Source: Candidatus Latescibacterota bacterium (GTDB taxonomy: Bacteria; Latescibacterota; UBA2968). Taken from it: a DNA stretch of 64,000 nt. The stretch covers positions 4,320,001-4,384,000 of the forward strand of contig OZ242311.1 of NCBI GenBank assembly GCA_965207885.1, in the 5' to 3' direction. Every line of letters begins with the position of its first letter. Within the stretch, counting starts at the first letter, position 1. This document shows, piece after piece, positions 1 through 64,000 of the stretch. Under the pieces are notes generated by a model, which was not told where the DNA came from, made no database searches, and was given only the letters and a program-made list of their open reading frames with translations. The translations under genes were made by a program, and so were the position numbers.

Positions 1-1
1 G

Positions 2-1171
2 ATCGGATAATGTCATAATTCTCGTGCGAAAGATCAACGGTGGCACCGACGCATGCCCTGGGATTAACACCTCGACCGTATTTTCTTTTGATGATCCCAA
101 TGTCAAGGTTGTCTGTGCCCTACCTTTGGTATTGGTAGTGCCGGTGGTGGTACTGAGTGAGCCACCACCTGAGGTGACGGTAAAAGACACCGGCACACCA
201 GCAAATGCTTTATTTCTCTGATCCCGCACTTCCACAACGTATGGGGCAGACAAAGTCGATCCGGGCGTGCCCTCCTGCCATTGCCCGGAGGCTATGACCA
301 ACTTCGTCGGCGTGCGGGAATCGAATCTTACGCGGACCCCGCGGCCCTGAAGGACCGGAATGTGCGTATTGAGGGAAGGATAGCTCAGAGGGTTTTCTTT
401 CAAAGAGACCTCGTCGCCATTTCCCAATCCCGTGTTTACTACCAATGGCGAGATGTCCAGGATGGCGTTTCTAAGAAGACTCAGCAGTGTCAGATCAGTT
501 AAGTTAGAAAGCGGAGATATATCCGAAATACTATTGTCCCACAGCTTCAGTTGCTTTAGACGGATTAAGCCCGCGAGGTGCGAGAGATCTGATATACTGT
601 TCTGGCTAATATCCAGAAACGTAAGTAGAGTTAAGTTGGAAAGCGGAGACGCATCCGAGATTGAGTTGCGCTCAAGATCCAGAAAAGTTAGACGGGTTAA
701 GTTGGAAAGCGGAGATACGTTCGAGATTGAATTGTGCTGGATATCCAGAAATGTCAAGCGAGTTAAGTTAGAAAGCGGAGACACATCCGAAATACTGTTG
801 CCTGCAAGTCTTAGCGTTTTCAGGCTGGTTAAGCCCGATAGGGGCGAGAGGTTGGAGATGTCGTTGCTGTTGATATAACGACCACCTTCTCCCCACTCGC
901 CACCGAGATAAAGATGAGTCAATCCGGTTGCATACTCAAGCCCAGTCAGGTTGTGGATATTCGCATCCTGCGCGTCAATGCGCGTCAATGTCGCCATTTC
1001 CGCCCGGGTAATCGTCGTACCGCTTGCCTTGTCTAACGAGTCCTCAATGACAGCCCTCAGGTTCACGTCGGGGATAGTTACGGCCTGGTTCTGCGCGCTA
1101 CTTTTGCCGCAGACGGCAAAGAAAATTAAAAGTATGGTAAAGACAGAAGATATATAACGGCAAAAAATCAT
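2..1171 (-). CDS. Secreted leucine-rich-repeat (internalin-like) protein followed by an Ig-like domain; runs off the left edge
   Basis: Manual minus-strand translation from ATG at 1171 (GAGGA upstream): MIFCRYISSVFTILLIFFAVCGKSSAQ signal-like, IPDVNLRAVIEDSL cap, repeats like SPLSNLTRLTFLDLERNSISD, then GQWQEGTPGSTLSAPYVVEVRD..GVPVSFTVTSGGGSLS. Absent from the ORF track because it is edge-truncated. Confidence 0.9.
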   Translation of the reverse strand, partial: MIFCRYISSVFTILLIFFAVCGKSSAQNQAVTIPDVNLRAVIEDSLDKASGTTITRAEMATLTRIDAQDANIHNLTGLEYATGLTHLYLGGEWGEGGRYINSNDISNLSPLSGLTSLKTLRLAGNSISDVSPLSNLTRLTFLDIQHNSISNVSPLSNLTRLTFLDLERNSISDASPLSNLTLLTFLDISQNSISDLSHLAGLIRLKQLKLWDNSISDISPLSNLTDLTLLSLLRNAILDISPLVVNTGLGNGDEVSLKENPLSYPSLNTHIPVLQGRGVRVRFDSRTPTKLVIASGQWQEGTPGSTLSAPYVVEVRDQRNKAFAGVPVSFTVTSGGGSLSTTTGTTNTKGRAQTTLTLGSSKENTVEVLIPGHASVPPLIFRTRIMTLSD

Positions 1172-1183
1172 AAATTTCCTCGC

Positions 1184-1480
1184 TCACTTTCTGTGGATCT
1201 CGCATTTGACCTCTGCTCGCTCACATAGCTTTGTCCATTGATACAGCGCGGTCCCATAACTCATGCGCTGATCTTTGTATTTTCCCGTCCTGAAGAGTGG
1301 TCCCGCGGTTAAATCTTCATTGCGAAGATACGCGCGCAATAGTTTCAGGCTTTCAAACTCAAAGGGCAACGGGACCTCGCGCTCGTACTCTCCTTTGCCT
1401 CTGAACCGCATACCCTCCTGCCCAGCACTCAGGACAATATCCTCAACGTAAATGCCCAGATACGAATCCCAGTTTCGGCC
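1184..1480 (-). pseudogene. Tyrosine recombinase/integrase internal fragment
   Basis: LGIYVEDI..FRGKGEYEREVPL..LRAYL..GPLF..LCERAEVKCEIH matches the Xer/Int catalytic core; it stops at the first His of H-x-L-R-H and lacks the N-terminus and catalytic Tyr. Confidence 0.7.
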
Positions 1481-1578
1481 AGCAGAGTGAACACCAGGCA
1501 TCTCAGCACTGTTGATCTATATCAAACCACATCTTCGATGCTCACATTATAGTTGCATAAATACACCTGATTCGCTCA

Positions 1579-2310
1579 TTACCGACACATTTCCTTATTT
1601 ACCTTTTTCCTTTCTACCTCTTGATCTTGATGATATCTAATGGACAAGCAAACTTCAAGAATACGATTATACACTAACCAGGTGCCTTCTCTTTTTCCGT
1701 TTATATATTCACGCCTTGATTTGTACCCTTCACTGAAATGAAAAACCGATTTGCCGTGCGCCTTGCCATCTACAAAGGAGATTTCCCTTACGGACCCATC
1801 TCTCTCACGGAGGACCCATTTGCCGTGCGGCTTGCCGTTCACATAGAAGCGTTCCTCTACGGCTCCATCCAAGTGACGCCAGATCCATTGCCCATGCTTT
1901 TTGCCATCCACATAGGGACCTTCCTCTACGGTCCATTTCGAGGGACGATGGACCCATTGTCCATGAAAATTGCCTTTCTGGAGGTGCCCAGTGTCCGTCC
2001 CTAAAATTTTAAGAGAGTCTCCGTCAGTAACAGCCCAGGTAAGCGTTCCTTCCCCATGAGCCAAATTTCCTGAACACTTGCCAGACCAGGTCACGGTCTC
2101 GTCTTTCTGAAGGTAAGGATTCCAGATATAGCATTCAGACTGGTTGGTCAACGCCATCCAACAACTGGAGCCTACAGGCTTTCCGCCACACGTTTTCCCG
2201 GCACTGATCTCCGGCGGCAGTTGAGCGGATGCCGGACCTGTCAACACAAGCGCCGAAATGAAAAAGCCAATAAGCATTTTTCGCCTGGCGTGTCGCTTTA
2301 TTTGATCCAT
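1579..2310 (-). CDS. Secreted MORN-variant repeat (YwqK-like) protein with Cys-rich N-terminal module
   Basis: Signal-like N-terminus, CxGK.GSSCW..CYIWN..TWSGKCSGNLAHGEG, repeats EGPYVDGKKHGQW / YVNGKPHGKW. Confidence 0.8.
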   Translation of the reverse strand: MDQIKRHARRKMLIGFFISALVLTGPASAQLPPEISAGKTCGGKPVGSSCWMALTNQSECYIWNPYLQKDETVTWSGKCSGNLAHGEGTLTWAVTDGDSLKILGTDTGHLQKGNFHGQWVHRPSKWTVEEGPYVDGKKHGQWIWRHLDGAVEERFYVNGKPHGKWVLRERDGSVREISFVDGKAHGKSVFHFSEGYKSRREYINGKREGTWLVYNRILEVCLSIRYHQDQEVERKKVNKEMCR

Positions 2311-2314
2311 CCTT

Positions 2315-2980
2315 TTAAAATCGCAGCACAGCCTTTACAAATGCTTGCCGACGGGGGTAAGAAATCCCAAAAGACAATGGGGAGATGCGCCGTTTCTCGG
2401 AAAGTGATTGTATGGGAAGCATGTTTATTCTGTCTCTGATTTTACAGTAAAATTCTTGTTCTTTTCCGTTGTCAACTCGCACATGTAAGGTTTCCCCAGA
2501 TTTGTCCTTCATTACAAAATGGGTATTCTCTCGCAAGAGAACGCGTTCGGGGAATACTCCCTTTGATACCAGGGTAATCCCTGCTGATATTGTACTTTTT
2601 GCATAAGGTGATTCCAAGAACTCCCACCCATCTTGTTCATCTAAGACTGCACATAGTGCATACACTCCAAAAGTTATCCCCGCAAGACCCAGATCGTGAA
2701 AAAGTTTTCTCCACGCACCCGTTTCTCTGTGCATCCCTACTTTTACAGTATCATCCATCCCGAATTGTGCAACTAATAGGTTTGTCTTCTGGGCATATAC
2801 ACGAATTGTTTTTTCGTCACACTTGACAATTGCGGGAAACCAGTCTCCCTTATCTGAAACTCGATAAGCTGTTATTCCACCTGAAAATGTACAAATATCT
2901 GCTGACACCTCATGGGCTACCGCAACTGTGAAAAATCCCAATAAGATTGTAAAAAGAATGCCTTTGATTACGCTCTGCAT
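2315..2980 (-). CDS. Hypothetical exported/membrane protein
   Basis: 221-aa ORF with AAGGAAGG RBS; signal peptide MQSVIKGILFTILLGFFTVAVA resembles that of the 4732 gene. Confidence 0.7.
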   Translation of the reverse strand: MQSVIKGILFTILLGFFTVAVAHEVSADICTFSGGITAYRVSDKGDWFPAIVKCDEKTIRVYAQKTNLLVAQFGMDDTVKVGMHRETGAWRKLFHDLGLAGITFGVYALCAVLDEQDGWEFLESPYAKSTISAGITLVSKGVFPERVLLRENTHFVMKDKSGETLHVRVDNGKEQEFYCKIRDRINMLPIQSLSEKRRISPLSFGISYPRRQAFVKAVLRF

Positions 2981-3026
2981 AGGTGTACCTTCCTTTCGTT
3001 GGTGATTCTGTTAGGTGTAGGTGAAT

Positions 3027-3068
3027 AAAAAAACACCACCTCTTTTCCTTCCCACACAAGAGGTAAAG
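3027..3068 (-). terminator. Putative intrinsic terminator
   Basis: Minus strand ACCTCTT-loop-AAGAGGT followed by GGTGTTTTTTT. Confidence 0.45.
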
Positions 3069-3085
3069 AGATAAAGAGTCAGGAG

Positions 3086-3456
3086 TTAAAGATCCCGGGC
3101 AACTCGAAAACCGATGAAGTCGTCCCGGTTCTCGGTGGGAAGCCTGAAGCGAGCCGCAGAACGCAAGAAACTCGGTAAGCTAAACCACGAACCACCACGC
3201 AACACGCGCATTCTGCAGTTCCCAAACAGCCAGGCAGATCCATCTGTCGGTGCCCTTCGTAATTCTCGTTCCAACAATCTTGTACCCATTCCTCTACATT
3301 CCCGTGCATGTCGTGAAGTTCCCATCTGTTGGCACTGAAGGAATCCACCGGAGATGAGTGTCGCTTATCCCACTGACTGCCGCAACCCGAGCAATTGGCA
3401 CGGTTAACACCAATGTCGTTCCCCCAGCTATACGTTGTTGTTGAGCCAGCACGCGC
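3086..3456 (-). pseudogene. FGE-sulfatase (SUMF1/C-type-lectin-fold) C-terminal fragment, frameshifted
   Basis: Joining two frames at ~3253 gives ARAGSTTTYSWGNDIGVNRANC..LHDMHGNVEEWVQDCWNENYEG/APTDGSAW..RVLRGGSW..LRSAARF..IGFRVARDL*; no start codon or N-terminus. Confidence 0.85.
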
Positions 3457-3489
3457 AACACAACGCCAGTAATCCAGTGACTTTAGTCA

Positions 3490-3650
3490 TCACCGCGACC
3501 GCCTAAGACCGTTTACATAGGTCTCTGTGCGTGTGCGTCCGGACGAGTCACGCCTAACATAATCGCCGTGCCTCTTGCCGTCCACATAAGGGCCTTTCTT
3601 TACTGTTCTGCCGTAAGTCTCGACCCAATGGCCCGGACAGCTTGCCCTGT
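3490..3650 (-). pseudogene. Orphan MORN-variant C-terminal cassette
   Basis: GHWVE..KGPYVDGKRHGDYVRR..RTETYVNG parallels the C-terminus of the upstream 3683-4732 protein. Confidence 0.6.
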
Positions 3651-3682
3651 CCACAAACGCGATCGGGAAACTTCTGCAAAGA

Positions 3683-4732
3683 CTATTGCTTCTCGCCATT
3701 CACATAAGTTGATGTTTTTGTTCTAACTATTTTGCCGCCTGCCATTACACGCTCGACCCATTGCCCGTGCCGCTTGTCATCCACATATGAGCCTTTCTCT
3801 TCTTCATATCCATCACTCCATCCCCCCCACGCGCCCCTGGATCTCAAGACCCATTCGCCGTGTCGCTTGTCGTTCACATAGAGACCTCCCCAATCTCCAC
3901 TCGCCTCCGGGTGACTATAGACCCACTGCCCGTGCCGCTTCCCTTCCTTATAGAGGCCTTTCTCTGTGGTCCTACTATCCTCCCACCGTACAACCCACTG
4001 CCCGTGCCGCTTGCCTTCCACATAGGGGCCTTCAAATATGCCCCCATTCCCCCGTTCAACCCACTGCCCATGCTTCTTGCCTTCTACATAGGGGCCTTCC
4101 TCTGTCATGAACGTACCCCACCGTACAACCCACTGCCCGTGCCGCTTGCCTTTCTGGAGATGCCCTGTTGATGTAATTGAGCCTCCGTCAGTAAAAGCCC
4201 CGGTAAGCGTTCCCTCCCCATGAGCCAAATTTCCTGAACACTTGCCAGACCAGGTTACGGTCTGCTCCGTATAGTAGTAGTCATTCCAGACATAGCATTC
4301 AGGATGGTTGGTCAATTCCATCCAACAACTGGAGCCAAAAGGCTTTCCAGCACACATTTCCTCAGCACTGATCTCAGTCCCTTCAACTTCGAGCAATAAC
4401 ACCAGTGCCTCCCTATAGAACTGTCCCTCTCTCCCTGTTGCTGACAGATACTTGTTTACCGACTCATGCGCGATCTTGATTGAATCTGCTGACCAGGCCA
4501 CACGCGCATATTTGAAGTGAAACTCGTCCGGCAATGTGAAGTTGTGCTCTTTTTGTAGCGCGATGATCTTTTCCATCACATTGAAGGCACCTGCATAGTC
4601 TTCTTTTGCATGTAACTGGTCTGCCTGAATCAGATGTTTATCTACCATGATCTCTGGCGGTAGTTGGGCAGATGCAACCGTGAAAAATCCCAGCGAAAAT
4701 AGAACGAAAATACTTCTGATGACGCTCTGCAT
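3683..4732 (-). CDS. Secreted protein: helical N-terminal module, Cys-rich module and MORN-variant repeats (YwqK-like)
   Basis: Likely start MQSVIRSIF at 4732 after AAGGAG; about six EGPYVEGKRHGQWV repeats. Confidence 0.85.
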   Translation of the reverse strand: MQSVIRSIFVLFSLGFFTVASAQLPPEIMVDKHLIQADQLHAKEDYAGAFNVMEKIIALQKEHNFTLPDEFHFKYARVAWSADSIKIAHESVNKYLSATGREGQFYREALVLLLEVEGTEISAEEMCAGKPFGSSCWMELTNHPECYVWNDYYYTEQTVTWSGKCSGNLAHGEGTLTGAFTDGGSITSTGHLQKGKRHGQWVVRWGTFMTEEGPYVEGKKHGQWVERGNGGIFEGPYVEGKRHGQWVVRWEDSRTTEKGLYKEGKRHGQWVYSHPEASGDWGGLYVNDKRHGEWVLRSRGAWGGWSDGYEEEKGSYVDDKRHGQWVERVMAGGKIVRTKTSTYVNGEKQ

Positions 4733-4760
4733 GATGTCTCTCCTTTCATTATTTGACCTG

Positions 4761-5390
4761 CTATCGCTGTGTGCAGCCCCACACGCGCACACGGCATGAT
4801 TTTCCACCTCTTCGTCGGCATTCGCTTAGTGCCCTGTTTTGCGCTGCCACGCTACTGTTATCCTTTCCCCAGCCATAGATGGTGCTGCCCGGCTCTTGAT
4901 CCGCCGCGAAGGCACCGCATTGGTCGCTGAATCTCATGACCACATGGCAATTGTTGCCGCACTCGGCAAGTGCCCGCTGTTCCGCCTGTTGAGCAGTCGG
5001 ATAGTTGATGGCCCAGCCCCACGACGGCCCTTGATTCGAGTCAATGGCGAGTGCTCCCCACAGCGTAGTATTCGCTGTTTGATCGCCTTGAGTCAGTGCT
5101 GGCGCATCGAAGTGGCTGCTCATACCGGACATTTCGATAACGGTAAATGTGTTCGTAAACGCCATGAACTCGTCCGCGGCCTGGTAAGCGTCCATGGAAT
5201 CGTAGGAACCGCCAGTTTGGGCTGTAACCTGGCGCAGATCCTGTGCCGCTTGCGCGTTCGGAGTCATGCTATACCCCAACAGCAAGCTATTTTTGCCATG
5301 TCCACCCTCTTGAGAAAAAGCCTGCGATCCCCAACTGATCGCAGCCACAACCATAGCGGCCTTTACCATTGTTCTTGCAATACGGTTCAT
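4761..5390 (-). CDS. Secreted DUF4189-domain protein
   Basis: C-terminal WGALAID..GWAINYPT..AEQRALAEC..C.V.MRF.DQCGAFA..AQNRALSEC..C.VRVWGCT; signal peptide; AGGAG RBS. Confidence 0.8.
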   Translation of the reverse strand: MNRIARTMVKAAMVVAAISWGSQAFSQEGGHGKNSLLLGYSMTPNAQAAQDLRQVTAQTGGSYDSMDAYQAADEFMAFTNTFTVIEMSGMSSHFDAPALTQGDQTANTTLWGALAIDSNQGPSWGWAINYPTAQQAEQRALAECGNNCHVVMRFSDQCGAFAADQEPGSTIYGWGKDNSSVAAQNRALSECRRRGGKSCRVRVWGCTQR

Positions 5391-5463
5391 TGTAAGTCTC
5401 CTATATGAAGGATGAGTAGTTGCCCGCAGGGCAGTCGCCTGGGACTCGAATTTGATTTACAAA

Positions 5464-5480
5464 TGCAAAAAGCGTGCCAA
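5464..5480 (-). promoter_or_regulatory. sigma54 (-24/-12) promoter
   Basis: Minus strand TTGGCACGCTTTTTGCA = GG-N10-GC consensus, ~75 bp upstream of the DUF4189 start and adjacent to a sigma54 activator gene. Confidence 0.9.
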
Positions 5481-5510
5481 TGTGAGCATTGTGTTCCAGA
5501 CATATACTCG

Positions 5511-5523
5511 TAACAGGTTGTTT
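5511..5523 (-). promoter_or_regulatory. IHF-like site
   Basis: AAACAACCTGTTA vs WATCAANNNNTTR (1 mismatch) with an AT-rich flank, between the promoter and the putative enhancers. Confidence 0.45.
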
Positions 5524-5590
5524 TATATAAAGAAAAAAGCCAATCTGACTATATAATATCGCCGCAAAACAGTCGGATTGGCTTTTGCAT

Positions 5591-5648
5591 AAGACTTTAT
5601 ACGGTCTTATATAAGACGTATTATGGTCTTGAGACTATAGTACGTCCT
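5591..5648. promoter_or_regulatory. Three palindromic sites (AAGAC-N8-GTCTT), putative enhancer/UAS for the adjacent activator
   Basis: AAGACtttatacgGTCTT (5591-5608), AAGACgtattatgGTCTT (5613-5630), GAGACtatagtacGTCCT (5631-5648); about -138 to -195 from the predicted sigma54 TSS. Confidence 0.65.
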
Positions 5649-5749
5649 TTTTTGTTTGCAAGTGTGAGAGTCAATAATTATGTTTTCCTTTGCAAATGGG
5701 AGATACACTATGAACCCGTTTTTTTTCTTCACATCACAAGGTTCTTTCC

Positions 5750-8700
5750 ATGACCAAACCTCTTGACCGCACGGGCACCTGGCAGACGTATTCTCTGGAT
5801 AGCGGCCTGGCCGGGATGCGCATTGAACACATTGCGCAAGATAGTGAGGGTTGTCTCTGGTTCGCCACCTGGGACAACGGTGCCAGCCGATTTGATGGAG
5901 ACGAGTTCCGAAATTTTACCGAACGAGACGGTCTTTGTAGTGACCGGACTTTTTTTGTTCAAAAGGACAGTCGTGATCGGTTGTGGTTCGGTACATCAAA
6001 GGGCGTATGCTGGTACGACGGGGCAAATTTTCACCATTTGAAGGACGATGGCATTGCAGGCCGATCCGTGCAGTGCATCTACGAAGACAGTGAGGGACGT
6101 ATATGGTTCGGTGGCAAGAGTACTCTGGGATATTACGATGGCACTGCTTTCCACGACATGACCCCGCTCTACCTCCAGCGCTACGAGCAGCCTCCCTCTC
6201 CTAAGGTTTCTTTTTGTTGGGGTATCACCCAGGATATGGAAGGTCACCTGTGGTTTGGCTTTGACTACCTCATCCGCTTTGATGGGCAATCCTTTTACCG
6301 CTATGATGAGAAAGAGGGTTTTCCCAAAGATGCGGTCGCCTATGTTTTGGATAGAGACCATACCGGCAAAGTGTGGATCGGTCGGTTCGAAAATCGAGAT
6401 GAACTCTGGTGCTATGCCGATGGCACTTTCCAGTCTGTTCAGGTAGATTTGGGGGGGTGGCTGCGCAAAATTCAGTGTGATCGGGAAGGGCGAATATGGT
6501 TCTGTACCTCAGAGGGAGTACTATATCAGGACGGTAATAGATTCAGCAGGTTTCCCCTTGTCGATGGCTTGCATCCCGCAGTCAAAGCCGTATTTCAGGA
6601 TGGCGAGGATCAGTTTTGGTTCGCCACCTGGAGTGGCATTGGGCTTTACGATGCGCATAGTATCAGCGTTTTTGACCCCGATAAGGTGTTTCCCAAAGAT
6701 ATAGAGCCGTGCGAGATCTCTCAGCTTGTGCAAGACAGTCGTGGTGATATATGGATCGGGTATATTTCTCCCATTCTGGCTTCTCTGGGCAAAAGAGTCG
6801 CCCGTTTTGATGGTAAGGACTTTGCATTCTTAGGCCCCGAGCAAGACTTTGCTATCGACAACTGTCTTTCTATCTACGAGGACCACGAGGGGTATTTGTG
6901 GTTTGGCGGCGGCACTGGCCTGTTCCGCTACGATGGACAAAAAATAGAAAAAACGGAAATAGCGACAGGCTTAGGCGAAAAGAGTATCAGCACAATTACC
7001 CAGGACGCACAGGGACAATTCCTTTTTGGTCATTGGGAAAGCGGCACGCCAATAAATAGAGAAGATTTTCTTATCAGTCCATTAAAGCTCATTTACCAGC
7101 AAGGAGAGCAGTTCCAAACCATTTTTGTGGAGAAAGAAAAAAAAGATGCTTTTAGTCACATTAGTCGCATCGGTACTGTGATTGTCGGACGCACGGGCGA
7201 GGTCTGGTTCCATCTGGCCTACCATAATTTCTCCGACACCGACAAGGGCTTCGCGCGCTGGCATCCCAAAGATGGGCTCAAATTTTATGGACTTGAAGAT
7301 GGGCTGATAGACGATAGGGTCACCGATCTTTTGGAAGACCATCAGGGAAACCTGTGGATCGCTACTCAGGGTGGTCTGGCTTGCTTTGATGGTAGCAACT
7401 TTCAGGCCTTCACGATTGAAGATGGCTTGCCGAACAATCGCATCCGTTGTCTATTCGAGGATTCGCGAGGACACCTCTGGCTCGGTACAGACGGGGGTGT
7501 GGTTCACTACGATGGTCAGCATTTCCAAACGATCAAGTCACCGCATATAGGATTGGTTTGCAAGATACTCGAAGATCGCGATGGAAATTTCTGGTTTGGC
7601 ACTGCGCTGGGTTCTATCATACGCTACCGTCAGCGGCAAACGCCGCCACAGATTCGCCTGCTTCGGGTGATTGTCGATAAGGTCTATGAGAACTCGAAGG
7701 AAGTCATTGTATCCACGGCAGGACAGCAGGTGATTTTCGAGTACAAAGGCATGAGTTTTTCCACCCATCCCCGCGACATGCTCTATATCTATCGCCTGGA
7801 GGGATACGATTCTGACTGGCAGCCTGCGACGCGAAAGATGCGGGTGCATTACCGGGACTTGCCACCGGGAGACTACGCTTTCCAGGTCAGGGCGATAGAT
7901 CACGACCTCAATTATTCAGAGATAGCGCAAGCGCGACTCTCAGTAGAGCCTGACCCACGTATCGAAGCATTTACGGACGTAATCAACCATCGAGGAAGCC
8001 AGAAGTTTATCGGTCATAGCGCAGCACTGCGCCAGTTTCAAACCAATCTTGAAAAAATTGCACCCACCAATATAACCGTGCTGATTATGGGCGAGACGGG
8101 TGTGGGCAAAGGACTGGCGGCGCGGGTGTTACACGCGCTGAGTGCCAATAGCGAGGGGCCTTTTATAGAGGTCAGTTGCGGCGCACTGCCCGAGGCATTG
8201 ATCGATAGCGAACTGTTTGGTCACGAGAAAGGGGCGTTTACCACTGCAGTTTCCCACAGATTGGGCAGGGTGGAACTGGCGAAGGGTGGCACACTCTTTT
8301 TAGATGAGATTGGGGATATGGCTCTTGAAACGCAGGTCAAGCTGTTGCGCTTGCTGGAAGAGGGCACATTTGAGCGCGTTGGGAGCAGCGAGACACTGAC
8401 GGCGCAGACGCGCATTGTGGCAGCGACCAATCGCGACTTAAAGGAGATGGTCAGCACAGGTGATTTTCGGGAGGATCTCTATTACCGCCTCAATGCCTTT
8501 CTGATGTATTTGCCGCCGCTGCGCGAGCGCAAGGAAGATATACCGGAGTTGGCCGAGTATTTCAAGGATCGTCTATCAGCACATATAGGCAAGCAAACAG
8601 ATCCTTTGACGCCAGAAATCATCAAGATATTGCAAACCTATGATTGGCCAGGCAATGTGCGGGAACTGGAACATACCATACAACGGGCAGTGATCTTGTG

Positions 8701-8965
8701 TCCTGATTCTCAAATCGGAGTGGAGGACCTGGGATTGTATGGTTATCGAATCGAAGATATGGGTCAGCGGACCTTATCCGCTTCTCAAGACCGCCCAATC
8801 GTTCCCTTAAATGAGTTTGAACGCCGCTACATCCTCGACGTGCTCAAAGCCACCAAATATCAGATAAAGGGACCTGAGGGCGCGGCGACATTGCTGGGAG
8901 TACCGCCTTCTACCCTGTACGGCAAAATGAAAAGACTGGGTATCAAAAATCAAAAACCAAAGTAG
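5750..8965 (+). CDS. sigma54-dependent enhancer-binding protein with two-component-regulator beta-propellers and Y_Y_Y domain
   Basis: Many QDSxGxLWFAT repeats; YIYRLEGYDSDW..YRDLPPGDYAFQVRA (Y_Y_Y); GETGVGK, ELFGHEKGAFTTA, LFLDEIG, FREDLYYRL, WPGNVREL; C-terminal AATLLGVPPSTLYGKMKRLGI HTH. Confidence 0.95.
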   Translation: MTKPLDRTGTWQTYSLDSGLAGMRIEHIAQDSEGCLWFATWDNGASRFDGDEFRNFTERDGLCSDRTFFVQKDSRDRLWFGTSKGVCWYDGANFHHLKDDGIAGRSVQCIYEDSEGRIWFGGKSTLGYYDGTAFHDMTPLYLQRYEQPPSPKVSFCWGITQDMEGHLWFGFDYLIRFDGQSFYRYDEKEGFPKDAVAYVLDRDHTGKVWIGRFENRDELWCYADGTFQSVQVDLGGWLRKIQCDREGRIWFCTSEGVLYQDGNRFSRFPLVDGLHPAVKAVFQDGEDQFWFATWSGIGLYDAHSISVFDPDKVFPKDIEPCEISQLVQDSRGDIWIGYISPILASLGKRVARFDGKDFAFLGPEQDFAIDNCLSIYEDHEGYLWFGGGTGLFRYDGQKIEKTEIATGLGEKSISTITQDAQGQFLFGHWESGTPINREDFLISPLKLIYQQGEQFQTIFVEKEKKDAFSHISRIGTVIVGRTGEVWFHLAYHNFSDTDKGFARWHPKDGLKFYGLEDGLIDDRVTDLLEDHQGNLWIATQGGLACFDGSNFQAFTIEDGLPNNRIRCLFEDSRGHLWLGTDGGVVHYDGQHFQTIKSPHIGLVCKILEDRDGNFWFGTALGSIIRYRQRQTPPQIRLLRVIVDKVYENSKEVIVSTAGQQVIFEYKGMSFSTHPRDMLYIYRLEGYDSDWQPATRKMRVHYRDLPPGDYAFQVRAIDHDLNYSEIAQARLSVEPDPRIEAFTDVINHRGSQKFIGHSAALRQFQTNLEKIAPTNITVLIMGETGVGKGLAARVLHALSANSEGPFIEVSCGALPEALIDSELFGHEKGAFTTAVSHRLGRVELAKGGTLFLDEIGDMALETQVKLLRLLEEGTFERVGSSETLTAQTRIVAATNRDLKEMVSTGDFREDLYYRLNAFLMYLPPLRERKEDIPELAEYFKDRLSAHIGKQTDPLTPEIIKILQTYDWPGNVRELEHTIQRAVILCPDSQIGVEDLGLYGYRIEDMGQRTLSASQDRPIVPLNEFERRYILDVLKATKYQIKGPEGAATLLGVPPSTLYGKMKRLGIKNQKPK

Positions 8966-8966
8966 A

Positions 8967-9923
8967 TTATACATTATCGCGAATTTTTCCCCAAACAGTA
9001 GCCGCAGCGTGGACATCTTGAATCGCCAGACCGCTCGAATACGCAATACATCCCTGCCCGCGCAAGTGTTCCAAATGTCCCAATGCTGCATGCCCGATAT
9101 TTAATATCTCATCCCCCTCGCCTTTTACCCAGCGGGGCGTCTCCTCTCTCTCGCACAACGCGAGAAACTCCCCCGACTTCAGCACCTGATCACCGTGATC
9201 AGGCACCATAAATCGCCGCGTCAACAATCCCGGATCCAATTGCGTGGAGCGCCCATCGCCTCCAATCACAGAAATATGCACCTGGCTTTCCACATCGAAT
9301 AGAATCGGCTCAGGCGTTGGCACAGAAGTAAAAATGGCATCTGCCCCATCAATACAGGACTCAATATCCGCAACCACCTCCAGATCACAGGAAATATCCC
9401 CTCCAACTTCTGCTTGATATGCCGCACGCCTCTCGGGCGTCCTGCTCGTTACGCGTATGGTCTCTGGCGCCAGAGCCGCATCAATACACCTACCCAGTGC
9501 CTGTGCAATGCGCCCCGTCCCCAGAATCGCCGCCGTGCGTACCGGCGACTTAGCCAAATACTTCGCCCCCAACGCGCCCGCCGCGCCCGTACGCATATTG
9601 GTAATACGCTCGGCATCAAACGAAATGCGGTCGCCCCTCCGCACATCCTCCAACTCGATCACAGCGGTTCTCGAACCCAACCGCCCCACCTTGACATCCG
9701 AACGCTCCTCAATAACCTTTTGTCCCGTAAATCTCCCCTTCCACCAGCCCGGCATCACCAGACGAAAAAGATCCATCTCACCCTCGCGCGAAACCTCTTC
9801 TTTCCGCAGCGGACTGACCATTTTCCCAAGACCATAAAGCCGAAACGCCTCGTCGCAACTCTCGACAAAATCCCGTGTCGTCATCACCGAAGCAATTTGC
9901 TCATCTGAAATATACTGTCGCAT
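8967..9923 (-). CDS. Ornithine cyclodeaminase/mu-crystallin family protein
   Basis: ITNMRTGAAGALGAKYLA, ILGTGRIA, SSGLAIQD; start MRQY after GAGGA. Confidence 0.85.
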   Translation of the reverse strand: MRQYISDEQIASVMTTRDFVESCDEAFRLYGLGKMVSPLRKEEVSREGEMDLFRLVMPGWWKGRFTGQKVIEERSDVKVGRLGSRTAVIELEDVRRGDRISFDAERITNMRTGAAGALGAKYLAKSPVRTAAILGTGRIAQALGRCIDAALAPETIRVTSRTPERRAAYQAEVGGDISCDLEVVADIESCIDGADAIFTSVPTPEPILFDVESQVHISVIGGDGRSTQLDPGLLTRRFMVPDHGDQVLKSGEFLALCEREETPRWVKGEGDEILNIGHAALGHLEHLRGQGCIAYSSGLAIQDVHAAATVWGKIRDNV

Positions 9924-9960
9924 GTATTCCTCACTTAAGAATGGGCAAGCCCCACCCAAC

Positions 9961-9988
9961 GGGCGGGCACGGGGGCACCGCCCCTACA
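9961..9988 (-). repeat. GTAG-type REP-like palindrome
   Basis: TGTAGGGGCGGTGCCCCCGTGCCCGCCC; degenerate copies at 42681-42742. Confidence 0.6.
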
Positions 9989-10112
9989 TTGATTGAATTA
10001 TCATACTGACATTGTGCTGCACGTGTGCCTGATCATTGACATTTGTTTTTGGGCGATCTATTTTAAGGCTATAGGGATACAATGTAATCAACTGAACCGG
10101 ACGAGGTAATGA

Positions 10113-10874
10113 GTGAGATTATTTACACTCAAAACAGCCTCTCTGATCTTACTTCTTGGGGAGATTTTCATGGCACACCCAACTCATGCCGATCGCCCAA
10201 TGTACACTATTTATCGCGCAGGCACACCAATTGTAATTGACGGACGCCTGGATGAACCCGCATGGGTCGCGGCCCCAGACGTGGGAGCCTTTGTATTTCC
10301 GTGGTACGAATCGGGCAAAAAAGAACAAACCATAGCCAAAATGCTATGGGACGACAATAACTTATACGTCTCATACATCTGTGAAGATGCACATATTTGG
10401 GCAGAACACACCACGCGCGATTCCGACGTGTGGAAAGACGACACCGTCGAAGTATTCACAGCACCCAATCCCAATCAGCCCCAGGCTTATTTCAATATCG
10501 AAATGAACGTACTCGGCATCTTTCTCGACCAGTTTCATCCACAAGGTCCAGATGCACCCGTACCCGGCGAGTGGAACGGCGAAGGTATTCAAATCAAAAC
10601 GCAGATAGCAGGCACATTGAACGATGACAGCGACGAAGACGAATACTGGATATTGGAAGCCGCCATACCCTTTGCTAATTTTGCACACGTCGCCGTACAT
10701 ACCCCACCCAAAACCGGTGACATCTGGCACTTAAATCTAAATCGCCTGGGCGGAAAAACCAATGAGCAATTTAGCCAGTGGTCGGGCAGCCGCACGCCGG
10801 AGCCGCAGTTTCATTCGCCAGATGATTTTGGGCGGGTAGTATTCTCGGATAAAGCGAGTCCATTCTCGCGATAA
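10113..10874 (+). CDS. Carbohydrate-binding family 9-like (DOMON-like) protein
   Basis: IDGRLDEPAW, KMLWDDNNLY, DVWKDDTVEVF, WILEAAIPF, WHLNLNR, FHSPDDFG. Confidence 0.85.
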   Translation: MRLFTLKTASLILLLGEIFMAHPTHADRPMYTIYRAGTPIVIDGRLDEPAWVAAPDVGAFVFPWYESGKKEQTIAKMLWDDNNLYVSYICEDAHIWAEHTTRDSDVWKDDTVEVFTAPNPNQPQAYFNIEMNVLGIFLDQFHPQGPDAPVPGEWNGEGIQIKTQIAGTLNDDSDEDEYWILEAAIPFANFAHVAVHTPPKTGDIWHLNLNRLGGKTNEQFSQWSGSRTPEPQFHSPDDFGRVVFSDKASPFSR

Positions 10875-10892
10875 TCGCAAAAGGAGAAAAAC

Positions 10893-11969
10893 ATGTCACA
10901 GACATTGCCATTGCTCGAAGTCAGTGGTTCGCCAACAGAGCGAGGTCAGGCGCAGGGTGAGACATTTAAGGAACTGATTCGGGACCTTGTCACCGTCAAT
11001 TTTGAGGATATGGTCCACGGAACACAGGGCTATCTGACAAAAGAGCGCGTGTATGAAATTGTATCAACTTACGCGGGACCCAACCGCGACTATGCACCCC
11101 ATCTGTTTGAAGAGATGGAAGGAATCGCCGAGGCAGCGGACGTACCCGTAGAAGACCTGCTCGCATTAAACGGCTTTTTGGAATTACACGATTATTATTC
11201 CGATGCATTTATGGTATCGGGTTGCACATCGTTCATGGTTCCGGGAAGCACATCGGGCGAAGGCGCGTTAATCGCGCAAAATTACGACCTCTCGTCAATC
11301 TATGCAGCGGCAGCAATCTTGATCAAAGTCAAAAACGAACACGCACCCGACGCGCTCTTTTACACATCTGCCGGCATGCTGGGCTGTGCGGGCGTAAACG
11401 ACGCGGGCATTGGCGTCGTCATCAACAACCTCGTGCCATCAGATGCATCGGGTGGCGTGCTTTATCCCCTCATCATTCGGCGCATCCTGGAATCCGTGCG
11501 AATTGGAGATGCCATAGATGCAGTGATAGCAAAACCGAGAGCATCGGGTATGAATTACGTAATATGCGATGAAAATGGCGAAATATACGATCTCGAAACC
11601 ACGGCGAGAGAATACGAAGTCATCTGTCCCTTTGATGGTCCCATGGCCCATTCAAATCACTACCTGACGGATCGGCTCAAGCCCTTTGAAAGGCGTCAAT
11701 GGGATCAGCGCGGCCAGAGCATCTTGCGCTGGGGACGTGCGACCAGATTATTAAAATCCTGCGACAAACGCAATGCGGACGCCCTGAAAAATATGCTATC
11801 AGACCGCGTAAATACCCCCGTGGGTATATGCCGCCACAACGAAATCCACAATGGCGAAGTCTGCGGTCAAACCATTGCCGGCATCGTGCTCGATCCCCCG
11901 GGACGAAAAGCGTGGTTCACCAGAGGACCGACCGGTGAAAACGAGTGGGTTGAATATCGTCTAAACTAA
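10893..11969 (+). CDS. C45 family autoproteolytic acyltransferase/peptidase (Ntn hydrolase)
   Basis: GSPTERGQAQG, EEMEGIAEAA, G-CTS autocleavage site, AQNYD, GVNDAG, AHSNHY. Confidence 0.9.
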   Translation: MSQTLPLLEVSGSPTERGQAQGETFKELIRDLVTVNFEDMVHGTQGYLTKERVYEIVSTYAGPNRDYAPHLFEEMEGIAEAADVPVEDLLALNGFLELHDYYSDAFMVSGCTSFMVPGSTSGEGALIAQNYDLSSIYAAAAILIKVKNEHAPDALFYTSAGMLGCAGVNDAGIGVVINNLVPSDASGGVLYPLIIRRILESVRIGDAIDAVIAKPRASGMNYVICDENGEIYDLETTAREYEVICPFDGPMAHSNHYLTDRLKPFERRQWDQRGQSILRWGRATRLLKSCDKRNADALKNMLSDRVNTPVGICRHNEIHNGEVCGQTIAGIVLDPPGRKAWFTRGPTGENEWVEYRLN

Positions 11970-11989
11970 AAAAAGCCGCATTCCTGTTA

Positions 11990-12030
11990 AGGCCGTTGCG
12001 AGAGATGATCCTCCTGCAACGGTCTTTTTT
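11990..12030 (+). terminator. Intrinsic terminator
   Basis: AGGCCGTTGC..GCAACGGTCT followed by a T tract. Confidence 0.65.
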
Positions 12031-12031
12031 C

Positions 12032-12060
12032 TTGAATAATATACAAATGTGCAGTATACT
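12032..12060 (+). promoter_or_regulatory. sigma70-type promoter
   Basis: TTGAAT-N17-TATACT upstream of the radical SAM gene. Confidence 0.55.
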
Positions 12061-12094
12061 TCTCAGGAATTAAAGCGAACGGGAGGCGGAAGAC

Positions 12095-12868
12095 ATGCCA
12101 TCATTGCACATTGACGAGACCAGTGTAAAATCGGTACTCGTGCCTCAAAATCCACCTGGCGAACCCATAACGGAATACACGCTCAACCCCTATTCCGGCT
12201 GTGGCATGGGATGTGCCTATTGCTATGTAATGAAGTTCCCATTCGCCTACGAATATCCCAAAGCATGGGGTAAATGGGTGCAGCCCAAAATGAACGCGCC
12301 ATTTTTGTTAGGCAAGGCGCGTGCCAAAATTTATGGGCGCAAAGTTTTCATGGGATCAGCAACCGATCCCTATCAATATATCGAGCGGAAATATCGATTG
12401 AGCCGACGCTGCTTAAAAGTGATGGTAGATTGCAATTTGAAGGCTCTAACCGTACATACGCGCAGTCATCTGATCTTGGACGACCTGGATTTGTTGGTGC
12501 GATTTGGCAGTCGATTGCGGGTGGGATTTTCCGTGCCGACGAATGACGATCGGGTACGCAAACGCACAGAGCCGAAAGCACCAAAAATCGGCGTACGTCT
12601 CAAAGCGATGAAGCGATTGCGCGAAGCCGGCATTCACGTCACCGCATCGCTTGCCCCCGTACTGTATTGTCAACCACGCGAATTTGCCCAACAAATAGCC
12701 GAAGCAGCTGACGGGGTATATTTTGGCAAAATGGATTATACAGACAGGACTGGGATAGCGTCCATGCCAAAAGCGCGACGCTATTTTAACAGCCTTACAT
12801 ATCGAGAATTGATTGCAGAACTCAAAGCGGAATTGATCAATGTAGGGATGTTGAAAAGCGAAAAATGA
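12095..12868 (+). CDS. Spore-photoproduct-lyase-like radical SAM protein
   Basis: NPYSGCGMGCAYCY (CxxxCxxC), SATDPYQ, TRSHLILDDLDLL, EPKAP. Confidence 0.85.
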   Translation: MPSLHIDETSVKSVLVPQNPPGEPITEYTLNPYSGCGMGCAYCYVMKFPFAYEYPKAWGKWVQPKMNAPFLLGKARAKIYGRKVFMGSATDPYQYIERKYRLSRRCLKVMVDCNLKALTVHTRSHLILDDLDLLVRFGSRLRVGFSVPTNDDRVRKRTEPKAPKIGVRLKAMKRLREAGIHVTASLAPVLYCQPREFAQQIAEAADGVYFGKMDYTDRTGIASMPKARRYFNSLTYRELIAELKAELINVGMLKSEK

Positions 12869-12875
12869 CCTGCGC

Positions 12876-14285
12876 TCATCTCCCCCCACTCGCCGCCGTA
12901 ATAAATCGCCTCTCCCTTTGACTCTTGAGCACCTGCTGTTCAATCTCTTCTGGATCACCCCAAATTTCCAATAACCGCTCGCGCATGGCATCGCGTATTT
13001 CTCGGTGTTGTGCCGACTCTGACAGATCGTTAAACTCATTCGGATCTTCTGCAATATTGAACAACTCGAGCGGATCTCCCGGGCTCATATTGAGCTTGTA
13101 ATCGCCCTTCTTGAGCATACCCACAGGGTGGATAACACCGTGGGCGAGGTATTCGCAGAAGGCTTCATCCTTCCAGGTCTCAATCTCACCATTGATCAGT
13201 GGCAAAAGGCTATCGCCGTCCAGAGGCGCAATATCCATCGAAGCGCCAGCGGCTTCGAGTATGGTAGCCACGAGATCGACGAGTGAAACATTTTGCGCCA
13301 CGCGCAAACCACCCGGAATATGCCCGGGCCAAACAATCTGAAGAGGCACGCGGGAGGACGCCTCATACATATTTGATTTGCGCCACATGCCGTGTTCACC
13401 ATTCATCTCCCCGTGATCTGAGGTATGCACAATAATGGTATTTTCAAGCTGGCCGGTTTCTTCGAGCGCATCGATGAGCTGGCCTATTTTTTCGTCCAAA
13501 TACGAGATAAGTCCGTAATAACCCGAGCGTCCCCTGCGAACGAGTTCTTCGGGAAAATCGGTCATACCAAACATCAGGCGCAGGCGTTTGTAAACCGGGT
13601 GCATATTCTCCATATGGCCTTCGGGGATATCGGGCATATCGATTTGATCCCGCGGATACATATCCCAGAACCGCCGCGGAACCACAAGCGGAAAATGAGG
13701 CGCGATAAACCCCACATTGATACACCAGGGCTGTTCTTTGCGAGCGGGATCTTTGATATACGCGAGAGCAGCTTCTTCAACCTGATCGTCAACCTGTATT
13801 TCAGTCGTTGTACCTGGCCCCGCCTGTGCAATACCCCCCCAGGGTCTCTGAGCTTCCACAACCCCCGCATCCCAATTGCCCTCGCCGCGCGGAACACCAT
13901 TCTTTGTCCACAATTCCGCATGCAAATCGCGCGCGAGTTGCGTGCGAAAACCGTGCAATTGATCGAGACCACAAAAATGCTGTTTACCCGATATCACAAC
14001 ATCGTAACCGACATTTCGCAAGCGATGCGCCCACGTAACCGTATCCGACGACATAGGAAAACCATTGTCATAAGTACCAATACGATTGATATAACGCCCC
14101 GTCATAAATGACATGCGCGACGGACCGCAAATCGGCGAATTGCAATACGCATTATCAAACGTGGCCCCCATATCGGCCAGACGCTCCATATTGGGCGATT
14201 GCACCAGTGAATGCCCGTGAATACTGCTGTATTGGGGGGCATGCTCATCAGACATAATAATCAGAATATTGGGCTTATCAGACAT
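12876..14285 (-). CDS. Sulfatase (choline-sulfatase-like)
   Basis: KPNILIIMSDEH, CGPSRMSFMTG (CxPxR), GKQH, APHFP, SDHGEM. Confidence 0.9.
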   Translation of the reverse strand: MSDKPNILIIMSDEHAPQYSSIHGHSLVQSPNMERLADMGATFDNAYCNSPICGPSRMSFMTGRYINRIGTYDNGFPMSSDTVTWAHRLRNVGYDVVISGKQHFCGLDQLHGFRTQLARDLHAELWTKNGVPRGEGNWDAGVVEAQRPWGGIAQAGPGTTTEIQVDDQVEEAALAYIKDPARKEQPWCINVGFIAPHFPLVVPRRFWDMYPRDQIDMPDIPEGHMENMHPVYKRLRLMFGMTDFPEELVRRGRSGYYGLISYLDEKIGQLIDALEETGQLENTIIVHTSDHGEMNGEHGMWRKSNMYEASSRVPLQIVWPGHIPGGLRVAQNVSLVDLVATILEAAGASMDIAPLDGDSLLPLINGEIETWKDEAFCEYLAHGVIHPVGMLKKGDYKLNMSPGDPLELFNIAEDPNEFNDLSESAQHREIRDAMRERLLEIWGDPEEIEQQVLKSQRERRFITAASGGR

Positions 14286-14300
14286 AAATACTCCTGTTCT

Positions 14301-15338
14301 TCACGCCGAAACCACATCCACAGGTTCACCGGCTTGATCGGCGAGCGCGGTATCAAAAATATTCTCAAGTGTACACTGCGGGTCGTATCCTATCAGCGTG
14401 CGCGCCTTGCTATTATCAGACCAATAGACCCACTGCATAGGAACCTCAACCGCAAAAAGAGGAACACCCGTTATCTCCGCGAGATAATCTGCCACCTCGG
14501 GAAAAGCGAGCGGCCGGTAAATCGGCGCATTGAACACCTCGCCAACAGCCGCGGGATGATCCAGCGCGCAAATACACGCCCGCGCAGTATCGCGTGCATC
14601 AGAAGGCGACCACATCCACGGACGCCCCTCGCGATCAGTAACAGCACATGGTTGATCGGGACGCTCGGCGTGGTCGAGCATATCCCGTGCAATCGCCGCG
14701 CCATCCGGATGGTAAATACCACTTTTCGGATTATTAGCGGCATCGCGGATGCGTCCTGCCACAAACTGAACATTCCAACGCCCCAGCACCTCTTTGCCCG
14801 CAAACATGCCAGAAGGACGAATAATGGACAATTGGAGATCGTGTCCATTCATATAGCCTTCGGCCATCGCTTCGTTGATATATTTCAGCGTGCCATAAAG
14901 TCCACTCGGGCGTTTGGGATGGATTTCATTCACCGGCTGATAACAGGGCGGAATATGCTGATTGCCCATCGGATAAACCGCATCGGTACTAACATGGACA
15001 AATCGGTAAAGGTGATCTGCCAACGGTGCTGCCGCTTCAAAAAGATTGTACGTACCCGTAACATTAATCTCGTAAAACGTCTGATTGTCCATACCGCGCG
15101 GTGGACCCAGAATATTTGCCGTATGAACAACCGCATCTACACCATCCACAATATCGCGACACAACGCCGCATCTCTGAGATCGCCCTCGATCTTTTCAAT
15201 ATCAAAAGGATCGAGCTTGAATTTCTTGGGATCATCGGGAAGAATCAGCGCGCGAACATCATCCCCACGCTCAACCAACTGCTTGACCACATTCGCGCCC
15301 AAACGCCCCGTAGCACCCGTAACGAGGATTTTACTCAT
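14301..15338 (-). CDS. NAD-dependent epimerase/dehydratase
   Basis: ILVTGATGRLG, INVTGTYN, YGTLK (YxxxK). Confidence 0.9.
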   Translation of the reverse strand: MSKILVTGATGRLGANVVKQLVERGDDVRALILPDDPKKFKLDPFDIEKIEGDLRDAALCRDIVDGVDAVVHTANILGPPRGMDNQTFYEINVTGTYNLFEAAAPLADHLYRFVHVSTDAVYPMGNQHIPPCYQPVNEIHPKRPSGLYGTLKYINEAMAEGYMNGHDLQLSIIRPSGMFAGKEVLGRWNVQFVAGRIRDAANNPKSGIYHPDGAAIARDMLDHAERPDQPCAVTDREGRPWMWSPSDARDTARACICALDHPAAVGEVFNAPIYRPLAFPEVADYLAEITGVPLFAVEVPMQWVYWSDNSKARTLIGYDPQCTLENIFDTALADQAGEPVDVVSA

Positions 15339-15359
15339 AGTTTGCCTCTAATAAATTCT

Positions 15360-15662
15360 CTATACTCTGGACAAGCGATGTACAACTTCAAACCGCTCGG
15401 ACTCAGTCGGCTGCGACCAGAGATCACTTGCGCCGCTCATAACGGCCTCCCGCTCGGGACTGGCGCGCCAGCCCTCGTAGATATCTTCATTCTCCCAAAT
15501 GACGAGCGTCGTAATCTTCGTCTCGTCGGCGAGACCGTGAAGCGTCTGACGGCTAACAAATCCGGGAGCCTGACTCTGGGCAATACCGTTGCGATTCAAA
15601 AGATCGCGAGCTTCATCAACACAATCATCTTTAGTCCAGTGATGCGTAAGAACGCCAATCAT
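15360..15662 (-). CDS. Antibiotic biosynthesis monooxygenase (ABM) family protein
   Basis: 100 aa; PGFVSRQ..WENEDIYEGWRASPER. Confidence 0.75.
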   Translation of the reverse strand: MIGVLTHHWTKDDCVDEARDLLNRNGIAQSQAPGFVSRQTLHGLADETKITTLVIWENEDIYEGWRASPEREAVMSGASDLWSQPTESERFEVVHRLSRV

Positions 15663-15695
15663 TAAAAACCTCCATTCGCTGTCTTCTTTCTTACT

Positions 15696-16553
15696 TCACA
15701 CTTCACACTTCTCCCCCGACTCCTGCGACTTCTCGAGCGCCTCGAGCACAGCAACGGGCGTGAGAATTGAGCCATCTGTTTCATCTGTCTCACCCGTACT
15801 GAACATACGACAAAAATCGAGAACACCTGTAAGATACGTATTCTCATCGTATCCGATCACGCGATCAGTGCGTCCCTTTTCCCCAATCACAGAAACGTGG
15901 AACCCCACGCGGCCTTCGCCAACGAGATTCATCGTTGAAATTGCGCCACTTGCAGAATAAAGCGTCGCAGTGTGATTTTGCTCCCCGCGATTGAGCTGTA
16001 CATGCGTAATATCCCAATCGAGCAGGCGCACGACCATATCGACCTGATGAATCCCGTAAAAAAAGACACCGCCATATTCAGAATCAATATCGCAGGGACC
16101 CGTCGAAACAACTGAAATAATGCGCCCGAGTTCTCGAACATCTTCTTGCAACTGCGCGAAAGACGCCTGCTTGGGCAAAACCGAAAACGAACACACAGGC
16201 ACATTGAGTTCACGCGCCCGGGCCAGAAATTCTTTGCCTTCGTCGAGACGATAGCAAAACGGCTTATCGACAAAAAGCGGAATCCCAGCCTCCAGCAATG
16301 GACGCACCGCAGGCAGGTGATATTTGGGATGGCGATGATCCACAATAGCCGCATCGACCTGCCCAATCAAATCTTCGGGATCTTGCACAATATTGGGAAT
16401 CAGCCCTCGCTCCTGTGCATCTTTCGCATCGTCCGGCGTCTCCCCCCAAACATGGGTAACGCTAAAACCGGACACGAGTTGATCAATATTAATCGTCTTT
16501 GCAATCGCCACAGTATGGCTATTCTCTGCGCCAATAATACCAATATTAGGCAT
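15696..16553 (-). CDS. Gfo/Idh/MocA family oxidoreductase
   Basis: IGIIGAENSH, LFVDKPF, YGIHQVD; start MPNIG after AAGGAG. Confidence 0.85.
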   Translation of the reverse strand: MPNIGIIGAENSHTVAIAKTINIDQLVSGFSVTHVWGETPDDAKDAQERGLIPNIVQDPEDLIGQVDAAIVDHRHPKYHLPAVRPLLEAGIPLFVDKPFCYRLDEGKEFLARARELNVPVCSFSVLPKQASFAQLQEDVRELGRIISVVSTGPCDIDSEYGGVFFYGIHQVDMVVRLLDWDITHVQLNRGEQNHTATLYSASGAISTMNLVGEGRVGFHVSVIGEKGRTDRVIGYDENTYLTGVLDFCRMFSTGETDETDGSILTPVAVLEALEKSQESGEKCEV

Positions 16554-16596
16554 AGTATCGCTCCTTTTGGTTATCTGTTTTCTGTTCCCTCTACCC

Positions 16597-17838
16597 TCAA
16601 CTCCACAGCCTGTCATTCACCTGTTCATCATTCCACGCATCTGTCGGTTCAAAATAGCCGGGCAAATTGGGATTGATATGTTCTTTAATCGCTTCCTCAT
16701 TCAAATCAACGCCGAGTCCGGGCGCGTCGGGCACCTGAATATAACCATTTTGAACAATGGGATTGGGCAAGCCAGTAACGAGCGTATTCCACGGCGGATA
16801 ATCAACCGCGTGGCATTCCAGAACCAGAAAATTATTTGTCGCAGCCGCGCAATGCACGCTCGCCATCGTCGCAACCGGCGTCGCCGCCATATGCAGAGCC
16901 ATCGCAATGCCGTGTTCCTCCGCGTAATCCCCAATCCGTTTGGTCTCGAGAATCCCCCCCGACGTGGCGAGATCCGGGTGAATAATCGAAACGGCTTTAT
17001 TATCGATCAGCGGCTTGAAATGTTCCAGAAGATAAATATCTTCACCCGTGCAAACCGGGGTCGCAGTTGCGTTCTTGAGGCGCACCCATTGATCGGTAAG
17101 TTGCCATGGAATCATATCTTCCAGCCATGCGAGATTAAACCGCTCGAGTGCGCGCGCAAGGCGAATACACGACTCCACATTGATATGCCCGAAGTGATCC
17201 GCAGCCAGAGGAATCTCGTACCCCACAATATCGCGCACAACGCCCACATATTGAACGAGAACATCGATACCCTTATCGGTAAGCTGAATACCCGTAAAAG
17301 GATGCATAACCTGCGTGGTTTCCAGCATACCCGCGGGGGAAGATACCGTACCCGGAATACCTTTGAGCAAACGCACGCCAATATCCATCTTCAAAAAAGT
17401 AAAACCCTGCTCCATGCGCGCCTTTAAGCGATTGCCCATCTCTTCGGGATCCGGCGTTGTGTGAGTATCGCAATAAATGCGGATCTGATCGCGGAATTTC
17501 CCACCTGCGAGCTGATAACAGGGCACGCCATAAGCTTTGCCCGCCAGATCCATCAAAGCCATCTCCACACCACACACACCGCCACTCTGTCGCGCATGCC
17601 ACCCGAACTGTTTGATCTTGCGAAACAGCTTATCCACATTACAGGGATTTTCACCCAAAAGCTGGCGCTTCAGTTGCAAAGCGTAAATATGACTGGCCCC
17701 ATCGCGCACCTCTCCCAAGCCATAAATACCCTGATTGGTATCCAGGCGAATAAGCGTAGAGCGCATAGGCACACCGGAAAGATTGACAACGCGCATATCG
17801 GTAATTCTGAGATCTGACGGGGATGAATGAGTATTCAT
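16597..17838 (-). CDS. Mandelate racemase/muconate lactonizing enzyme family dehydratase
   Basis: GVEMALMDLAGK, KMD, ADHFGH, WLED, CTGED. Confidence 0.9.
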   Translation of the reverse strand: MNTHSSPSDLRITDMRVVNLSGVPMRSTLIRLDTNQGIYGLGEVRDGASHIYALQLKRQLLGENPCNVDKLFRKIKQFGWHARQSGGVCGVEMALMDLAGKAYGVPCYQLAGGKFRDQIRIYCDTHTTPDPEEMGNRLKARMEQGFTFLKMDIGVRLLKGIPGTVSSPAGMLETTQVMHPFTGIQLTDKGIDVLVQYVGVVRDIVGYEIPLAADHFGHINVESCIRLARALERFNLAWLEDMIPWQLTDQWVRLKNATATPVCTGEDIYLLEHFKPLIDNKAVSIIHPDLATSGGILETKRIGDYAEEHGIAMALHMAATPVATMASVHCAAATNNFLVLECHAVDYPPWNTLVTGLPNPIVQNGYIQVPDAPGLGVDLNEEAIKEHINPNLPGYFEPTDAWNDEQVNDRLWS

Positions 17839-17862
17839 AAAATTCTCCTGTGCATTCTTTCA

Positions 17863-19068
17863 TCACGGTCGCATGGGCGACCCATCTGGTGCCCGCGTTT
17901 GCGTCCACATAATAACCTCATCTTCGGGCGGATATTTTGCAGCGAGATCCTCGTCAATATCAATGCCCAGACCGGGATCATCATTGGGATACATATAGCC
18001 CCCGCGCACCTCGGGCAGCCCGGGAAACATATCATAGACGAGATCGTTGAAACGGCACCACTCCTGAATACCGAAATTGGGTGCCCACAGGTCAAGGTGC
18101 AAATTGGCCGCGTGACCAACAGGTGATGTATCGCCGGGACCGTGCCACGCCGTGCGCACATTGTACATATTGGCATAAGCAGCGACATTGCGCGCAGGAG
18201 TAATACCACCCATCTGGCTGACGTGCATGCGAATAAAATCAATGAGCCGATCTTGAATGAGAGGCATCCACTCGTGCGGATGATTAAACAGTTCGCCCAT
18301 CGCCAGGGGCGTAGCGCACTGCGCGCGCATGTGGTGAAAATACGCATTGTCTTCCGGCGCGAGAGCATCTTCCAAAAAGAAAAGCTTAAAAGGCTCTACA
18401 TCTTTGGCGAACTGGATCGCGTCAATCGGGCGCAAACGCTCGTGAATATCGTGCAAAAGCTCGACCTCAGGCCCGATCTCTGCGCGCACATGCTCAATCA
18501 TATCGCACATACGACGACAATATTCTCGCGGATGATAATAAGCACCATCGGGCGCACCATCGGGTTTTTGAATCGTATCTGACTGCCCCCCATATCCCCC
18601 CATCTGCACGCGGATGTGGCGATAGCCCTGTGCCATAAAGTGACGCACGCTATCCACCACTTCGTACTTGTCGCGCCCACTGGCATGAGCATACGTATCT
18701 GCCGCCTCTCGACATTTCCCGCCCAGAAGTTGATACACGGGCATACCCGCGCGTTTGCCCTTAATATCCCACAACGCCTGATCCACCCCCGATATGGCAT
18801 TATTGAGCACGGGGCCATTGCGCCAGTACCCATTGACCATGCTCATCTGCCAGATTTCCTCAATGCGATCCACATCGCGGCCAATAACAAAAGGCTTGAG
18901 ATGTTTTTCAATAGCCGTACGCACCGCGTGGAACCGCTGCGTAAACGTCGCGCAACCCAACCCGTAAAGACCGGGTTCTGACGTAATAAGTTTGACAATA
19001 ACGAGCCGCGAACCCGCAGGCTGCGTCACAATGGTTTTAACGTCTTTAATAGTTACAATTTCTGACAT
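17863..19068 (-). CDS. RspA/ManD-like acid-sugar dehydratase (enolase superfamily)
   Basis: GLGCATF, YWRNGPV, LLHDIHER, FLED, MGE, AWHGPGD. Confidence 0.9.
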   Translation of the reverse strand: MSEIVTIKDVKTIVTQPAGSRLVIVKLITSEPGLYGLGCATFTQRFHAVRTAIEKHLKPFVIGRDVDRIEEIWQMSMVNGYWRNGPVLNNAISGVDQALWDIKGKRAGMPVYQLLGGKCREAADTYAHASGRDKYEVVDSVRHFMAQGYRHIRVQMGGYGGQSDTIQKPDGAPDGAYYHPREYCRRMCDMIEHVRAEIGPEVELLHDIHERLRPIDAIQFAKDVEPFKLFFLEDALAPEDNAYFHHMRAQCATPLAMGELFNHPHEWMPLIQDRLIDFIRMHVSQMGGITPARNVAAYANMYNVRTAWHGPGDTSPVGHAANLHLDLWAPNFGIQEWCRFNDLVYDMFPGLPEVRGGYMYPNDDPGLGIDIDEDLAAKYPPEDEVIMWTQTRAPDGSPMRP

Positions 19069-19083
19069 ATCTGCTCCAAATCT

Positions 19084-20124
19084 TTACAGCCCCTCGGGCA
19101 ACGCGAGATTAAATCGCCGCGCGGCTTTGCGGAGTTTTTCCGCCGTACCCGCTGGAATGGGAATACCTTCGGCAGCGCGTTCGACAAGGGTGCGATTTTC
19201 GGGTTCCCCTGGCATGAGCACATCGTCAAAGCCATCTGCTCTGGGCAGTGCTTTGAGTTCATCGATCAAATTATCGACGTGGTCTTTGTAATCATCCAGA
19301 TCAACAAAAAAGGAAATATCAATCGCAGCGACAATGCCGTTTTGCTTTCTCGAATTCTCGCCCCCGCGCAATACGGGAACGAGCAGAGGATTATTGACCA
19401 TCAAACTGGACAAACACTGAAAAACCAGAGCCAGACCCGATCCCTTGGGACCACCTGCCGGACGCAAGATAACCCCCTTACGCGCATCCGTCGTCGGATT
19501 GCCCTCGGCATCGAGTGCCCAATCTTCGCCCAGCGGCACGCCCTTATCCTGCGCGAGCTGAAGTTTGCCCCCCGCTGCCACACTTGTCGCCATATCGAGA
19601 CTGATGGGATCGCGTTTATTCGCCGGAACCGCAACGGCTATCGGGCTATTGTGTACGCCCGCTGCCTTCGCGCCAAAAGGGGCCATATTGGGCGGACTGC
19701 AAACAATGGCAATCCCGGCAAAGCCCTCCTGTGCCGCCATCAAAGAATAATAAGCCATCGCGCCCTGATGCGTAACATCGCTGAGCAACACCCATCCGAT
19801 ACCCACATTTTTTGCCTTCTCAATGGCTTTTTTCATCGCAGGCACAGTCGCCACAGGTCCAAGAGCGCGGTCGCACGCAATGTGGGCAACCGCTGGCGAC
19901 TCTTTCACAACGCGAATATTGGGCCGAGGATTCATCGCGCCTGTCTCAATATTGTTGAGATACGAAATAATGCGCAAAACCCCGTGAGAATCGACCCCAC
20001 GCAGATTCGCCCAAATAAGCACTTCTGCTTCTATGGCGGCATCTTCGGGCGGCATACCCGCGTTTTCAAAAACGGATTGGATAAACGGTTCCAGATGTTC
20101 TGCGCGAATGCGAATGTCCGACAT
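19084..20124 (-). CDS. Ldh_2 (class II malate/L-lactate dehydrogenase) family oxidoreductase
   Basis: ANLRGVDSHG, LDMATS, GGPKGSGL, MPGEPE. Confidence 0.9.
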   Translation of the reverse strand: MSDIRIRAEHLEPFIQSVFENAGMPPEDAAIEAEVLIWANLRGVDSHGVLRIISYLNNIETGAMNPRPNIRVVKESPAVAHIACDRALGPVATVPAMKKAIEKAKNVGIGWVLLSDVTHQGAMAYYSLMAAQEGFAGIAIVCSPPNMAPFGAKAAGVHNSPIAVAVPANKRDPISLDMATSVAAGGKLQLAQDKGVPLGEDWALDAEGNPTTDARKGVILRPAGGPKGSGLALVFQCLSSLMVNNPLLVPVLRGGENSRKQNGIVAAIDISFFVDLDDYKDHVDNLIDELKALPRADGFDDVLMPGEPENRTLVERAAEGIPIPAGTAEKLRKAARRFNLALPEGL

Positions 20125-20271
20125 GGCAATCCTTTCTAATAGGCTTCAAGAGACCTTGACTTTGAAATTTTTTTCCGCTATGCTGTCTGACAAATTAGTT
20201 TCGCGTTTTTGAAGCGTCAAGATAATAAATCCCAACGAAAAAAAGAAAAACAACTTCTGGAGGGCCTACTT

Positions 20272-21831
20272 ATGAAACAATGTTTTGAACATTATCGGAC
20301 ATTGCGAAAAGAGATGGATGCGTGGTTAGACCAGAGCCGCCGGATGGACCCGCCGAGCAGACATGGCGGAGGCGAAGATGAAGCGAACTATTCGCTGGCC
20401 TGGTTCCCTCACTATCTCATCACGGGAAATGACGGGGTGCGAGAGCACTTTGAACACCTGCGCGATATGCTCGCCGGATGGGTGGAACGGGACTGCCTGC
20501 ACGGTTATGAACCCGAAGCCGAAGCCCATCACGGAACCGAACCCTTTCTGCTCTTTTTGCCGCGTTACCTGGGATTATTTCCCAAAGACGAAAAAGCAAA
20601 CGCACTCCTACAAGACGCTGCCGAACACATCGGCAACTGGGTTGAAGACATTCCCGAATGGTTTGACTGGGAGCGCAATCGGTTTTACGGATATTATATT
20701 GGCACGCGCACAGTAGGACGAGACGATGGCTACGACGCCGAAATAGCCGAGCACTTCCGATTTGTCCACATTGCCCTGGCCGCACACAGAATGACGGGAC
20801 AAAACCGGTATCTGGATTGGGCTTTGCAATACGGTAAGCGCCGGGCAGAGATGATTGTCGCCATACCAGATGGTCCCTTGCCCATTGCCTGGGATGCAAA
20901 CGGACAACCGAGATTTGGCAAGCAGGCGACTGGAAAACAAAAAAAGGCGGCACAAGCCGGGCATCACGTCCCTGACGATCCGCTCATCGGAGTCGAAGTA
21001 CTGCTGGCTTCCGGCGTCATATACGCCCTGGGCGATCTATTCGAAGCATCGGGGGACGCTGTATTTCACCAGGCGGCGCGGCGAATTGCAGAACCGATGA
21101 TCAATGAATTGCTGGACCCGTATTCGGACCCCGGCGCAGCGGCGATCTCCCATTTTAGACGACAGTTCTCCGATCCCTCTCTGGACGAGGCAATTCAGGC
21201 ACAAATCGCGCGTTTTTCCGACCTGCAAGAAGGCGAAATAGCCATGGTCTTTCCACAGGCGCGCCGCCGCGATTGGCCCGGCGTGGGCAAGCGCAACGAC
21301 ATGACGTATTGGGGAATATGGAATGGCGACGGCTCTGTAACACCCACAACAGAACCGAGCACAGCGGCACTAACGCTGGCCTATCAGGTGACGGGTGATG
21401 AGCACTATGCCGAACGCGCATTAAAGCAAGCAGCTGACAAGCTGATGATGGCGCGTCGGGTGCTACGCGGTGGCAGAGAACACGCCGATATGGGAGGCGC
21501 AATCTGTTCGACAGCAGCCGGACACGGACGTAACTGGGGCATTGGACCCGTGACCGGGTGTTACGGCCCATTGCTCTTGGGCACGCGAGAAGTAAAAAGC
21601 AACGTGACGCCAACAGTCGAAGTAAAACACGCCACTGGCGAGCGTGGCATTCCCCATCAAATTCTTCCACTCGTAATCCATTCCGGAACAGATGTGGATG
21701 GCGTGATGTTTTACAATGGCGGCGATTCAGACATCTCATTCTCGTGGCGATTTGAGGACAACGGATGGCAGATCCTCACAGTGGAAGCTGGCGAAGTTGC
21801 CAATTGTGGTGTGACAGGAGTCATGGCATGA
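20272..21831 (+). CDS. Hypothetical protein, possibly an (alpha/alpha)-barrel carbohydrate-active enzyme
   Basis: ~520 aa; repeated LxxAYxxTGDxxY-type helical motifs (AHRMTGQNRYL, FEASGDAVF, AYQVTGDEHY); start after GGAGG. Confidence 0.6.
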   Translation: MKQCFEHYRTLRKEMDAWLDQSRRMDPPSRHGGGEDEANYSLAWFPHYLITGNDGVREHFEHLRDMLAGWVERDCLHGYEPEAEAHHGTEPFLLFLPRYLGLFPKDEKANALLQDAAEHIGNWVEDIPEWFDWERNRFYGYYIGTRTVGRDDGYDAEIAEHFRFVHIALAAHRMTGQNRYLDWALQYGKRRAEMIVAIPDGPLPIAWDANGQPRFGKQATGKQKKAAQAGHHVPDDPLIGVEVLLASGVIYALGDLFEASGDAVFHQAARRIAEPMINELLDPYSDPGAAAISHFRRQFSDPSLDEAIQAQIARFSDLQEGEIAMVFPQARRRDWPGVGKRNDMTYWGIWNGDGSVTPTTEPSTAALTLAYQVTGDEHYAERALKQAADKLMMARRVLRGGREHADMGGAICSTAAGHGRNWGIGPVTGCYGPLLLGTREVKSNVTPTVEVKHATGERGIPHQILPLVIHSGTDVDGVMFYNGGDSDISFSWRFEDNGWQILTVEAGEVANCGVTGVMA

Positions 21832-22805
21832 AATATCGCACACTGGGACAGACTGGCCTCGAGGTATCGGAAATTGGATTGGGTGCCTTTCCCATCTCGG
21901 GAAGACAACAGCGGGCAGATGGAAGTATCGAAGTGTGGTCGGGCACAAGCGATGCGGAATCCATCGCGCTGATCCATCGCTGTGAAGAACTCGGTGTAAA
22001 TCTAATCGATTCTGCGGAAGGCTATGGAGACGGACACAGCGAAGAACTCGTCGGACAAGCCCTACAGGGACGGCGAGATAAATGGATCATTGCGACCAAA
22101 GTGCAGCCAAACCGGGACATTGACCAGAACGATGAGCAATCAGTACACAACCGAATTGTCGAAGCATGCGAAAACAGCTTGAAACGCATGCAAACGGATT
22201 TTATCGACATTTATCAACTACACGCGATCCCGCACGAATGGGCCATGCCCGCCGTAATGAAAACCCTCGAAAAATTGCACCAAGAAGGCAAAATCAGATG
22301 GTACGGTATCTCGACCAACAACCGGGAAGCCATCGACAAACTGCGGACGTTGGGCCACATCCACATCTTGCAGATCGGATACAATTTGTTAGAACGCAGT
22401 GCCGACGAATTACTGCACTGGTCAAAAGAGCAAAAAATAGGCACACTCATCCGCGTACCCCTTGCAAAAGGCCAATTGACCGGAAAATACTTTGGACAGA
22501 ATGCCGAGCAAATACCGCAAAACGATTTGCGGTACGAGCGGTTTCAACGTCCTGCAGTGCAAGAGGGATTAAAAAAACTACCCGAACTTTTGTTTTTACA
22601 AACAGAGCATCGAACCATGGCACAGGCAGCCCTGCGGTTTGTGTTAGACCACCCCGGTGTATCCTGCGTCATTGCCGGCGCAAAAAATCGACAACAAGTT
22701 GAAGACAACACAGCGGCATCAGACATGCCACCGCTCACACACGAAGAACTATCTCGCGCCCTTCCCATCGCAGATGTGATTGGCACAGCGGGATGGATTG
22801 GGTGA
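21828..22805 (+). CDS. Aldo/keto reductase
   Basis: MKYRTLGQTGLEVSEIGLG, IDSAEGYG, IATK, SLKRMQTDFIDIYQLH. Confidence 0.95.
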   Translation: MKYRTLGQTGLEVSEIGLGAFPISGRQQRADGSIEVWSGTSDAESIALIHRCEELGVNLIDSAEGYGDGHSEELVGQALQGRRDKWIIATKVQPNRDIDQNDEQSVHNRIVEACENSLKRMQTDFIDIYQLHAIPHEWAMPAVMKTLEKLHQEGKIRWYGISTNNREAIDKLRTLGHIHILQIGYNLLERSADELLHWSKEQKIGTLIRVPLAKGQLTGKYFGQNAEQIPQNDLRYERFQRPAVQEGLKKLPELLFLQTEHRTMAQAALRFVLDHPGVSCVIAGAKNRQQVEDNTAASDMPPLTHEELSRALPIADVIGTAGWIG

Positions 22806-22820
22806 ATCAGGAGGATTATC

Positions 22821-23960
22821 ATGAAAATCACTGCATTAAAAACATTCATTGCGCCCACAACGGGAAATTTTTTCGTCAAAGTCGAAACAGACGAAGGTAT
22901 TTACGGCCTAGGAGAAGCGGGCGTAATACATCGCGGAACCGCGATAGCCGAAGTGATCCGCTCGTTTTCCCCAGACGTTATCGGGCAAGACCCCTTTCGG
23001 ATCGAATATTTGTGGCAGGTCATGTTTCGCGGCGGATTTTTTCCAGGCGGCGTGGTACAGTCAGCGGCAGTGAGCGCCGTTGACATCGCGCTCTGGGACA
23101 TCAAAGGCAAAGCTCTGGGCGTACCCGTCTATGAACTCCTGGGCGGAAGAACCCGCGACAAAGTGGCGTGTTATCCGCATGTTGGCGATAAGAACAATAT
23201 CGATCGGCTGGTCGCAAACTGTGTGCAACGACAGGAAGAAGGCTGGAAATTTGCCCGATGGAGCATGAGCGACCCCACAGGTCCCAATGTATTTGAACCT
23301 TCGCGCGCCGTGCGTTATGGCATTGAACAGGTAAAAGCCGTGCGCGAAGCCTGTGGCGATGAATTCGAAATCTGTGTCGATGTTCACACGCGACTGGACC
23401 CCACCTGGGTCATTGCATATTGCAAAGGCGTGGAACCCTATCGCCCATTTTTTATCGAAGATCCATTGCGAAGTGAAAGCACGCAGAGCCTGCGCCTCGT
23501 GCGACAAAATACGCATCTGCCCTTAGCCATTGGCGAACAATTCGATAGCAAGTGGAAATTCCAGCAGGTAATCGAAGAGGATTTAATGGACTATTGCCGC
23601 GTTGACCTCTGCATTGCGGGCGGTTTGACCGAAGCAAAAAAGATCGCGGGCTGGTGCGAGACACATTATATTCACCTGGCTCCTCACAATCCACTGGGAC
23701 CCGTGTCAACAGCCGCGTGTTTGCACCTGTGTCTATCCTCTTCTCTCGTCGGCGTACAAGAATTGCCCAGATCCACCATGACCACCTTGACAGATGTATT
23801 CCCCAAACAAATGCCCTATGCAGACGGCCATCTGCTCGTCCCCGAAGGACCGGGATTAGGCATTGAATTTAACGAAGACGCGATTGCAGACGCAACTCCT
23901 CCCGAACCCTCTACAGGCTGGGGTTACCGCCGCGAAGACGGATCGTACGCAAATTGGTAA
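22821..23960 (+). CDS. Galactonate-dehydratase-like enolase superfamily protein, copy 1
   Basis: DIALWDIKGK, DVHTR, FIEDP, AIGE, APHNPLGP. Confidence 0.9.
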   Translation: MKITALKTFIAPTTGNFFVKVETDEGIYGLGEAGVIHRGTAIAEVIRSFSPDVIGQDPFRIEYLWQVMFRGGFFPGGVVQSAAVSAVDIALWDIKGKALGVPVYELLGGRTRDKVACYPHVGDKNNIDRLVANCVQRQEEGWKFARWSMSDPTGPNVFEPSRAVRYGIEQVKAVREACGDEFEICVDVHTRLDPTWVIAYCKGVEPYRPFFIEDPLRSESTQSLRLVRQNTHLPLAIGEQFDSKWKFQQVIEEDLMDYCRVDLCIAGGLTEAKKIAGWCETHYIHLAPHNPLGPVSTAACLHLCLSSSLVGVQELPRSTMTTLTDVFPKQMPYADGHLLVPEGPGLGIEFNEDAIADATPPEPSTGWGYRREDGSYANW

Positions 23961-24091
23961 AAAAGGAGTATTAAAGATGCGGATACAATAGTACCTCGGC
24001 CTGCTCTCATTGATTTATTTGCGCGCCCAACGCACAACTTTAATACAACTCAGAAGCATCTGTATGTATCCATCTTTTCAGGAGAATAATC

Positions 24092-25231
24092 ATGAAAATC
24101 ACCGCATTAAAAACATTCGTCGTTCCCACAACGGGAAATTTTTTCGTCAAAGTCGAAACAGGCGAAGGTATTTATGGTCTGGGAGAAGCGGGCTTAAAGC
24201 GTCGCGGAACCGCGATTGCCGAAGTAATACGTTCGTTTTCCCCAGACGTCATCGGGCAAGACCCCTTTCGGATCGAACATTTGTGGCAAGTCATGTTTCG
24301 CGGCGGATTTTTCCCGGGCGGCGTGGTACAGTCAGCGGCAGTAAGCGCCGTTGATATCGCGCTCTGGGATATCAAAGGCAAAGCCCTGGGCGTACCCGTC
24401 TATGAACTACTGGGCGGCAGAACCCGCGACAAAGTGGCGTGTTATCCGCATATTGGCGAACGGGACAATATCGACCGCCTGATCGCAAATTGTGTGCAAC
24501 GACAGGAGGAAGGCTGGAAATTTGTGCGATGGGGCCTGAGCGATCCCACAGACCCCAATGTATTTGAACCTTCGCGCGCCGTGCGTCACGGCATCAAACA
24601 GGTAAAAGCCGTGCGCGAAGCCTGTGGCGATGAAATAGAAATCTGCGTCGATGTTCACACGCGACTGGACCCCGCCTGGGTCATTGCATATTGCAAAGGC
24701 GTGGAACCCTATCGCCCATTTTTTATCGAAGACCCATTGCGAAGTGAAAGCACGCAGAGCCTGCGTCTCGTACGACAAAATACGCATCTGCCCTTAGCCA
24801 TTGGCGAACAATTCGATAGCAAGTGGAAATTTCAGCAAGTAATCGAAGAGGATTTAATGGACTATTGCCGCGTTGACCTCTGCATTGCGGGCGGCTTGAC
24901 CGAAGCAAAAAAGATCGCGGGCTGGTGCGAGACACATTATATTCACCTGGCCCCCCACAATCCACTGGGACCCGTGTCAACAGCCGCGTGTTTGCACCTG
25001 TGTCTATCCTCTTCTCTCGTGGGCGTACAGGAATTGCCCAGACCTCCCATGACCACCTTGACAGATGTATTCCCCAAACAAATGCCCTATGCAGACGGCC
25101 ATCTGCTCGTCCCCGAGGGACCGGGATTGGGCATTGAATTTAACGAAGACGCGATTGCAGACGTATCCCCTCCCGAACCCTCTACAGGATCGGGATTCCG
25201 CCGCGCGGACGGATCGTACACAAATTGGTAA
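24092..25231 (+). CDS. Galactonate-dehydratase-like enolase superfamily protein, copy 2
   Basis: 379 aa, about 28 residue differences from copy 1 by manual count. Confidence 0.9.
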   Translation: MKITALKTFVVPTTGNFFVKVETGEGIYGLGEAGLKRRGTAIAEVIRSFSPDVIGQDPFRIEHLWQVMFRGGFFPGGVVQSAAVSAVDIALWDIKGKALGVPVYELLGGRTRDKVACYPHIGERDNIDRLIANCVQRQEEGWKFVRWGLSDPTDPNVFEPSRAVRHGIKQVKAVREACGDEIEICVDVHTRLDPAWVIAYCKGVEPYRPFFIEDPLRSESTQSLRLVRQNTHLPLAIGEQFDSKWKFQQVIEEDLMDYCRVDLCIAGGLTEAKKIAGWCETHYIHLAPHNPLGPVSTAACLHLCLSSSLVGVQELPRPPMTTLTDVFPKQMPYADGHLLVPEGPGLGIEFNEDAIADVSPPEPSTGSGFRRADGSYTNW

Positions 25232-25246
25232 AAAGGAGCACTAAAA

Positions 25247-26029
25247 ATGCGGAAACAACAATACCCCGGCCTATTAGCACTAATCGCTTGCATCCTCCTG
25301 CAGCCGGCCGCGGTAATCGCCCAAACCTCATTCCAATTTCAATACGGCAAACTCACAAACCCGTTTTCCGGGGCCGAGGAATACACCTCTATTCTCACCG
25401 TGCAACAGGCAGCGCAGTGGCAATATGGCGACAGTTTCTTTTTCATCGACTTTCTGGAAGATGGCGTTCCGGATGGCTTCAACGACAAAAGTATCTACGG
25501 CGAATGGTATCCGACCCTCAGCATTGGCAAACTGACGAACACAGAGATCAGCATCGGTCCCATCAGAGATATTTCCATAATCGCTGGATTCAATGCCGAT
25601 TCCGATGCCAATGTCCTCAAATACCTGCCCGGCGTCCGGGCTTCGTGGAACGTGCCTGGCTTCTTCTTTGTCAACACCGACCTGACCGCCCTGGTCGACG
25701 CCAGCAGCGGCACAGCGCACGGCGGCGCGCCCACAACGAGCAACAGCTTTGTATTCGACATCAATTGGGGAACAGCCTTCGGGACCGACAGCCAGACCTT
25801 CGGTTTCTTCGGTCATGCAGAATACATCGGTTCTCAGACCAACGAATTTGGCAGCGAAGTCAAAAGCTGGCTCCTCGTGCAGCCACAACTCACCTATGAC
25901 TTGAGCAAAGCGATAAACGGCGAGGGCAACACGCTCTTTGTCGGCATAGAATACCAGTACTGGTGGAACAAACTCGGCACCACCACTACCGAAAATGTCG
26001 TGCAATTACTGGTCGTGTGGCAACTCTGA
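25247..26029 (+). CDS. Tsx-like nucleoside-specific outer-membrane channel
   Basis: Signal peptide, WQYGDSFFFID, YGEWYPTLS, QPQLTYD, VGIEYQYWWNKLG; beta-barrel pattern. Confidence 0.8.
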   Translation: MRKQQYPGLLALIACILLQPAAVIAQTSFQFQYGKLTNPFSGAEEYTSILTVQQAAQWQYGDSFFFIDFLEDGVPDGFNDKSIYGEWYPTLSIGKLTNTEISIGPIRDISIIAGFNADSDANVLKYLPGVRASWNVPGFFFVNTDLTALVDASSGTAHGGAPTTSNSFVFDINWGTAFGTDSQTFGFFGHAEYIGSQTNEFGSEVKSWLLVQPQLTYDLSKAINGEGNTLFVGIEYQYWWNKLGTTTTENVVQLLVVWQL

Positions 26030-26060
26030 TTTCTTTGAAAAAACAAAAAGGAATTTCACC

Positions 26061-27317
26061 ATGAAAGTGCGAATCGGCATCATCGGATGTGCGCGAATAC
26101 TAAACGCCCATTTGCGTGGCTATAAAATCCTGCAGGAAAACGGTTTTGGCGATCTCTTTCAGATCACAGCTTTGTGCGCACGCAAAGAAGAAGACGCCCA
26201 CCGCTTCCGAAAGCGAGGCGAGGGGCCCGGTCCTCGTCCCGCACCTGTTGACGCGCCCGGGGATCCGCTCAATGCACCGCATTCATTTATCAATGACCTG
26301 CATCCCGATAGCGATGCAGAAGTGTACATCAACTACAACGAAATGTTGGAAAAGGGCAAAATCGACGCAGTGATCATCTTGACCGGACACGACAACCACC
26401 ACAGCATCGCCATCGACGCCATGAGAGCAGGCAAACACGTCTCGGTCGAAAAACCAATGGCAATCTCGGTCAAAGCAGCCCAGCGAATGTGCGAAGTCGC
26501 CGACGAAACCGGACAAATTTTGAGCATAGACGAAAATGTGAATTTCAATCCCTCTACCTGGGCCAGTCAGTGGGCAGTAGAAAAGGGCCTGATTGGCGAT
26601 GTACAAATGCTCTATCGCGGCGTCATCGGATTTCGCAATTCGCGTCCAGACCTCGTGGCCGCGCGAACGCCCTGGCGTCAGAGCAAACTGGGCGCGGGCG
26701 GGGGTGTTGCCATCGATCTGGGCGTCCACCTTTTTAACGGCGTCCGCACAATTTGTGGACCCGTAAAATCCATTCAAGCCCTGTGGCGCACGCTCGAATC
26801 TGTGCGCGTCTTGATGTCCGACGATGATCGCGCCGTAGTCGATCAAATCGAAAATCAGGTGGATGATGCTTTTTTTGCCAACTTTGAATTTGAAAACGGT
26901 GGCATCGGGCACATGGCTGTATCGAGAAGCGCGCGGGGAACACAGGTCGGCGTACCGGGCGGCACGAATATTTGGGGCAGCAAAGGAGCGATCTCAGACG
27001 GGCAATTATTTGGCGAAGACGGTACATCGGAAAATGTGGAAGATCGATTTCAACGCGAAGCCGATCCATCGCGCATATCCGAAGTCATGCCGAGCGGAAT
27101 CACCGATGCATTTGCGCTTGAGAACCTGAACTGGCTGCAAGCCATCGTAAACGGCAAACCCATCCAGATGAGCGGCGAAGAAGGCACCATCGACCTGGCA
27201 TTGAGCTATGCGATTCTCGAATCTGGCATGCTCGGACGCGCCGTCACTTTAGACGAAATGTTAAAAGGTGAAGTGGATGGGTATCAGAAAGAAATCAATG
27301 ACTATTACGGATTATAA
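26061..27317 (+). CDS. Gfo/Idh/MocA family oxidoreductase
   Basis: IGIIGCARI, GKHVSVEKP, DLGVH. Confidence 0.9.
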   Translation: MKVRIGIIGCARILNAHLRGYKILQENGFGDLFQITALCARKEEDAHRFRKRGEGPGPRPAPVDAPGDPLNAPHSFINDLHPDSDAEVYINYNEMLEKGKIDAVIILTGHDNHHSIAIDAMRAGKHVSVEKPMAISVKAAQRMCEVADETGQILSIDENVNFNPSTWASQWAVEKGLIGDVQMLYRGVIGFRNSRPDLVAARTPWRQSKLGAGGGVAIDLGVHLFNGVRTICGPVKSIQALWRTLESVRVLMSDDDRAVVDQIENQVDDAFFANFEFENGGIGHMAVSRSARGTQVGVPGGTNIWGSKGAISDGQLFGEDGTSENVEDRFQREADPSRISEVMPSGITDAFALENLNWLQAIVNGKPIQMSGEEGTIDLALSYAILESGMLGRAVTLDEMLKGEVDGYQKEINDYYGL

Positions 27318-27331
27318 TCCTGGAGCACGCG

Positions 27332-28093
27332 ATGAAAATCTCACCAGAACACCGGCAACAGTTAGACGAACAGGGCTATGTAATCATCCCCAATGTACTC
27401 TCTGAATCCGAGATATCGCACTATCGCGCACTACTGCTACGCCTCGCTGAACAAGAGCGCGGAGATGGCTCGGGACGGGTGCATACCAGTGGCAGGGGCC
27501 AGCATGTGCGGTGGCTGGTGAACAAGGGAAAACCATTTGAAAAGCTGGTGGCACATCCCAAAGTCGTGCCCTATTTTGAATATATGCTGGGCGAAGATTA
27601 TACCCTCAGCACACTCACGTCAAATGTGATTTATCCGGGCGCCGAAGACAACGCGTTTCACGTTGATAATGCGCTTGGCAAAATGCCAGAGCCGCTGCCC
27701 TCATTCCCCATGTTTGTCAACACCCTGTGGCTCCTGAACGACTTTACCCCACAAAACGGGGGCACGCGCTTTGTGCCCGGCAGCCATAGGTTCTTAAAAA
27801 AGCCCCCGCCAACAGACCATCCACACGCGCTTTGCCATCCCGACGAAATGCGGCTCTCAGCCCCAAAAGGCTCAGTATTCTTGTTCAACGGCGCAATATG
27901 GCACGCCACAGGATCCAACCGCACAGATGACGCCCGCGTATGCCTGATCTGCTTTTGCTGCCGATCATTTCTAAAGCCGATGTTCGATTTTGTACACTAC
28001 CTCAAACCCGAAGTGGTGGATCGAGCCACGCCGGAAATGAAGCGCATCTACGGATTTAATTCTCAACCCCAACCGCCGGATGTGCGCGATTAA
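27332..28093 (+). CDS. Phytanoyl-CoA dioxygenase (PhyH) family protein
   Basis: QGYVII, FHVD (HxD), GGTRFVPGSH, WHATGSNRT..R. Confidence 0.9.
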   Translation: MKISPEHRQQLDEQGYVIIPNVLSESEISHYRALLLRLAEQERGDGSGRVHTSGRGQHVRWLVNKGKPFEKLVAHPKVVPYFEYMLGEDYTLSTLTSNVIYPGAEDNAFHVDNALGKMPEPLPSFPMFVNTLWLLNDFTPQNGGTRFVPGSHRFLKKPPPTDHPHALCHPDEMRLSAPKGSVFLFNGAIWHATGSNRTDDARVCLICFCCRSFLKPMFDFVHYLKPEVVDRATPEMKRIYGFNSQPQPPDVRD

Positions 28094-28183
28094 ACTGACC
28101 TCACAAATGTACGCATTAATCGCGCCCCCGATTCACCGTTGAATCGGGGATATTTTTGGATAATCCAACAAAAGAGGCAAGCC

Positions 28184-29323
28184 ATGAAAATTACCGACGT
28201 CAAAGCCACAACATTGAAGGGCTACAAAGATTGGAACTACGTGAAAGTAGAAACCGATGCTGGCATATCGGGCATAGGTGAAGCACATCCGGGCGAAGGC
28301 ATAACCGATGCGGTGACAAAATGCTTGCGCCCCATGCTCATCGGGCAAAATCCCCTGAATGTCGAGCCACTCTACACGCGGATGCTCGACCGTTCTACTG
28401 GGCAATCTACCGCCGGGATACTCCTCGGCGCAATCGGCGGTGTGGAAACAGCTCTTTGGGATGTCGCGGGCAAAGCCATTGGCGTGCCAGTCTATCAATT
28501 ACTCGGCGGAAAATATCGAGACCGACTGCGGATGTACGCCGATGTGGGCAGGGGACGAAATCGTACAAACACCCCCGAGACATGGGCCGAGCGCGCCAAA
28601 GAGGGCGTGGCAGATGGGTATCAGTCCATCAAATTCGACATCGACGGATCGGCAAACGAATTGCAACATGACCCCGTAGATCGCGGGTTATCACTCGCCG
28701 AATTGGACAAAATGGAAGCCATGGTATCCGCAGTCCGCGACGCTGTCGGATACGACATCGACCTGTGTATTGACTGCCACGGAAAATACAATGTGCGCGA
28801 CGTGCTCTTACTCGCCCAGCGCCTGGAAAAATTCAACCTGATGTTCCTCGAAGACCCCGTACCCCCGGAAAATATCGACGCCATGGGCAAAGTAACGGCT
28901 TCGACATCCATACCGATCTGCACGGGCGAATGGGTCCACCGCAGAGATGGATTTCGCAGGCTAATTGAGAATCAGGCATGCGACATGCTACACATCGATA
29001 TCTCAGCGACCGGCGGCATGCTGGAAGGCAAAAAAATCGCCGACCTGGCAGATCTGTACTATATGCCCGCCGCATTCCACAACATCGTATCGCCGCTGGG
29101 CATGGTAGCATCCGCGCATGTAGGCGCAACCGTAAGAAACCTCCACACCCTGGAACTGCCCTACCACGCAGACCAGATAGAATGGCGATGGGACCTCGTA
29201 ATCAGCGACGAGCCATTAATTCAGGATGGACAATTTGTCCTCCCAGAAAAACCGGGCCTCGGCGTCGAATTTAACGAGGATTTGGCACGCGCGCATGTGA
29301 AAGAAGGGTATGATTTCTTCTGA
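28184..29323 (+). CDS. Mandelate racemase/muconate lactonizing enzyme family protein
   Basis: ETALWDVAGK, KFD, DCHG, FLEDP, CTGE. Confidence 0.9.
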   Translation: MKITDVKATTLKGYKDWNYVKVETDAGISGIGEAHPGEGITDAVTKCLRPMLIGQNPLNVEPLYTRMLDRSTGQSTAGILLGAIGGVETALWDVAGKAIGVPVYQLLGGKYRDRLRMYADVGRGRNRTNTPETWAERAKEGVADGYQSIKFDIDGSANELQHDPVDRGLSLAELDKMEAMVSAVRDAVGYDIDLCIDCHGKYNVRDVLLLAQRLEKFNLMFLEDPVPPENIDAMGKVTASTSIPICTGEWVHRRDGFRRLIENQACDMLHIDISATGGMLEGKKIADLADLYYMPAAFHNIVSPLGMVASAHVGATVRNLHTLELPYHADQIEWRWDLVISDEPLIQDGQFVLPEKPGLGVEFNEDLARAHVKEGYDFF

Positions 29324-29346
29324 ATCGAAAAATTGGAGGACATGCA

Positions 29347-29529
29347 ATGAGAGACCACTACACCTACCGCATCACATGGTCTCCTGAAGACAACGCGCAT
29401 GTGGGTCTATGCGCTGAATTCCCATCACTAAGCTGGCTGGCACCTACTCCCGATGAGGCTTTGGACGGTATCCAGCGACTTGTGCGCGAATGCCTTGCAG
29501 ACATGCAAAGAACAGGAGAAGCGATTTAA
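29347..29529 (+). pseudogene. HicB-like antitoxin, N-terminal domain only
   Basis: HYTYRITWSPED..VGLCAEFPSLSWLA.TP.EAL.GI; ends before the usual C-terminal DNA-binding domain; no hicA adjacent. Confidence 0.65.
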
Positions 29530-29619
29530 CCAACTTTAGTCGTTGACAAGGGATGGCAGATTTCTATATTGATGCGGCTTTTGAGAAAATCTTAGATGCA
29601 CATAGAAAAAGGAGACACT

Positions 29620-30777
29620 ATGGAACTCAACATCGGCATGATCGGATATTCATTCATGGGCAAAGCGCACAGCAATGGATTCCGCCAATTGCCCGCATTT
29701 TTTCCCGAACTCGGTGTAACACCCGTATTAAAAGTAATCTGTGGACGCAACCCCGACGCCGTAAAAGATGCGGCTGAAACATATCAATGGGAAGAATACG
29801 AAACCGACTGGGAAAAAGTCGTCAATCGAGACGACATCGACGTCATCGACATCTGCACACCCGGCGACCAGCACCTGCCCATGGCACTCGCCGCATTGAA
29901 AGCCGGCAAACACGTCATCTGTGAAAAACCCCTCACAAACACCCTCGCAGAAGCCAGAGAATTGTTGGCCGTGGCAGAAAACACCAACAAAAAAACCATG
30001 GTTGCATTCAACTACCGCCGCGTGCCCGCAGTGGCATTGGCTCGGCAATTGATCGCCGAAGGGCGGATTGGAGAAATTTATCACTGGCGCGCCGTGTACT
30101 TGCAAGACTGGATCATCGACCCCGACTTCCCACTCGTCTGGCGATTGGAAAAAGACAAAGCCGGTTCGGGACCGCACGGCGATCTGAACGCGCACATCAT
30201 CGACCTCGCCCTCCATCTCGTAGGCGACATCGACAGCGTAGTCGGCGCAGATACCACCTTCATCAAAGAACGCCCGCTGCTCGAAGCCGTTGATGGGGGC
30301 CTGGGGGCGCAAGGTGGCGAACAAATGGGCCAGGTGACCGTTGACGATGCCACCATGTTTTTGGCCCGGTTCCAAAACGGCGCACTCGGCACATTTGAAG
30401 CCACGCGATTTGCCGCCGGACGGCGCAACTACAACCATTTTGAAATCAACGGAAGCAAAGGCAGTATCGCATTTAACCTGCAAAAAATGAACGAATTGCA
30501 ATTCTATTCGCGCGACGACGACGATCACATCCAGGGCTTCCGAGAAATCATCGTAGGTGAAGGCAGTCAACCCTTTATGGGCGCGTGGTGGCCCCCGGGA
30601 CACATAATTGGCTGGGAACACACATTCACGCATGAATTCAGGGATTTCTTTGAAGCGATTGCACAGGATGGAACCTTTTCTCCCGACTTTGCCGAAGGCA
30701 CAAAGGTACAGGCCATCCTGGAAGCCGTAGTCGACTCAGCAGCGTCAAAAACCTGGCAAGACGTGCCAAAAATTTGA
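29620..30777 (+). CDS. Gfo/Idh/MocA family oxidoreductase (levoglucosan/glycoside dehydrogenase-like)
   Basis: IGYSFMGKAHS, CEKPL, FNYR, YLQDW, GDLNAHIID, WWPPGHIIGWEHTF. Confidence 0.9.
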   Translation: MELNIGMIGYSFMGKAHSNGFRQLPAFFPELGVTPVLKVICGRNPDAVKDAAETYQWEEYETDWEKVVNRDDIDVIDICTPGDQHLPMALAALKAGKHVICEKPLTNTLAEARELLAVAENTNKKTMVAFNYRRVPAVALARQLIAEGRIGEIYHWRAVYLQDWIIDPDFPLVWRLEKDKAGSGPHGDLNAHIIDLALHLVGDIDSVVGADTTFIKERPLLEAVDGGLGAQGGEQMGQVTVDDATMFLARFQNGALGTFEATRFAAGRRNYNHFEINGSKGSIAFNLQKMNELQFYSRDDDDHIQGFREIIVGEGSQPFMGAWWPPGHIIGWEHTFTHEFRDFFEAIAQDGTFSPDFAEGTKVQAILEAVVDSAASKTWQDVPKI

Positions 30778-30796
30778 ACTAAAACAGGAGTAAAAA

Positions 30797-31795
30797 ATGG
30801 CAAGACCAGTTACGTTATTCACCGGACAATGGGCGGACTTGACACTGGAAGTCATGCTGCAAAAAGCCAGAGACTTTGGCTATGACGGCGTGGAACTCGC
30901 CTGTTGGGGCGACCACATGGACGTGCGCGAAGCCGCATCGAACGACGGCTATGTGCGCGAAAAAAAGGAATTGCTCGAACAATACGGCATGCAGTGCTTT
31001 GCCATTAGCAATCACCTGGCCGGACAGGCCGTATGCGACAACATCGACGAACGGCACGAGGCAATCTTGCCGCCCCATGTATGGGGCGATGGCGACCCCG
31101 AAGGCGTGCGACAACGCGCCGCCGAAGAAATGATAGCAACAGCCGAAGCCGCAAAAGCCATGGGCCTGGCCGTGGTCAATGGCTTTACCGGATCCTCAAT
31201 TTGGCATCTGTTGTACTCTTTTCCCCCGGTGTCACCCGATCAGATCGACGCGGGATTTAGCGACTTTGCAGACCGCTGGAACCCGATTCTGGATGTCTTC
31301 CAAAATAACGACGTGCGATTCGCACTCGAAGTGCATCCAACGGAAATCGCATTTGATATAGCCTCATCTGCCCGGGCATTAGAAGCACTGGAAAACCGAC
31401 CGGAATTTGGCTTCAATTACGACCCCAGCCACCTGGTCTATCAAAATGTGGATTATGTCGGCTTTATCCGCGAGTTCAGCGACCGGATCTATCACGTCCA
31501 CATGAAAGACTCGTACCTATCGCCCAATCCCAAACGCGCAGGTATATTTGGTGGGCATACAAATTTCGGCGACCCGGACCGCAGTTGGGATTTCCGCTCA
31601 GTGGGCCGCGGCAGCGTGGATTTCGAAGAAATCATTCGCGCATTAAACGACATTGGCTACGATGGACCGCTCTCCGTCGAGTGGGAAGATTCGGGCATGG
31701 ACCGCGAACACGGCGCAACCGAATCCTGCGCCTTTGTCAATGAGATCGACTTTGAACCCTCAGACGTGGCATTTGACGCGGCGTTTGAAGAATAG
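30797..31795 (+). CDS. Sugar phosphate isomerase/epimerase (AP_endonuc_2 TIM barrel)
   Basis: [40 protein letters not shown]. Confidence 0.9.
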
Positions 31796-31819
31796 CTTTC
31801 AGCAGTCAACTTTCAGTGG

Positions 31820-31877
31820 TCAGCCCTCCCATCCACCGCCCCAACAGGGCGGAATAGTGAGGGCTGGCATTTTTTTG
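31820..31877 (+). terminator. Putative intrinsic terminator
   Basis: CAGCCCTC..GAGGGCTG stem enclosing CCGCCC/GGGCGG, followed by a T tract. Confidence 0.5.
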
Positions 31878-31888
31878 GGGAATACACA

Positions 31889-33442
31889 ATGGCACGTTAT
31901 CTATTTCTCGCAATATTGATGCTAATAACCGCTTGTGGACAACAGACCGGGCGCACGGTCGTCTTTGGGCGCGGTGGCGATTCTGTCGGACTGGATCCCG
32001 CGCTGGAGACAGACGGTGAATCGTTTAAAGTATGCGATAATATCTACGAAACACTCGTCGCATTTGTGCCCGAACGCACCGACCTCGCACCCGGATTAGC
32101 CACTTCCTGGCAAGCGTCAGAAGATGGATTAACCTGGACATTTAAGTTGCGCGAAAACGTCGTCTTTCACGACGGCACGCCCTTTACCGCCGATGCCGTC
32201 GTCTTTTCACTCGCGCGTCAATTCAAACCCGATCACCCTTTCAACAAAGTAGAAGGCGCGTATCAATACTGGGCAGGCATGTCCATGAGCGACATCGTAA
32301 AAGATGTACGCAAAATAGACGACCTGACTGTATCCATTGACCTGAAACGCCCCAACGCACCTTTTCTCTCTAATCTGACAATGAATTTTTGCGCCATCGT
32401 CAGCCCTGTTGCCGTCGAAAAATGGGGAGCTGATTTTGCGCGGCATCCCGTGGGCACAGGGCCGTTTCGCTTTGTCGAATGGATCAAAGACGACCGCGTT
32501 GTATTAGAACGCAACCCCGATTATTGGGGACCAGCCCCCAAAATTGATCGCCTGATTTTTAGAAGCATTCCCGAAAACTCCGTCCGACTAATCGCCCTGA
32601 CCCAGGGATCTATCGACGGCATGGACAACCTCGTACCGGACTTTTTACCGACAATTGAATCGGATGAAAATATCGCATTGCTATCCCAGCCGGGGATGAA
32701 CGTGGGCTATCTGGCGATGAACATGGACAAAGAGCCGTTCCAGGACCTCAATGTGCGGCGCGCCATAAACCACGCAATCAACAAACAGGCCCTGATCGAC
32801 AACCTGTATCAGGGCCTGGCCATGCCAGCGGTCAACCCAATTCCACCAACCCTCTGGAGCTACCGGCAAGAAACACCCGGCTATGAATACGATCCGGAAA
32901 AAGCCAGAACGCTCCTATCTGAAGCAGGACTCCCAAACGGATTCAAAACTACCCTCTGGGCCATGCCTGTACCCCGCCCCTATATGCCACAACCCCAGAA
33001 AATCGCCCAGGCGATCCAGGCCGATCTACAAATAATTGGCATCGAAGCTGAAATCGTCACTTATGAATGGGGAACATATCTGGACAAAGTCCAGCGCGGG
33101 CAACATGACATGGCATTGCTGGGCTGGACAGGAGACAACGGCGACCCCGACAACTTCCTCTATATCCTGCTGGACAAAAGCGCGACTCAAATACCGGCCA
33201 ACAATATTTCCTTCTACCGCAGCGACCCGTTGCACGAAGTACTGGTAGCCGCCCAGAAAGAATCCGACAAAGCAAAACGCACGACCCTGTATCAAAAGGC
33301 TCAAGAAATCGTCTTTCAAGACGCACCCTGGGTACCCCTCGTACACGCAACCCAAACAGCGGCATTCCGCACCCGCGTCAAAGGCTTTAAGCTACACCCC
33401 ACCGGGAGCAAATGGTTCCACGATGTGATGATTGAAGAGTAA
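31889..33442 (+). CDS. dppA: Peptide ABC transporter substrate-binding lipoprotein
   Basis: Lipobox ITAC, LATSW..SEDGLTWTFKLR, PVGTGPF, WAMPVPRPYMP, GWTGDNGDPDNF. Confidence 0.9.
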   Translation: MARYLFLAILMLITACGQQTGRTVVFGRGGDSVGLDPALETDGESFKVCDNIYETLVAFVPERTDLAPGLATSWQASEDGLTWTFKLRENVVFHDGTPFTADAVVFSLARQFKPDHPFNKVEGAYQYWAGMSMSDIVKDVRKIDDLTVSIDLKRPNAPFLSNLTMNFCAIVSPVAVEKWGADFARHPVGTGPFRFVEWIKDDRVVLERNPDYWGPAPKIDRLIFRSIPENSVRLIALTQGSIDGMDNLVPDFLPTIESDENIALLSQPGMNVGYLAMNMDKEPFQDLNVRRAINHAINKQALIDNLYQGLAMPAVNPIPPTLWSYRQETPGYEYDPEKARTLLSEAGLPNGFKTTLWAMPVPRPYMPQPQKIAQAIQADLQIIGIEAEIVTYEWGTYLDKVQRGQHDMALLGWTGDNGDPDNFLYILLDKSATQIPANNISFYRSDPLHEVLVAAQKESDKAKRTTLYQKAQEIVFQDAPWVPLVHATQTAAFRTRVKGFKLHPTGSKWFHDVMIEE

Positions 33443-33723
33443 CCGATCAGACGGGAATGGCGTAAGAAGGGGCAACCTATCGAAAAAAATGGAATCTGGG
33501 ACAAATTTTGGACGACAAGACAAATTTTTGATATTGATTTTGTAAACGCTTGTATTATACTATGAACAATTTTTCATAGATGTCTAAAAAAATGCTGTTC
33601 ACGCAGATGAAGGTGTCTCAGATGTGATGCCATGCGCTATTTATACAAGAGATCTGAGCGACCAGTTAGACAAATCTGTTCACACTATTGTGTGGCTGAA
33701 GTCTAAAATGAAAAGAGAAACCA

Positions 33724-34950
33724 ATGCGTAACCTGATTTTGTTCACACTATCCACACTCGCGCTTTTGATACATCCGCTATTTCTTCCAGCGCAGAATAG
33801 CTTTTCTTTTTCCATAGATGCGAACACTGCGGCGGGTGATCAAGCGATCACATCTGTTAATGTATCCCCGGATTTTGATGGCGATGGTATAGTTGGCTTC
33901 TCTGACTTTTTGGCGTTTGCAGGTCTGTTTGGAGCAAGTCAGGGCGATGGGAGGTATGAAGCGAAGTATGATCTGGACAGCGACGGCGCAATTGGATTTT
34001 CCGATTTTCTGATCTTTAGCGCCAGCTTTGGCAAAGAGGTATCTCCCCCTGATGGTGCAACGCAGGTTGCCATCCCTGATACAAATCTGCGTGTGGTCAT
34101 TGCGGACAGTCTCGGCAAGGCGAGCGATGCACCAATCACGCAGGCAGAGATGGCGACCTTAACTCGCCTTGCTGCACCGAACAAGAATATTCGCGATCTG
34201 ACCGGGCTTGAGTTTGCGACTAATCTGACAGCGTTGGATCTCGGTGAATCGAATGTGTTTGTAGGGGAGCGGATAGAGTGGGTAAACAGTAACGAGATAT
34301 CCAACCTTTCGCCACTATCTAATTTGACCAGTCTGGAAACGCTGTATCTTTCCAGCAACAACATATCGAATGTGACACCCCTATCTAACTTGACCAGTCT
34401 GGAACGGCTGTTTCTTGAAAACAACAGCATATCGGATGTGACGCCACTATCTAATTTGACCAGTCTGGAACGGCTGTTTCTTGAAAACAACAGCATATCG
34501 GATGTGACGCCACTATCTAACTTGACCAGTCTGGAAACGCTGTTTCTTGACAGCAACAGCATATCGGATGTGACGCCACTATCTAACTTGACCAGTTTGG
34601 AATCGCTGTTTCTTGACAGCAACAACATATCGGATGTGACGCCACTATCTAACTTGACCAGCTTGAAATGGCTGGGTCTTGGCAACAACAGCATCTCAGA
34701 CCTCGCGCCGCTGGTGGCAAACACGGGATTGGGTAGTGGAGATGAGGTTGATGTGAGCAACAACCCCTTGAGTGCCACATCAATCAACACACACATCCCA
34801 GCCCTTCAGAGCAGAGGGGTCGAGGTAGATTTTAGCGCATCGAAGCCCGCGGTGAAAAACAAAGAACTGAGGATGCCCCTCCGGATGATAGAACCGTTAG
34901 GGCTGAAAAAATGGAAGGTGGGCGATAAAGGTCGCTTGAATAACTTTTGA
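33724..34950 (+). CDS. Secreted protein with EF-hand/dockerin-like pair and leucine-rich repeats
   Basis: Signal peptide; DFDGDGIVGFSDF and DLDSDGAIGFSDF; 22-aa LRRs TPLSNLTSLExLFLxxNSISDV. Confidence 0.9.
   Translation: MRNLILFTLSTLALLIHPLFLPAQNSFSFSIDANTAAGDQAITSVNVSPDFDGDGIVGFSDFLAFAGLFGASQGDGRYEAKYDLDSDGAIGFSDFLIFSASFGKEVSPPDGATQVAIPDTNLRVVIADSLGKASDAPITQAEMATLTRLAAPNKNIRDLTGLEFATNLTALDLGESNVFVGERIEWVNSNEISNLSPLSNLTSLETLYLSSNNISNVTPLSNLTSLERLFLENNSISDVTPLSNLTSLERLFLENNSISDVTPLSNLTSLETLFLDSNSISDVTPLSNLTSLESLFLDSNNISDVTPLSNLTSLKWLGLGNNSISDLAPLVANTGLGSGDEVDVSNNPLSATSINTHIPALQSRGVEVDFSASKPAVKNKELRMPLRMIEPLGLKKWKVGDKGRLNNF
34311..34667 (+). repeat. 66-bp tandem repeat (~5.4 copies) encoding LRR units
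   Basis: Unit ..CCACTATCTAACTTGACCAGTCTGGAA..CTGTTTCTTGA..AACAGCATATCGGATGTGACG repeated nearly identically. Confidence 0.95.
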
Positions 34951-34997
34951 CACTTCGTTTTTCACACCACCGAGAAATCACTTTGTGGTCAAAAATA

Positions 34998-35038
34998 AAA
35001 AACGGCAGTGGGTTGTAATACTCACCGCCGTTTCTTTT
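34998..35038. terminator. Putative bidirectional terminator
   Basis: AAAAACGGCAGTGGGT..ACTCACCGCCGTTTCTTTT. Confidence 0.55.
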
Positions 35039-35166
35039 AATGTATCGGACATCTTTTTTAAAAGCGACTCTTGCTCTGATCTCCAAAATCCTGTATCTAT
35101 AGCGTACAACTGAACCTCATTGTACACCGCTCCGACAGGTTTATCCCGATCCAGAGAATTGATACC

Positions 35167-35946
35167 ATGTCAGATACGACAACACAGTTGCATCCCGATC
35201 CCAAAGCCTGCGCTGTCGCCCGTGCGGTCTGCGATGTGGTCCATCCCAACACCGTCATCCTGTTCGGATCCCGCGCTCGGGGCGACTTTACGCCCGATTC
35301 CGATATCGACCTGCTCATCATCACGGACTCCCAGCAGATAGACCAGCAGGAATATATGCGCACGAGTGAGGCGGCTCGCCGCAAAGTCCAGGAAGTTTAT
35401 GGCCACTCCATGGGCGTTGACCTCGTCCACCTGAGCGAGGACGTTTTCCACGACGGTCGCCGTGCTCGAAACCATGTCGCAGGGCAGGCTGTCCGCGATG
35501 GCGTCGATATACATGGCGCAAAAATAATCTATGACAACCCGGAACCGACCAACTGGCCCGACATACGACAGCGAATCATCAATGCCGAACGGGAACTCCG
35601 CGTTCTGAATGTCTTAGTTGAAGCAGATGCCGACCAGGAAGCCATCGGTTTCCACGCCCAACAGGCCCTTGAAAACGCGCTAAAAGGCTGGATCTCAGCA
35701 CTCGATACCGACTACAAAAACACCCACGACCTATCCGACCTATCGGGCATCATCCGAAACCATCCCAAAGAGAACGACATCCCCGTCGGTGAAAAGTTGG
35801 CCTGGCTGACTAAGTATGCCGTAAGATACCGGTACCACGGCACAGAGGTCAGCGTGGAAGACCGCTTCGAGTTGCTCGCTACGGTAAAAGAAACCGTAGA
35901 GACCATCATCGCCCGCATTCGGACGCTGAGCAAAATGACTGAATAA
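35167..35946 (+). CDS. Fused minimal nucleotidyltransferase (MNT) - HEPN protein
   Basis: ILFGSRARGDFTPDSDIDLL (GS-x10-DxD) and IGFHAQQALENALKG..THDL..YAVRYRY (HEPN). Confidence 0.85.
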   Translation: MSDTTTQLHPDPKACAVARAVCDVVHPNTVILFGSRARGDFTPDSDIDLLIITDSQQIDQQEYMRTSEAARRKVQEVYGHSMGVDLVHLSEDVFHDGRRARNHVAGQAVRDGVDIHGAKIIYDNPEPTNWPDIRQRIINAERELRVLNVLVEADADQEAIGFHAQQALENALKGWISALDTDYKNTHDLSDLSGIIRNHPKENDIPVGEKLAWLTKYAVRYRYHGTEVSVEDRFELLATVKETVETIIARIRTLSKMTE

Positions 35947-36039
35947 ACGACCACTTCGCATCCGAACAGTCGGTCACCATAGAGCGACATGTTCCCAAGT
36001 CGTTCTATGCCAATGAAATATGGTACGCAATACGGTTTG

Positions 36040-36068
36040 TTGACACCCTTTTGGATTTGGGCTATATT
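36040..36068 (+). promoter_or_regulatory. sigma70-type promoter
   Basis: TTGACA-N17-TATATT upstream of the 36176-37195 gene trio. Confidence 0.55.
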
Positions 36069-36175
36069 GCTTGAAAGATCACTTTAATTTTTTAATATAC
36101 GACCTTATATCGAATACAATAGACGTCATAGTTTGTAAAAAAATAATAACTTAAAATTCGTCCCGGAGTTTAATA

Positions 36176-36556
36176 ATGGCAACATTTACTGTTGATGAAT
36201 TGGTCAAAGCAGCTGAGCAATTGCCTCAAATAGATTTGGAAAATTTGACAGCGCAGGTACTTACACTCAAGGCAAGACGCGCAGCACCAGAATTGTCGAA
36301 AAATGAAGCCGCGTTGCTCCGGAATATCAACCGGGGAATGCCTGATGAGTTACAAAATCGATATCGGGAACTTATTGCTATCAGACGATCAGAAACACTG
36401 ACTAAATCCGAACATGCCGAATTGCTTCACCTGACAACACAGGTTGAAAAACACGATACAGAACGGCTGAAATATCTTACCGAACTTGCACATATTCGAA
36501 AAATTTCTCTGACAGAACTTTTGGATGAACTCGGCATAGAACCAGCCTATACATAA
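36176..36556 (+). CDS. Hypothetical helical protein (antitoxin-like)
   Basis: 126-aa all-alpha ORF with GGAG RBS. Confidence 0.7.
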   Translation: MATFTVDELVKAAEQLPQIDLENLTAQVLTLKARRAAPELSKNEAALLRNINRGMPDELQNRYRELIAIRRSETLTKSEHAELLHLTTQVEKHDTERLKYLTELAHIRKISLTELLDELGIEPAYT

Positions 36557-36587
36557 GCTGTGAACGCATCGTAAAGAGTAACGGAAT

Positions 36588-36920
36588 ATGCTAATTGCAA
36601 AAATTCCTGACGATGCCCTTGTAGTGCGTGGCGGTAAAAACCGACCTGAAGATATTCAACGTGGAAGCGGAACACATCCCAGTGGAATCACAGGCATATC
36701 AGTAGAAAGTGGTGAGGGTGTATCCATCTCTGAATTGGCAAGGACGATTCCACATGGACAAGTTGGCGTGACAACCGTTGGTGAAATCCGAAAAGCTGGT
36801 GGTGATGTAGTGCGAACGTCTGGGCGAAGTCCTTACCATGCGACATTGACTGGACTTACGCCCGAACAAATTAGTGAACTTTTTGTGCCAACAATTCCAA
36901 ATCCAGCACTGGAGAATTAA
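36588..36920 (+). CDS. Hypothetical protein resembling a stand-alone polymorphic-toxin C-terminal domain
   Basis: DDALVVRGG..GISV..IPHGQVGVTTVGEIRKAGG..PYHATL; family assignment is from recalled similarity only. Confidence 0.6.
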   Translation: MLIAKIPDDALVVRGGKNRPEDIQRGSGTHPSGITGISVESGEGVSISELARTIPHGQVGVTTVGEIRKAGGDVVRTSGRSPYHATLTGLTPEQISELFVPTIPNPALEN

Positions 36921-36922
36921 AA

Positions 36923-37195
36923 ATGAACAAACCAAGAATATTCGCAGACTTTCACAACGCGGATGCACAAGGCAGGTTGCGTTTGAACTGCGCTGGGACT
37001 GTGGAAGACCTCACATGTCAGAAAATTTTTTTGAAAGAAGGACAATCGCTGATCCTTTATAGCGAAGATTTAGAAGTTGATGGTGTGGTTCGATACTCGA
37101 AAAAAGAAAATTTGTGGGTTGCTGTGATTGATTGGGATGCCATTCGAGAGGTTCCCCCCGTAGTCTCTCAAACAGAACACCACAGCCCGGTTTGA
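36923..37195 (+). CDS. Hypothetical protein, putative immunity partner
   Basis: Starts 2 bp after the preceding stop; IFADFHNAD..GRLRLN..WVAVIDW. Confidence 0.6.
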   Translation: MNKPRIFADFHNADAQGRLRLNCAGTVEDLTCQKIFLKEGQSLILYSEDLEVDGVVRYSKKENLWVAVIDWDAIREVPPVVSQTEHHSPV

Positions 37196-37235
37196 TAGCC
37201 TTCAAACAATGGCATAGATCCCCAAACCCGTCACA

Positions 37236-37274
37236 AAAAGCCCAACGGCCTCTTCCAAACCGTTGGGCTTTTTC
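37236..37274. terminator. Putative bidirectional terminator
   Basis: AAAAGCCCAACGG..CCGTTGGGCTTTT. Confidence 0.7.
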
Positions 37275-37359
37275 TATTAATGGATATTGCGCGTCAGTCA
37301 AATTTGTCGGATATTGCCTACACAACTCTATTCTCATCACCTTCTAAAAACCGCTTCCC

Positions 37360-38370
37360 ATGCACATCTACATCCTCAAAAGATTACTGGCACTGATCCC
37401 CACACTATTAGGCATCACAGTGCTGGTTTTTTTTATGGTACACCTCGTACCTGGAGACCCGGCGCAGATCATGCTGGGCGAACGGGCAAGTGCCGAAAGT
37501 CTGGCCGCTTTGAGGCGCGACCTGGGCCTGGACCAGCCATTACATGTGCAATTTGGACGCTATTTATCCGACCTGCTACAAGGCGACCTGGGGCGGTCGA
37601 TTAAATCGCACGAACGCGTATCCGTCGAACTAATGGCGCGTTTTCCCGCCACCATGGAACTCACCTTTGCGAGCATGGTATTCGCCTGCATACTCGGCAT
37701 TGGTGCAGGTATAGCATCCGCAGTCCGACGTGGCACCTGGTGGGATTATATCGGCATGACCGCATCATTAGCAGGAGTCTCAGTGCCAATATTCTGGCTG
37801 GGATTATTGCTCATTCTCGCCCTTGCTGTCTCCCTACCGCTGTTCCCCGTCTCCGGACGGCTCAGCTCCCATGTATTTATACCCACACTGACTGGATTTT
37901 ACCTCATAGACAGCTTGATCGCAGGTGATCTTCCGAGTTTTGCCGACGCACTCTGGCATTTGATCTTGCCGGGCATAACCCTGGGCACTGTGCCCGCCGC
38001 TGTTATCGCACGCATGACCCGGTCGAGCTTGCTGGAAGTCCTGCGCGAAGATTATGTGCGCACCGCCTGGGCAAAAGGCTTATCTGAACGGGTCGTCATC
38101 TTGCGTCACGCACTGAAAAACGCATTCATCCCCGTCTTAACCGTAATCAGCTTGCAATTCGGCTATCTATTGGGTGGCGCAGTCTTGACCGAAAGTATCT
38201 TTGCCTGGCCCGGGGTCGGGCGCTGGTTGCTCCTCTCGGTTTACGCACGCGACTTTCGGGCAATACAAGGAGGCGTGCTAATCGTCGCCACCACCTTTGT
38301 GCTCATCAACTTAATCGCAGATCTGTTATACGCCTGGCTGGATCCAAGGATCAAATACGGTAAGGAATAG
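37360..38370 (+). CDS. dppB: Peptide ABC transporter permease
   Basis: YILKRLL, PGDPA, GLDQPL, RMTRSSLLEVLREDYVRTAWAKG. Confidence 0.9.
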   Translation: MHIYILKRLLALIPTLLGITVLVFFMVHLVPGDPAQIMLGERASAESLAALRRDLGLDQPLHVQFGRYLSDLLQGDLGRSIKSHERVSVELMARFPATMELTFASMVFACILGIGAGIASAVRRGTWWDYIGMTASLAGVSVPIFWLGLLLILALAVSLPLFPVSGRLSSHVFIPTLTGFYLIDSLIAGDLPSFADALWHLILPGITLGTVPAAVIARMTRSSLLEVLREDYVRTAWAKGLSERVVILRHALKNAFIPVLTVISLQFGYLLGGAVLTESIFAWPGVGRWLLLSVYARDFRAIQGGVLIVATTFVLINLIADLLYAWLDPRIKYGKE

Positions 38371-38377
38371 AAGCGCA

Positions 38378-39247
38378 ATGTCACACATTCAAGACACCTT
38401 ACAAACGCCACCGCAAACCACCGCGCTATTGATCTGGCAGCGATTGCGAAAAAACCGTCTCTCCATTGTGGGAAGTATATTGATCGGCGGCTTTCTACTC
38501 CTGGCATTCGCAGCACCTTTGATAGCCCCTGCCGATCCAATGGCCCAGGCACTCTACAATCGCCTATCGCCCCCAACGCTCGAACATCCATTCGGCACAG
38601 ATGACTTTGGCCGAGACATATTGAGCCGCGTCATCTATGGCGCGCGGATATCTCTGCGCGTCGGAGTATTCGCCGTATTGATCGCCCTTATACTGGGCAC
38701 CTGTATTGGGGTCGTCGCGGGCTACTGGGGGGGGTGGATAGATCAAATATTGATGCGACTGATGGATCTACTACTCGCCTTTCCGAGCATATTGCTCGCA
38801 ATCGGCATCGTAGCTATTTTGGGACCCGGCCTGGAAAATGCGATGTTGGCCGTCGGCATTGTAGCTATGCCGCAATATGCGCGCCTGGTTCGCGCGTCCG
38901 TCTTAACCGTACGAGAAACCGATTATGTCATGGCCGCACGCGCCCTGGGGGCATCGGATTCGCGCATACTATGCGTCGCCGTCTTGCCCAATTGTCTCGC
39001 CCCATTAATCGTCCAGGCAACATTGGGATTGGCAACCGCGATCCTCGACGCTGCTGGACTGAGCTTTCTCGGCCTGGGCGCGCAACCCCCAACACCCGAA
39101 TGGGGAGCGATGTTGAGTCAGGGACGCGAACTGATTGTGCGCGCACCCTGGGTACTCACCTTCCCTGGTGGAGCGATCTTTTTCACAGTACTGGCATTTA
39201 ATCTGGTCGGCGATGGTCTGCGAGACGCACTGGATCCAAAGGCTTAA
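38378..39247 (+). CDS. dppC: Peptide ABC transporter permease
   Basis: HPFGTDDFGRDILSRVIYGARISL, DYVMAARALGAS, GLSFLGLG, GDGLRDALDP. Confidence 0.9.
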   Translation: MSHIQDTLQTPPQTTALLIWQRLRKNRLSIVGSILIGGFLLLAFAAPLIAPADPMAQALYNRLSPPTLEHPFGTDDFGRDILSRVIYGARISLRVGVFAVLIALILGTCIGVVAGYWGGWIDQILMRLMDLLLAFPSILLAIGIVAILGPGLENAMLAVGIVAMPQYARLVRASVLTVRETDYVMAARALGASDSRILCVAVLPNCLAPLIVQATLGLATAILDAAGLSFLGLGAQPPTPEWGAMLSQGRELIVRAPWVLTFPGGAIFFTVLAFNLVGDGLRDALDPKA

Positions 39248-40479
39248 TTCAATTCAGCCATCGGGCCGAGTGCGACAAGCGCGGGATCCGCATCGAGAGG
39301 ATATTGTTCGAGATAATCGGCAATGCGCTCTGGCGTAACAGCATCGATCTCCGCACGTTCTTCCTCGAGCGTTTTGAGCGGCGTGCTGGTACTCAGGCTA
39401 CCCACAATTTGGGAAAAGCGAGAAAGGCCGTTTTCCCCACTGCAAATAATACCCGTAGCCTGCTTGGTCTTGGCGCGTTGGAGCGCATCACTATCAATCC
39501 CATTTTTTAAATCCGCCATCTCGCGCCGCACAATATCGAGAACCTGAGACACATTTTGCGGATCCACGGACAAATAAACATAAAAAAGCCCCGCATCGCT
39601 AAAATTGATATACTCTGCCGCGGCTTCATCAGCCAGACCCTGTTGAATAACAGACCAGTAGAGCCGGCTATTGGTCGATGCCCCCAAATAAACAGAAAGC
39701 AGATCCGCAGTAGCGGCATGATCATCGGAAGATGGCGGCGCAGGAAGCGCGAGCGCGATATGTTCGCGCGCCACACCATCGCGTTGCACAACGCGATTTG
39801 AAGCGTGAAAAGTTGGAATAGATTGCTCGCGACCATGATCAGACACCTGCCAGCCTCCGCAATGTGTCTCAACCGCGCGAATAATCTCATCGCGATCAAA
39901 CGCACCTGTAACGACAAACGTGAGGTTATTGGGACCATAGCGCCGCTGGTGATACTCAGCCATCAAATCGCGGGTAATAGACTTCACCGTATCCTCTGTG
40001 CCCAGCACACTCTGCCCTAAGGGATGAGTGCCAAAAGCCTCTTGAATGAGATCGTCAATAATGAGCGCATCGGGCTGGTCGTGATACATCGCAATCTCTT
40101 CGAGAATAACCTTCTTTTCCATATCAAACTCATCCGATGGCAAATTGGCGCGCATCATATCGCTGAGAATCTCGATAGAATCCGTCGCGCGATCGCTTTG
40201 CACCCAATGGAAATAGGCCGTACCTTCCCACCAGGTGTAGGCATTCCACATAGCGCCCAGATCATCGACATCAAGCGAAAGTTGCCGCCAGTCGCGCCTG
40301 GGCGTCCCCTTGAAACACATGTGTTCGAGAAAATGTGAAATCCCCAAAAGGTCTGGAGCTTCGTCGCGCGATCCCGTCTGGGCAAAAAACCCCAGCGCAG
40401 CCGACCGAATGCGCGGAATCGTTTCAAAAACAAGCGTGAGACCATTATCGAGGGTATGCGTGGAAAACGGTGAAGACAT
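39244..40479 (-). CDS. M16 (pitrilysin) family peptidase, catalytic subunit
   Basis: GISHFLEHMCFKGT (HxxEH), EKKVILEEIAMY; start MSSPF after AGGAG. Confidence 0.9.
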   Translation of the reverse strand: MSSPFSTHTLDNGLTLVFETIPRIRSAALGFFAQTGSRDEAPDLLGISHFLEHMCFKGTPRRDWRQLSLDVDDLGAMWNAYTWWEGTAYFHWVQSDRATDSIEILSDMMRANLPSDEFDMEKKVILEEIAMYHDQPDALIIDDLIQEAFGTHPLGQSVLGTEDTVKSITRDLMAEYHQRRYGPNNLTFVVTGAFDRDEIIRAVETHCGGWQVSDHGREQSIPTFHASNRVVQRDGVAREHIALALPAPPSSDDHAATADLLSVYLGASTNSRLYWSVIQQGLADEAAAEYINFSDAGLFYVYLSVDPQNVSQVLDIVRREMADLKNGIDSDALQRAKTKQATGIICSGENGLSRFSQIVGSLSTSTPLKTLEEERAEIDAVTPERIADYLEQYPLDADPALVALGPMAELN

Positions 40480-40522
40480 GAGTTGCTCCTGAAGAAAGCG
40501 GTGAGACGTAAAAGCTGATAGC

Positions 40523-41386
40523 TTATAAACTCTTCGCCATTGCAATAGCTTCGTGTTCGGGCAGATAGGGCACATCAGAGCGATCCCAACTGCGTCTGCC
40601 GGCGACACAGTGAATACCCATCAGTTGTCGTTTTTGGGGCGTATCGGCCCAATTGACAATGCTTTGCGGCGGTGGACTCGCGATCCACTTTTTCACAAAA
40701 AAGGGCATATAGCCATAAATAACGATGCGCCGATCCATCGCACTGGTATTGGCACATCCCGTATGCCAGCAGACCACGTTCCACAGCACGGCATCACCGG
40801 CATTGAGAGTCATCTTCCTCATATTGGGCATGGTTTCCAGGGCATCTCCCGAATATTCTTCTTTGGGCGGATAATCCGAATTCGTATGCGTACCAGGTAC
40901 CAATGAAAAGCATCCCATGTCTTCGGTCTGATCGTCGACAAAATAAAAAACTTTAATCTTGAGCGTATATTGCGGGTGCGTCCAGGGCGGCCAGTCTCGG
41001 TGCCAGTTCGTGTGTGCAGCAGTACCCGCATGGTGATTGTGATAGAGCATCTCCATCACCTGATAATCCGGGCCGACGATATTTTCGACATAGGGAATAA
41101 CACTGGGATTATTGGCCAGATCGAGAATGGTCTCATCTGTATCAAAATCCGGGCGAATAGTATGCGCGTGCGGCCCATTGCCATAGCCATTTCGGAACTT
41201 GCCGAGTCGGAGTTCTTCTTCCCGCTCTGCGAGCGTCTCTGACTCGCGGCGGTCAAACGCCTGTCGCACCCGATCCAGACCAATGGGTTCAATGGCATTT
41301 TTAATCACGATATACCCATTTTTATCGTAAAAAGCGCGCTCTTCATCGGTCGGCGCCGAATATTGTATTGCATCAATTGTTGCCAT
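40523..41386 (-). CDS. PhyH family dioxygenase
   Basis: NGYIVI, WHRD, LVPGTH, WHTGCAN..R; start MATID after AGGAG. Confidence 0.85.
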   Translation of the reverse strand: MATIDAIQYSAPTDEERAFYDKNGYIVIKNAIEPIGLDRVRQAFDRRESETLAEREEELRLGKFRNGYGNGPHAHTIRPDFDTDETILDLANNPSVIPYVENIVGPDYQVMEMLYHNHHAGTAAHTNWHRDWPPWTHPQYTLKIKVFYFVDDQTEDMGCFSLVPGTHTNSDYPPKEEYSGDALETMPNMRKMTLNAGDAVLWNVVCWHTGCANTSAMDRRIVIYGYMPFFVKKWIASPPPQSIVNWADTPQKRQLMGIHCVAGRRSWDRSDVPYLPEHEAIAMAKSL

Positions 41387-41423
41387 AAATTGCTCCTGTG
41401 AAAACTGGGTGAACCTCTTACCT

Positions 41424-42662
41424 CTAACTACCTGTCTCCAGTGGCCGAGGCCCCAAAACCAGCAATGTACCAGGTCTTGGAGGAAAAGTCTCAATATACT
41501 GCGGAATCTGATCGAGGGTAACGGCATCAATACCGGCGGCGATTTCGTCAATCGTGCGCACGCGGCCCTCGAGAAATAAATCTTCAATAATACCTCCAGC
41601 GCGGCCCTCGGGCAAATCGCCAATGGTAAAAAGGCGCCCCTTGAGCACTGTCTTGGCCCGAATGAGTTCTTCGGCAGTGACATCGCGGCGCAATCGCGCA
41701 AGCTCCGATTGGCAGACATCCAGAGTCTCCTGGGCGCGGTCGGCAGTTGTGCCTGCATAAACAGCCATCAGACCGCCGCCGCAGTATGCCTGATAAAAAG
41801 CCGACACACTATAGGCCAGGCCGCGTTTTTCGCGGACCTCTGTAAATAATCGGCTCGATCCTCCGCCGGAAAGAATGGCAATGGCGAGTTGACCCGCGTA
41901 ATAGAGATCGTGGCCTCGTGGAACACCGCAAGAGAGCAGACAAATATGGGCTTGCTCTGATGGCTTTTCGCGATGTACACTGCGATCGGCAACAGAAATG
42001 GGATGAGGCTCTCCGCTGTCTGGTGCTTTACCTGCCCACCCGCCAAAAACATCGCCAACAGTCTCAATCACAGTTTCCGCATCCAGGCCGCCTGCAACCC
42101 CAATGATCAAATGGCCAGGCCTGCAATGTGCATCCCAATGGCGGCGAACGCCTGCAGGTGTAATAGCCGATACTGTATCGGGTTCTCCAAAGGGAATCCT
42201 GCCCATAGGTGAACCAAGCCCTGCCTTATAGGTCATATACATGGCCTGTTGTATGGGGTTGTCCTCCATGCGTTTGAGTTCCTCAAGCGTGATGGTCTTG
42301 GCGATCTCGACCTGATCACTGGGAAAAGATGCACTGCGAAAAAGTTCGGCATAAAGTTCGAGTGCGGATTTGAATTTATCGGGCAGGATTTGCGCGAAAA
42401 AAGAGGTGTATTCGACGGAAGTCGAAGAACTGCGCCTTATCCCCAGACCGTCAAAAGCGTCAAATATAGCGCGTGCATCGTGCCTGGGCGTACCCTTAAA
42501 AAGAACATCTTCTGCAATGCGCGTAATGCCCAATCTGTCGTTGGGATCGTCTTTCGCACCAAAAGTAAAACGGAACGCAACAACAACCGATTGCGCACCG
42601 GGCATGGGTTCGACAACCACGCGAATGCCGTTGTCGAGAGTATAAATTTTTGGCTCGGACAT
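41424..42662 (-). CDS. M16 family peptidase, non-catalytic partner subunit
   Basis: HxxEH replaced by RIAED; SSRLFTEVREKRGLAY; start MSEPK after GAGG. Confidence 0.85.
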   Translation of the reverse strand: MSEPKIYTLDNGIRVVVEPMPGAQSVVVAFRFTFGAKDDPNDRLGITRIAEDVLFKGTPRHDARAIFDAFDGLGIRRSSSTSVEYTSFFAQILPDKFKSALELYAELFRSASFPSDQVEIAKTITLEELKRMEDNPIQQAMYMTYKAGLGSPMGRIPFGEPDTVSAITPAGVRRHWDAHCRPGHLIIGVAGGLDAETVIETVGDVFGGWAGKAPDSGEPHPISVADRSVHREKPSEQAHICLLSCGVPRGHDLYYAGQLAIAILSGGGSSRLFTEVREKRGLAYSVSAFYQAYCGGGLMAVYAGTTADRAQETLDVCQSELARLRRDVTAEELIRAKTVLKGRLFTIGDLPEGRAGGIIEDLFLEGRVRTIDEIAAGIDAVTLDQIPQYIETFPPRPGTLLVLGPRPLETGS

Positions 42663-42680
42663 TGGGGTCCTCACATATAG

Positions 42681-42742
42681 TGTAGGGGCAGTGCTTCTGT
42701 AACCGCCCGAAGAATGCAGGGGCGATAACTCACCGCTCGCCC
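42681..42742 (+). repeat. Two degenerate GTAG-type REP-like palindromes
   Basis: TGTAGGGGCAGTGCTTCTGTAACCGCCC (22/28 identical to the 9961-9988 element) and TGCAGGGGCGATAACTCACCGCTCGCCC. Confidence 0.5.
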
Positions 42743-42824
42743 AATTGGTTTTTCTCATGTAATAACATGAATATATATTGTCAATAGATATTGTGACACT
42801 TATCTCTTTCAGGAGGTCATCATC

Positions 42825-43799
42825 ATGAACGTCAAAGTCGAAAATTTGCGTGCGTTGTGCCAGTCTATCCTGACCGATCGCGGACTCGACGCAACTGACG
42901 CGCATATTGTGACAGATATTTTGATCGAAGCCGAATTGCGCGGACGCCCAACACATGGGATGATCCGCCTGCCCGGCATTGCCGAACGCGTATCTCAAAG
43001 TACTCAATCCCCCATGATCGTGGAAAAAGACGCACCGGCTTATTCCCTCATCGATGGACGGGATAATCTGGGCTATCTGGTAGCACATCGGTGTGCGCAT
43101 GCCGCGATAGACAAAGCCGAACAAAGTGGCGTAGGCGTTGTGGGTGCGCGCGATACCAGCCACAGTGGCATGCTGGGCTATTACGCCTCAATGGTCGCCG
43201 ACGCAGAACAGGTCGGACTGGTTATGTGCAACACAGGCCCGCGCATTGTCCCCTGGGGCGGGCAACACCCCATACTTGGAACAAATCCCATCGCAGCGGG
43301 ATTCCCCGCAGCAGAAGGCCAGGTACTGGTCGATTTTTCGTGCGCGGCAATTACCAATGGCGAAATATTGGTGGCACTCAAAGACGGCAAAGAGATTCCC
43401 GCAGGGCGCGCACTGGGACCAGATGGCAAGCCGACAACCGACCCCGAGCAAGCGCGCGCGGGTGGGGCATTGCCCTTTGGCGAACACAAAGGATACGCTT
43501 TAAGTGTAATGATTCAAATCTTTTCCGGCATCTTGCTCAATGCTGCACCCGTACCTGAAATGGGAAAAAATTACGGGATTTTCATGCTGGCCATTGATCC
43601 CTCAATTTTTTTGGGAATGGACATTTTTCAATCGGGCGTTAGCGAAGTCATCCACGCCATTAAAAATTCAATGTCCGCAGATGGCGTAACCGAAATTTTG
43701 ATCCCGGGTGAGCGCGCCTTTAAAGAACGCGCGATGCGGATACAGTCGGGTGTGGATATCGACAATGAATTAATGGAAGAACTCCAGCAATTAGCGTAG
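42825..43799 (+). CDS. Ldh_2 family oxidoreductase
   Basis: AELRGRPTHG, SHSGMLGYY, GTNPIA, FGEHKGYAL, IPGE. Confidence 0.9.
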   Translation: MNVKVENLRALCQSILTDRGLDATDAHIVTDILIEAELRGRPTHGMIRLPGIAERVSQSTQSPMIVEKDAPAYSLIDGRDNLGYLVAHRCAHAAIDKAEQSGVGVVGARDTSHSGMLGYYASMVADAEQVGLVMCNTGPRIVPWGGQHPILGTNPIAAGFPAAEGQVLVDFSCAAITNGEILVALKDGKEIPAGRALGPDGKPTTDPEQARAGGALPFGEHKGYALSVMIQIFSGILLNAAPVPEMGKNYGIFMLAIDPSIFLGMDIFQSGVSEVIHAIKNSMSADGVTEILIPGERAFKERAMRIQSGVDIDNELMEELQQLA

Positions 43800-43816
43800 A
43801 GAGCACCTCTTTACCC

Positions 43817-43845
43817 TTGACAGCCCGATTGGGGTTGGCTACCTT
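43817..43845 (+). promoter_or_regulatory. sigma70-type promoter for the riboswitch-dap operon
   Basis: TTGACA-N17-TACCTT about 10 bp before the riboswitch. Confidence 0.55.
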
Positions 43846-43854
43846 TCCGTTCCG

Positions 43855-44041
43855 CAAGGGTAGAGGCGCGAGCGATCATCAGTATGCGGCGCAGGAGGCG
43901 AAACGGAGTACTGCTCCACTGTGCCGACAAAAAGGGATCGTTCGCCGAAGTCCTGGCCTGTTTCGCCACAGGGCAGGGCTGGTTCAGTGGATAATATCTG
44001 CTGAACTGTCACGGGAAAAGTTTCCGTGGAGAGCTCTCTTG
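43855..44041 (+). ncRNA. Lysine riboswitch (L-box)
   Basis: AGAGGCGC..AGTA..AAAGGG..CGCCGAA..CTGG..ACTGTC..GGAGAGCT motifs; P1 CAAGGG/CTCTTG; directly upstream of dapA. Confidence 0.9.
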
Positions 44042-44065
44042 TTCGCGAGATTTTCTGCTGCGTTT

Positions 44066-44104
44066 AGCGTCTGGCGATACCCTTGAGAAGCCGGCGCTTT
44101 TTTT
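44066..44104 (+). terminator. Riboswitch expression-platform terminator
   Basis: AGCGTCTGGC..GCCGGCGCT followed by a T tract. Confidence 0.7.
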
Positions 44105-44133
44105 ATCGCAAAGTGCAGAAACTGGAGGTTTTT

Positions 44134-45162
44134 ATGTTGAAAGGATGTCATACGGCCTTAATCACGCCCCTGACTGCCAACCATGCCCTGGACCAGGATG
44201 GTCTGGAAAAACTGGTAGCATTTCAGATTTCTGAAGGAATTGATGGCCTTTTGGCCTGCGGCACGACGGCTGAGAGTCCAACCCTGAGCAGTGATGAACA
44301 AAGCTTGATTACACGCGTAGTGTGCAGCCAGGCCCGAGAGCAATGCCGTGCCATTGGGGGAGCCGGCAGCAACTCTACGGCAAAAACCTTAAAAGCGGCT
44401 GAATACGCCGCGCAAGTAGGCGCAGACTCCATCCTGCTCGTCGATCCCTATTACAACGGACCAAGTTCTTTGGAAATTCGCAAAGAATACGTCGAACCCG
44501 TAGCCCGTGCATTTCCCGAACTGGACATGATTCCCTATGTCATACCCGGTCGATCCGGCACGAAATTGCTCCCAGAAGACCTCGGCATCTTGTATTCCGA
44601 ATACAAAAATGTGAACACCGTGAAAGAGGCCACAGGCGACCTGGACAACATGGCGCGCACCCGCGAATGTTGTGGTAATGCGTTTTCGATCATGTCGGGG
44701 GACGACGACAAAACATTTGATATGATGACCAGCGACCAGATTGACGCCGCGGGTGTAATCAGTGTGATTTCCAATGTGGCACCCGGTCCCGTGACAAAAA
44801 TGGTACACGCCCTCCAAAGCGGAAATATGAACGAAGCAGATCGCCTGCACGCCGCACTAAAACCCTTATTTGGGATGGTCGGCGTTGTATCCGAAGAACA
44901 AACACCTTATGGCGTGACAGAAGTCAAGGCGCGCAATCCATTGCCGGTAAAAACCCTGATGAATATTTTGGACATGCCAGCCGGACCGTGCCGCCAGCCA
45001 TTGGGAAAAATGAACCGCGCTGGACTGGATATCGTACTGGGCATTGCACGCGAAGTACAGGCCAATAACCCGGAGGTATTCGCGCCCGTAGCGTCATTTT
45101 TTGGTACAGACATAGCGCAACGCCTGAACGATGATTCAGTACTGGAAGGACTGGTGTATTGA
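44134..45162 (+). CDS. dapA: 4-hydroxy-tetrahydrodipicolinate synthase
   Basis: TALITP, CGTTAESPTL, GAGSNST, PYYN, YVIPGRSG, VKEATG, SGDD. Confidence 0.9.
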   Translation: MLKGCHTALITPLTANHALDQDGLEKLVAFQISEGIDGLLACGTTAESPTLSSDEQSLITRVVCSQAREQCRAIGGAGSNSTAKTLKAAEYAAQVGADSILLVDPYYNGPSSLEIRKEYVEPVARAFPELDMIPYVIPGRSGTKLLPEDLGILYSEYKNVNTVKEATGDLDNMARTRECCGNAFSIMSGDDDKTFDMMTSDQIDAAGVISVISNVAPGPVTKMVHALQSGNMNEADRLHAALKPLFGMVGVVSEEQTPYGVTEVKARNPLPVKTLMNILDMPAGPCRQPLGKMNRAGLDIVLGIAREVQANNPEVFAPVASFFGTDIAQRLNDDSVLEGLVY

Positions 45163-45183
45163 TAGCTTTTTTTGGGAGCAATT

Positions 45184-46005
45184 ATGATTAAGGTGGGTAT
45201 TTGTGGTATTGCCGGGCGGATGGGACAGCGAATTTCTCATCTGACCCTCGAAGCCGAAGGACTGGATTTGGTCGGTGGAGTCGAGTTTCCAGGTCATCCC
45301 GTAATTGGAAAAGACATTGGCGAAGTCATAGGCGTTCCTCCCAAAGGTATATCAGTAGTAGATACGGTCGAAGCAATGACGGACAATGTCGATGTAATCA
45401 CGGCATTCACTGCGCCCCCCGACCCGACAGTTGCCGCGGCAGAAATAGCTGGACGCGCTGGCGTGCCGATGGTCATTGGCACAACGGGATTGTCGTCCGA
45501 TCAGGTAGAGACCATGACACAGGCCTTGAAAGACGTGGCCTGTGTATTCGCGCCCAATTTCAGCGTAGGTGTAACAGTATTAGTCCAACTCGTCGAAGAA
45601 GCCGCGCGTATTCTGGGCGGCGATTACGATGCAGAAATCGTCGAAGCGCACCATCGATTTAAAACCGATGCGCCATCGGGAACGGCTTACGCACTGGCCG
45701 AAGCCGCAGCAAGGGGATTGGATCGCAACTTGCAAGAGGTGGGCGTATATGGTCGCTACGGCGATACGGGCGTGCGGACACGCGAAGAAATCGGCGTACA
45801 CGCCATTCGTGCCGGCGATATCGTCGGAGAACACACGGTCATGTTCGGAGGCATTGGAGAAACCATCGAACTCGCCCATCGCGCACAAAGTCGCGACACA
45901 TTCGCCTCTGGTGTGATTCGGGCTATCCCCTTTGCCGTTGGAGCCGCCCCGGGTATGTATGACATGCGCGATGTACTGGGGTTGAGGCAAAAAAGTAAGA
46001 CGTAA
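45184..46005 (+). CDS. dapB: 4-hydroxy-tetrahydrodipicolinate reductase
   Basis: GIAGRMG, IGTTG, APNFSVGV, EAHHRFKTDAPSGTA, RAGDIVGEH. Confidence 0.95.
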   Translation: MIKVGICGIAGRMGQRISHLTLEAEGLDLVGGVEFPGHPVIGKDIGEVIGVPPKGISVVDTVEAMTDNVDVITAFTAPPDPTVAAAEIAGRAGVPMVIGTTGLSSDQVETMTQALKDVACVFAPNFSVGVTVLVQLVEEAARILGGDYDAEIVEAHHRFKTDAPSGTAYALAEAAARGLDRNLQEVGVYGRYGDTGVRTREEIGVHAIRAGDIVGEHTVMFGGIGETIELAHRAQSRDTFASGVIRAIPFAVGAAPGMYDMRDVLGLRQKSKT

Positions 46006-46027
46006 AACGTAAAAGAGGAGGAAATTC

Positions 46028-47935
46028 ATGAGTGTTGATGTGCATGCGGCATTTGATGCCGGACAAACCCTTGCTGTGGCAGATCGGATTTTGATCTCAC
46101 CACAGGCGGGTTCTTTGCAGAGCCGCGTAGATGAACTTTTAGACGCAATAAAAAATAGCGGAACCTCTGGCGACTTAATTTGCAAGACATTGATTCAGTT
46201 GGGCATGAATTTTGTCGGACGCGATGCCGAGATCGTAGGATATGGCGCTGAAGAAATAGACGCTGCACTCGACAGTGTGTTAGACGCGCTCGATAAACTG
46301 GAAGGCGATCACGCGACTGGTGTTGTGAATGGCTTTTTGGCCGACATGAAATCCGTGAACCTTGCCGATAGTCTTTCGGGATTATTGGCCGAGCGGATTG
46401 AGTCAAATCTGGACGCAGGCAATCCCGCGCGGTCATTTTTGGAATTGCTCAAGACCAATATGCGCGGCGGGGTGTATTGGCAAATGATCGGTGAAAATGT
46501 CTGTAAATTTGGCAATGACTTTGCGCGTGGTCTGGAATACTTGCGTCACTACGGCTTTTGCCAGGTCTCCACAAATCCAGTATTGGCTGCCAAAGCATTT
46601 GACGAAGACCCCTCGCTGGATGATGAACTCAAAGCCGAGATCGCCAGGCACGACGAGTGGAAAGCCGATCCCGAAAAATATGCCGATGACATTGTAATGG
46701 CTGCCACACTGATCGCGCTGTGGCCCAATCTTTCAATCTTTCGGCCTCTGGCGATGTACACGGGACTGAAAGACTACATGGTGAGTTTTCAACTCAATCC
46801 CAATATCGCAGATCAGGCCGATGCCAGCATTGAAGATGCGCGCAACGCATATCGCATTGCCGATGACTATTTGAAAGGATATGACAAATTATTGGGCGTC
46901 AGCGATATAACCCTGGATCCCAATATCGTATTCAAGGTCGGCGGCGGACACGAAGCAGCGCGAAAAATCACGACCGTGCTCAACAGCGCAGGCATTGGTA
47001 CAAATAACACGGTCGTTTACACCGTTGCCCAGGAAGTACAACTCGTCATCGATGCCTTTGAAGGCAAAGCCAGAGCGGCACAGGCGGGTAAGCAAGTAGT
47101 GAGAACTTATGAAACGAATATGGGTGGACGGTTTGTAAGCCATTTGCGCGAGGTAGAAGCCGAAAAACTATTCGGCGCATTATCAGAAGATCGCGCCGGT
47201 GAATTGCTCGCCGAACTCGCTTCTGATCTGGAAGTCGATATACCCGAAGGGACACTGGCCGAACAAGTCGCTGAAATATGTTCTTATGCCCACTTGAAGT
47301 CTCTGGATCATCCAGTGGTATTAAAAGTTGCCGAAGCGGCCGGTCAGTCTTCAGAAGCAATTGTGCAACTCGAAGCCGATCTAAAAAAAGCGGGGACGGT
47401 CATTGCACGACGCGTACATTGGATTTTCTATGCGCCTGAAAATCGGCCCAAATGGGTTGCCTACCTATCCGACACCTACGGTTTGTCAGAAGATCAGGCA
47501 CAGTGGATTTTGGCGTCAATGGATGTGCTGCCCGCGTCCAAGCGCGTCCCCGATGACACGCTTCACGCACTGGGCGAAAACATGTGCCATACAGAATTTC
47601 CCAACCATCAACGCGCCGTTCAACTCATATCAGAAGAACCCGACTTTGACCTGGACGAACTCAGGGGATCAATCGGCCATGAATACGAACCCGGCGTAGC
47701 ACAGCGACTTTACGAATTGCCCGATTTTCAGAAGGGCTATGATCTGACGCCTGCGCTAAAGGATTTTCTCGAGAATGACGTCCAAATTGATCTGAGTGGC
47801 TGGCAAACGCGGGGCATGGAACCCGGCGACTGGCCTGAATTTGGATCGGTTCAAAAAACCACCACCGAGTTTAAGGCCGCGTATGACGCATTTTTGGTGC
47901 GATGCGTTGAACTGGCCAAAGAAGTTGCTGGATAA
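46028..47935 (+). CDS. Transaldolase-family protein with long N-terminal extension
   Basis: VSTNP, VSFQLNP, PNIVFKV (Schiff-base Lys), GIGTNNTVVY, F..AY..F C-terminus. Confidence 0.7.
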   Translation: MSVDVHAAFDAGQTLAVADRILISPQAGSLQSRVDELLDAIKNSGTSGDLICKTLIQLGMNFVGRDAEIVGYGAEEIDAALDSVLDALDKLEGDHATGVVNGFLADMKSVNLADSLSGLLAERIESNLDAGNPARSFLELLKTNMRGGVYWQMIGENVCKFGNDFARGLEYLRHYGFCQVSTNPVLAAKAFDEDPSLDDELKAEIARHDEWKADPEKYADDIVMAATLIALWPNLSIFRPLAMYTGLKDYMVSFQLNPNIADQADASIEDARNAYRIADDYLKGYDKLLGVSDITLDPNIVFKVGGGHEAARKITTVLNSAGIGTNNTVVYTVAQEVQLVIDAFEGKARAAQAGKQVVRTYETNMGGRFVSHLREVEAEKLFGALSEDRAGELLAELASDLEVDIPEGTLAEQVAEICSYAHLKSLDHPVVLKVAEAAGQSSEAIVQLEADLKKAGTVIARRVHWIFYAPENRPKWVAYLSDTYGLSEDQAQWILASMDVLPASKRVPDDTLHALGENMCHTEFPNHQRAVQLISEEPDFDLDELRGSIGHEYEPGVAQRLYELPDFQKGYDLTPALKDFLENDVQIDLSGWQTRGMEPGDWPEFGSVQKTTTEFKAAYDAFLVRCVELAKEVAG

Positions 47936-47977
47936 GCGGTTCACAATGCAGATATCAGCGGGGATGAGGCTGTTACA

Positions 47978-48547
47978 TCACTCATCCCCGCTTTTCATCT
48001 GCGCGTTTAAAATAGCACTTATTCCCTCCCGATTCTCGATGCGTACAAAAAACGATTCTTCGTGTCCCTCTGCCGAAAGCACCATCACATCCCGCATATT
48101 TTCACCACTCTCATCCCTCTGTTGCTCCAATCGCCACATCATCACATATTCTGTTCCCGGAGCGCGTTGCCAGGGTACCAGAGGATCGACATCAACCAGT
48201 TTTCGAGGTTCTGCCCCACTAAAGTCCGCACCTGTAGCAGTATGCACGGTAAACTTGATCTGTCCATTGCGCATATCGTAAGCCACCTGCCCTTTTTCCG
48301 AAAAATTCCGTTGGATGTGAGGCTCTATCACCGCCAGTGAATACGTACTGTCGCTGAGCACGAGAATTGTAATTTCTCGTTCCAGATCATCTTCCCCACG
48401 CACCCCAGTCTCGCTCCCGGCATACATAAACCAGGCGCCCATTGGCGTGTCCAATTTTTGTCGCGTCACAGTCTGATCTTTCTCTTTTTCTTCTCCAGCA
48501 CATCCCGCGATCAGACAAAATAATACCATACCCAATACCTGTTTCAT
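47978..48547 (-). CDS. Hypothetical lipoprotein
   Basis: Lipobox IAGC; GGAGG RBS. Confidence 0.7.
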   Translation of the reverse strand: MKQVLGMVLFCLIAGCAGEEKEKDQTVTRQKLDTPMGAWFMYAGSETGVRGEDDLEREITILVLSDSTYSLAVIEPHIQRNFSEKGQVAYDMRNGQIKFTVHTATGADFSGAEPRKLVDVDPLVPWQRAPGTEYVMMWRLEQQRDESGENMRDVMVLSAEGHEESFFVRIENREGISAILNAQMKSGDE

Positions 48548-48617
48548 GAACCCTCCATATATAAAAGCGGCCCAAACAAAAATTTGGACCGCTCACCTGT
48601 TTTTCGTGTGATGTACA

Positions 48618-49772
48618 CTATCCTCCAAATGCTTCTTTAAAGCGCTCAAAAAAACCTTTCCCACCTTCTGGGGGCTGTATGTTTTCCAATTTTGCCAACT
48701 TGGCAAACAACTCCTCTTCTTCCCTGCTCAATTTGGCGGGCGTCCAGACTGCCACGCGCACGAGTTGATCGCCCGTGCGATATCCATCCAATTCGGGAAT
48801 ACCCTTGCCGCGCAATCTAAAAATCCGCCCCGACTGTGTTCCCGCAGGAATTTTCATACTCACGCGACCAGTCAGCGTTGGCACTTCTATATCTGCTCCC
48901 AGAGCTGCCTGACTAAAACTAATGGGCAAGTCATACACAATATCGTTGCCGTGTCTTTCAAAATGGTCGTGTTCTTCTTCTTCAACAAAAACCATACAAT
49001 CGCCCGCTGGTCCGCCATTTGGCCCGGCATTGCCCTGCCCTCGCAGGGGAATATAATTGCCCTCGGAAATGCCAGCGGGGATATTGACTGAAAGATCTTT
49101 CTGCTTCTTCACTCGCCCCTGCCCCTGACAACTGTCACATCGCTCGCGCACCACGTTGCCATTGCCATTGCACTGCGGGCAAGTTGTGACATTGACAAAC
49201 TGTCCAAACAGGGAGCGCGTAGCCTGCCGAATCTGCCCTACACCACCACACATATCGCATGTTACGGGGGAACTTCCCGGCTTTGCACCAGCACCTCCGC
49301 ACGTATCACAGGTCTCCAGCCGCGACAGCCGAATGGTTTTTTGAGCACCCTCGGCAATCTCCTCTAACGTCAGACTGATCGAAATCCTCAAATCTTCGCC
49401 GCGATTTGACCGCCGTGGGCTGCGCCGACCAAACAAATCGCCAAAGATACCACCGCCGAATATCTCATCCAGATTGGAAAAAATATCTTGAAAATCACCA
49501 GCGTGCGAAAAGTCCGACCACTGAAAGCCACCGCCCCGAAAGGTACTGCTGACGCCCTCGTGTCCAAACCGGTCATACGCCTGCCGCTTTTGGGTATCCA
49601 TCAACACTTCATAAGCCTCGGCACCTTCTTTGAACATTTCCTCAGCCTGTGGATTGTCCTTATTGCGATCCGGGTGATATTTCAGCGCATGCTTGCGATA
49701 AGCTTTCTTAATATCATCTTCGGAAGCATTGCGATCCACACCCAATATCTCGTAATAATCTCTTTTGGCCAT
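48618..49772 (-). CDS. dnaJ: Chaperone DnaJ
   Basis: J domain with HPD, G/F region, four CxxCxGxG repeats. Confidence 0.97.
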
Positions 49773-49821
49773 TAACCTTTCCCATCAACATGCAAAAAGA
49801 GCCGCACAATTGCGACCCTGT

Positions 49822-50484
49822 TCATAGTTTGTCTGCATCCGCGTCCTCTTCCTGAACTTCCGGTGCGGGTTTGCCCTGACTTACCACCACCTTGGCTGGC
49901 CGCAACACCTTATCGCCCAGGCTATATCCTTTTTCAATCTCATCTGAGACAATACCGGCACCGTGGACTTCAGATGGCATTTGCATCAATGCCTCATGCA
50001 CATTCGGATCAAATGGTTTACCAACCGTCTCAATTTCTTTCAGATTGCGATTGTAGAGCACGCGCGGAAATTGCTCCATAATCATTTTTATGCCCTCTTG
50101 AAATCCCTCTGACTCTGTATCCCCATTTTCGCTGTGTGCCAACGCGCGACCAACCCCATCTAAAATGGGCAATAAATCGCGAATCACATCTTCGCTGGCA
50201 GATTGCACAAGGATCTCAAATTCTCGCGCCCTGCGTTTTTTGTAATTCTCAAACTCAGCGGCAAGGCGCATCCACCGATCTTTATACATTTCGGCTTCTT
50301 CGCGGGCCAAAAATAACGGAGTAGCCTCTATCTTCTCCTTCGGCTCCTCCGATTGATCGGCCTCACCATTAATCTCATCTTTCACCACCTCTGCCTCCGC
50401 ATCCTCCACTACCTCTGCATCTACATCTTCCACGACTTTTTCTTCCAACGGTGTTTCTTCTTTTTTTTCATTCTTCTGCGCCAT
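49822..50484 (-). CDS. grpE: Nucleotide exchange factor GrpE
   Basis: AEFENYKKR, FDPNVHEA, KGY..VLRPAKVVV. Confidence 0.95.
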   Translation of the reverse strand: MAQKNEKKEETPLEEKVVEDVDAEVVEDAEAEVVKDEINGEADQSEEPKEKIEATPLFLAREEAEMYKDRWMRLAAEFENYKKRRAREFEILVQSASEDVIRDLLPILDGVGRALAHSENGDTESEGFQEGIKMIMEQFPRVLYNRNLKEIETVGKPFDPNVHEALMQMPSEVHGAGIVSDEIEKGYSLGDKVLRPAKVVVSQGKPAPEVQEEDADADKL

Positions 50485-50502
50485 AAGTTCTCAACAACTC
50501 CT

Positions 50503-51528
50503 TTACCTGCGATCCAGCATCTCTTCTGTCAGATTTGCCATATACTGCACCAGGGGAACGAGCCGACCATAAGGCAATCGCGTTGGTCCAATAATCCCGA
50601 TAACGCCCGACACGTTGCCCACAGAATACGTAGAAGTCAGCAAACTGCAATCTTTGAGCGCGGGGGATTCGTGTTCATCGCCAATCGTGATGGAAATACC
50701 CGCATCGCGCGCGCGGTCACTCAACAAATGCGCCACGTATTCACGGGCTTCCAGCATACCAATCAGACCGGCAAGGCGTTCGCTGGAAAAATCGGGCTGA
50801 CCAAAAAAATTGCGCGTACCATCCATATGCAAGTCCGCACTGCTCGGAAATCGGAATAAATGATCGGCACTATTGGCAAGCAAACGCAACAACTTGGGAG
50901 ACCCGGACGATGCGGACGCAAGCCGCTCTTTGACAGACGCCATAATCTCGCCTATCGTAAGCCCGGAAAGTCGCTGGTTGACCACCCGCCGCGTTTCTTC
51001 CAACTCGTCCTCTTCAATTTCTGAGTCGATTTCGACAACCATCGTCTTGACCAATCCAGACCGAATCGTCATCACTGTCAGCAACCTGGATTCGCTCAAC
51101 TTGAGCATTTCTAAACGCTCAAAAATGCCCTGTGTGAATTGAGGACCAAGGGCAATGCCCAGATTGTGCGATACATCGGCCAAAACTTTGGACACTTGCA
51201 CCAGTAAATCGTTGGCATTACCCTCTCGCAAACGCTCGACACTATCCCGAATAGACCGCTGTGCCGCCTCGGCGAGTTCCTCCTGATTCATCAGCATATC
51301 GACATAATACCGATAGCCCTTATCGCTCGGCACCCTACCCGCCGAAGTGTGAGGCTGGTACAAATACCCTTTTTCTTCCAGATCGGCCATCGAGTTTCGA
51401 ATGGTCGCCGCGCTGAGCCCCAGATCCATCTTGGAAATGGTGCGCGACCCCACTGGCTCGCCTGTGGTGACATAAGTGCCAATCAAAATATCGAGAATTG
51501 CTTTTTCCCGAGGTGTCAGTTCGGTCAT
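50503..51528 (-). CDS. hrcA: Heat-inducible transcription repressor HrcA
   Basis: EPVGSR, SAATIRNSMADLE, QPHTSAGRVPSDKGYRYYVD, IGPTRL. Confidence 0.95.
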   Translation of the reverse strand: MTELTPREKAILDILIGTYVTTGEPVGSRTISKMDLGLSAATIRNSMADLEEKGYLYQPHTSAGRVPSDKGYRYYVDMLMNQEELAEAAQRSIRDSVERLREGNANDLLVQVSKVLADVSHNLGIALGPQFTQGIFERLEMLKLSESRLLTVMTIRSGLVKTMVVEIDSEIEEDELEETRRVVNQRLSGLTIGEIMASVKERLASASSGSPKLLRLLANSADHLFRFPSSADLHMDGTRNFFGQPDFSSERLAGLIGMLEAREYVAHLLSDRARDAGISITIGDEHESPALKDCSLLTSTYSVGNVSGVIGIIGPTRLPYGRLVPLVQYMANLTEEMLDRR

Positions 51529-51634
51529 AGCATTCCCTTTCCGCCTGAATGAAAGGGGTAGAAAACGACCTATCCGCGTTGATACGTTAGTTTATGATAT
51601 ATATAGGAAGAGACAGCGATTGTCAAGCCCCATC

Positions 51635-51672
51635 AAAAAACGGGTTGGCCGACTTACCCGACCAACCCGTTT
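51635..51672 (-). terminator. Intrinsic terminator
   Basis: AAACGGGTTGG..CCAACCCGTTT with a T tract on the minus strand. Confidence 0.7.
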
Positions 51673-51701
51673 CCGATCTCAGACCTGCTTATTTTTTAAT
51701 T

Positions 51702-53309
51702 TTACCCCACGGGCTTGCCAAAGGCATTGGCAAAGATCAAAAAGTCTGAAAATGCGACCGTACCATCCCCGTCCAAATCAGCCGCAGCATTGTATCCCGG
51801 CACGCCCTCGCTCGTGCCGAAAGCAGCGGCAAAGAGCAAGAAATCGGAAAAATCGACATCCCCGTCACCATCCAGATCAGCACTGCGCGTCTGGGACGGC
51901 GCCTGGCGTATCACCATTAGAGCTTGAACCACAGTTGGAGAATCAGATATTTGAATACCAATAATAGAGACGGTATCGCCCGGCATCAGATCAGAAATGG
52001 GGAAAAAAAGTTGGGCGAGATCATCAACATTGCCAGAAAAAAATATTGCCAGAATCTCTTCAGGGTTCCTCTGATCAAGGCTAATCATCAGAGCCTGTGA
52101 GACATCTATTCTTACCTGGTGACCACCGCGTTGGATGGAAAACGAATTGTTTTCAGCATCTACACTTTGAACACTGACCTCATTAATTTCAACAGGTTCC
52201 GGCTCCGTTTGCAGCATAATTTGCAAATCAGTTACACTGGCACCATTGACAACCTGAATCAGCGTCTCGGGATCACCCTCACCCGTTATGATATTGATTC
52301 CCACAAAAGCACCTAATTCAGCCATACCTCCCTGAGCATCCACCACATTTTGATTTAAAAGAAGCGCATAAGACCCATCTGGCACATGTTTCAACTCAAA
52401 CGCCAGTTGTTCATTGAAATCGACAATGCGAACAATGCCGAATACGATTAAATCAGTGTCATCACCTCTCTCCAGAGCTTCTAAATACAATTCAGGGTCA
52501 ATCAGTGCTGCTCCACCTAGTTCATCGCTCAGTGTAAAACCCTCTGGCAATATCGCCGCGCCGGAAACAACGGCATCTGACAATTCTACTGTGCCGAAGA
52601 AATACTGCTGCTGATCGGCAATAGGGTCTGTATCTGACGCGCCAATAAGCACCTGATAGGCTGCACCCTCGGGTAAATTAATGGTACCCGACAATGTCCT
52701 GCGATCAGTGCTGGCGGACAGATCGGGCGCATTTATAATCGCTTCAATCAGCTCTGTGGGAAAGGAAATAAAATCCCGGTCAATATCAAATCCACCCGCT
52801 GAATCAACAGTTACGACAGGCTGGTTCATCGTGATTTCAAATCGTTGCATCCCACTCGGCACGGGCGGATTCTTCACATCTTCCTGAAGCGTCACACCGC
52901 CAATTACAAACGAAGTTACAGCAGGCGTAACGAGTTGCTGTGGTACAAAACTATTGGGATCACCAGGATTTGTTACCTGAATACTTGGATCTACTGTACG
53001 ATCACCATCCGGATCACCCAATTCCTGACCATTGGACACGCCATCGCCATCTGAGTCGAGCATTGCGAGCATGGCATTCCACACAACCTGACCACTGCGA
53101 CCGGGCTGCGTTAGATAATTGTTGTTGATATCCCTGCCAAAAGAAGTGAGAGTACCACCGCCACCTGGGTTCACATGACACGAAGCACACCCGATCATAC
53201 TGCCATTGGGCAACTGACCAACCCGTGCTGGACGGGCATCTGCCTGTCCCCACCCAACAAAAACAAGGACCAGGACCGTTAGTACTCTGTGAGAATTCAA
53301 CCGCGACAT
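51702..53309 (-). CDS. Secreted protein: temptin-like domain with CxxCH, central beta domains, C-terminal EF-hand/dockerin-like pair
   Basis: LPNG..CASCHVNPGGGG..FGRD..W..LDSDGDGVSNGQELGDP; C-terminal DLDGDGDVDFSDF and DLDGDGTVAFSDF; ATG after AGGAGG. Confidence 0.8.
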   Translation of the reverse strand: MSRLNSHRVLTVLVLVFVGWGQADARPARVGQLPNGSMIGCASCHVNPGGGGTLTSFGRDINNNYLTQPGRSGQVVWNAMLAMLDSDGDGVSNGQELGDPDGDRTVDPSIQVTNPGDPNSFVPQQLVTPAVTSFVIGGVTLQEDVKNPPVPSGMQRFEITMNQPVVTVDSAGGFDIDRDFISFPTELIEAIINAPDLSASTDRRTLSGTINLPEGAAYQVLIGASDTDPIADQQQYFFGTVELSDAVVSGAAILPEGFTLSDELGGAALIDPELYLEALERGDDTDLIVFGIVRIVDFNEQLAFELKHVPDGSYALLLNQNVVDAQGGMAELGAFVGINIITGEGDPETLIQVVNGASVTDLQIMLQTEPEPVEINEVSVQSVDAENNSFSIQRGGHQVRIDVSQALMISLDQRNPEEILAIFFSGNVDDLAQLFFPISDLMPGDTVSIIGIQISDSPTVVQALMVIRQAPSQTRSADLDGDGDVDFSDFLLFAAAFGTSEGVPGYNAAADLDGDGTVAFSDFLIFANAFGKPVG

Positions 53310-53661
53310 AAACAATCCTCCTGAAGAGGGTGATAATTAGAGACAACACGACGCTGCATCTCATCTTCGGAAAATGTAGAACATGTCCTATTGAAAGGCA
53401 ACTGCTTTCTCAGTAAAAAATTGTCTTGCAACTTATAGAGAAATGTATATAATTAGACCTTGTTTTTTTCGTATTTTTCTATAATTGAATCTTGTTTTTC
53501 GGGTATCATCGCCCGACAGTGTAACACATATTTAATACATGAGAAATCACGCGGAAACAAACACCATCTATATTCCGTGCCGATATGTCGGGTCGGCAAA
53601 ACTGCCGATCCTTTCATTTATCAATACCAGGCCACATTTCTCACAATGAAAGGAGCAAAAT

Positions 53662-55080
53662 ATGGCCCAAACGCCACAAGATGTTCTTGCAATGATCGCA
53701 GATCGGGGCATTAGAGTTGTCGATTTTCGCTTTACCGATTTTCCCGGACATTGGCAGCATTTTACTGTCATGTCTTCAGAGATCGAAGAAGACACCTTTG
53801 AAGACGGACTCGGCTTTGACGGATCCAGTATTCGCGGCTGGCAGGCTATCAACGAATCGGACATGCTCGTCATTCCCGATCCCGCCACAGCGTTGATCGA
53901 TCCCTTCCTCGAAGAACCCACCCTCGTAATGATCTGTAATATTGCCGATCCCATCACCAAAAGCGGCTATTCGCGCGACCCGCGTTCGGTCGCTCAAAAA
54001 GCCGAAGCCTATATGCAATCCACGGGCATTGGCGATACGGCATTTTTCGGTCCAGAAGCCGAATTTTTTGTTTTTGACGATGTGCGCTTTGGCGAAGGGT
54101 CAAACCACGCCTTTCACAGAGTAGATTCGGTTGAAGGCTACTGGAATTCGGGCAGAGATGAAGGTCCCAACCTCGGTTACAAACCCCGCCACAAAGAAGG
54201 CTATTTCCCCGTGCCGCCCCACGACACGCTACAAAATATACGCACGGAAATGGTGCTGACCATGGAAGAGGTCGGCATTGACATTGAAGTTCACCACCAC
54301 GAAGTATCAACCGGTGGTCAGGGCGAAATCGACATTCGGTTCTGCCCGATGGTCACATGCGCCGACAGAATGACCTGGTACAAATACATCGTCAAAAACG
54401 TGGCACACAAACACGGCAAAACCGCCACCTTTATGCCCAAACCGCTTTTTGAAGACAATGGCACGGGTATGCACACGCACCAGAGCATCTGGAAAGGCGA
54501 TGAGCCCCTCTTTGCCGGGTCGGGATACGCGGGCCTGAGCGAAATGGCACTGCACTATATCGGCGGCATTCTCAAACACGCCGATGCGTTGATCGCATTG
54601 ACCAACCCGACCACCAACTCATTTAAGCGTCTGGTACCCGGGTATGAAGCCCCGGTCAATCTGGCCTATTCGCAGCGCAATCGCAGTGCTGCAATACGCC
54701 TCCCGATGTATTCTCAAAGTCCCAAAGCCAAGCGCGTCGAATTTCGGTGTCCGGACCCGAGTGCCAATCCCTATCTGGCTTTCGCGGCCATGTTAATGGC
54801 TGGCCTGGACGGCATTCAAAACAAAATTCATCCAGGGGATCCGCTCGACAAAAACCTCTACGATCTCGAACCCGAAGAAGCCGCATCTATCCCGCAGACA
54901 CCGGGTTCACTGTCCGATGCCCTCGATGCATTGGCGGCGGATCACGACTTCCTGCTCAAGGGTGATGTCTTTACCGAAGACGTGATCGAAACCTGGATCG
55001 AATACAAGCGCGAAAACGAAGTTGACGCCATCAACCAGCGTCCTCATCCACACGAATTCGCACTTTACTTCGACGTGTAA
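53662..55080 (+). CDS. glnA: Glutamine synthetase type I
   Basis: [44 protein letters not shown] adenylylation site. Confidence 0.97.
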
Positions 55081-55106
55081 TATTGTAAGCCGTTTTTAGA
55101 CGTACA

Positions 55107-55146
55107 GAAAAGCAGGTGGTCATATCCCGACCACTTGCTTTTTTTG
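55107..55146. terminator. Bidirectional terminator
   Basis: AAAAGCAGGTGGTC..GACCACTTGCTTTTTTT between convergent genes. Confidence 0.75.
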
Positions 55147-55156
55147 TCCAGCCCTC

Positions 55157-55945
55157 TCAATCCCTCAACTTCGTCTTCTCATCCCACCTCACCACATCCA
55201 GATGTTTTTGTGAAAAGCCAATCGCATCCCGAACATCGGTACCGCGCATGTCGGCGTTGTCAAACTGGGCTTTAAAGAGATCGGTTTTTTGCATGCGGGC
55301 GCGCTGGAGATTGGCCTGGCGCAAATCCACTTTGACGAGATCGGCCTCCTGGAGCCTGGCACTTTGCAGATTGGCCCCCCTCAAATTGGCATCGGTCAAA
55401 TCCGACTTTCTAATATCTGCTGTACGCAAGGTGGCATTTTCGAAATCCACCTTGACCAATATGGCCTCTGACAAATTGGCCTTATAAAAATTCGCATTTT
55501 TGCATCTGGCGTCACGCAAATTGCACCCCACCAATTTTGCCTCCTCAAAATTTGCGTCTTCCATATTTGCACCGCTGAGATCAGCCAATTCCAAATCGGC
55601 TGGCGAGACCTGTGCGTCTTTCATATTCGCTCTTGTAAGGATCGCATTCTGCAAGAACGCCCCGCTCAGATCAGCACCTTCGAGATTTGCATCGCGCAAA
55701 TTAGCCTGTAAAAGACGCGCGCGCTGTAAGTTCGCACCCGATAAATTTGCACCCCGCAACTGCGCGCCACTGAGAATGGCTTCGCGCATATCGGCGTGTT
55801 GTAATGCGGCATTCTGCAATTCCGCTCGGTTTAGATTTGCACCGACCAGATCAGCGCGTGCTCCCTCTGTCCCGTTGGACGCTATCCAGGCTTGATGTCG
55901 TGCAAGGATCTCGCGCATCTGTGCAGGTGAAAGAGTTATGGGCAT
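55157..55945 (-). CDS. Pentapeptide repeat protein
   Basis: Continuous A(D/N)Lxx repeats. Confidence 0.95.
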   Translation of the reverse strand: MPITLSPAQMREILARHQAWIASNGTEGARADLVGANLNRAELQNAALQHADMREAILSGAQLRGANLSGANLQRARLLQANLRDANLEGADLSGAFLQNAILTRANMKDAQVSPADLELADLSGANMEDANFEEAKLVGCNLRDARCKNANFYKANLSEAILVKVDFENATLRTADIRKSDLTDANLRGANLQSARLQEADLVKVDLRQANLQRARMQKTDLFKAQFDNADMRGTDVRDAIGFSQKHLDVVRWDEKTKLRD

Positions 55946-55961
55946 GTGATTTCTCCCTTCG

Positions 55962-56519
55962 CTAAATTTTGATGACCTCGTTTTCGGTTACGATCAAATC
56001 CATCTTCACATCGTGTGGCTCGGCAGGCACGCGATCTATGATCTGAAAGGCATAAGATAAACCGATTCGAACTGCTTCAGTCCGTGCCAGAAATCGGTCA
56101 TAATATCCACCACCCGATCCAATCCGATGCCCACGGCGATCAAAAGCGATACCCGGAATGAGGATCAGGTCAATAGTATGAGACAACAACACCTTTTGGG
56201 AATCTGGAACCGGTTCGCGCAAGCCATAATGCACAGGTCGCAGATCGCTCAGTCCCGCAATTGCCTGAAAATTCATATCCCCATCTTTCCCCGTAACAGG
56301 TACTCCCACCTGTTTGCCGCTGTCAATTGCTTTTTGGATCACTATTCTCGTATCCACTTCATTTTTTATCGACACATAACAGGCGATGCACCGTGCAAGC
56401 TGGTATGCTGGCATATCGATTAGCTGGCGATAAATACGCAAACTCTTCTCGCGAACAACTCGTTCGGACATTTGGACACGCTCGGAGCGAAGGCTATGTT
56501 TTAGATCTGGCTTTGTCAT
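55962..56519 (-). CDS. 5-formyltetrahydrofolate cyclo-ligase
   Basis: NEVDT, LIPGIAFDRRGHRIGSGGGYYDRFL, EPHDVKMDLIVTE. Confidence 0.92.
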   Translation of the reverse strand: MTKPDLKHSLRSERVQMSERVVREKSLRIYRQLIDMPAYQLARCIACYVSIKNEVDTRIVIQKAIDSGKQVGVPVTGKDGDMNFQAIAGLSDLRPVHYGLREPVPDSQKVLLSHTIDLILIPGIAFDRRGHRIGSGGGYYDRFLARTEAVRIGLSYAFQIIDRVPAEPHDVKMDLIVTENEVIKI

Positions 56520-56540
56520 GATAAGTTTCTCGCTTCTCCC

Positions 56541-56569
56541 TTGACTTTAATAAATTAAACCGTTAAAAT
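56541..56569 (+). promoter_or_regulatory. sigma70-type promoter for the uppS operon
   Basis: TTGACT-N17-TAAAAT. Confidence 0.55.
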
Positions 56570-56637
56570 TTCACAACATTTTTTATTGTATTTTATCGGC
56601 ATTCAGGCGGACAAGTTGAATTTTCATCGTTAATAAT

Positions 56638-57477
56638 ATGAAAGACACACACATAAACGGCTCTCGCGACTGTACTCAGCTTCAAGATAGACTAAAAGCG
56701 CGAGGCAACCTGCCGTCGCATATTGCGATAATTATGGATGGCAATGGGCGGTGGGCGCAACAGCGAGATTTGCGCCGCACAGATGGGCATCGGTCTGCCC
56801 GCGAAACTGTGCGCGATATTGTGCGTGCCTGTGGCGAACTCGAAATAGATATTCTCACCCTGTTCACCTTTGGCACAGACAATTGGCGTCGCCCCTGGTC
56901 AGAAGTATTGTCACTGATGCAATTGTTGCGTGACTGTTCACACGAAGAACTCAATGAATTGCAGGAAAACAACGTGCGTCTCATTGCAACCGGCGATACG
57001 GATCGGTTGGTCAAGCACTCGCGTAAAGCACTTGAAAATGCCATTCGCGAAACGGCTAACAATACGGGGCTTACGCTTAATCTCGCATTGAGCTACGACG
57101 GCAAAAGCGATATTCTTCAAGCCGTGCAAAGCATTGCTGCCGACATCGCACAGGGACGCATTTCACCAGACGCTATTGATGCCAACTTATTTTCCAAACG
57201 CCTTTATACAGGTGATTTGCCCGATCCCGATTTGCTGATTCGCACCAGCGGCGAAGTGCGCTTGAGTAATTTTATGCTCTGGCAATGTGCTTATACCGAA
57301 TTCTGGTTTACAGATGTGCTGTGGCCCGATTTTAAGCGCAAGCACCTCTACGAAGCCATCCGCAGTTATCAAAATCGAGAACGGCGGTTTGGCAAAACAG
57401 GACTTCAATTGCGCGATGAAACGCTCGCAAGCAAAACCAATGGGTCTTCGGAGGACTTGTGGCAAAGTCCAATCTAA
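56638..57477 (+). CDS. uppS: Undecaprenyl diphosphate synthase
   Basis: HIAIIMDGNGRWA, NWRRP, DLLIRTSGEVRLSNFMLWQ, RERRFG. Confidence 0.95.
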   Translation: MKDTHINGSRDCTQLQDRLKARGNLPSHIAIIMDGNGRWAQQRDLRRTDGHRSARETVRDIVRACGELEIDILTLFTFGTDNWRRPWSEVLSLMQLLRDCSHEELNELQENNVRLIATGDTDRLVKHSRKALENAIRETANNTGLTLNLALSYDGKSDILQAVQSIAADIAQGRISPDAIDANLFSKRLYTGDLPDPDLLIRTSGEVRLSNFMLWQCAYTEFWFTDVLWPDFKRKHLYEAIRSYQNRERRFGKTGLQLRDETLASKTNGSSEDLWQSPI

Positions 57478-58286
57478 TTCAGCGCGTGTTGGCAGCCGCA
57501 GTTTTTGGTCCAGTTTTGGTGGTGCTATTCTGGTTGGGTGACTATTGGCTATTTGTGATGTGGTGCGGCGTGGTCTCTGTAGGAACCTGGGAATTTTATC
57601 GCATGCTATCGCAGAAAGGGCTGCAACCCTGGACGGGATTTGGCATTATTATATCTCTCTCCTGGTGTGCTGTGGCATTTGTTATTGGGCCAAATGCTTT
57701 CGTATTTTTTTTTCTCGTATTATTGCTTTTGATGTTTAGCATAGCCCTGTTTCGAGACACCACAGGCCATCGCCTGCTCAATGCGGGTGGCACGCTCTTA
57801 GGGGTACTTTATGTCGGTTTTTTGGGCAGTTTTGTTCTCATAGTGAGAAACACATTACCCGTTGGCGCGTCAGAACTTGCTGTTCTTATTTTACTGGGGA
57901 TTTGGGCCAATGATACAATGGCCTATTTTTTTGGGCGGTGGTTTGGCCGATGGCATCCCTTTCCCACAATCAGCGCGGCTAAGACCGAAGCAGGATTCAT
58001 CGGAGGTCTTCTATCCGCACTTTTGGTCACAGGACTCGGTGGACAGGTACTCGGACTGTTTAATATAGCCCAAAGCCTCATACTCGGCCTTCTCATAGGC
58101 ATTGGGGCATCTTTGGGGGATCTCGTTGAATCCATGATCAAACGCGACATGGACGTCAAAGATACATCGGAATTGATCCCCGGGCACGGTGGCGCCCTGG
58201 ATCGCTTTGACAGTACTTTTTTTGTTTTTCCACTCGTCTATCTTTATTTTCAACTGATAGCCAGTACCTCACCGGTGTTGGACTAA
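57459..58286 (+). CDS. cdsA: Phosphatidate cytidylyltransferase
   Basis: DTMAYFFG, GDLVESMIKR..KD..IPGHGGALDRFDS; multiple TM segments. Confidence 0.92.
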   Translation: MAKSNLIQRVLAAAVFGPVLVVLFWLGDYWLFVMWCGVVSVGTWEFYRMLSQKGLQPWTGFGIIISLSWCAVAFVIGPNAFVFFFLVLLLLMFSIALFRDTTGHRLLNAGGTLLGVLYVGFLGSFVLIVRNTLPVGASELAVLILLGIWANDTMAYFFGRWFGRWHPFPTISAAKTEAGFIGGLLSALLVTGLGGQVLGLFNIAQSLILGLLIGIGASLGDLVESMIKRDMDVKDTSELIPGHGGALDRFDSTFFVFPLVYLYFQLIASTSPVLD

Positions 58287-58291
58287 TTTTT

Positions 58292-59446
58292 ATGGTAAAA
58301 CGCGTTGCCCTTCTCGGATCCACAGGCTCTATCGGCACAAACACGCTACGTGTTCTGAATAGCCTATCCGACCGATTTGAACTGGTGAGTTTATGTGCCG
58401 GACGCAATGCCGAGTTGCTGTGCGAACAAGCCGAGCGCTGGCGTCCTAAGCGCGTTTGTATTGCCCAGGGGGCAAAAGAGGTGCAGGCGCGTCTCGCACC
58501 ACTGGGTATTGAAGTGCTCGAAGGCAGCGCGGGCTTGCAGGACCTGTCTGTCGATCCCGATACCGACCTGATCATTAATGGCCTGGCGGCAGGCGTGGGA
58601 CTGCGCCCTACGCTATCTGCTGTGCGCGCAGGCAAAGATGTGGCAATTGCCAACAAAGAGACACTGGTTGTCGCAGGGCATCTGGTAACTGATTGGGCAA
58701 AACAGACCGGCGCCACATTATTGCCGATCGACAGTGAGACAACGCCGCTGTGGCAATCGTTGCAAGAGACGAACCGAGACGAGGTCAAACGCATTTTACT
58801 GCCCGCCTCGGGCGGCCCTTTTTTTGACTATACGCAAAAGCAAATGGCGAGTGTTTCACGCGATCAGGCACTCAATCACCCCACCTGGCAGATGGGACCA
58901 AAAATTACGATTGACTCGGCCACATTGATGAATAAAGGCTTTGAAGTGATCGAAGCACAGTGGTTTCTCGATTTGCCAGTCTCGAAAATCGATGTAATTA
59001 TCCATCGACAGTCTATTGTGCATTGTCTTATCGAATATGTGGATGGCGGCATGATGGCGCACCTGAGCACACCCGATATGCAGTTGCCCATTCATCAGGC
59101 TCTGGTACATCCCGAAAAGCTGCCCACACAGGTTGAACCTCTGGACCTGACAAAGGTCGGCACATTGAGTTTTTTTCAGCCCGATACAGAGCGATTCCCC
59201 TGTCTTCAATTGGCATATCAAGCCGTAGAACAGGGCGGAACTGCGCCCGCTACACTCAACGCTGCCAATGAAGTCGCCGTGTATGCTTTTCTCGATGGCC
59301 GCATCGGATTTCTCGACATCCCGCGTGTGATTGCACAAGCCCTTGATGAGCACGAGGCAGGCGAAGACACTCTCGAGGCGATCTTTGACGCAGACCGCTG
59401 GGGACGAGACCGCGCAAATGAGCTGATTTGTTCACTTGAATCATAG
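58292..59446 (+). CDS. dxr: 1-deoxy-D-xylulose-5-phosphate reductoisomerase
   Basis: LGSTGSIG, ANKE, PIDSE, ASGGPF, HPTWQMGPKITIDSATLMNKG, NAANE. Confidence 0.93.
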   Translation: MVKRVALLGSTGSIGTNTLRVLNSLSDRFELVSLCAGRNAELLCEQAERWRPKRVCIAQGAKEVQARLAPLGIEVLEGSAGLQDLSVDPDTDLIINGLAAGVGLRPTLSAVRAGKDVAIANKETLVVAGHLVTDWAKQTGATLLPIDSETTPLWQSLQETNRDEVKRILLPASGGPFFDYTQKQMASVSRDQALNHPTWQMGPKITIDSATLMNKGFEVIEAQWFLDLPVSKIDVIIHRQSIVHCLIEYVDGGMMAHLSTPDMQLPIHQALVHPEKLPTQVEPLDLTKVGTLSFFQPDTERFPCLQLAYQAVEQGGTAPATLNAANEVAVYAFLDGRIGFLDIPRVIAQALDEHEAGEDTLEAIFDADRWGRDRANELICSLES

Positions 59447-59460
59447 AAACGAGGTTTCCC

Positions 59461-60786
59461 GTGATCGTCGATCTTCTCTACTTCCTTTTTGTCTTAGGCG
59501 TGCTGGTTTTTGTTCACGAACTCGGGCATTTTTTAGTCGCTAAAAAATCGGGCATCCGGGTTGAAACCTTTTCACTTGGCTTTCCACCCAAAGCGATAGG
59601 CGTGAAAATTGGCGAGACCGAATACTGCCTTTCGTGGTTGCCATTGGGCGGCTATGTGAAGATGGCCGGCATGGAAGATTTTGGTCACGAAGAGCGCAAG
59701 GGTAAGCCATGGGAAGTTCAGGCGAAGCCGCGCTGGATACAAATGGCGGTGCTCATCGCTGGTCCAGCAATGAACTTTTTTCTTGGCTTTTTGCTATTGC
59801 TCATTTTGCGTATGTCGGCGGGCGAATACGCATTTTTGGACGATTCGCGCGTGGGTGAAGTTAAGACAGACTCGCCCTTGTATACGGCTGGGCTAAGGCC
59901 AGGAGACCGCATTTTGACCGTTGGAAATACAGCGGTAAATGACTGGGAAGAAATGGTAGATGCGTTTCTCCTTCAGACCGGTGACGTGGTGCCCGTTGAA
60001 ATTGAACGAATATCCGCCTACCGATCAGACATGACCGAGCGAATGATGATCTCTGTCGATTTGACCTCGCTTCCCCGCGAAGATCTGGGACTGGGATATT
60101 ATATGACCACAGAGGTCGGAGCCATAATGCCTGGAATGCCAGCCGCAGAAATTGGACTGCAACCGGGCGATGTAATTACATCGGCCAATGGTGTTCCAGT
60201 GACAATGTGGTGGGAGATGAGCCGCGAGATTTCTGCACAACCCGGTGTGGAAATCTCATTGACCTGGCAGCGCAATGGTGAAGAGATGACGAAGCAGATT
60301 ATTCCCGCTTCTCAAACTTTTAATGGCGAAACCGTGGGGCGCATTGGCATTGACTCGGCTTCCAAACGCAATCCCATTCCCTTTTTTAAGGCCGTACGCC
60401 GCAGCGCAGCAGAAACCATCAATTTGTCAACGGCTATTTTTGGATTTGTCAAACGCCTGGTCATAGGGCAAGAATCCAGCAGTGCTCTGGCCGGACCTGT
60501 GGGGATTTTCCAGATGGTGGGCCAAAGTGCTGAGCGCGGTTTTTCCTATCTGCTGTGGTTTATGGCCATGCTCAGCATTAACCTGGGCGTACTCAACCTG
60601 TTGCCCATTCCCATGCTCGATGGTGGCCATCTCACCATTCTTGCGATTGAAAGCATGATTCGCCGAGATTTATCTGCGCGGCACAAAGCCTGGCTCCAAC
60701 AAGCTGGATTTGCATTTTTACTCTTCCTGATTATTTACGTAACCTTCAACGATATCGGACGCATTTCCGGATGGTTTGGAAACTAA
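59461..60786 (+). CDS. rseP: RIP metalloprotease RseP
   Basis: HELGH, AGPAMN, two PDZ-like domains, NLLPIPMLDGG. Confidence 0.93.
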   Translation: MIVDLLYFLFVLGVLVFVHELGHFLVAKKSGIRVETFSLGFPPKAIGVKIGETEYCLSWLPLGGYVKMAGMEDFGHEERKGKPWEVQAKPRWIQMAVLIAGPAMNFFLGFLLLLILRMSAGEYAFLDDSRVGEVKTDSPLYTAGLRPGDRILTVGNTAVNDWEEMVDAFLLQTGDVVPVEIERISAYRSDMTERMMISVDLTSLPREDLGLGYYMTTEVGAIMPGMPAAEIGLQPGDVITSANGVPVTMWWEMSREISAQPGVEISLTWQRNGEEMTKQIIPASQTFNGETVGRIGIDSASKRNPIPFFKAVRRSAAETINLSTAIFGFVKRLVIGQESSSALAGPVGIFQMVGQSAERGFSYLLWFMAMLSINLGVLNLLPIPMLDGGHLTILAIESMIRRDLSARHKAWLQQAGFAFLLFLIIYVTFNDIGRISGWFGN

Positions 60787-60807
60787 AGCTCCAGCCCACC
60801 TGTTAGA

Positions 60808-60843
60808 TAAAATCCCCCGCATTTTTTGTGGGGGATTTTTTTA
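60808..60843. terminator. Terminator hairpin
   Basis: AAAATCCCCCGCA..TGTGGGGGATTTTTT. Confidence 0.65.
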
Positions 60844-60865
60844 TTTGCAACCAGTCCACAGCCTC

Positions 60866-61225
60866 TCACTTCTCACCTTTCTTTGTCGTCTTTTGAAATG
60901 CCTTCATCTCACGCTCTGCTGCCTCGCCAAATCGCTGCTGAATCAGGGCAATGAGCGCATCCCATTTTTCGGGGTGATCCCGACGATCTTTGAGAAATTT
61001 CTCAATATCGGCTTGTGTAATACCATGGCGTTTGAACAGTTTTTCTCGTTCCACCAGCAATGAATCGGACGCGTGTACATAACGGTGGTGAAGTTCCAAC
61101 GCGTCTGCAAATAGCTCGATAAATTTTTTATCCGATAGCTTTGGCGATGCCCCGGGGTACAACTGTTCATCGGGCGCGCATCCGACCGTGCCGAGTACAA
61201 CACACCAGAGGAGCAATCTTTTCAT
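60866..61225 (-). CDS. Hypothetical lipoprotein (DUF4296-like)
   Basis: Lipobox TVGC; LFKRHGITQADI..PEKW. Confidence 0.6.
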   Translation of the reverse strand: MKRLLLWCVVLGTVGCAPDEQLYPGASPKLSDKKFIELFADALELHHRYVHASDSLLVEREKLFKRHGITQADIEKFLKDRRDHPEKWDALIALIQQRFGEAAEREMKAFQKTTKKGEK

Positions 61226-61328
61226 AACAGAGTTCCAGGGAGAATCCCACAGAGGTCCTTCCGCAATTCCCTCAAAGTACGCCACAATAACGCATATATA
61301 AATAACTTATTTTTTCTATATAAAACAA

Positions 61329-61393
61329 TTGACTTTTGAAACGCGAATTACTAATTTAAGCCAAGTGGCATATTGTGGTGGATTGTGGTGGAT
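61329..61393 (+). promoter_or_regulatory. mraZ promoter with three MraZ-type GTGG boxes
   Basis: TTGACT-N17-TAATTT followed by aaGTGGcata ttGTGGtgga ttGTGGtgga (10-bp period). Confidence 0.75.
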
Positions 61394-61451
61394 TTTAATT
61401 TTTTATATATTACTTTGAAAAATAACAACTTAGCTCCCTCAGGCCTCTCAG

Positions 61452-61898
61452 ATGTCCGATAACTGCCCAGAGTTTTATGGCGACTTTGAAAATATCCCCA
61501 TCGATACCAAGGGTCGCTTAATTGTCCCAGCAGCGTTTCGGAACGCACTGCCCAATGGCGTAAGTTCAATTATTGTCACGCAGTGGTTTGATGGCTGTTT
61601 GGCCGCGTTTGACCCCGATGGATGGCGGCGGATCATTGATCAACTCCGCAACATGGGACACTCGCAAGTTCAGTCAAGACAATTAGTTAGAGCAATGGCG
61701 GGGCGTGCATCTGAAGTAAAACTCGACCGCCAGGGGCGTGCATTGATCCCCCGAAAACGTCTGGATTCGGTCGGTATTACAGATCGGGCAACGCTGGCAG
61801 GCGCCGTTGATTGTATTGAAATTTGGGATCCGGATAAGTATAACGAAGCCCAAAATGCCGTCAATATGGAAGAGATAGCAGAAGGTTTAGAACGGTAG
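61452..61898 (+). CDS. mraZ: Division/cell wall cluster transcriptional repressor MraZ
   Basis: IDTKGRLIVP..FR, LDRQGRALIP, IEIWD. Confidence 0.92.
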   Translation: MSDNCPEFYGDFENIPIDTKGRLIVPAAFRNALPNGVSSIIVTQWFDGCLAAFDPDGWRRIIDQLRNMGHSQVQSRQLVRAMAGRASEVKLDRQGRALIPRKRLDSVGITDRATLAGAVDCIEIWDPDKYNEAQNAVNMEEIAEGLER

Positions 61899-61975
61899 GA
61901 AATATTCCAAAATTAGGAATAAATATTCAGAATAAATATTCGAATATTTGATAATTAAATTAAAAACAATAAGTT

Positions 61976-62950
61976 ATGCACTACAAAGCCCCAGAGTATC
62001 ACGTTCCAATCTTGGGGCCAGATGTGTCAAAATATCTCATAACCGATCCCAATGGAATTTATGTCGATGCCACCTTGGGAGGGGGCGGACACGCTGAAAT
62101 TATGCTGAACCAACTGGGACCTGATGGCAAATTGATCGGCATTGACCGCGATCCCAAAGCTATCGAAGTCGCGGCAAAACGCCTGACTCCATTCAAAGAT
62201 CGCGTTTATACAATGCAAGCACCGTTTTGGAATCTCCGACACATTCTGGCCGAACATGGCCTTGAGACAATTACAGGCATTTTATTTGATCTGGGGATCT
62301 CATCTCACCAGATTGACAATGCCGACCGGGGGTTCAGCTTTCAACAACGCGGTGCGCTTGATATGCGTATGGGACCCGATGCAAAATGCACTGCCCACGA
62401 GGTGGTCAATTCGTATTCGCAGGAAAATTTGACCCGCGTCATTAAAACTTATGGTGAAGAACGCGCTGCTGCCCGCATTGCCCGGGCAATTTGTGAAAAC
62501 AGACCTCTTAATTATACAGACGATCTGGCCGATGTAATTGTGCGGCACAGTTATGGTCCTCGAAAGCAAAAGACGCTTGCGCGGGTATTTCAGGCGCTTC
62601 GCATTGAAGTGAACGACGAACTGACACACCTTGAAGACGCTCTTCAAACAGCTATTGATCTGCTCAAACCCGGTGGGCGCATTGGTGTTTTGTCTTACCA
62701 TTCGCTGGAACACCGCGCTGTCAAACGGGTTTTTGAACTGGGCACGCGCGATTGTATCGGACCTGTGGATCTGCCTTTATGCGCGTGTGATCGCCTGCCT
62801 GTATTGACCTTACCGAGAAAGCGAGCCATTCGACCAAATCGGGCGGAAATCGCCAAAAATCCACGGGCACGTAGCGCAACACTTCGCATGGCGCAACGCC
62901 TTGATGTTTCCGCTCAGCCCTGGTTATGCCATCAAGGACTACTGTCGTGA
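61976..62950 (+). CDS. rsmH: 16S rRNA m4C1402 methyltransferase
   Basis: VDATLGGGGH, FDLGISSHQ, LDMRM, FQALRIEVNDEL, SYHSLE, NPRARSA. Confidence 0.95.
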   Translation: MHYKAPEYHVPILGPDVSKYLITDPNGIYVDATLGGGGHAEIMLNQLGPDGKLIGIDRDPKAIEVAAKRLTPFKDRVYTMQAPFWNLRHILAEHGLETITGILFDLGISSHQIDNADRGFSFQQRGALDMRMGPDAKCTAHEVVNSYSQENLTRVIKTYGEERAAARIARAICENRPLNYTDDLADVIVRHSYGPRKQKTLARVFQALRIEVNDELTHLEDALQTAIDLLKPGGRIGVLSYHSLEHRAVKRVFELGTRDCIGPVDLPLCACDRLPVLTLPRKRAIRPNRAEIAKNPRARSATLRMAQRLDVSAQPWLCHQGLLS

Positions 62951-63240
62951 CTTCAGAACCGCGCCCACCCTGGGGGATTTATCGCTCTGGTTTTTTATCG
63001 ATTATTCTCCTCGTTGCAGGATTACTGATTTATATGTGGGGACATGTGCAAACCCTGAGTCAGGGGCGTGAAATTGATCGGCTGAGTGAAGAGCGAAAAA
63101 ATCTTTTGAACCAGCAAGAGCGACTCCTGGCACGTACAGCGAGTTTGAAGCAGAGCAATCGCATTCGCGATATTGCCGTTCGAGAATTGGGCATGGTGTT
63201 CCCAAGTGATCCACCAAAAAATTTGTATTTGAGTCGATAA
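62947..63240 (+). CDS. ftsL: Cell division protein FtsL
   Basis: Single TM plus coiled coil, RIRDIAVRELGM; position between rsmH and ftsI; start uncertain. Confidence 0.8.
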   Translation: MTSEPRPPWGIYRSGFLSIILLVAGLLIYMWGHVQTLSQGREIDRLSEERKNLLNQQERLLARTASLKQSNRIRDIAVRELGMVFPSDPPKNLYLSR

Positions 63241-64000
63241 TGAATAACCGCTTAAGAATAATCGCGTTTTTCTGTATGGGATTCGCACTACTTTTGGCGT
63301 TTCGGTTGGTTTCTCTACAAGTCTGGTCGGTAGAGACATACGCAGACCAGGCGCGCAGTCAGCATGTCAAGAAGCGGGTTTTACTGGCAGAAAGAGGACG
63401 CATTTTTGACCGACGCGGTCGGGTGCTGGCGACAAGTCTCGAATCCCAATCGTTCTTTCTCAATCAAATATCCGATAGAGACAGTCTGCGTGCGCTCGCC
63501 GTTCGGTTTTCTCAACAATCCGGACATGATGAGGCATCTCTCCTTGAAAAGGTAGATCGCTCGCGCTCCTTCGTATGGCTGGCTCGTCAGGTCATCGATG
63601 CACCGACCGGATTGCCAGAGGGGATCGGGCGCATTGTCGAGATGAGGCGCAATTATCCCATGGGTGCTCTGGCGGGTCAGGTATTGGGATATACCGATAC
63701 CGATGGACAGGGAATCGAAGGGATTGAACGCGCTTTTGATCCAATCTTGAGAGGCGAACCAGGGGAGTTATCCGCGCGCGTTGATGCGCGAGGACAAATG
63801 CTCAGCACACTCGGCGCAGTTCGGCAGATGCCTAAAAATGGCGATGACATCACGCTTACCATCGATGCCGATTATCAGGCTATTGCAGAAGAAGAGTTGC
63901 TAAAAGGCATGCAGAAATTCAATGCCAAAAGCGGCATTGCCATTGTGATGGAACCCCATACGGGCGAAATTTTAGCACTGGCAAACGCGCCCTTTTACGA
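63240..64000 (+). CDS. ftsI: Penicillin-binding protein FtsI/PBP3, partial at right edge
   Basis: Manual translation MNNRLRII..RLVSLQV..AERGRIFDRRGRVLA..RRNYPMG..GIEGIE..LTIDADYQ..MEPHTGEILALA. Confidence 0.9.
   Translation, partial: MNNRLRIIAFFCMGFALLLAFRLVSLQVWSVETYADQARSQHVKKRVLLAERGRIFDRRGRVLATSLESQSFFLNQISDRDSLRALAVRFSQQSGHDEASLLEKVDRSRSFVWLARQVIDAPTGLPEGIGRIVEMRRNYPMGALAGQVLGYTDTDGQGIEGIERAFDPILRGEPGELSARVDARGQMLSTLGAVRQMPKNGDDITLTIDADYQAIAEEELLKGMQKFNAKSGIAIVMEPHTGEILALANAPFY

Follow-up and report, generated by a model that had tools for sequence, protein, structure and literature searches.

At the locus described here, a gene for a 1071-residue transcriptional activator diverges, across a 359-bp spacer, from a minus-strand array encoding exported proteins (Table 1; positions are those of the window, i.e. 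the whole 64-kb stretch of DNA that was analysed). Both a sigma54-type promoter facing the array and a group of palindromes lie inside the spacer. Four products of the array carry signal peptides: a DUF4189 protein, two MORN-repeat paralogues and one protein of no assigned family.

Table 1. Features of the activator gene, the divergent spacer and the minus-strand array
Feature	Position	Strand	Basis
Tyrosine-recombinase fragment, 105 aa, distal end of array	1184..1501	-	weak sub-threshold matches
Exported MORN-repeat paralogue, 243 aa	1579..2310	-	PF02493, 22.1 bits vs 22.5 cut-off
Exported protein without family match, 221 aa	2315..2980	-	ORF, hydropathy
FGE-sulfatase remnant, last ~95 residues	3079..3357	-	Pfam and two-frame alignment
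Remnant of a truncated MORN gene, limited to C-terminal repeats	3490..3699	-	similarity search
Exported MORN-repeat protein, 349 aa from ATG 4732	3683..4732	-	AF2 fold, profile match
Exported DUF4189 protein, 209 aa	4761..5390	-	PF13827, 7.8e-25, 87.8 bits vs 25 cut-off
Sigma54 -24/-12 promoter, TGGCACGCTTTTTGCA	5464..5479	-	exact TGGCACG-N4-TTGCW match
Terminator-like hairpin: palindrome with 16-bp arms, A-run and T-run flanks	5535..5586	.	repeat search and folding
Candidate enhancer (UAS): abutting 22-bp inverted repeats ATAAGAC-N8-GTCTTAT and a third site	5589..5650	.	repeat search
Activator gene	5750..8965	+	ORF
Reg_prop, two beta-propellers	~residues 20-628 of activator		Pfam 7.6e-49
Y_Y_Y	residues 673-732 of activator		Pfam 1.8e-12
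Sigma54_activat (PF00158)	residues 754-917 of activator		Pfam 7e-65, 218 bits vs 20.2 cut-off
Sigma54-contact loop GAFTTA, in place of GAFTGA	8231..8248 (residues 828-833)	+	translation
AAA_lid_14	residues 925-995 of activator		Pfam 1.8e-23
HTH_8, Fis-type HTH	residues 1020-1063 of activator		Pfam 3.9e-06, 26.9 bits vs 22 cut-off

Pfam searches agreed with the preliminary description of the activator, in which propellers and a Y_Y_Y domain are joined in a single polypeptide to a sigma54 AAA+/HTH output with no kinase or receiver domain: HisKA, HATPase_c, Response_reg and AraC-type HTH domains were not found at E-values up to 0.01. Walker A (GETGVGKG) and Walker B (DEIGD) motifs were read from the translation. 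The protein passes no NCBIfam equivalog cut-off and gives only partial, sub-cut-off matches to NifA and NorR. The structure prediction suggested for it was run, and AF2 modelled the propellers at pLDDT 80-94, with a fold matching HTCS sensors; confidence was low in the Y_Y_Y region and only moderate in the AAA+ part, and the model is therefore uninformative on the coupling of sensor and ATPase. In a Foldseek search the AAA+ part matched the structures of FleQ, NtrC1, ZraR, PspF and DmpR.

Topology was assessed by a Kyte-Doolittle hydropathy scan rather than by SignalP or DeepTMHMM. The first 45 residues of the activator reach a 10-residue mean of 0.67, and the rest peaks at a 19-residue mean of 1.04, located at the Walker A site; by this measure there is neither an export signal nor a TM segment, as had been noted at the outset. 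Since the ORF finder begins at the earliest possible start codon following a stop, a hidden signal peptide has no room. The same absence of signal and TM segments was observed (by hydropathy) in 117 of 120 close homologues. A propeller sensor that lacks both a signal peptide and a TM helix must therefore work in the cytoplasm.

Among the activator and its 120 close homologues (n=121), the sigma54-contact loop reads GAFTSA in 94 proteins, GAFTGA in 16 and GAFTTA in 2, the remainder being GSFTSA (2), GSFTLA (1) and no match (6). Most of the family (96/121) reads GAFT[ST]A: F and T are retained, and the fifth residue differs from GAFTGA. A literature search found no paper on a 'GAFTSA' loop variant.

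The preliminary description had also placed a consensus -24/-12 promoter divergent from the activator and ahead of the exported-protein genes, and this was borne out. The sequence is the sole exact TGGCACG-N4-TTGCW match in the window, where 0.05 are expected (5 of 100 shuffles held at least one match), and it lies 74 nt upstream of the DUF4189 start codon (ATG at 5390), which is preceded by an AGGAG ribosome-binding site. Patterns relaxed by one or two mismatches occur in the window at chance level. A second exact match, to TGGCAC-N5-TTGC at 12312-12326, was taken as chance because it lies antisense within a radical-SAM gene. Pfam scans showed rpoN to be absent from the window.

Upstream of the promoter, at about 130-200 bp, stand the tandem palindromes, one perfect (5589-5610) and one with a degenerate arm (5611-5632), and a third, weaker candidate was read by eye at about 5631-5650. 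With up to two mismatches allowed, the consensus of the repeats matches the window only at the two adjacent sites, which may form the enhancer for the HTH of the activator. Between this candidate enhancer and the promoter sits the terminator-like hairpin (arms 94% complementary; dG -21.4 kcal/mol, z -4.3), which none of 200 shuffles equalled in folding and of which the window holds no second copy. An Rfam search over positions 1-10000 gave no match.

Gaps between the minus-strand genes range from -17 to 132 nt, and the N-terminal hydrophobic regions of the four exported proteins score 2.2-2.8 by hydropathy. The DUF4189 protein (2.23; six cysteines) consists of a signal peptide, a linker of about 80 residues and a C-terminal six-cysteine DUF4189 domain (residues 111-206), and it matches Rv1813c (7nhz) weakly (E 0.005). 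In the 349-aa MORN protein the signal peptide is followed by a five-helix domain, a four-Cys module and MORN beta-hairpin repeats; its AF2 model (pLDDT 91.4) found its best Foldseek matches in MORN1, RSPH1 and junctophilin (2e-11), and the profile match to MORN1 is 5.6e-16. A 202-nt Cys-module segment is common to this gene and the 243-aa one, with 84% identity (2010-2211 vs 4174-4375). Neither protein itself reaches Pfam MORN_2 (PF07661), a correction to the preliminary description; this Pfam family is reached by 15 of 50 members of the family. The appearance of both is that of a general MORN beta-hairpin repeat fold, the closest structures being eukaryotic MORN proteins throughout. The 221-aa protein has no Pfam or NCBIfam match and a best protein atlas score of 0.84 (none at or above 0.9), and the DNA encoding its signal peptide is similar (72% nt identity) to the corresponding part of the 349-aa MORN gene.

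The array as initially described stands with regard to its DUF4189 and MORN-type genes with signal peptides, but the FGE 'gene' listed with them is a frameshifted C-terminal stub, with a frame change near 3253 (residues 226-260 and 261-320 of the protein P0216 match in different frames). For the neighbouring ORF at 3490-3699, alignment with longer homologues is confined to their C-terminal 40-55 residues. Within the array there is also a weak terminator-like site (3097-3080). The recombinase fragment matches Phage_integrase (E 0.015; profile positions 56-127 of 172) and XerA/integron integrase (0.0039), both below threshold. Further along this strand comes the gene for an LRR + Big_1 lipoprotein (2-1171), a second LRR protein is encoded at 33724-34950, and genes for sulfatases and sugar-acid enzymes abound in the window.

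The sensor of the activator is a true relative of the periplasmic domains of Bacteroides HTCS (BT4663, BT3049; PDB 4a2l/4a2m, 3v9f), in which two Reg_prop propellers are likewise followed by Y_Y_Y, both by sequence (3v9f 2.3e-45, 4a2l 2.4e-39) and by fold (Foldseek 5e-31, TM-score on target 0.64). Unlike these systems, the activator lacks a signal peptide and a TM helix (by hydropathy), along with HisKA, HATPase_c, receiver and AraC domains, and it ends in a sigma54 AAA+ domain and a Fis-type HTH. [quoted passage not shown] The activator shares this wiring and, by prediction, the regulation of an adjoining locus. BguR, however, has in that account a signal peptide, one TM helix, a GerE HTH and no ATPase, whereas the activator, in which neither a GerE HTH after Y_Y_Y (Pfam) nor a TM helix (hydropathy) was found, is, by prediction, soluble and sigma54-dependent. 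Its sensor-AAA+-HTH_8 layout is that of one-component enhancer-binding proteins that sense ligands N-terminally (DmpR/XylR, NorR and PrdR type), with which the locus also shares a divergent, here presumed, target promoter preceded by palindromes; their sensors are V4R, GAF, PAS or ACT domains instead of a double propeller with Y_Y_Y of about 740 residues, and they do not share the GAFTTA loop.

The architecture of the activator is common to all of its best 120 homologues, and several paralogues occur per genome, with a nearly identical HTH recognition helix; automatic annotation already labels such proteins 'sigma 54-interacting transcriptional regulator'. The propeller-sigma54 design is not rare but abundant in sequence databases. 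The view of these sensors as normally being periplasmic components of Bacteroidota HTCS proved too narrow: of the sensor's 150 nearest representatives at 50% identity, 47 show no N-terminal hydrophobic region or TM segment, and their outputs are mixed, comprising sigma54 AAA+ (19/47), HisKA/HATPase, SpoIIE and PAS. To our knowledge, work on propeller/Y_Y_Y sensors has been confined to their role in detecting periplasmic glycans. The literature searches yielded no paper on the propeller/Y_Y_Y-sigma54 architecture, and looser ones returned nothing beyond systems that contain TM segments or are unrelated; among the former are the Lysobacter HtsH proteins, with one TM region apiece. A back-translated pattern scan of genome contigs, with patterns dominated by generic AAA+ motifs, gave no propeller-sigma54 fusion among 80 loci. 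Its long matches turned out to be pairs of adjacent NtrC-type genes, and at one locus (L014) the propeller match is a separate BguR-like GerE regulator rather than a split form of the activator.

Homologues of the activator, the DUF4189 protein and the MORN proteins lie on contigs of equal size (25866, 60032, 36585 and 4805591), as do those of activator and MORN (19518) and of DUF4189 and MORN (5015, 9595), although equality of size is not proof of identity. Linkage of the three in close relatives has, in this way, indirect support only. The proposal that the exported proteins form a variable set is plausible from the paralogues, the remnants and the recombinase fragment, and as regards conservation of the neighbourhood it was checked by this indirect route only.

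The reading that we favour, with a probability of about 0.6, is that the locus, with the domain anatomy, lack of membrane segments, promoter and palindromes observed, constitutes a one-component sigma54 regulatory module, in which a cytoplasmic activator drives the divergent exported DUF4189/MORN unit. The activator would not leave the cytoplasm; the DNA contacted by its C-terminal Fis-type HTH would most likely be the tandem ATAAGAC-N8-GTCTTAT sites, while the double propeller and Y_Y_Y probably gate assembly of the AAA+ ring on an intracellular cue, which may be a small ligand or else a protein partner; a cytoplasmic ligand, like the nature of the signal, is pure conjecture. The assembled ATPase would remodel sigma54-RNA polymerase at 5464-5479 and thereby switch on the minus-strand unit, presumably co-transcribed, yielding the Sec-exported, disulfide-rich DUF4189 protein and then the exported MORN-repeat proteins. 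The distal part of the unit may represent a decaying, recombining set of paralogous cassettes. The GAFTTA loop, the absence of rpoN from the window, the hairpin that separates palindromes and promoter, the pseudogenic part of the array and its weak terminator-like site count against this reading. It is very unlikely that activator and promoter are adjacent yet uncoupled, with the GAFTTA protein defective or repurposed and the promoter served by a paralogue. The non-canonical loop would fit such a situation, as would the several paralogues per genome, whose nearly identical recognition helix makes cross-talk possible; however, the loop conforms to the norm of its own family, the exact promoter and the palindromes lie in the activator's own spacer, and the equal-sized contigs of activator and DUF4189 homologues suggest that the pair is kept in relatives.

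As for the products of the array, a possible, although tentative, interpretation is that they mediate host or surface interactions of a symbiont, forming a colonisation-type surface repertoire with 'eukaryote-like' repeats under the control of the module, and are not defence or immunity proteins. The eukaryotic structures nearest to the MORN proteins, the LRR proteins (one of them reached by the same strand) and the abundance of sulfatase and sugar-acid enzymes are consistent with it, and so is Rv1813c of M. tuberculosis, a DUF4189 member described as a secreted host-targeting effector. Against it stands XAC2611 of Xanthomonas, a periplasmic cysteine-rich DUF4189 protein which is reported to protect against a killing T4SS by preventing X-T4SS fratricide (10.64898/2026.05.09.723464). 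This precedent argues for protective or exclusion proteins of the envelope, with DUF4189 blocking secretion-system attack and the MORN proteins neutralising toxins, which we consider unlikely. The window DUF4189 protein does combine a signal peptide with a cysteine-rich DUF4189 domain, as do XAC2611 and Rv1813c, its additional N-terminal linker setting it apart from both, and MORN_2, the Pfam family of YwqK, is reached by some MORN-family members. However, a protection factor of the XAC2611 type would be expected in or beside an X-T4SS locus, and Pfam found no T4SS (VirB/VirD4), T6SS, LXG or other toxin or secretion family among the window ORFs, nor was a toxin family found beside either MORN gene (Pfam, NCBIfam). 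Moreover, the window MORN proteins miss MORN_2, are exported, in contrast to YwqK with its cytoplasmic site of action, and bear additional helical and Cys-rich domains. The term 'immunity-like', used in the preliminary description, goes back to a family name and is weak.

It is decidedly doubtful, though conceivable, that the activator belongs to a family of cytoplasmic double-propeller sensors that has expanded heavily into near-identical copies (about 70-80%), each with its own sigma54 promoter and a fast-turnover cassette array of exported DUF4189/MORN/FGE/LRR proteins. If so, the exported products would form a repertoire of interaction proteins at the surface or in the periplasm, spread over multiple loci and gated by the sensors, and the propellers would detect an intracellular macromolecular cue, not a periplasmic glycan.

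About one third of the nearest sensor relatives, like the activator, have no route out of the cytoplasm, and such soluble sensors drive sigma54, kinase or phosphatase outputs. The design is unstudied in the literature yet common in sequence databases, and the module is compact enough for a surrogate-host test, because activator, enhancer-like sites and promoter are contained within 3.6 kb. Finding the cue of an intracellular double propeller of about 740 residues would give access to a class of signal receptors that has so far gone unstudied and would explain the several near-identical sensor copies present in some lineages.

The region comprises a large gene on the plus strand (5750-8965) and a set of minus-strand genes (the array) running from 5390 to the window start. 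The former encodes the activator, a protein combining a propeller sensor with a sigma54 AAA+ domain and a helix-turn-helix (HTH). In sequence, its N-terminal 745 residues resemble crystallised periplasmic sensors of Bacteroides hybrid two-component systems (HTCS), i.e. 3v9f (2.3e-45) and 4a2l (BT4663; 2.4e-39). With 40 homologues as input, AlphaFold2 modelled the propellers confidently (mean pLDDT >80 in most 10-residue blocks of residues 21-620), Y_Y_Y poorly and the ATPase only moderately well. Foldseek matched the propeller part to 3v9f and 4a2m (E about 1e-30); for the C-terminal part the matches were FleQ, NtrC1, ZraR and PspF. The sigma54-contact loop is GAFTTA, and across 121 family members GAFTSA (94) and GAFTGA (16) were found. 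The rpoN gene is absent from the 64-kb window.

Features of the activator, the divergent spacer and the minus-strand array
Feature	Position	Strand	Remarks
Activator gene	5750-8965	+	1071 residues
Reg_prop repeats	activator		Pfam 7.6e-49
Y_Y_Y	activator residues 673-732		Pfam
Sigma54-interaction AAA+	activator residues 754-917		Pfam 7e-65, plus its lid
Fis-type HTH	activator residues 1020-1063		Pfam
Candidate enhancer units ATAAGAC-N8-GTCTTAT	5589-5632		two abutting 22-bp units; first with perfect 7-bp arms
Palindrome	5535-5586		16-bp arms, A-run and T-run flanks; between candidate enhancer sites and promoter
Sigma54 promoter TGGCACGCTTTTTGCA	5464-5479	-	exact TGGCACG-N4-TTGCW
DUF4189 gene	4761-5390	-	signal peptide, linker, six-cysteine DUF4189 domain (7.8e-25)
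MORN gene, second in array	from ATG 4732	-	349 residues
Truncated MORN remnant	3490-3699	-	
FGE-sulfatase stub	after truncated MORN remnant	-	split by frame change
Exported 221-aa protein	between FGE-sulfatase stub and second MORN paralogue	-	
Second MORN paralogue	1579-2310	-	
Tyrosine-recombinase fragment, then LRR + Big_1 lipoprotein gene	within 2-1501	-	recombinase match weak

The preliminary description had portrayed the activator as soluble, without signal peptide or a hydrophobic segment between Y_Y_Y and AAA+, and as free of kinase and receiver domains. Our results agree: a hydropathy scan revealed neither an N-terminal hydrophobic region (maximum 0.67) nor any segment resembling a transmembrane (TM) helix (maximum 1.04, at Walker A), and Pfam found no kinase or receiver domain. 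The ORF uses the earliest start codon available after the preceding stop, the same Met being used in 40 aligned homologues, and by hydropathy 117 of 120 close homologues lack both segments as well. As the HTH and the ATPase must touch RNA polymerase and cannot sit outside the cell, the whole activator, sensor included, should be cytoplasmic. In its predicted mode of action it resembles one-component enhancer-binding proteins of the DmpR/NorR kind. Its sensor is of the same lineage as those of HTCS and of BguR, a membrane-spanning one-component propeller regulator of marine Bacteroidota (described in preprint 10.64898/2026.01.10.698779), but because the activator lacks their membrane topology it belongs to neither group.

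The architecture is common. Y_Y_Y, Reg_prop and Sigma54_activat occurred together in all 120 best homologues listed (68-96% identity, full length), of which 5 carried a source name (e.g. 'sigma 54-interacting transcriptional regulator', Gemmatimonadota labels); source labels on relatives included Gemmatimonadota, Poribacteria and Latescibacterota. Variation among homologues is evenly spread and the HTH recognition helix is nearly constant. Several of these 120 fall on contigs of equal size (6530187 bases three times; 6322966, 5559252, 10277987, 192152, 238356 and 51210 twice each), which points to several activator paralogues per genome.

A search with the sensor alone (1.84 billion representatives) gave 113,055 matches at E ≤0.001, and the best 150 were sorted by hydropathy. 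The classical topology, an N-terminal hydrophobic region plus a TM segment, was present in 73 and neither segment in 47, while 16 had only the N-terminal region and 14 only the TM segment. The sigma54 AAA+ domain was found in 19/47 soluble versus 2/73 membrane forms. In 38 of the best 150 analysed with Pfam, the outputs of soluble sensors were sigma54 AAA+ (14), HisKA/HATPase with or without receivers, SpoIIE phosphatase and PAS. Given these 47 and the variety of fused outputs, soluble propeller sensors form a large, unstudied class and are no oddity of this locus. Two membrane-anchored propeller/Y_Y_Y proteins (P0360 and P0379), each with a signal peptide and a TM segment, carry a sigma54 AAA+ domain and lid without an HTH, one of them with an additional N-terminal CBM9 domain. 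It is unusual for a sigma54 ATPase to be tethered to the membrane and yet have no DNA-binding domain.

The consensus -24/-12 promoter that the activator was said to face is indeed present before the DUF4189 gene. It is the sole exact TGGCACG-N4-TTGCW in the window (0.05 expected; at least one match in 5/100 shuffles) and lies 74 nt upstream of the ATG of that gene, whose ribosome-binding site reads AGGAG. Patterns with 1-2 mismatches occur at chance level in the window, so only the exact site carries weight. A second exact TGGCAC-N5-TTGC (12312-12326, minus strand), antisense within a radical-SAM gene, is most likely due to chance. With ≤2 mismatches allowed, ATAAGAC-N8-GTCTTAT has only its two adjacent matches in the window; a third, weaker unit beyond the pair was read by eye. 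Lying about 130-200 bp upstream of the expected transcription start and having dyad form, these units fit enhancer sites that an AAA+ activator would bind. The palindrome has the fold of a bidirectional terminator (dG -21.4 kcal/mol, z -4.3). It lies in a divergent spacer, where transcription should not have to be terminated; no further copies exist elsewhere in the window. Just upstream of the activator start, two 28-nt direct repeats (5649-5676 and 5683-5710; 75% identity, 34-nt spacing, TTTGCAA in each) may be part of the activator's own promoter or operator.

Gaps of -17 to 132 nt make co-transcription of the array genes plausible. The 349-aa MORN protein, confidently modelled (pLDDT 91.4), combines MORN-type beta-hairpin repeats with a signal peptide, a five-helix domain and a four-cysteine module, and its closest structures are eukaryotic MORN1, a radial-spoke head protein and junctophilin. 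The family profile matches MORN1 at 5.6e-16; Pfam MORN_2 is attained by 15/50 family members and by neither MORN protein of the window. Both MORN genes have a 202-nt segment in common (84% identity), and the 349-aa MORN gene shares its signal-peptide DNA with the gene for the 221-aa protein, for which no family was detectable in Pfam, NCBIfam or the protein atlas. The genes within 2-1501 prolong the minus-strand run past the left edge of 1579-8965, and between 1501 and 3000 G+C falls to 42-48%; the array may reach further still or sit at a recombination hot spot. In relatives, DUF4189 is fused to FGE-sulfatase (P0216) or von Willebrand A domains (P0136, P0141, P0147), which suggests that the DUF4189/FGE pairing, here preserved as remnants, is recurrent.

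A scan of genome contigs for related loci recovered only generic sigma54 activators. Linkage was therefore judged from equal-sized contigs across the homologue tables of the activator, DUF4189 and MORN, equal size being strong but not certain evidence of the same contig. Homologues of all three occur at contig sizes of 25866, 60032, 36585 and 4805591 bases; those of activator and MORN coincide at 19518, 307755 and 5666124, and those of DUF4189 and MORN at 5015, 9595, 343231, 49730 and 5180620; 4/9 near-full-length DUF4189 orthologues were on contigs equal in size to that of a listed activator. On these contigs, identity was 75-80% for the activator, 79-90% for DUF4189 and only 47-64% for the MORN proteins, which would fit a faster-changing distal array. 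One scanned locus (L014 1461-6897, Aminicenantes MAG) has a BguR-like propeller/Y_Y_Y/GerE regulator gene and, divergent from it, a gene for an FHA-GAF sigma54 activator; it has no relation to the activator module but offers a further case of a propeller regulator next to a sigma54 system.

The array products had been called immunity-like, and a protective precedent exists. Published work covers two DUF4189 proteins: XAC2611, a periplasmic factor that keeps cells from being killed by the antibacterial T4SS of their siblings (preprint 10.64898/2026.05.09.723464), and Rv1813c, secreted by M. tuberculosis and acting on host mitochondria (preprint). The PDB match of the window DUF4189 protein to Rv1813c is weak. 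Pfam scans found no secretion-system or toxin family among the window ORFs, and the MORN proteins differ from the cytoplasmic YwqK antitoxin in being exported and in having extra domains. Immunity is thus one possibility among others, and a role as host- or surface-interaction repeat proteins suits the neighbouring LRR genes at least as well.

Elsewhere in the window (33724-35946), a gene for another LRR protein precedes one for a nucleotidyltransferase-HEPN fusion, which unites a toxin-antitoxin-like pair in a single polypeptide. At 16597-29323, five MR_MLE (enolase-superfamily) paralogues are interspersed with GFO/IDH/MocA oxidoreductases, a PhyH dioxygenase, an aldo-keto reductase and Ldh_2, in what resembles an extensive sugar-acid catabolic island; close by lie a sulfatase (12876-14285) and an adjoining small radical-SAM gene.

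Literature searches directed at this architecture or its motif found no paper on it, and looser searches returned membrane-anchored or unrelated systems only. The module is a genuine and coherent one that lends itself to testing. Being widespread in databases and mechanistically predictable, it surprises less than the preliminary description had judged.
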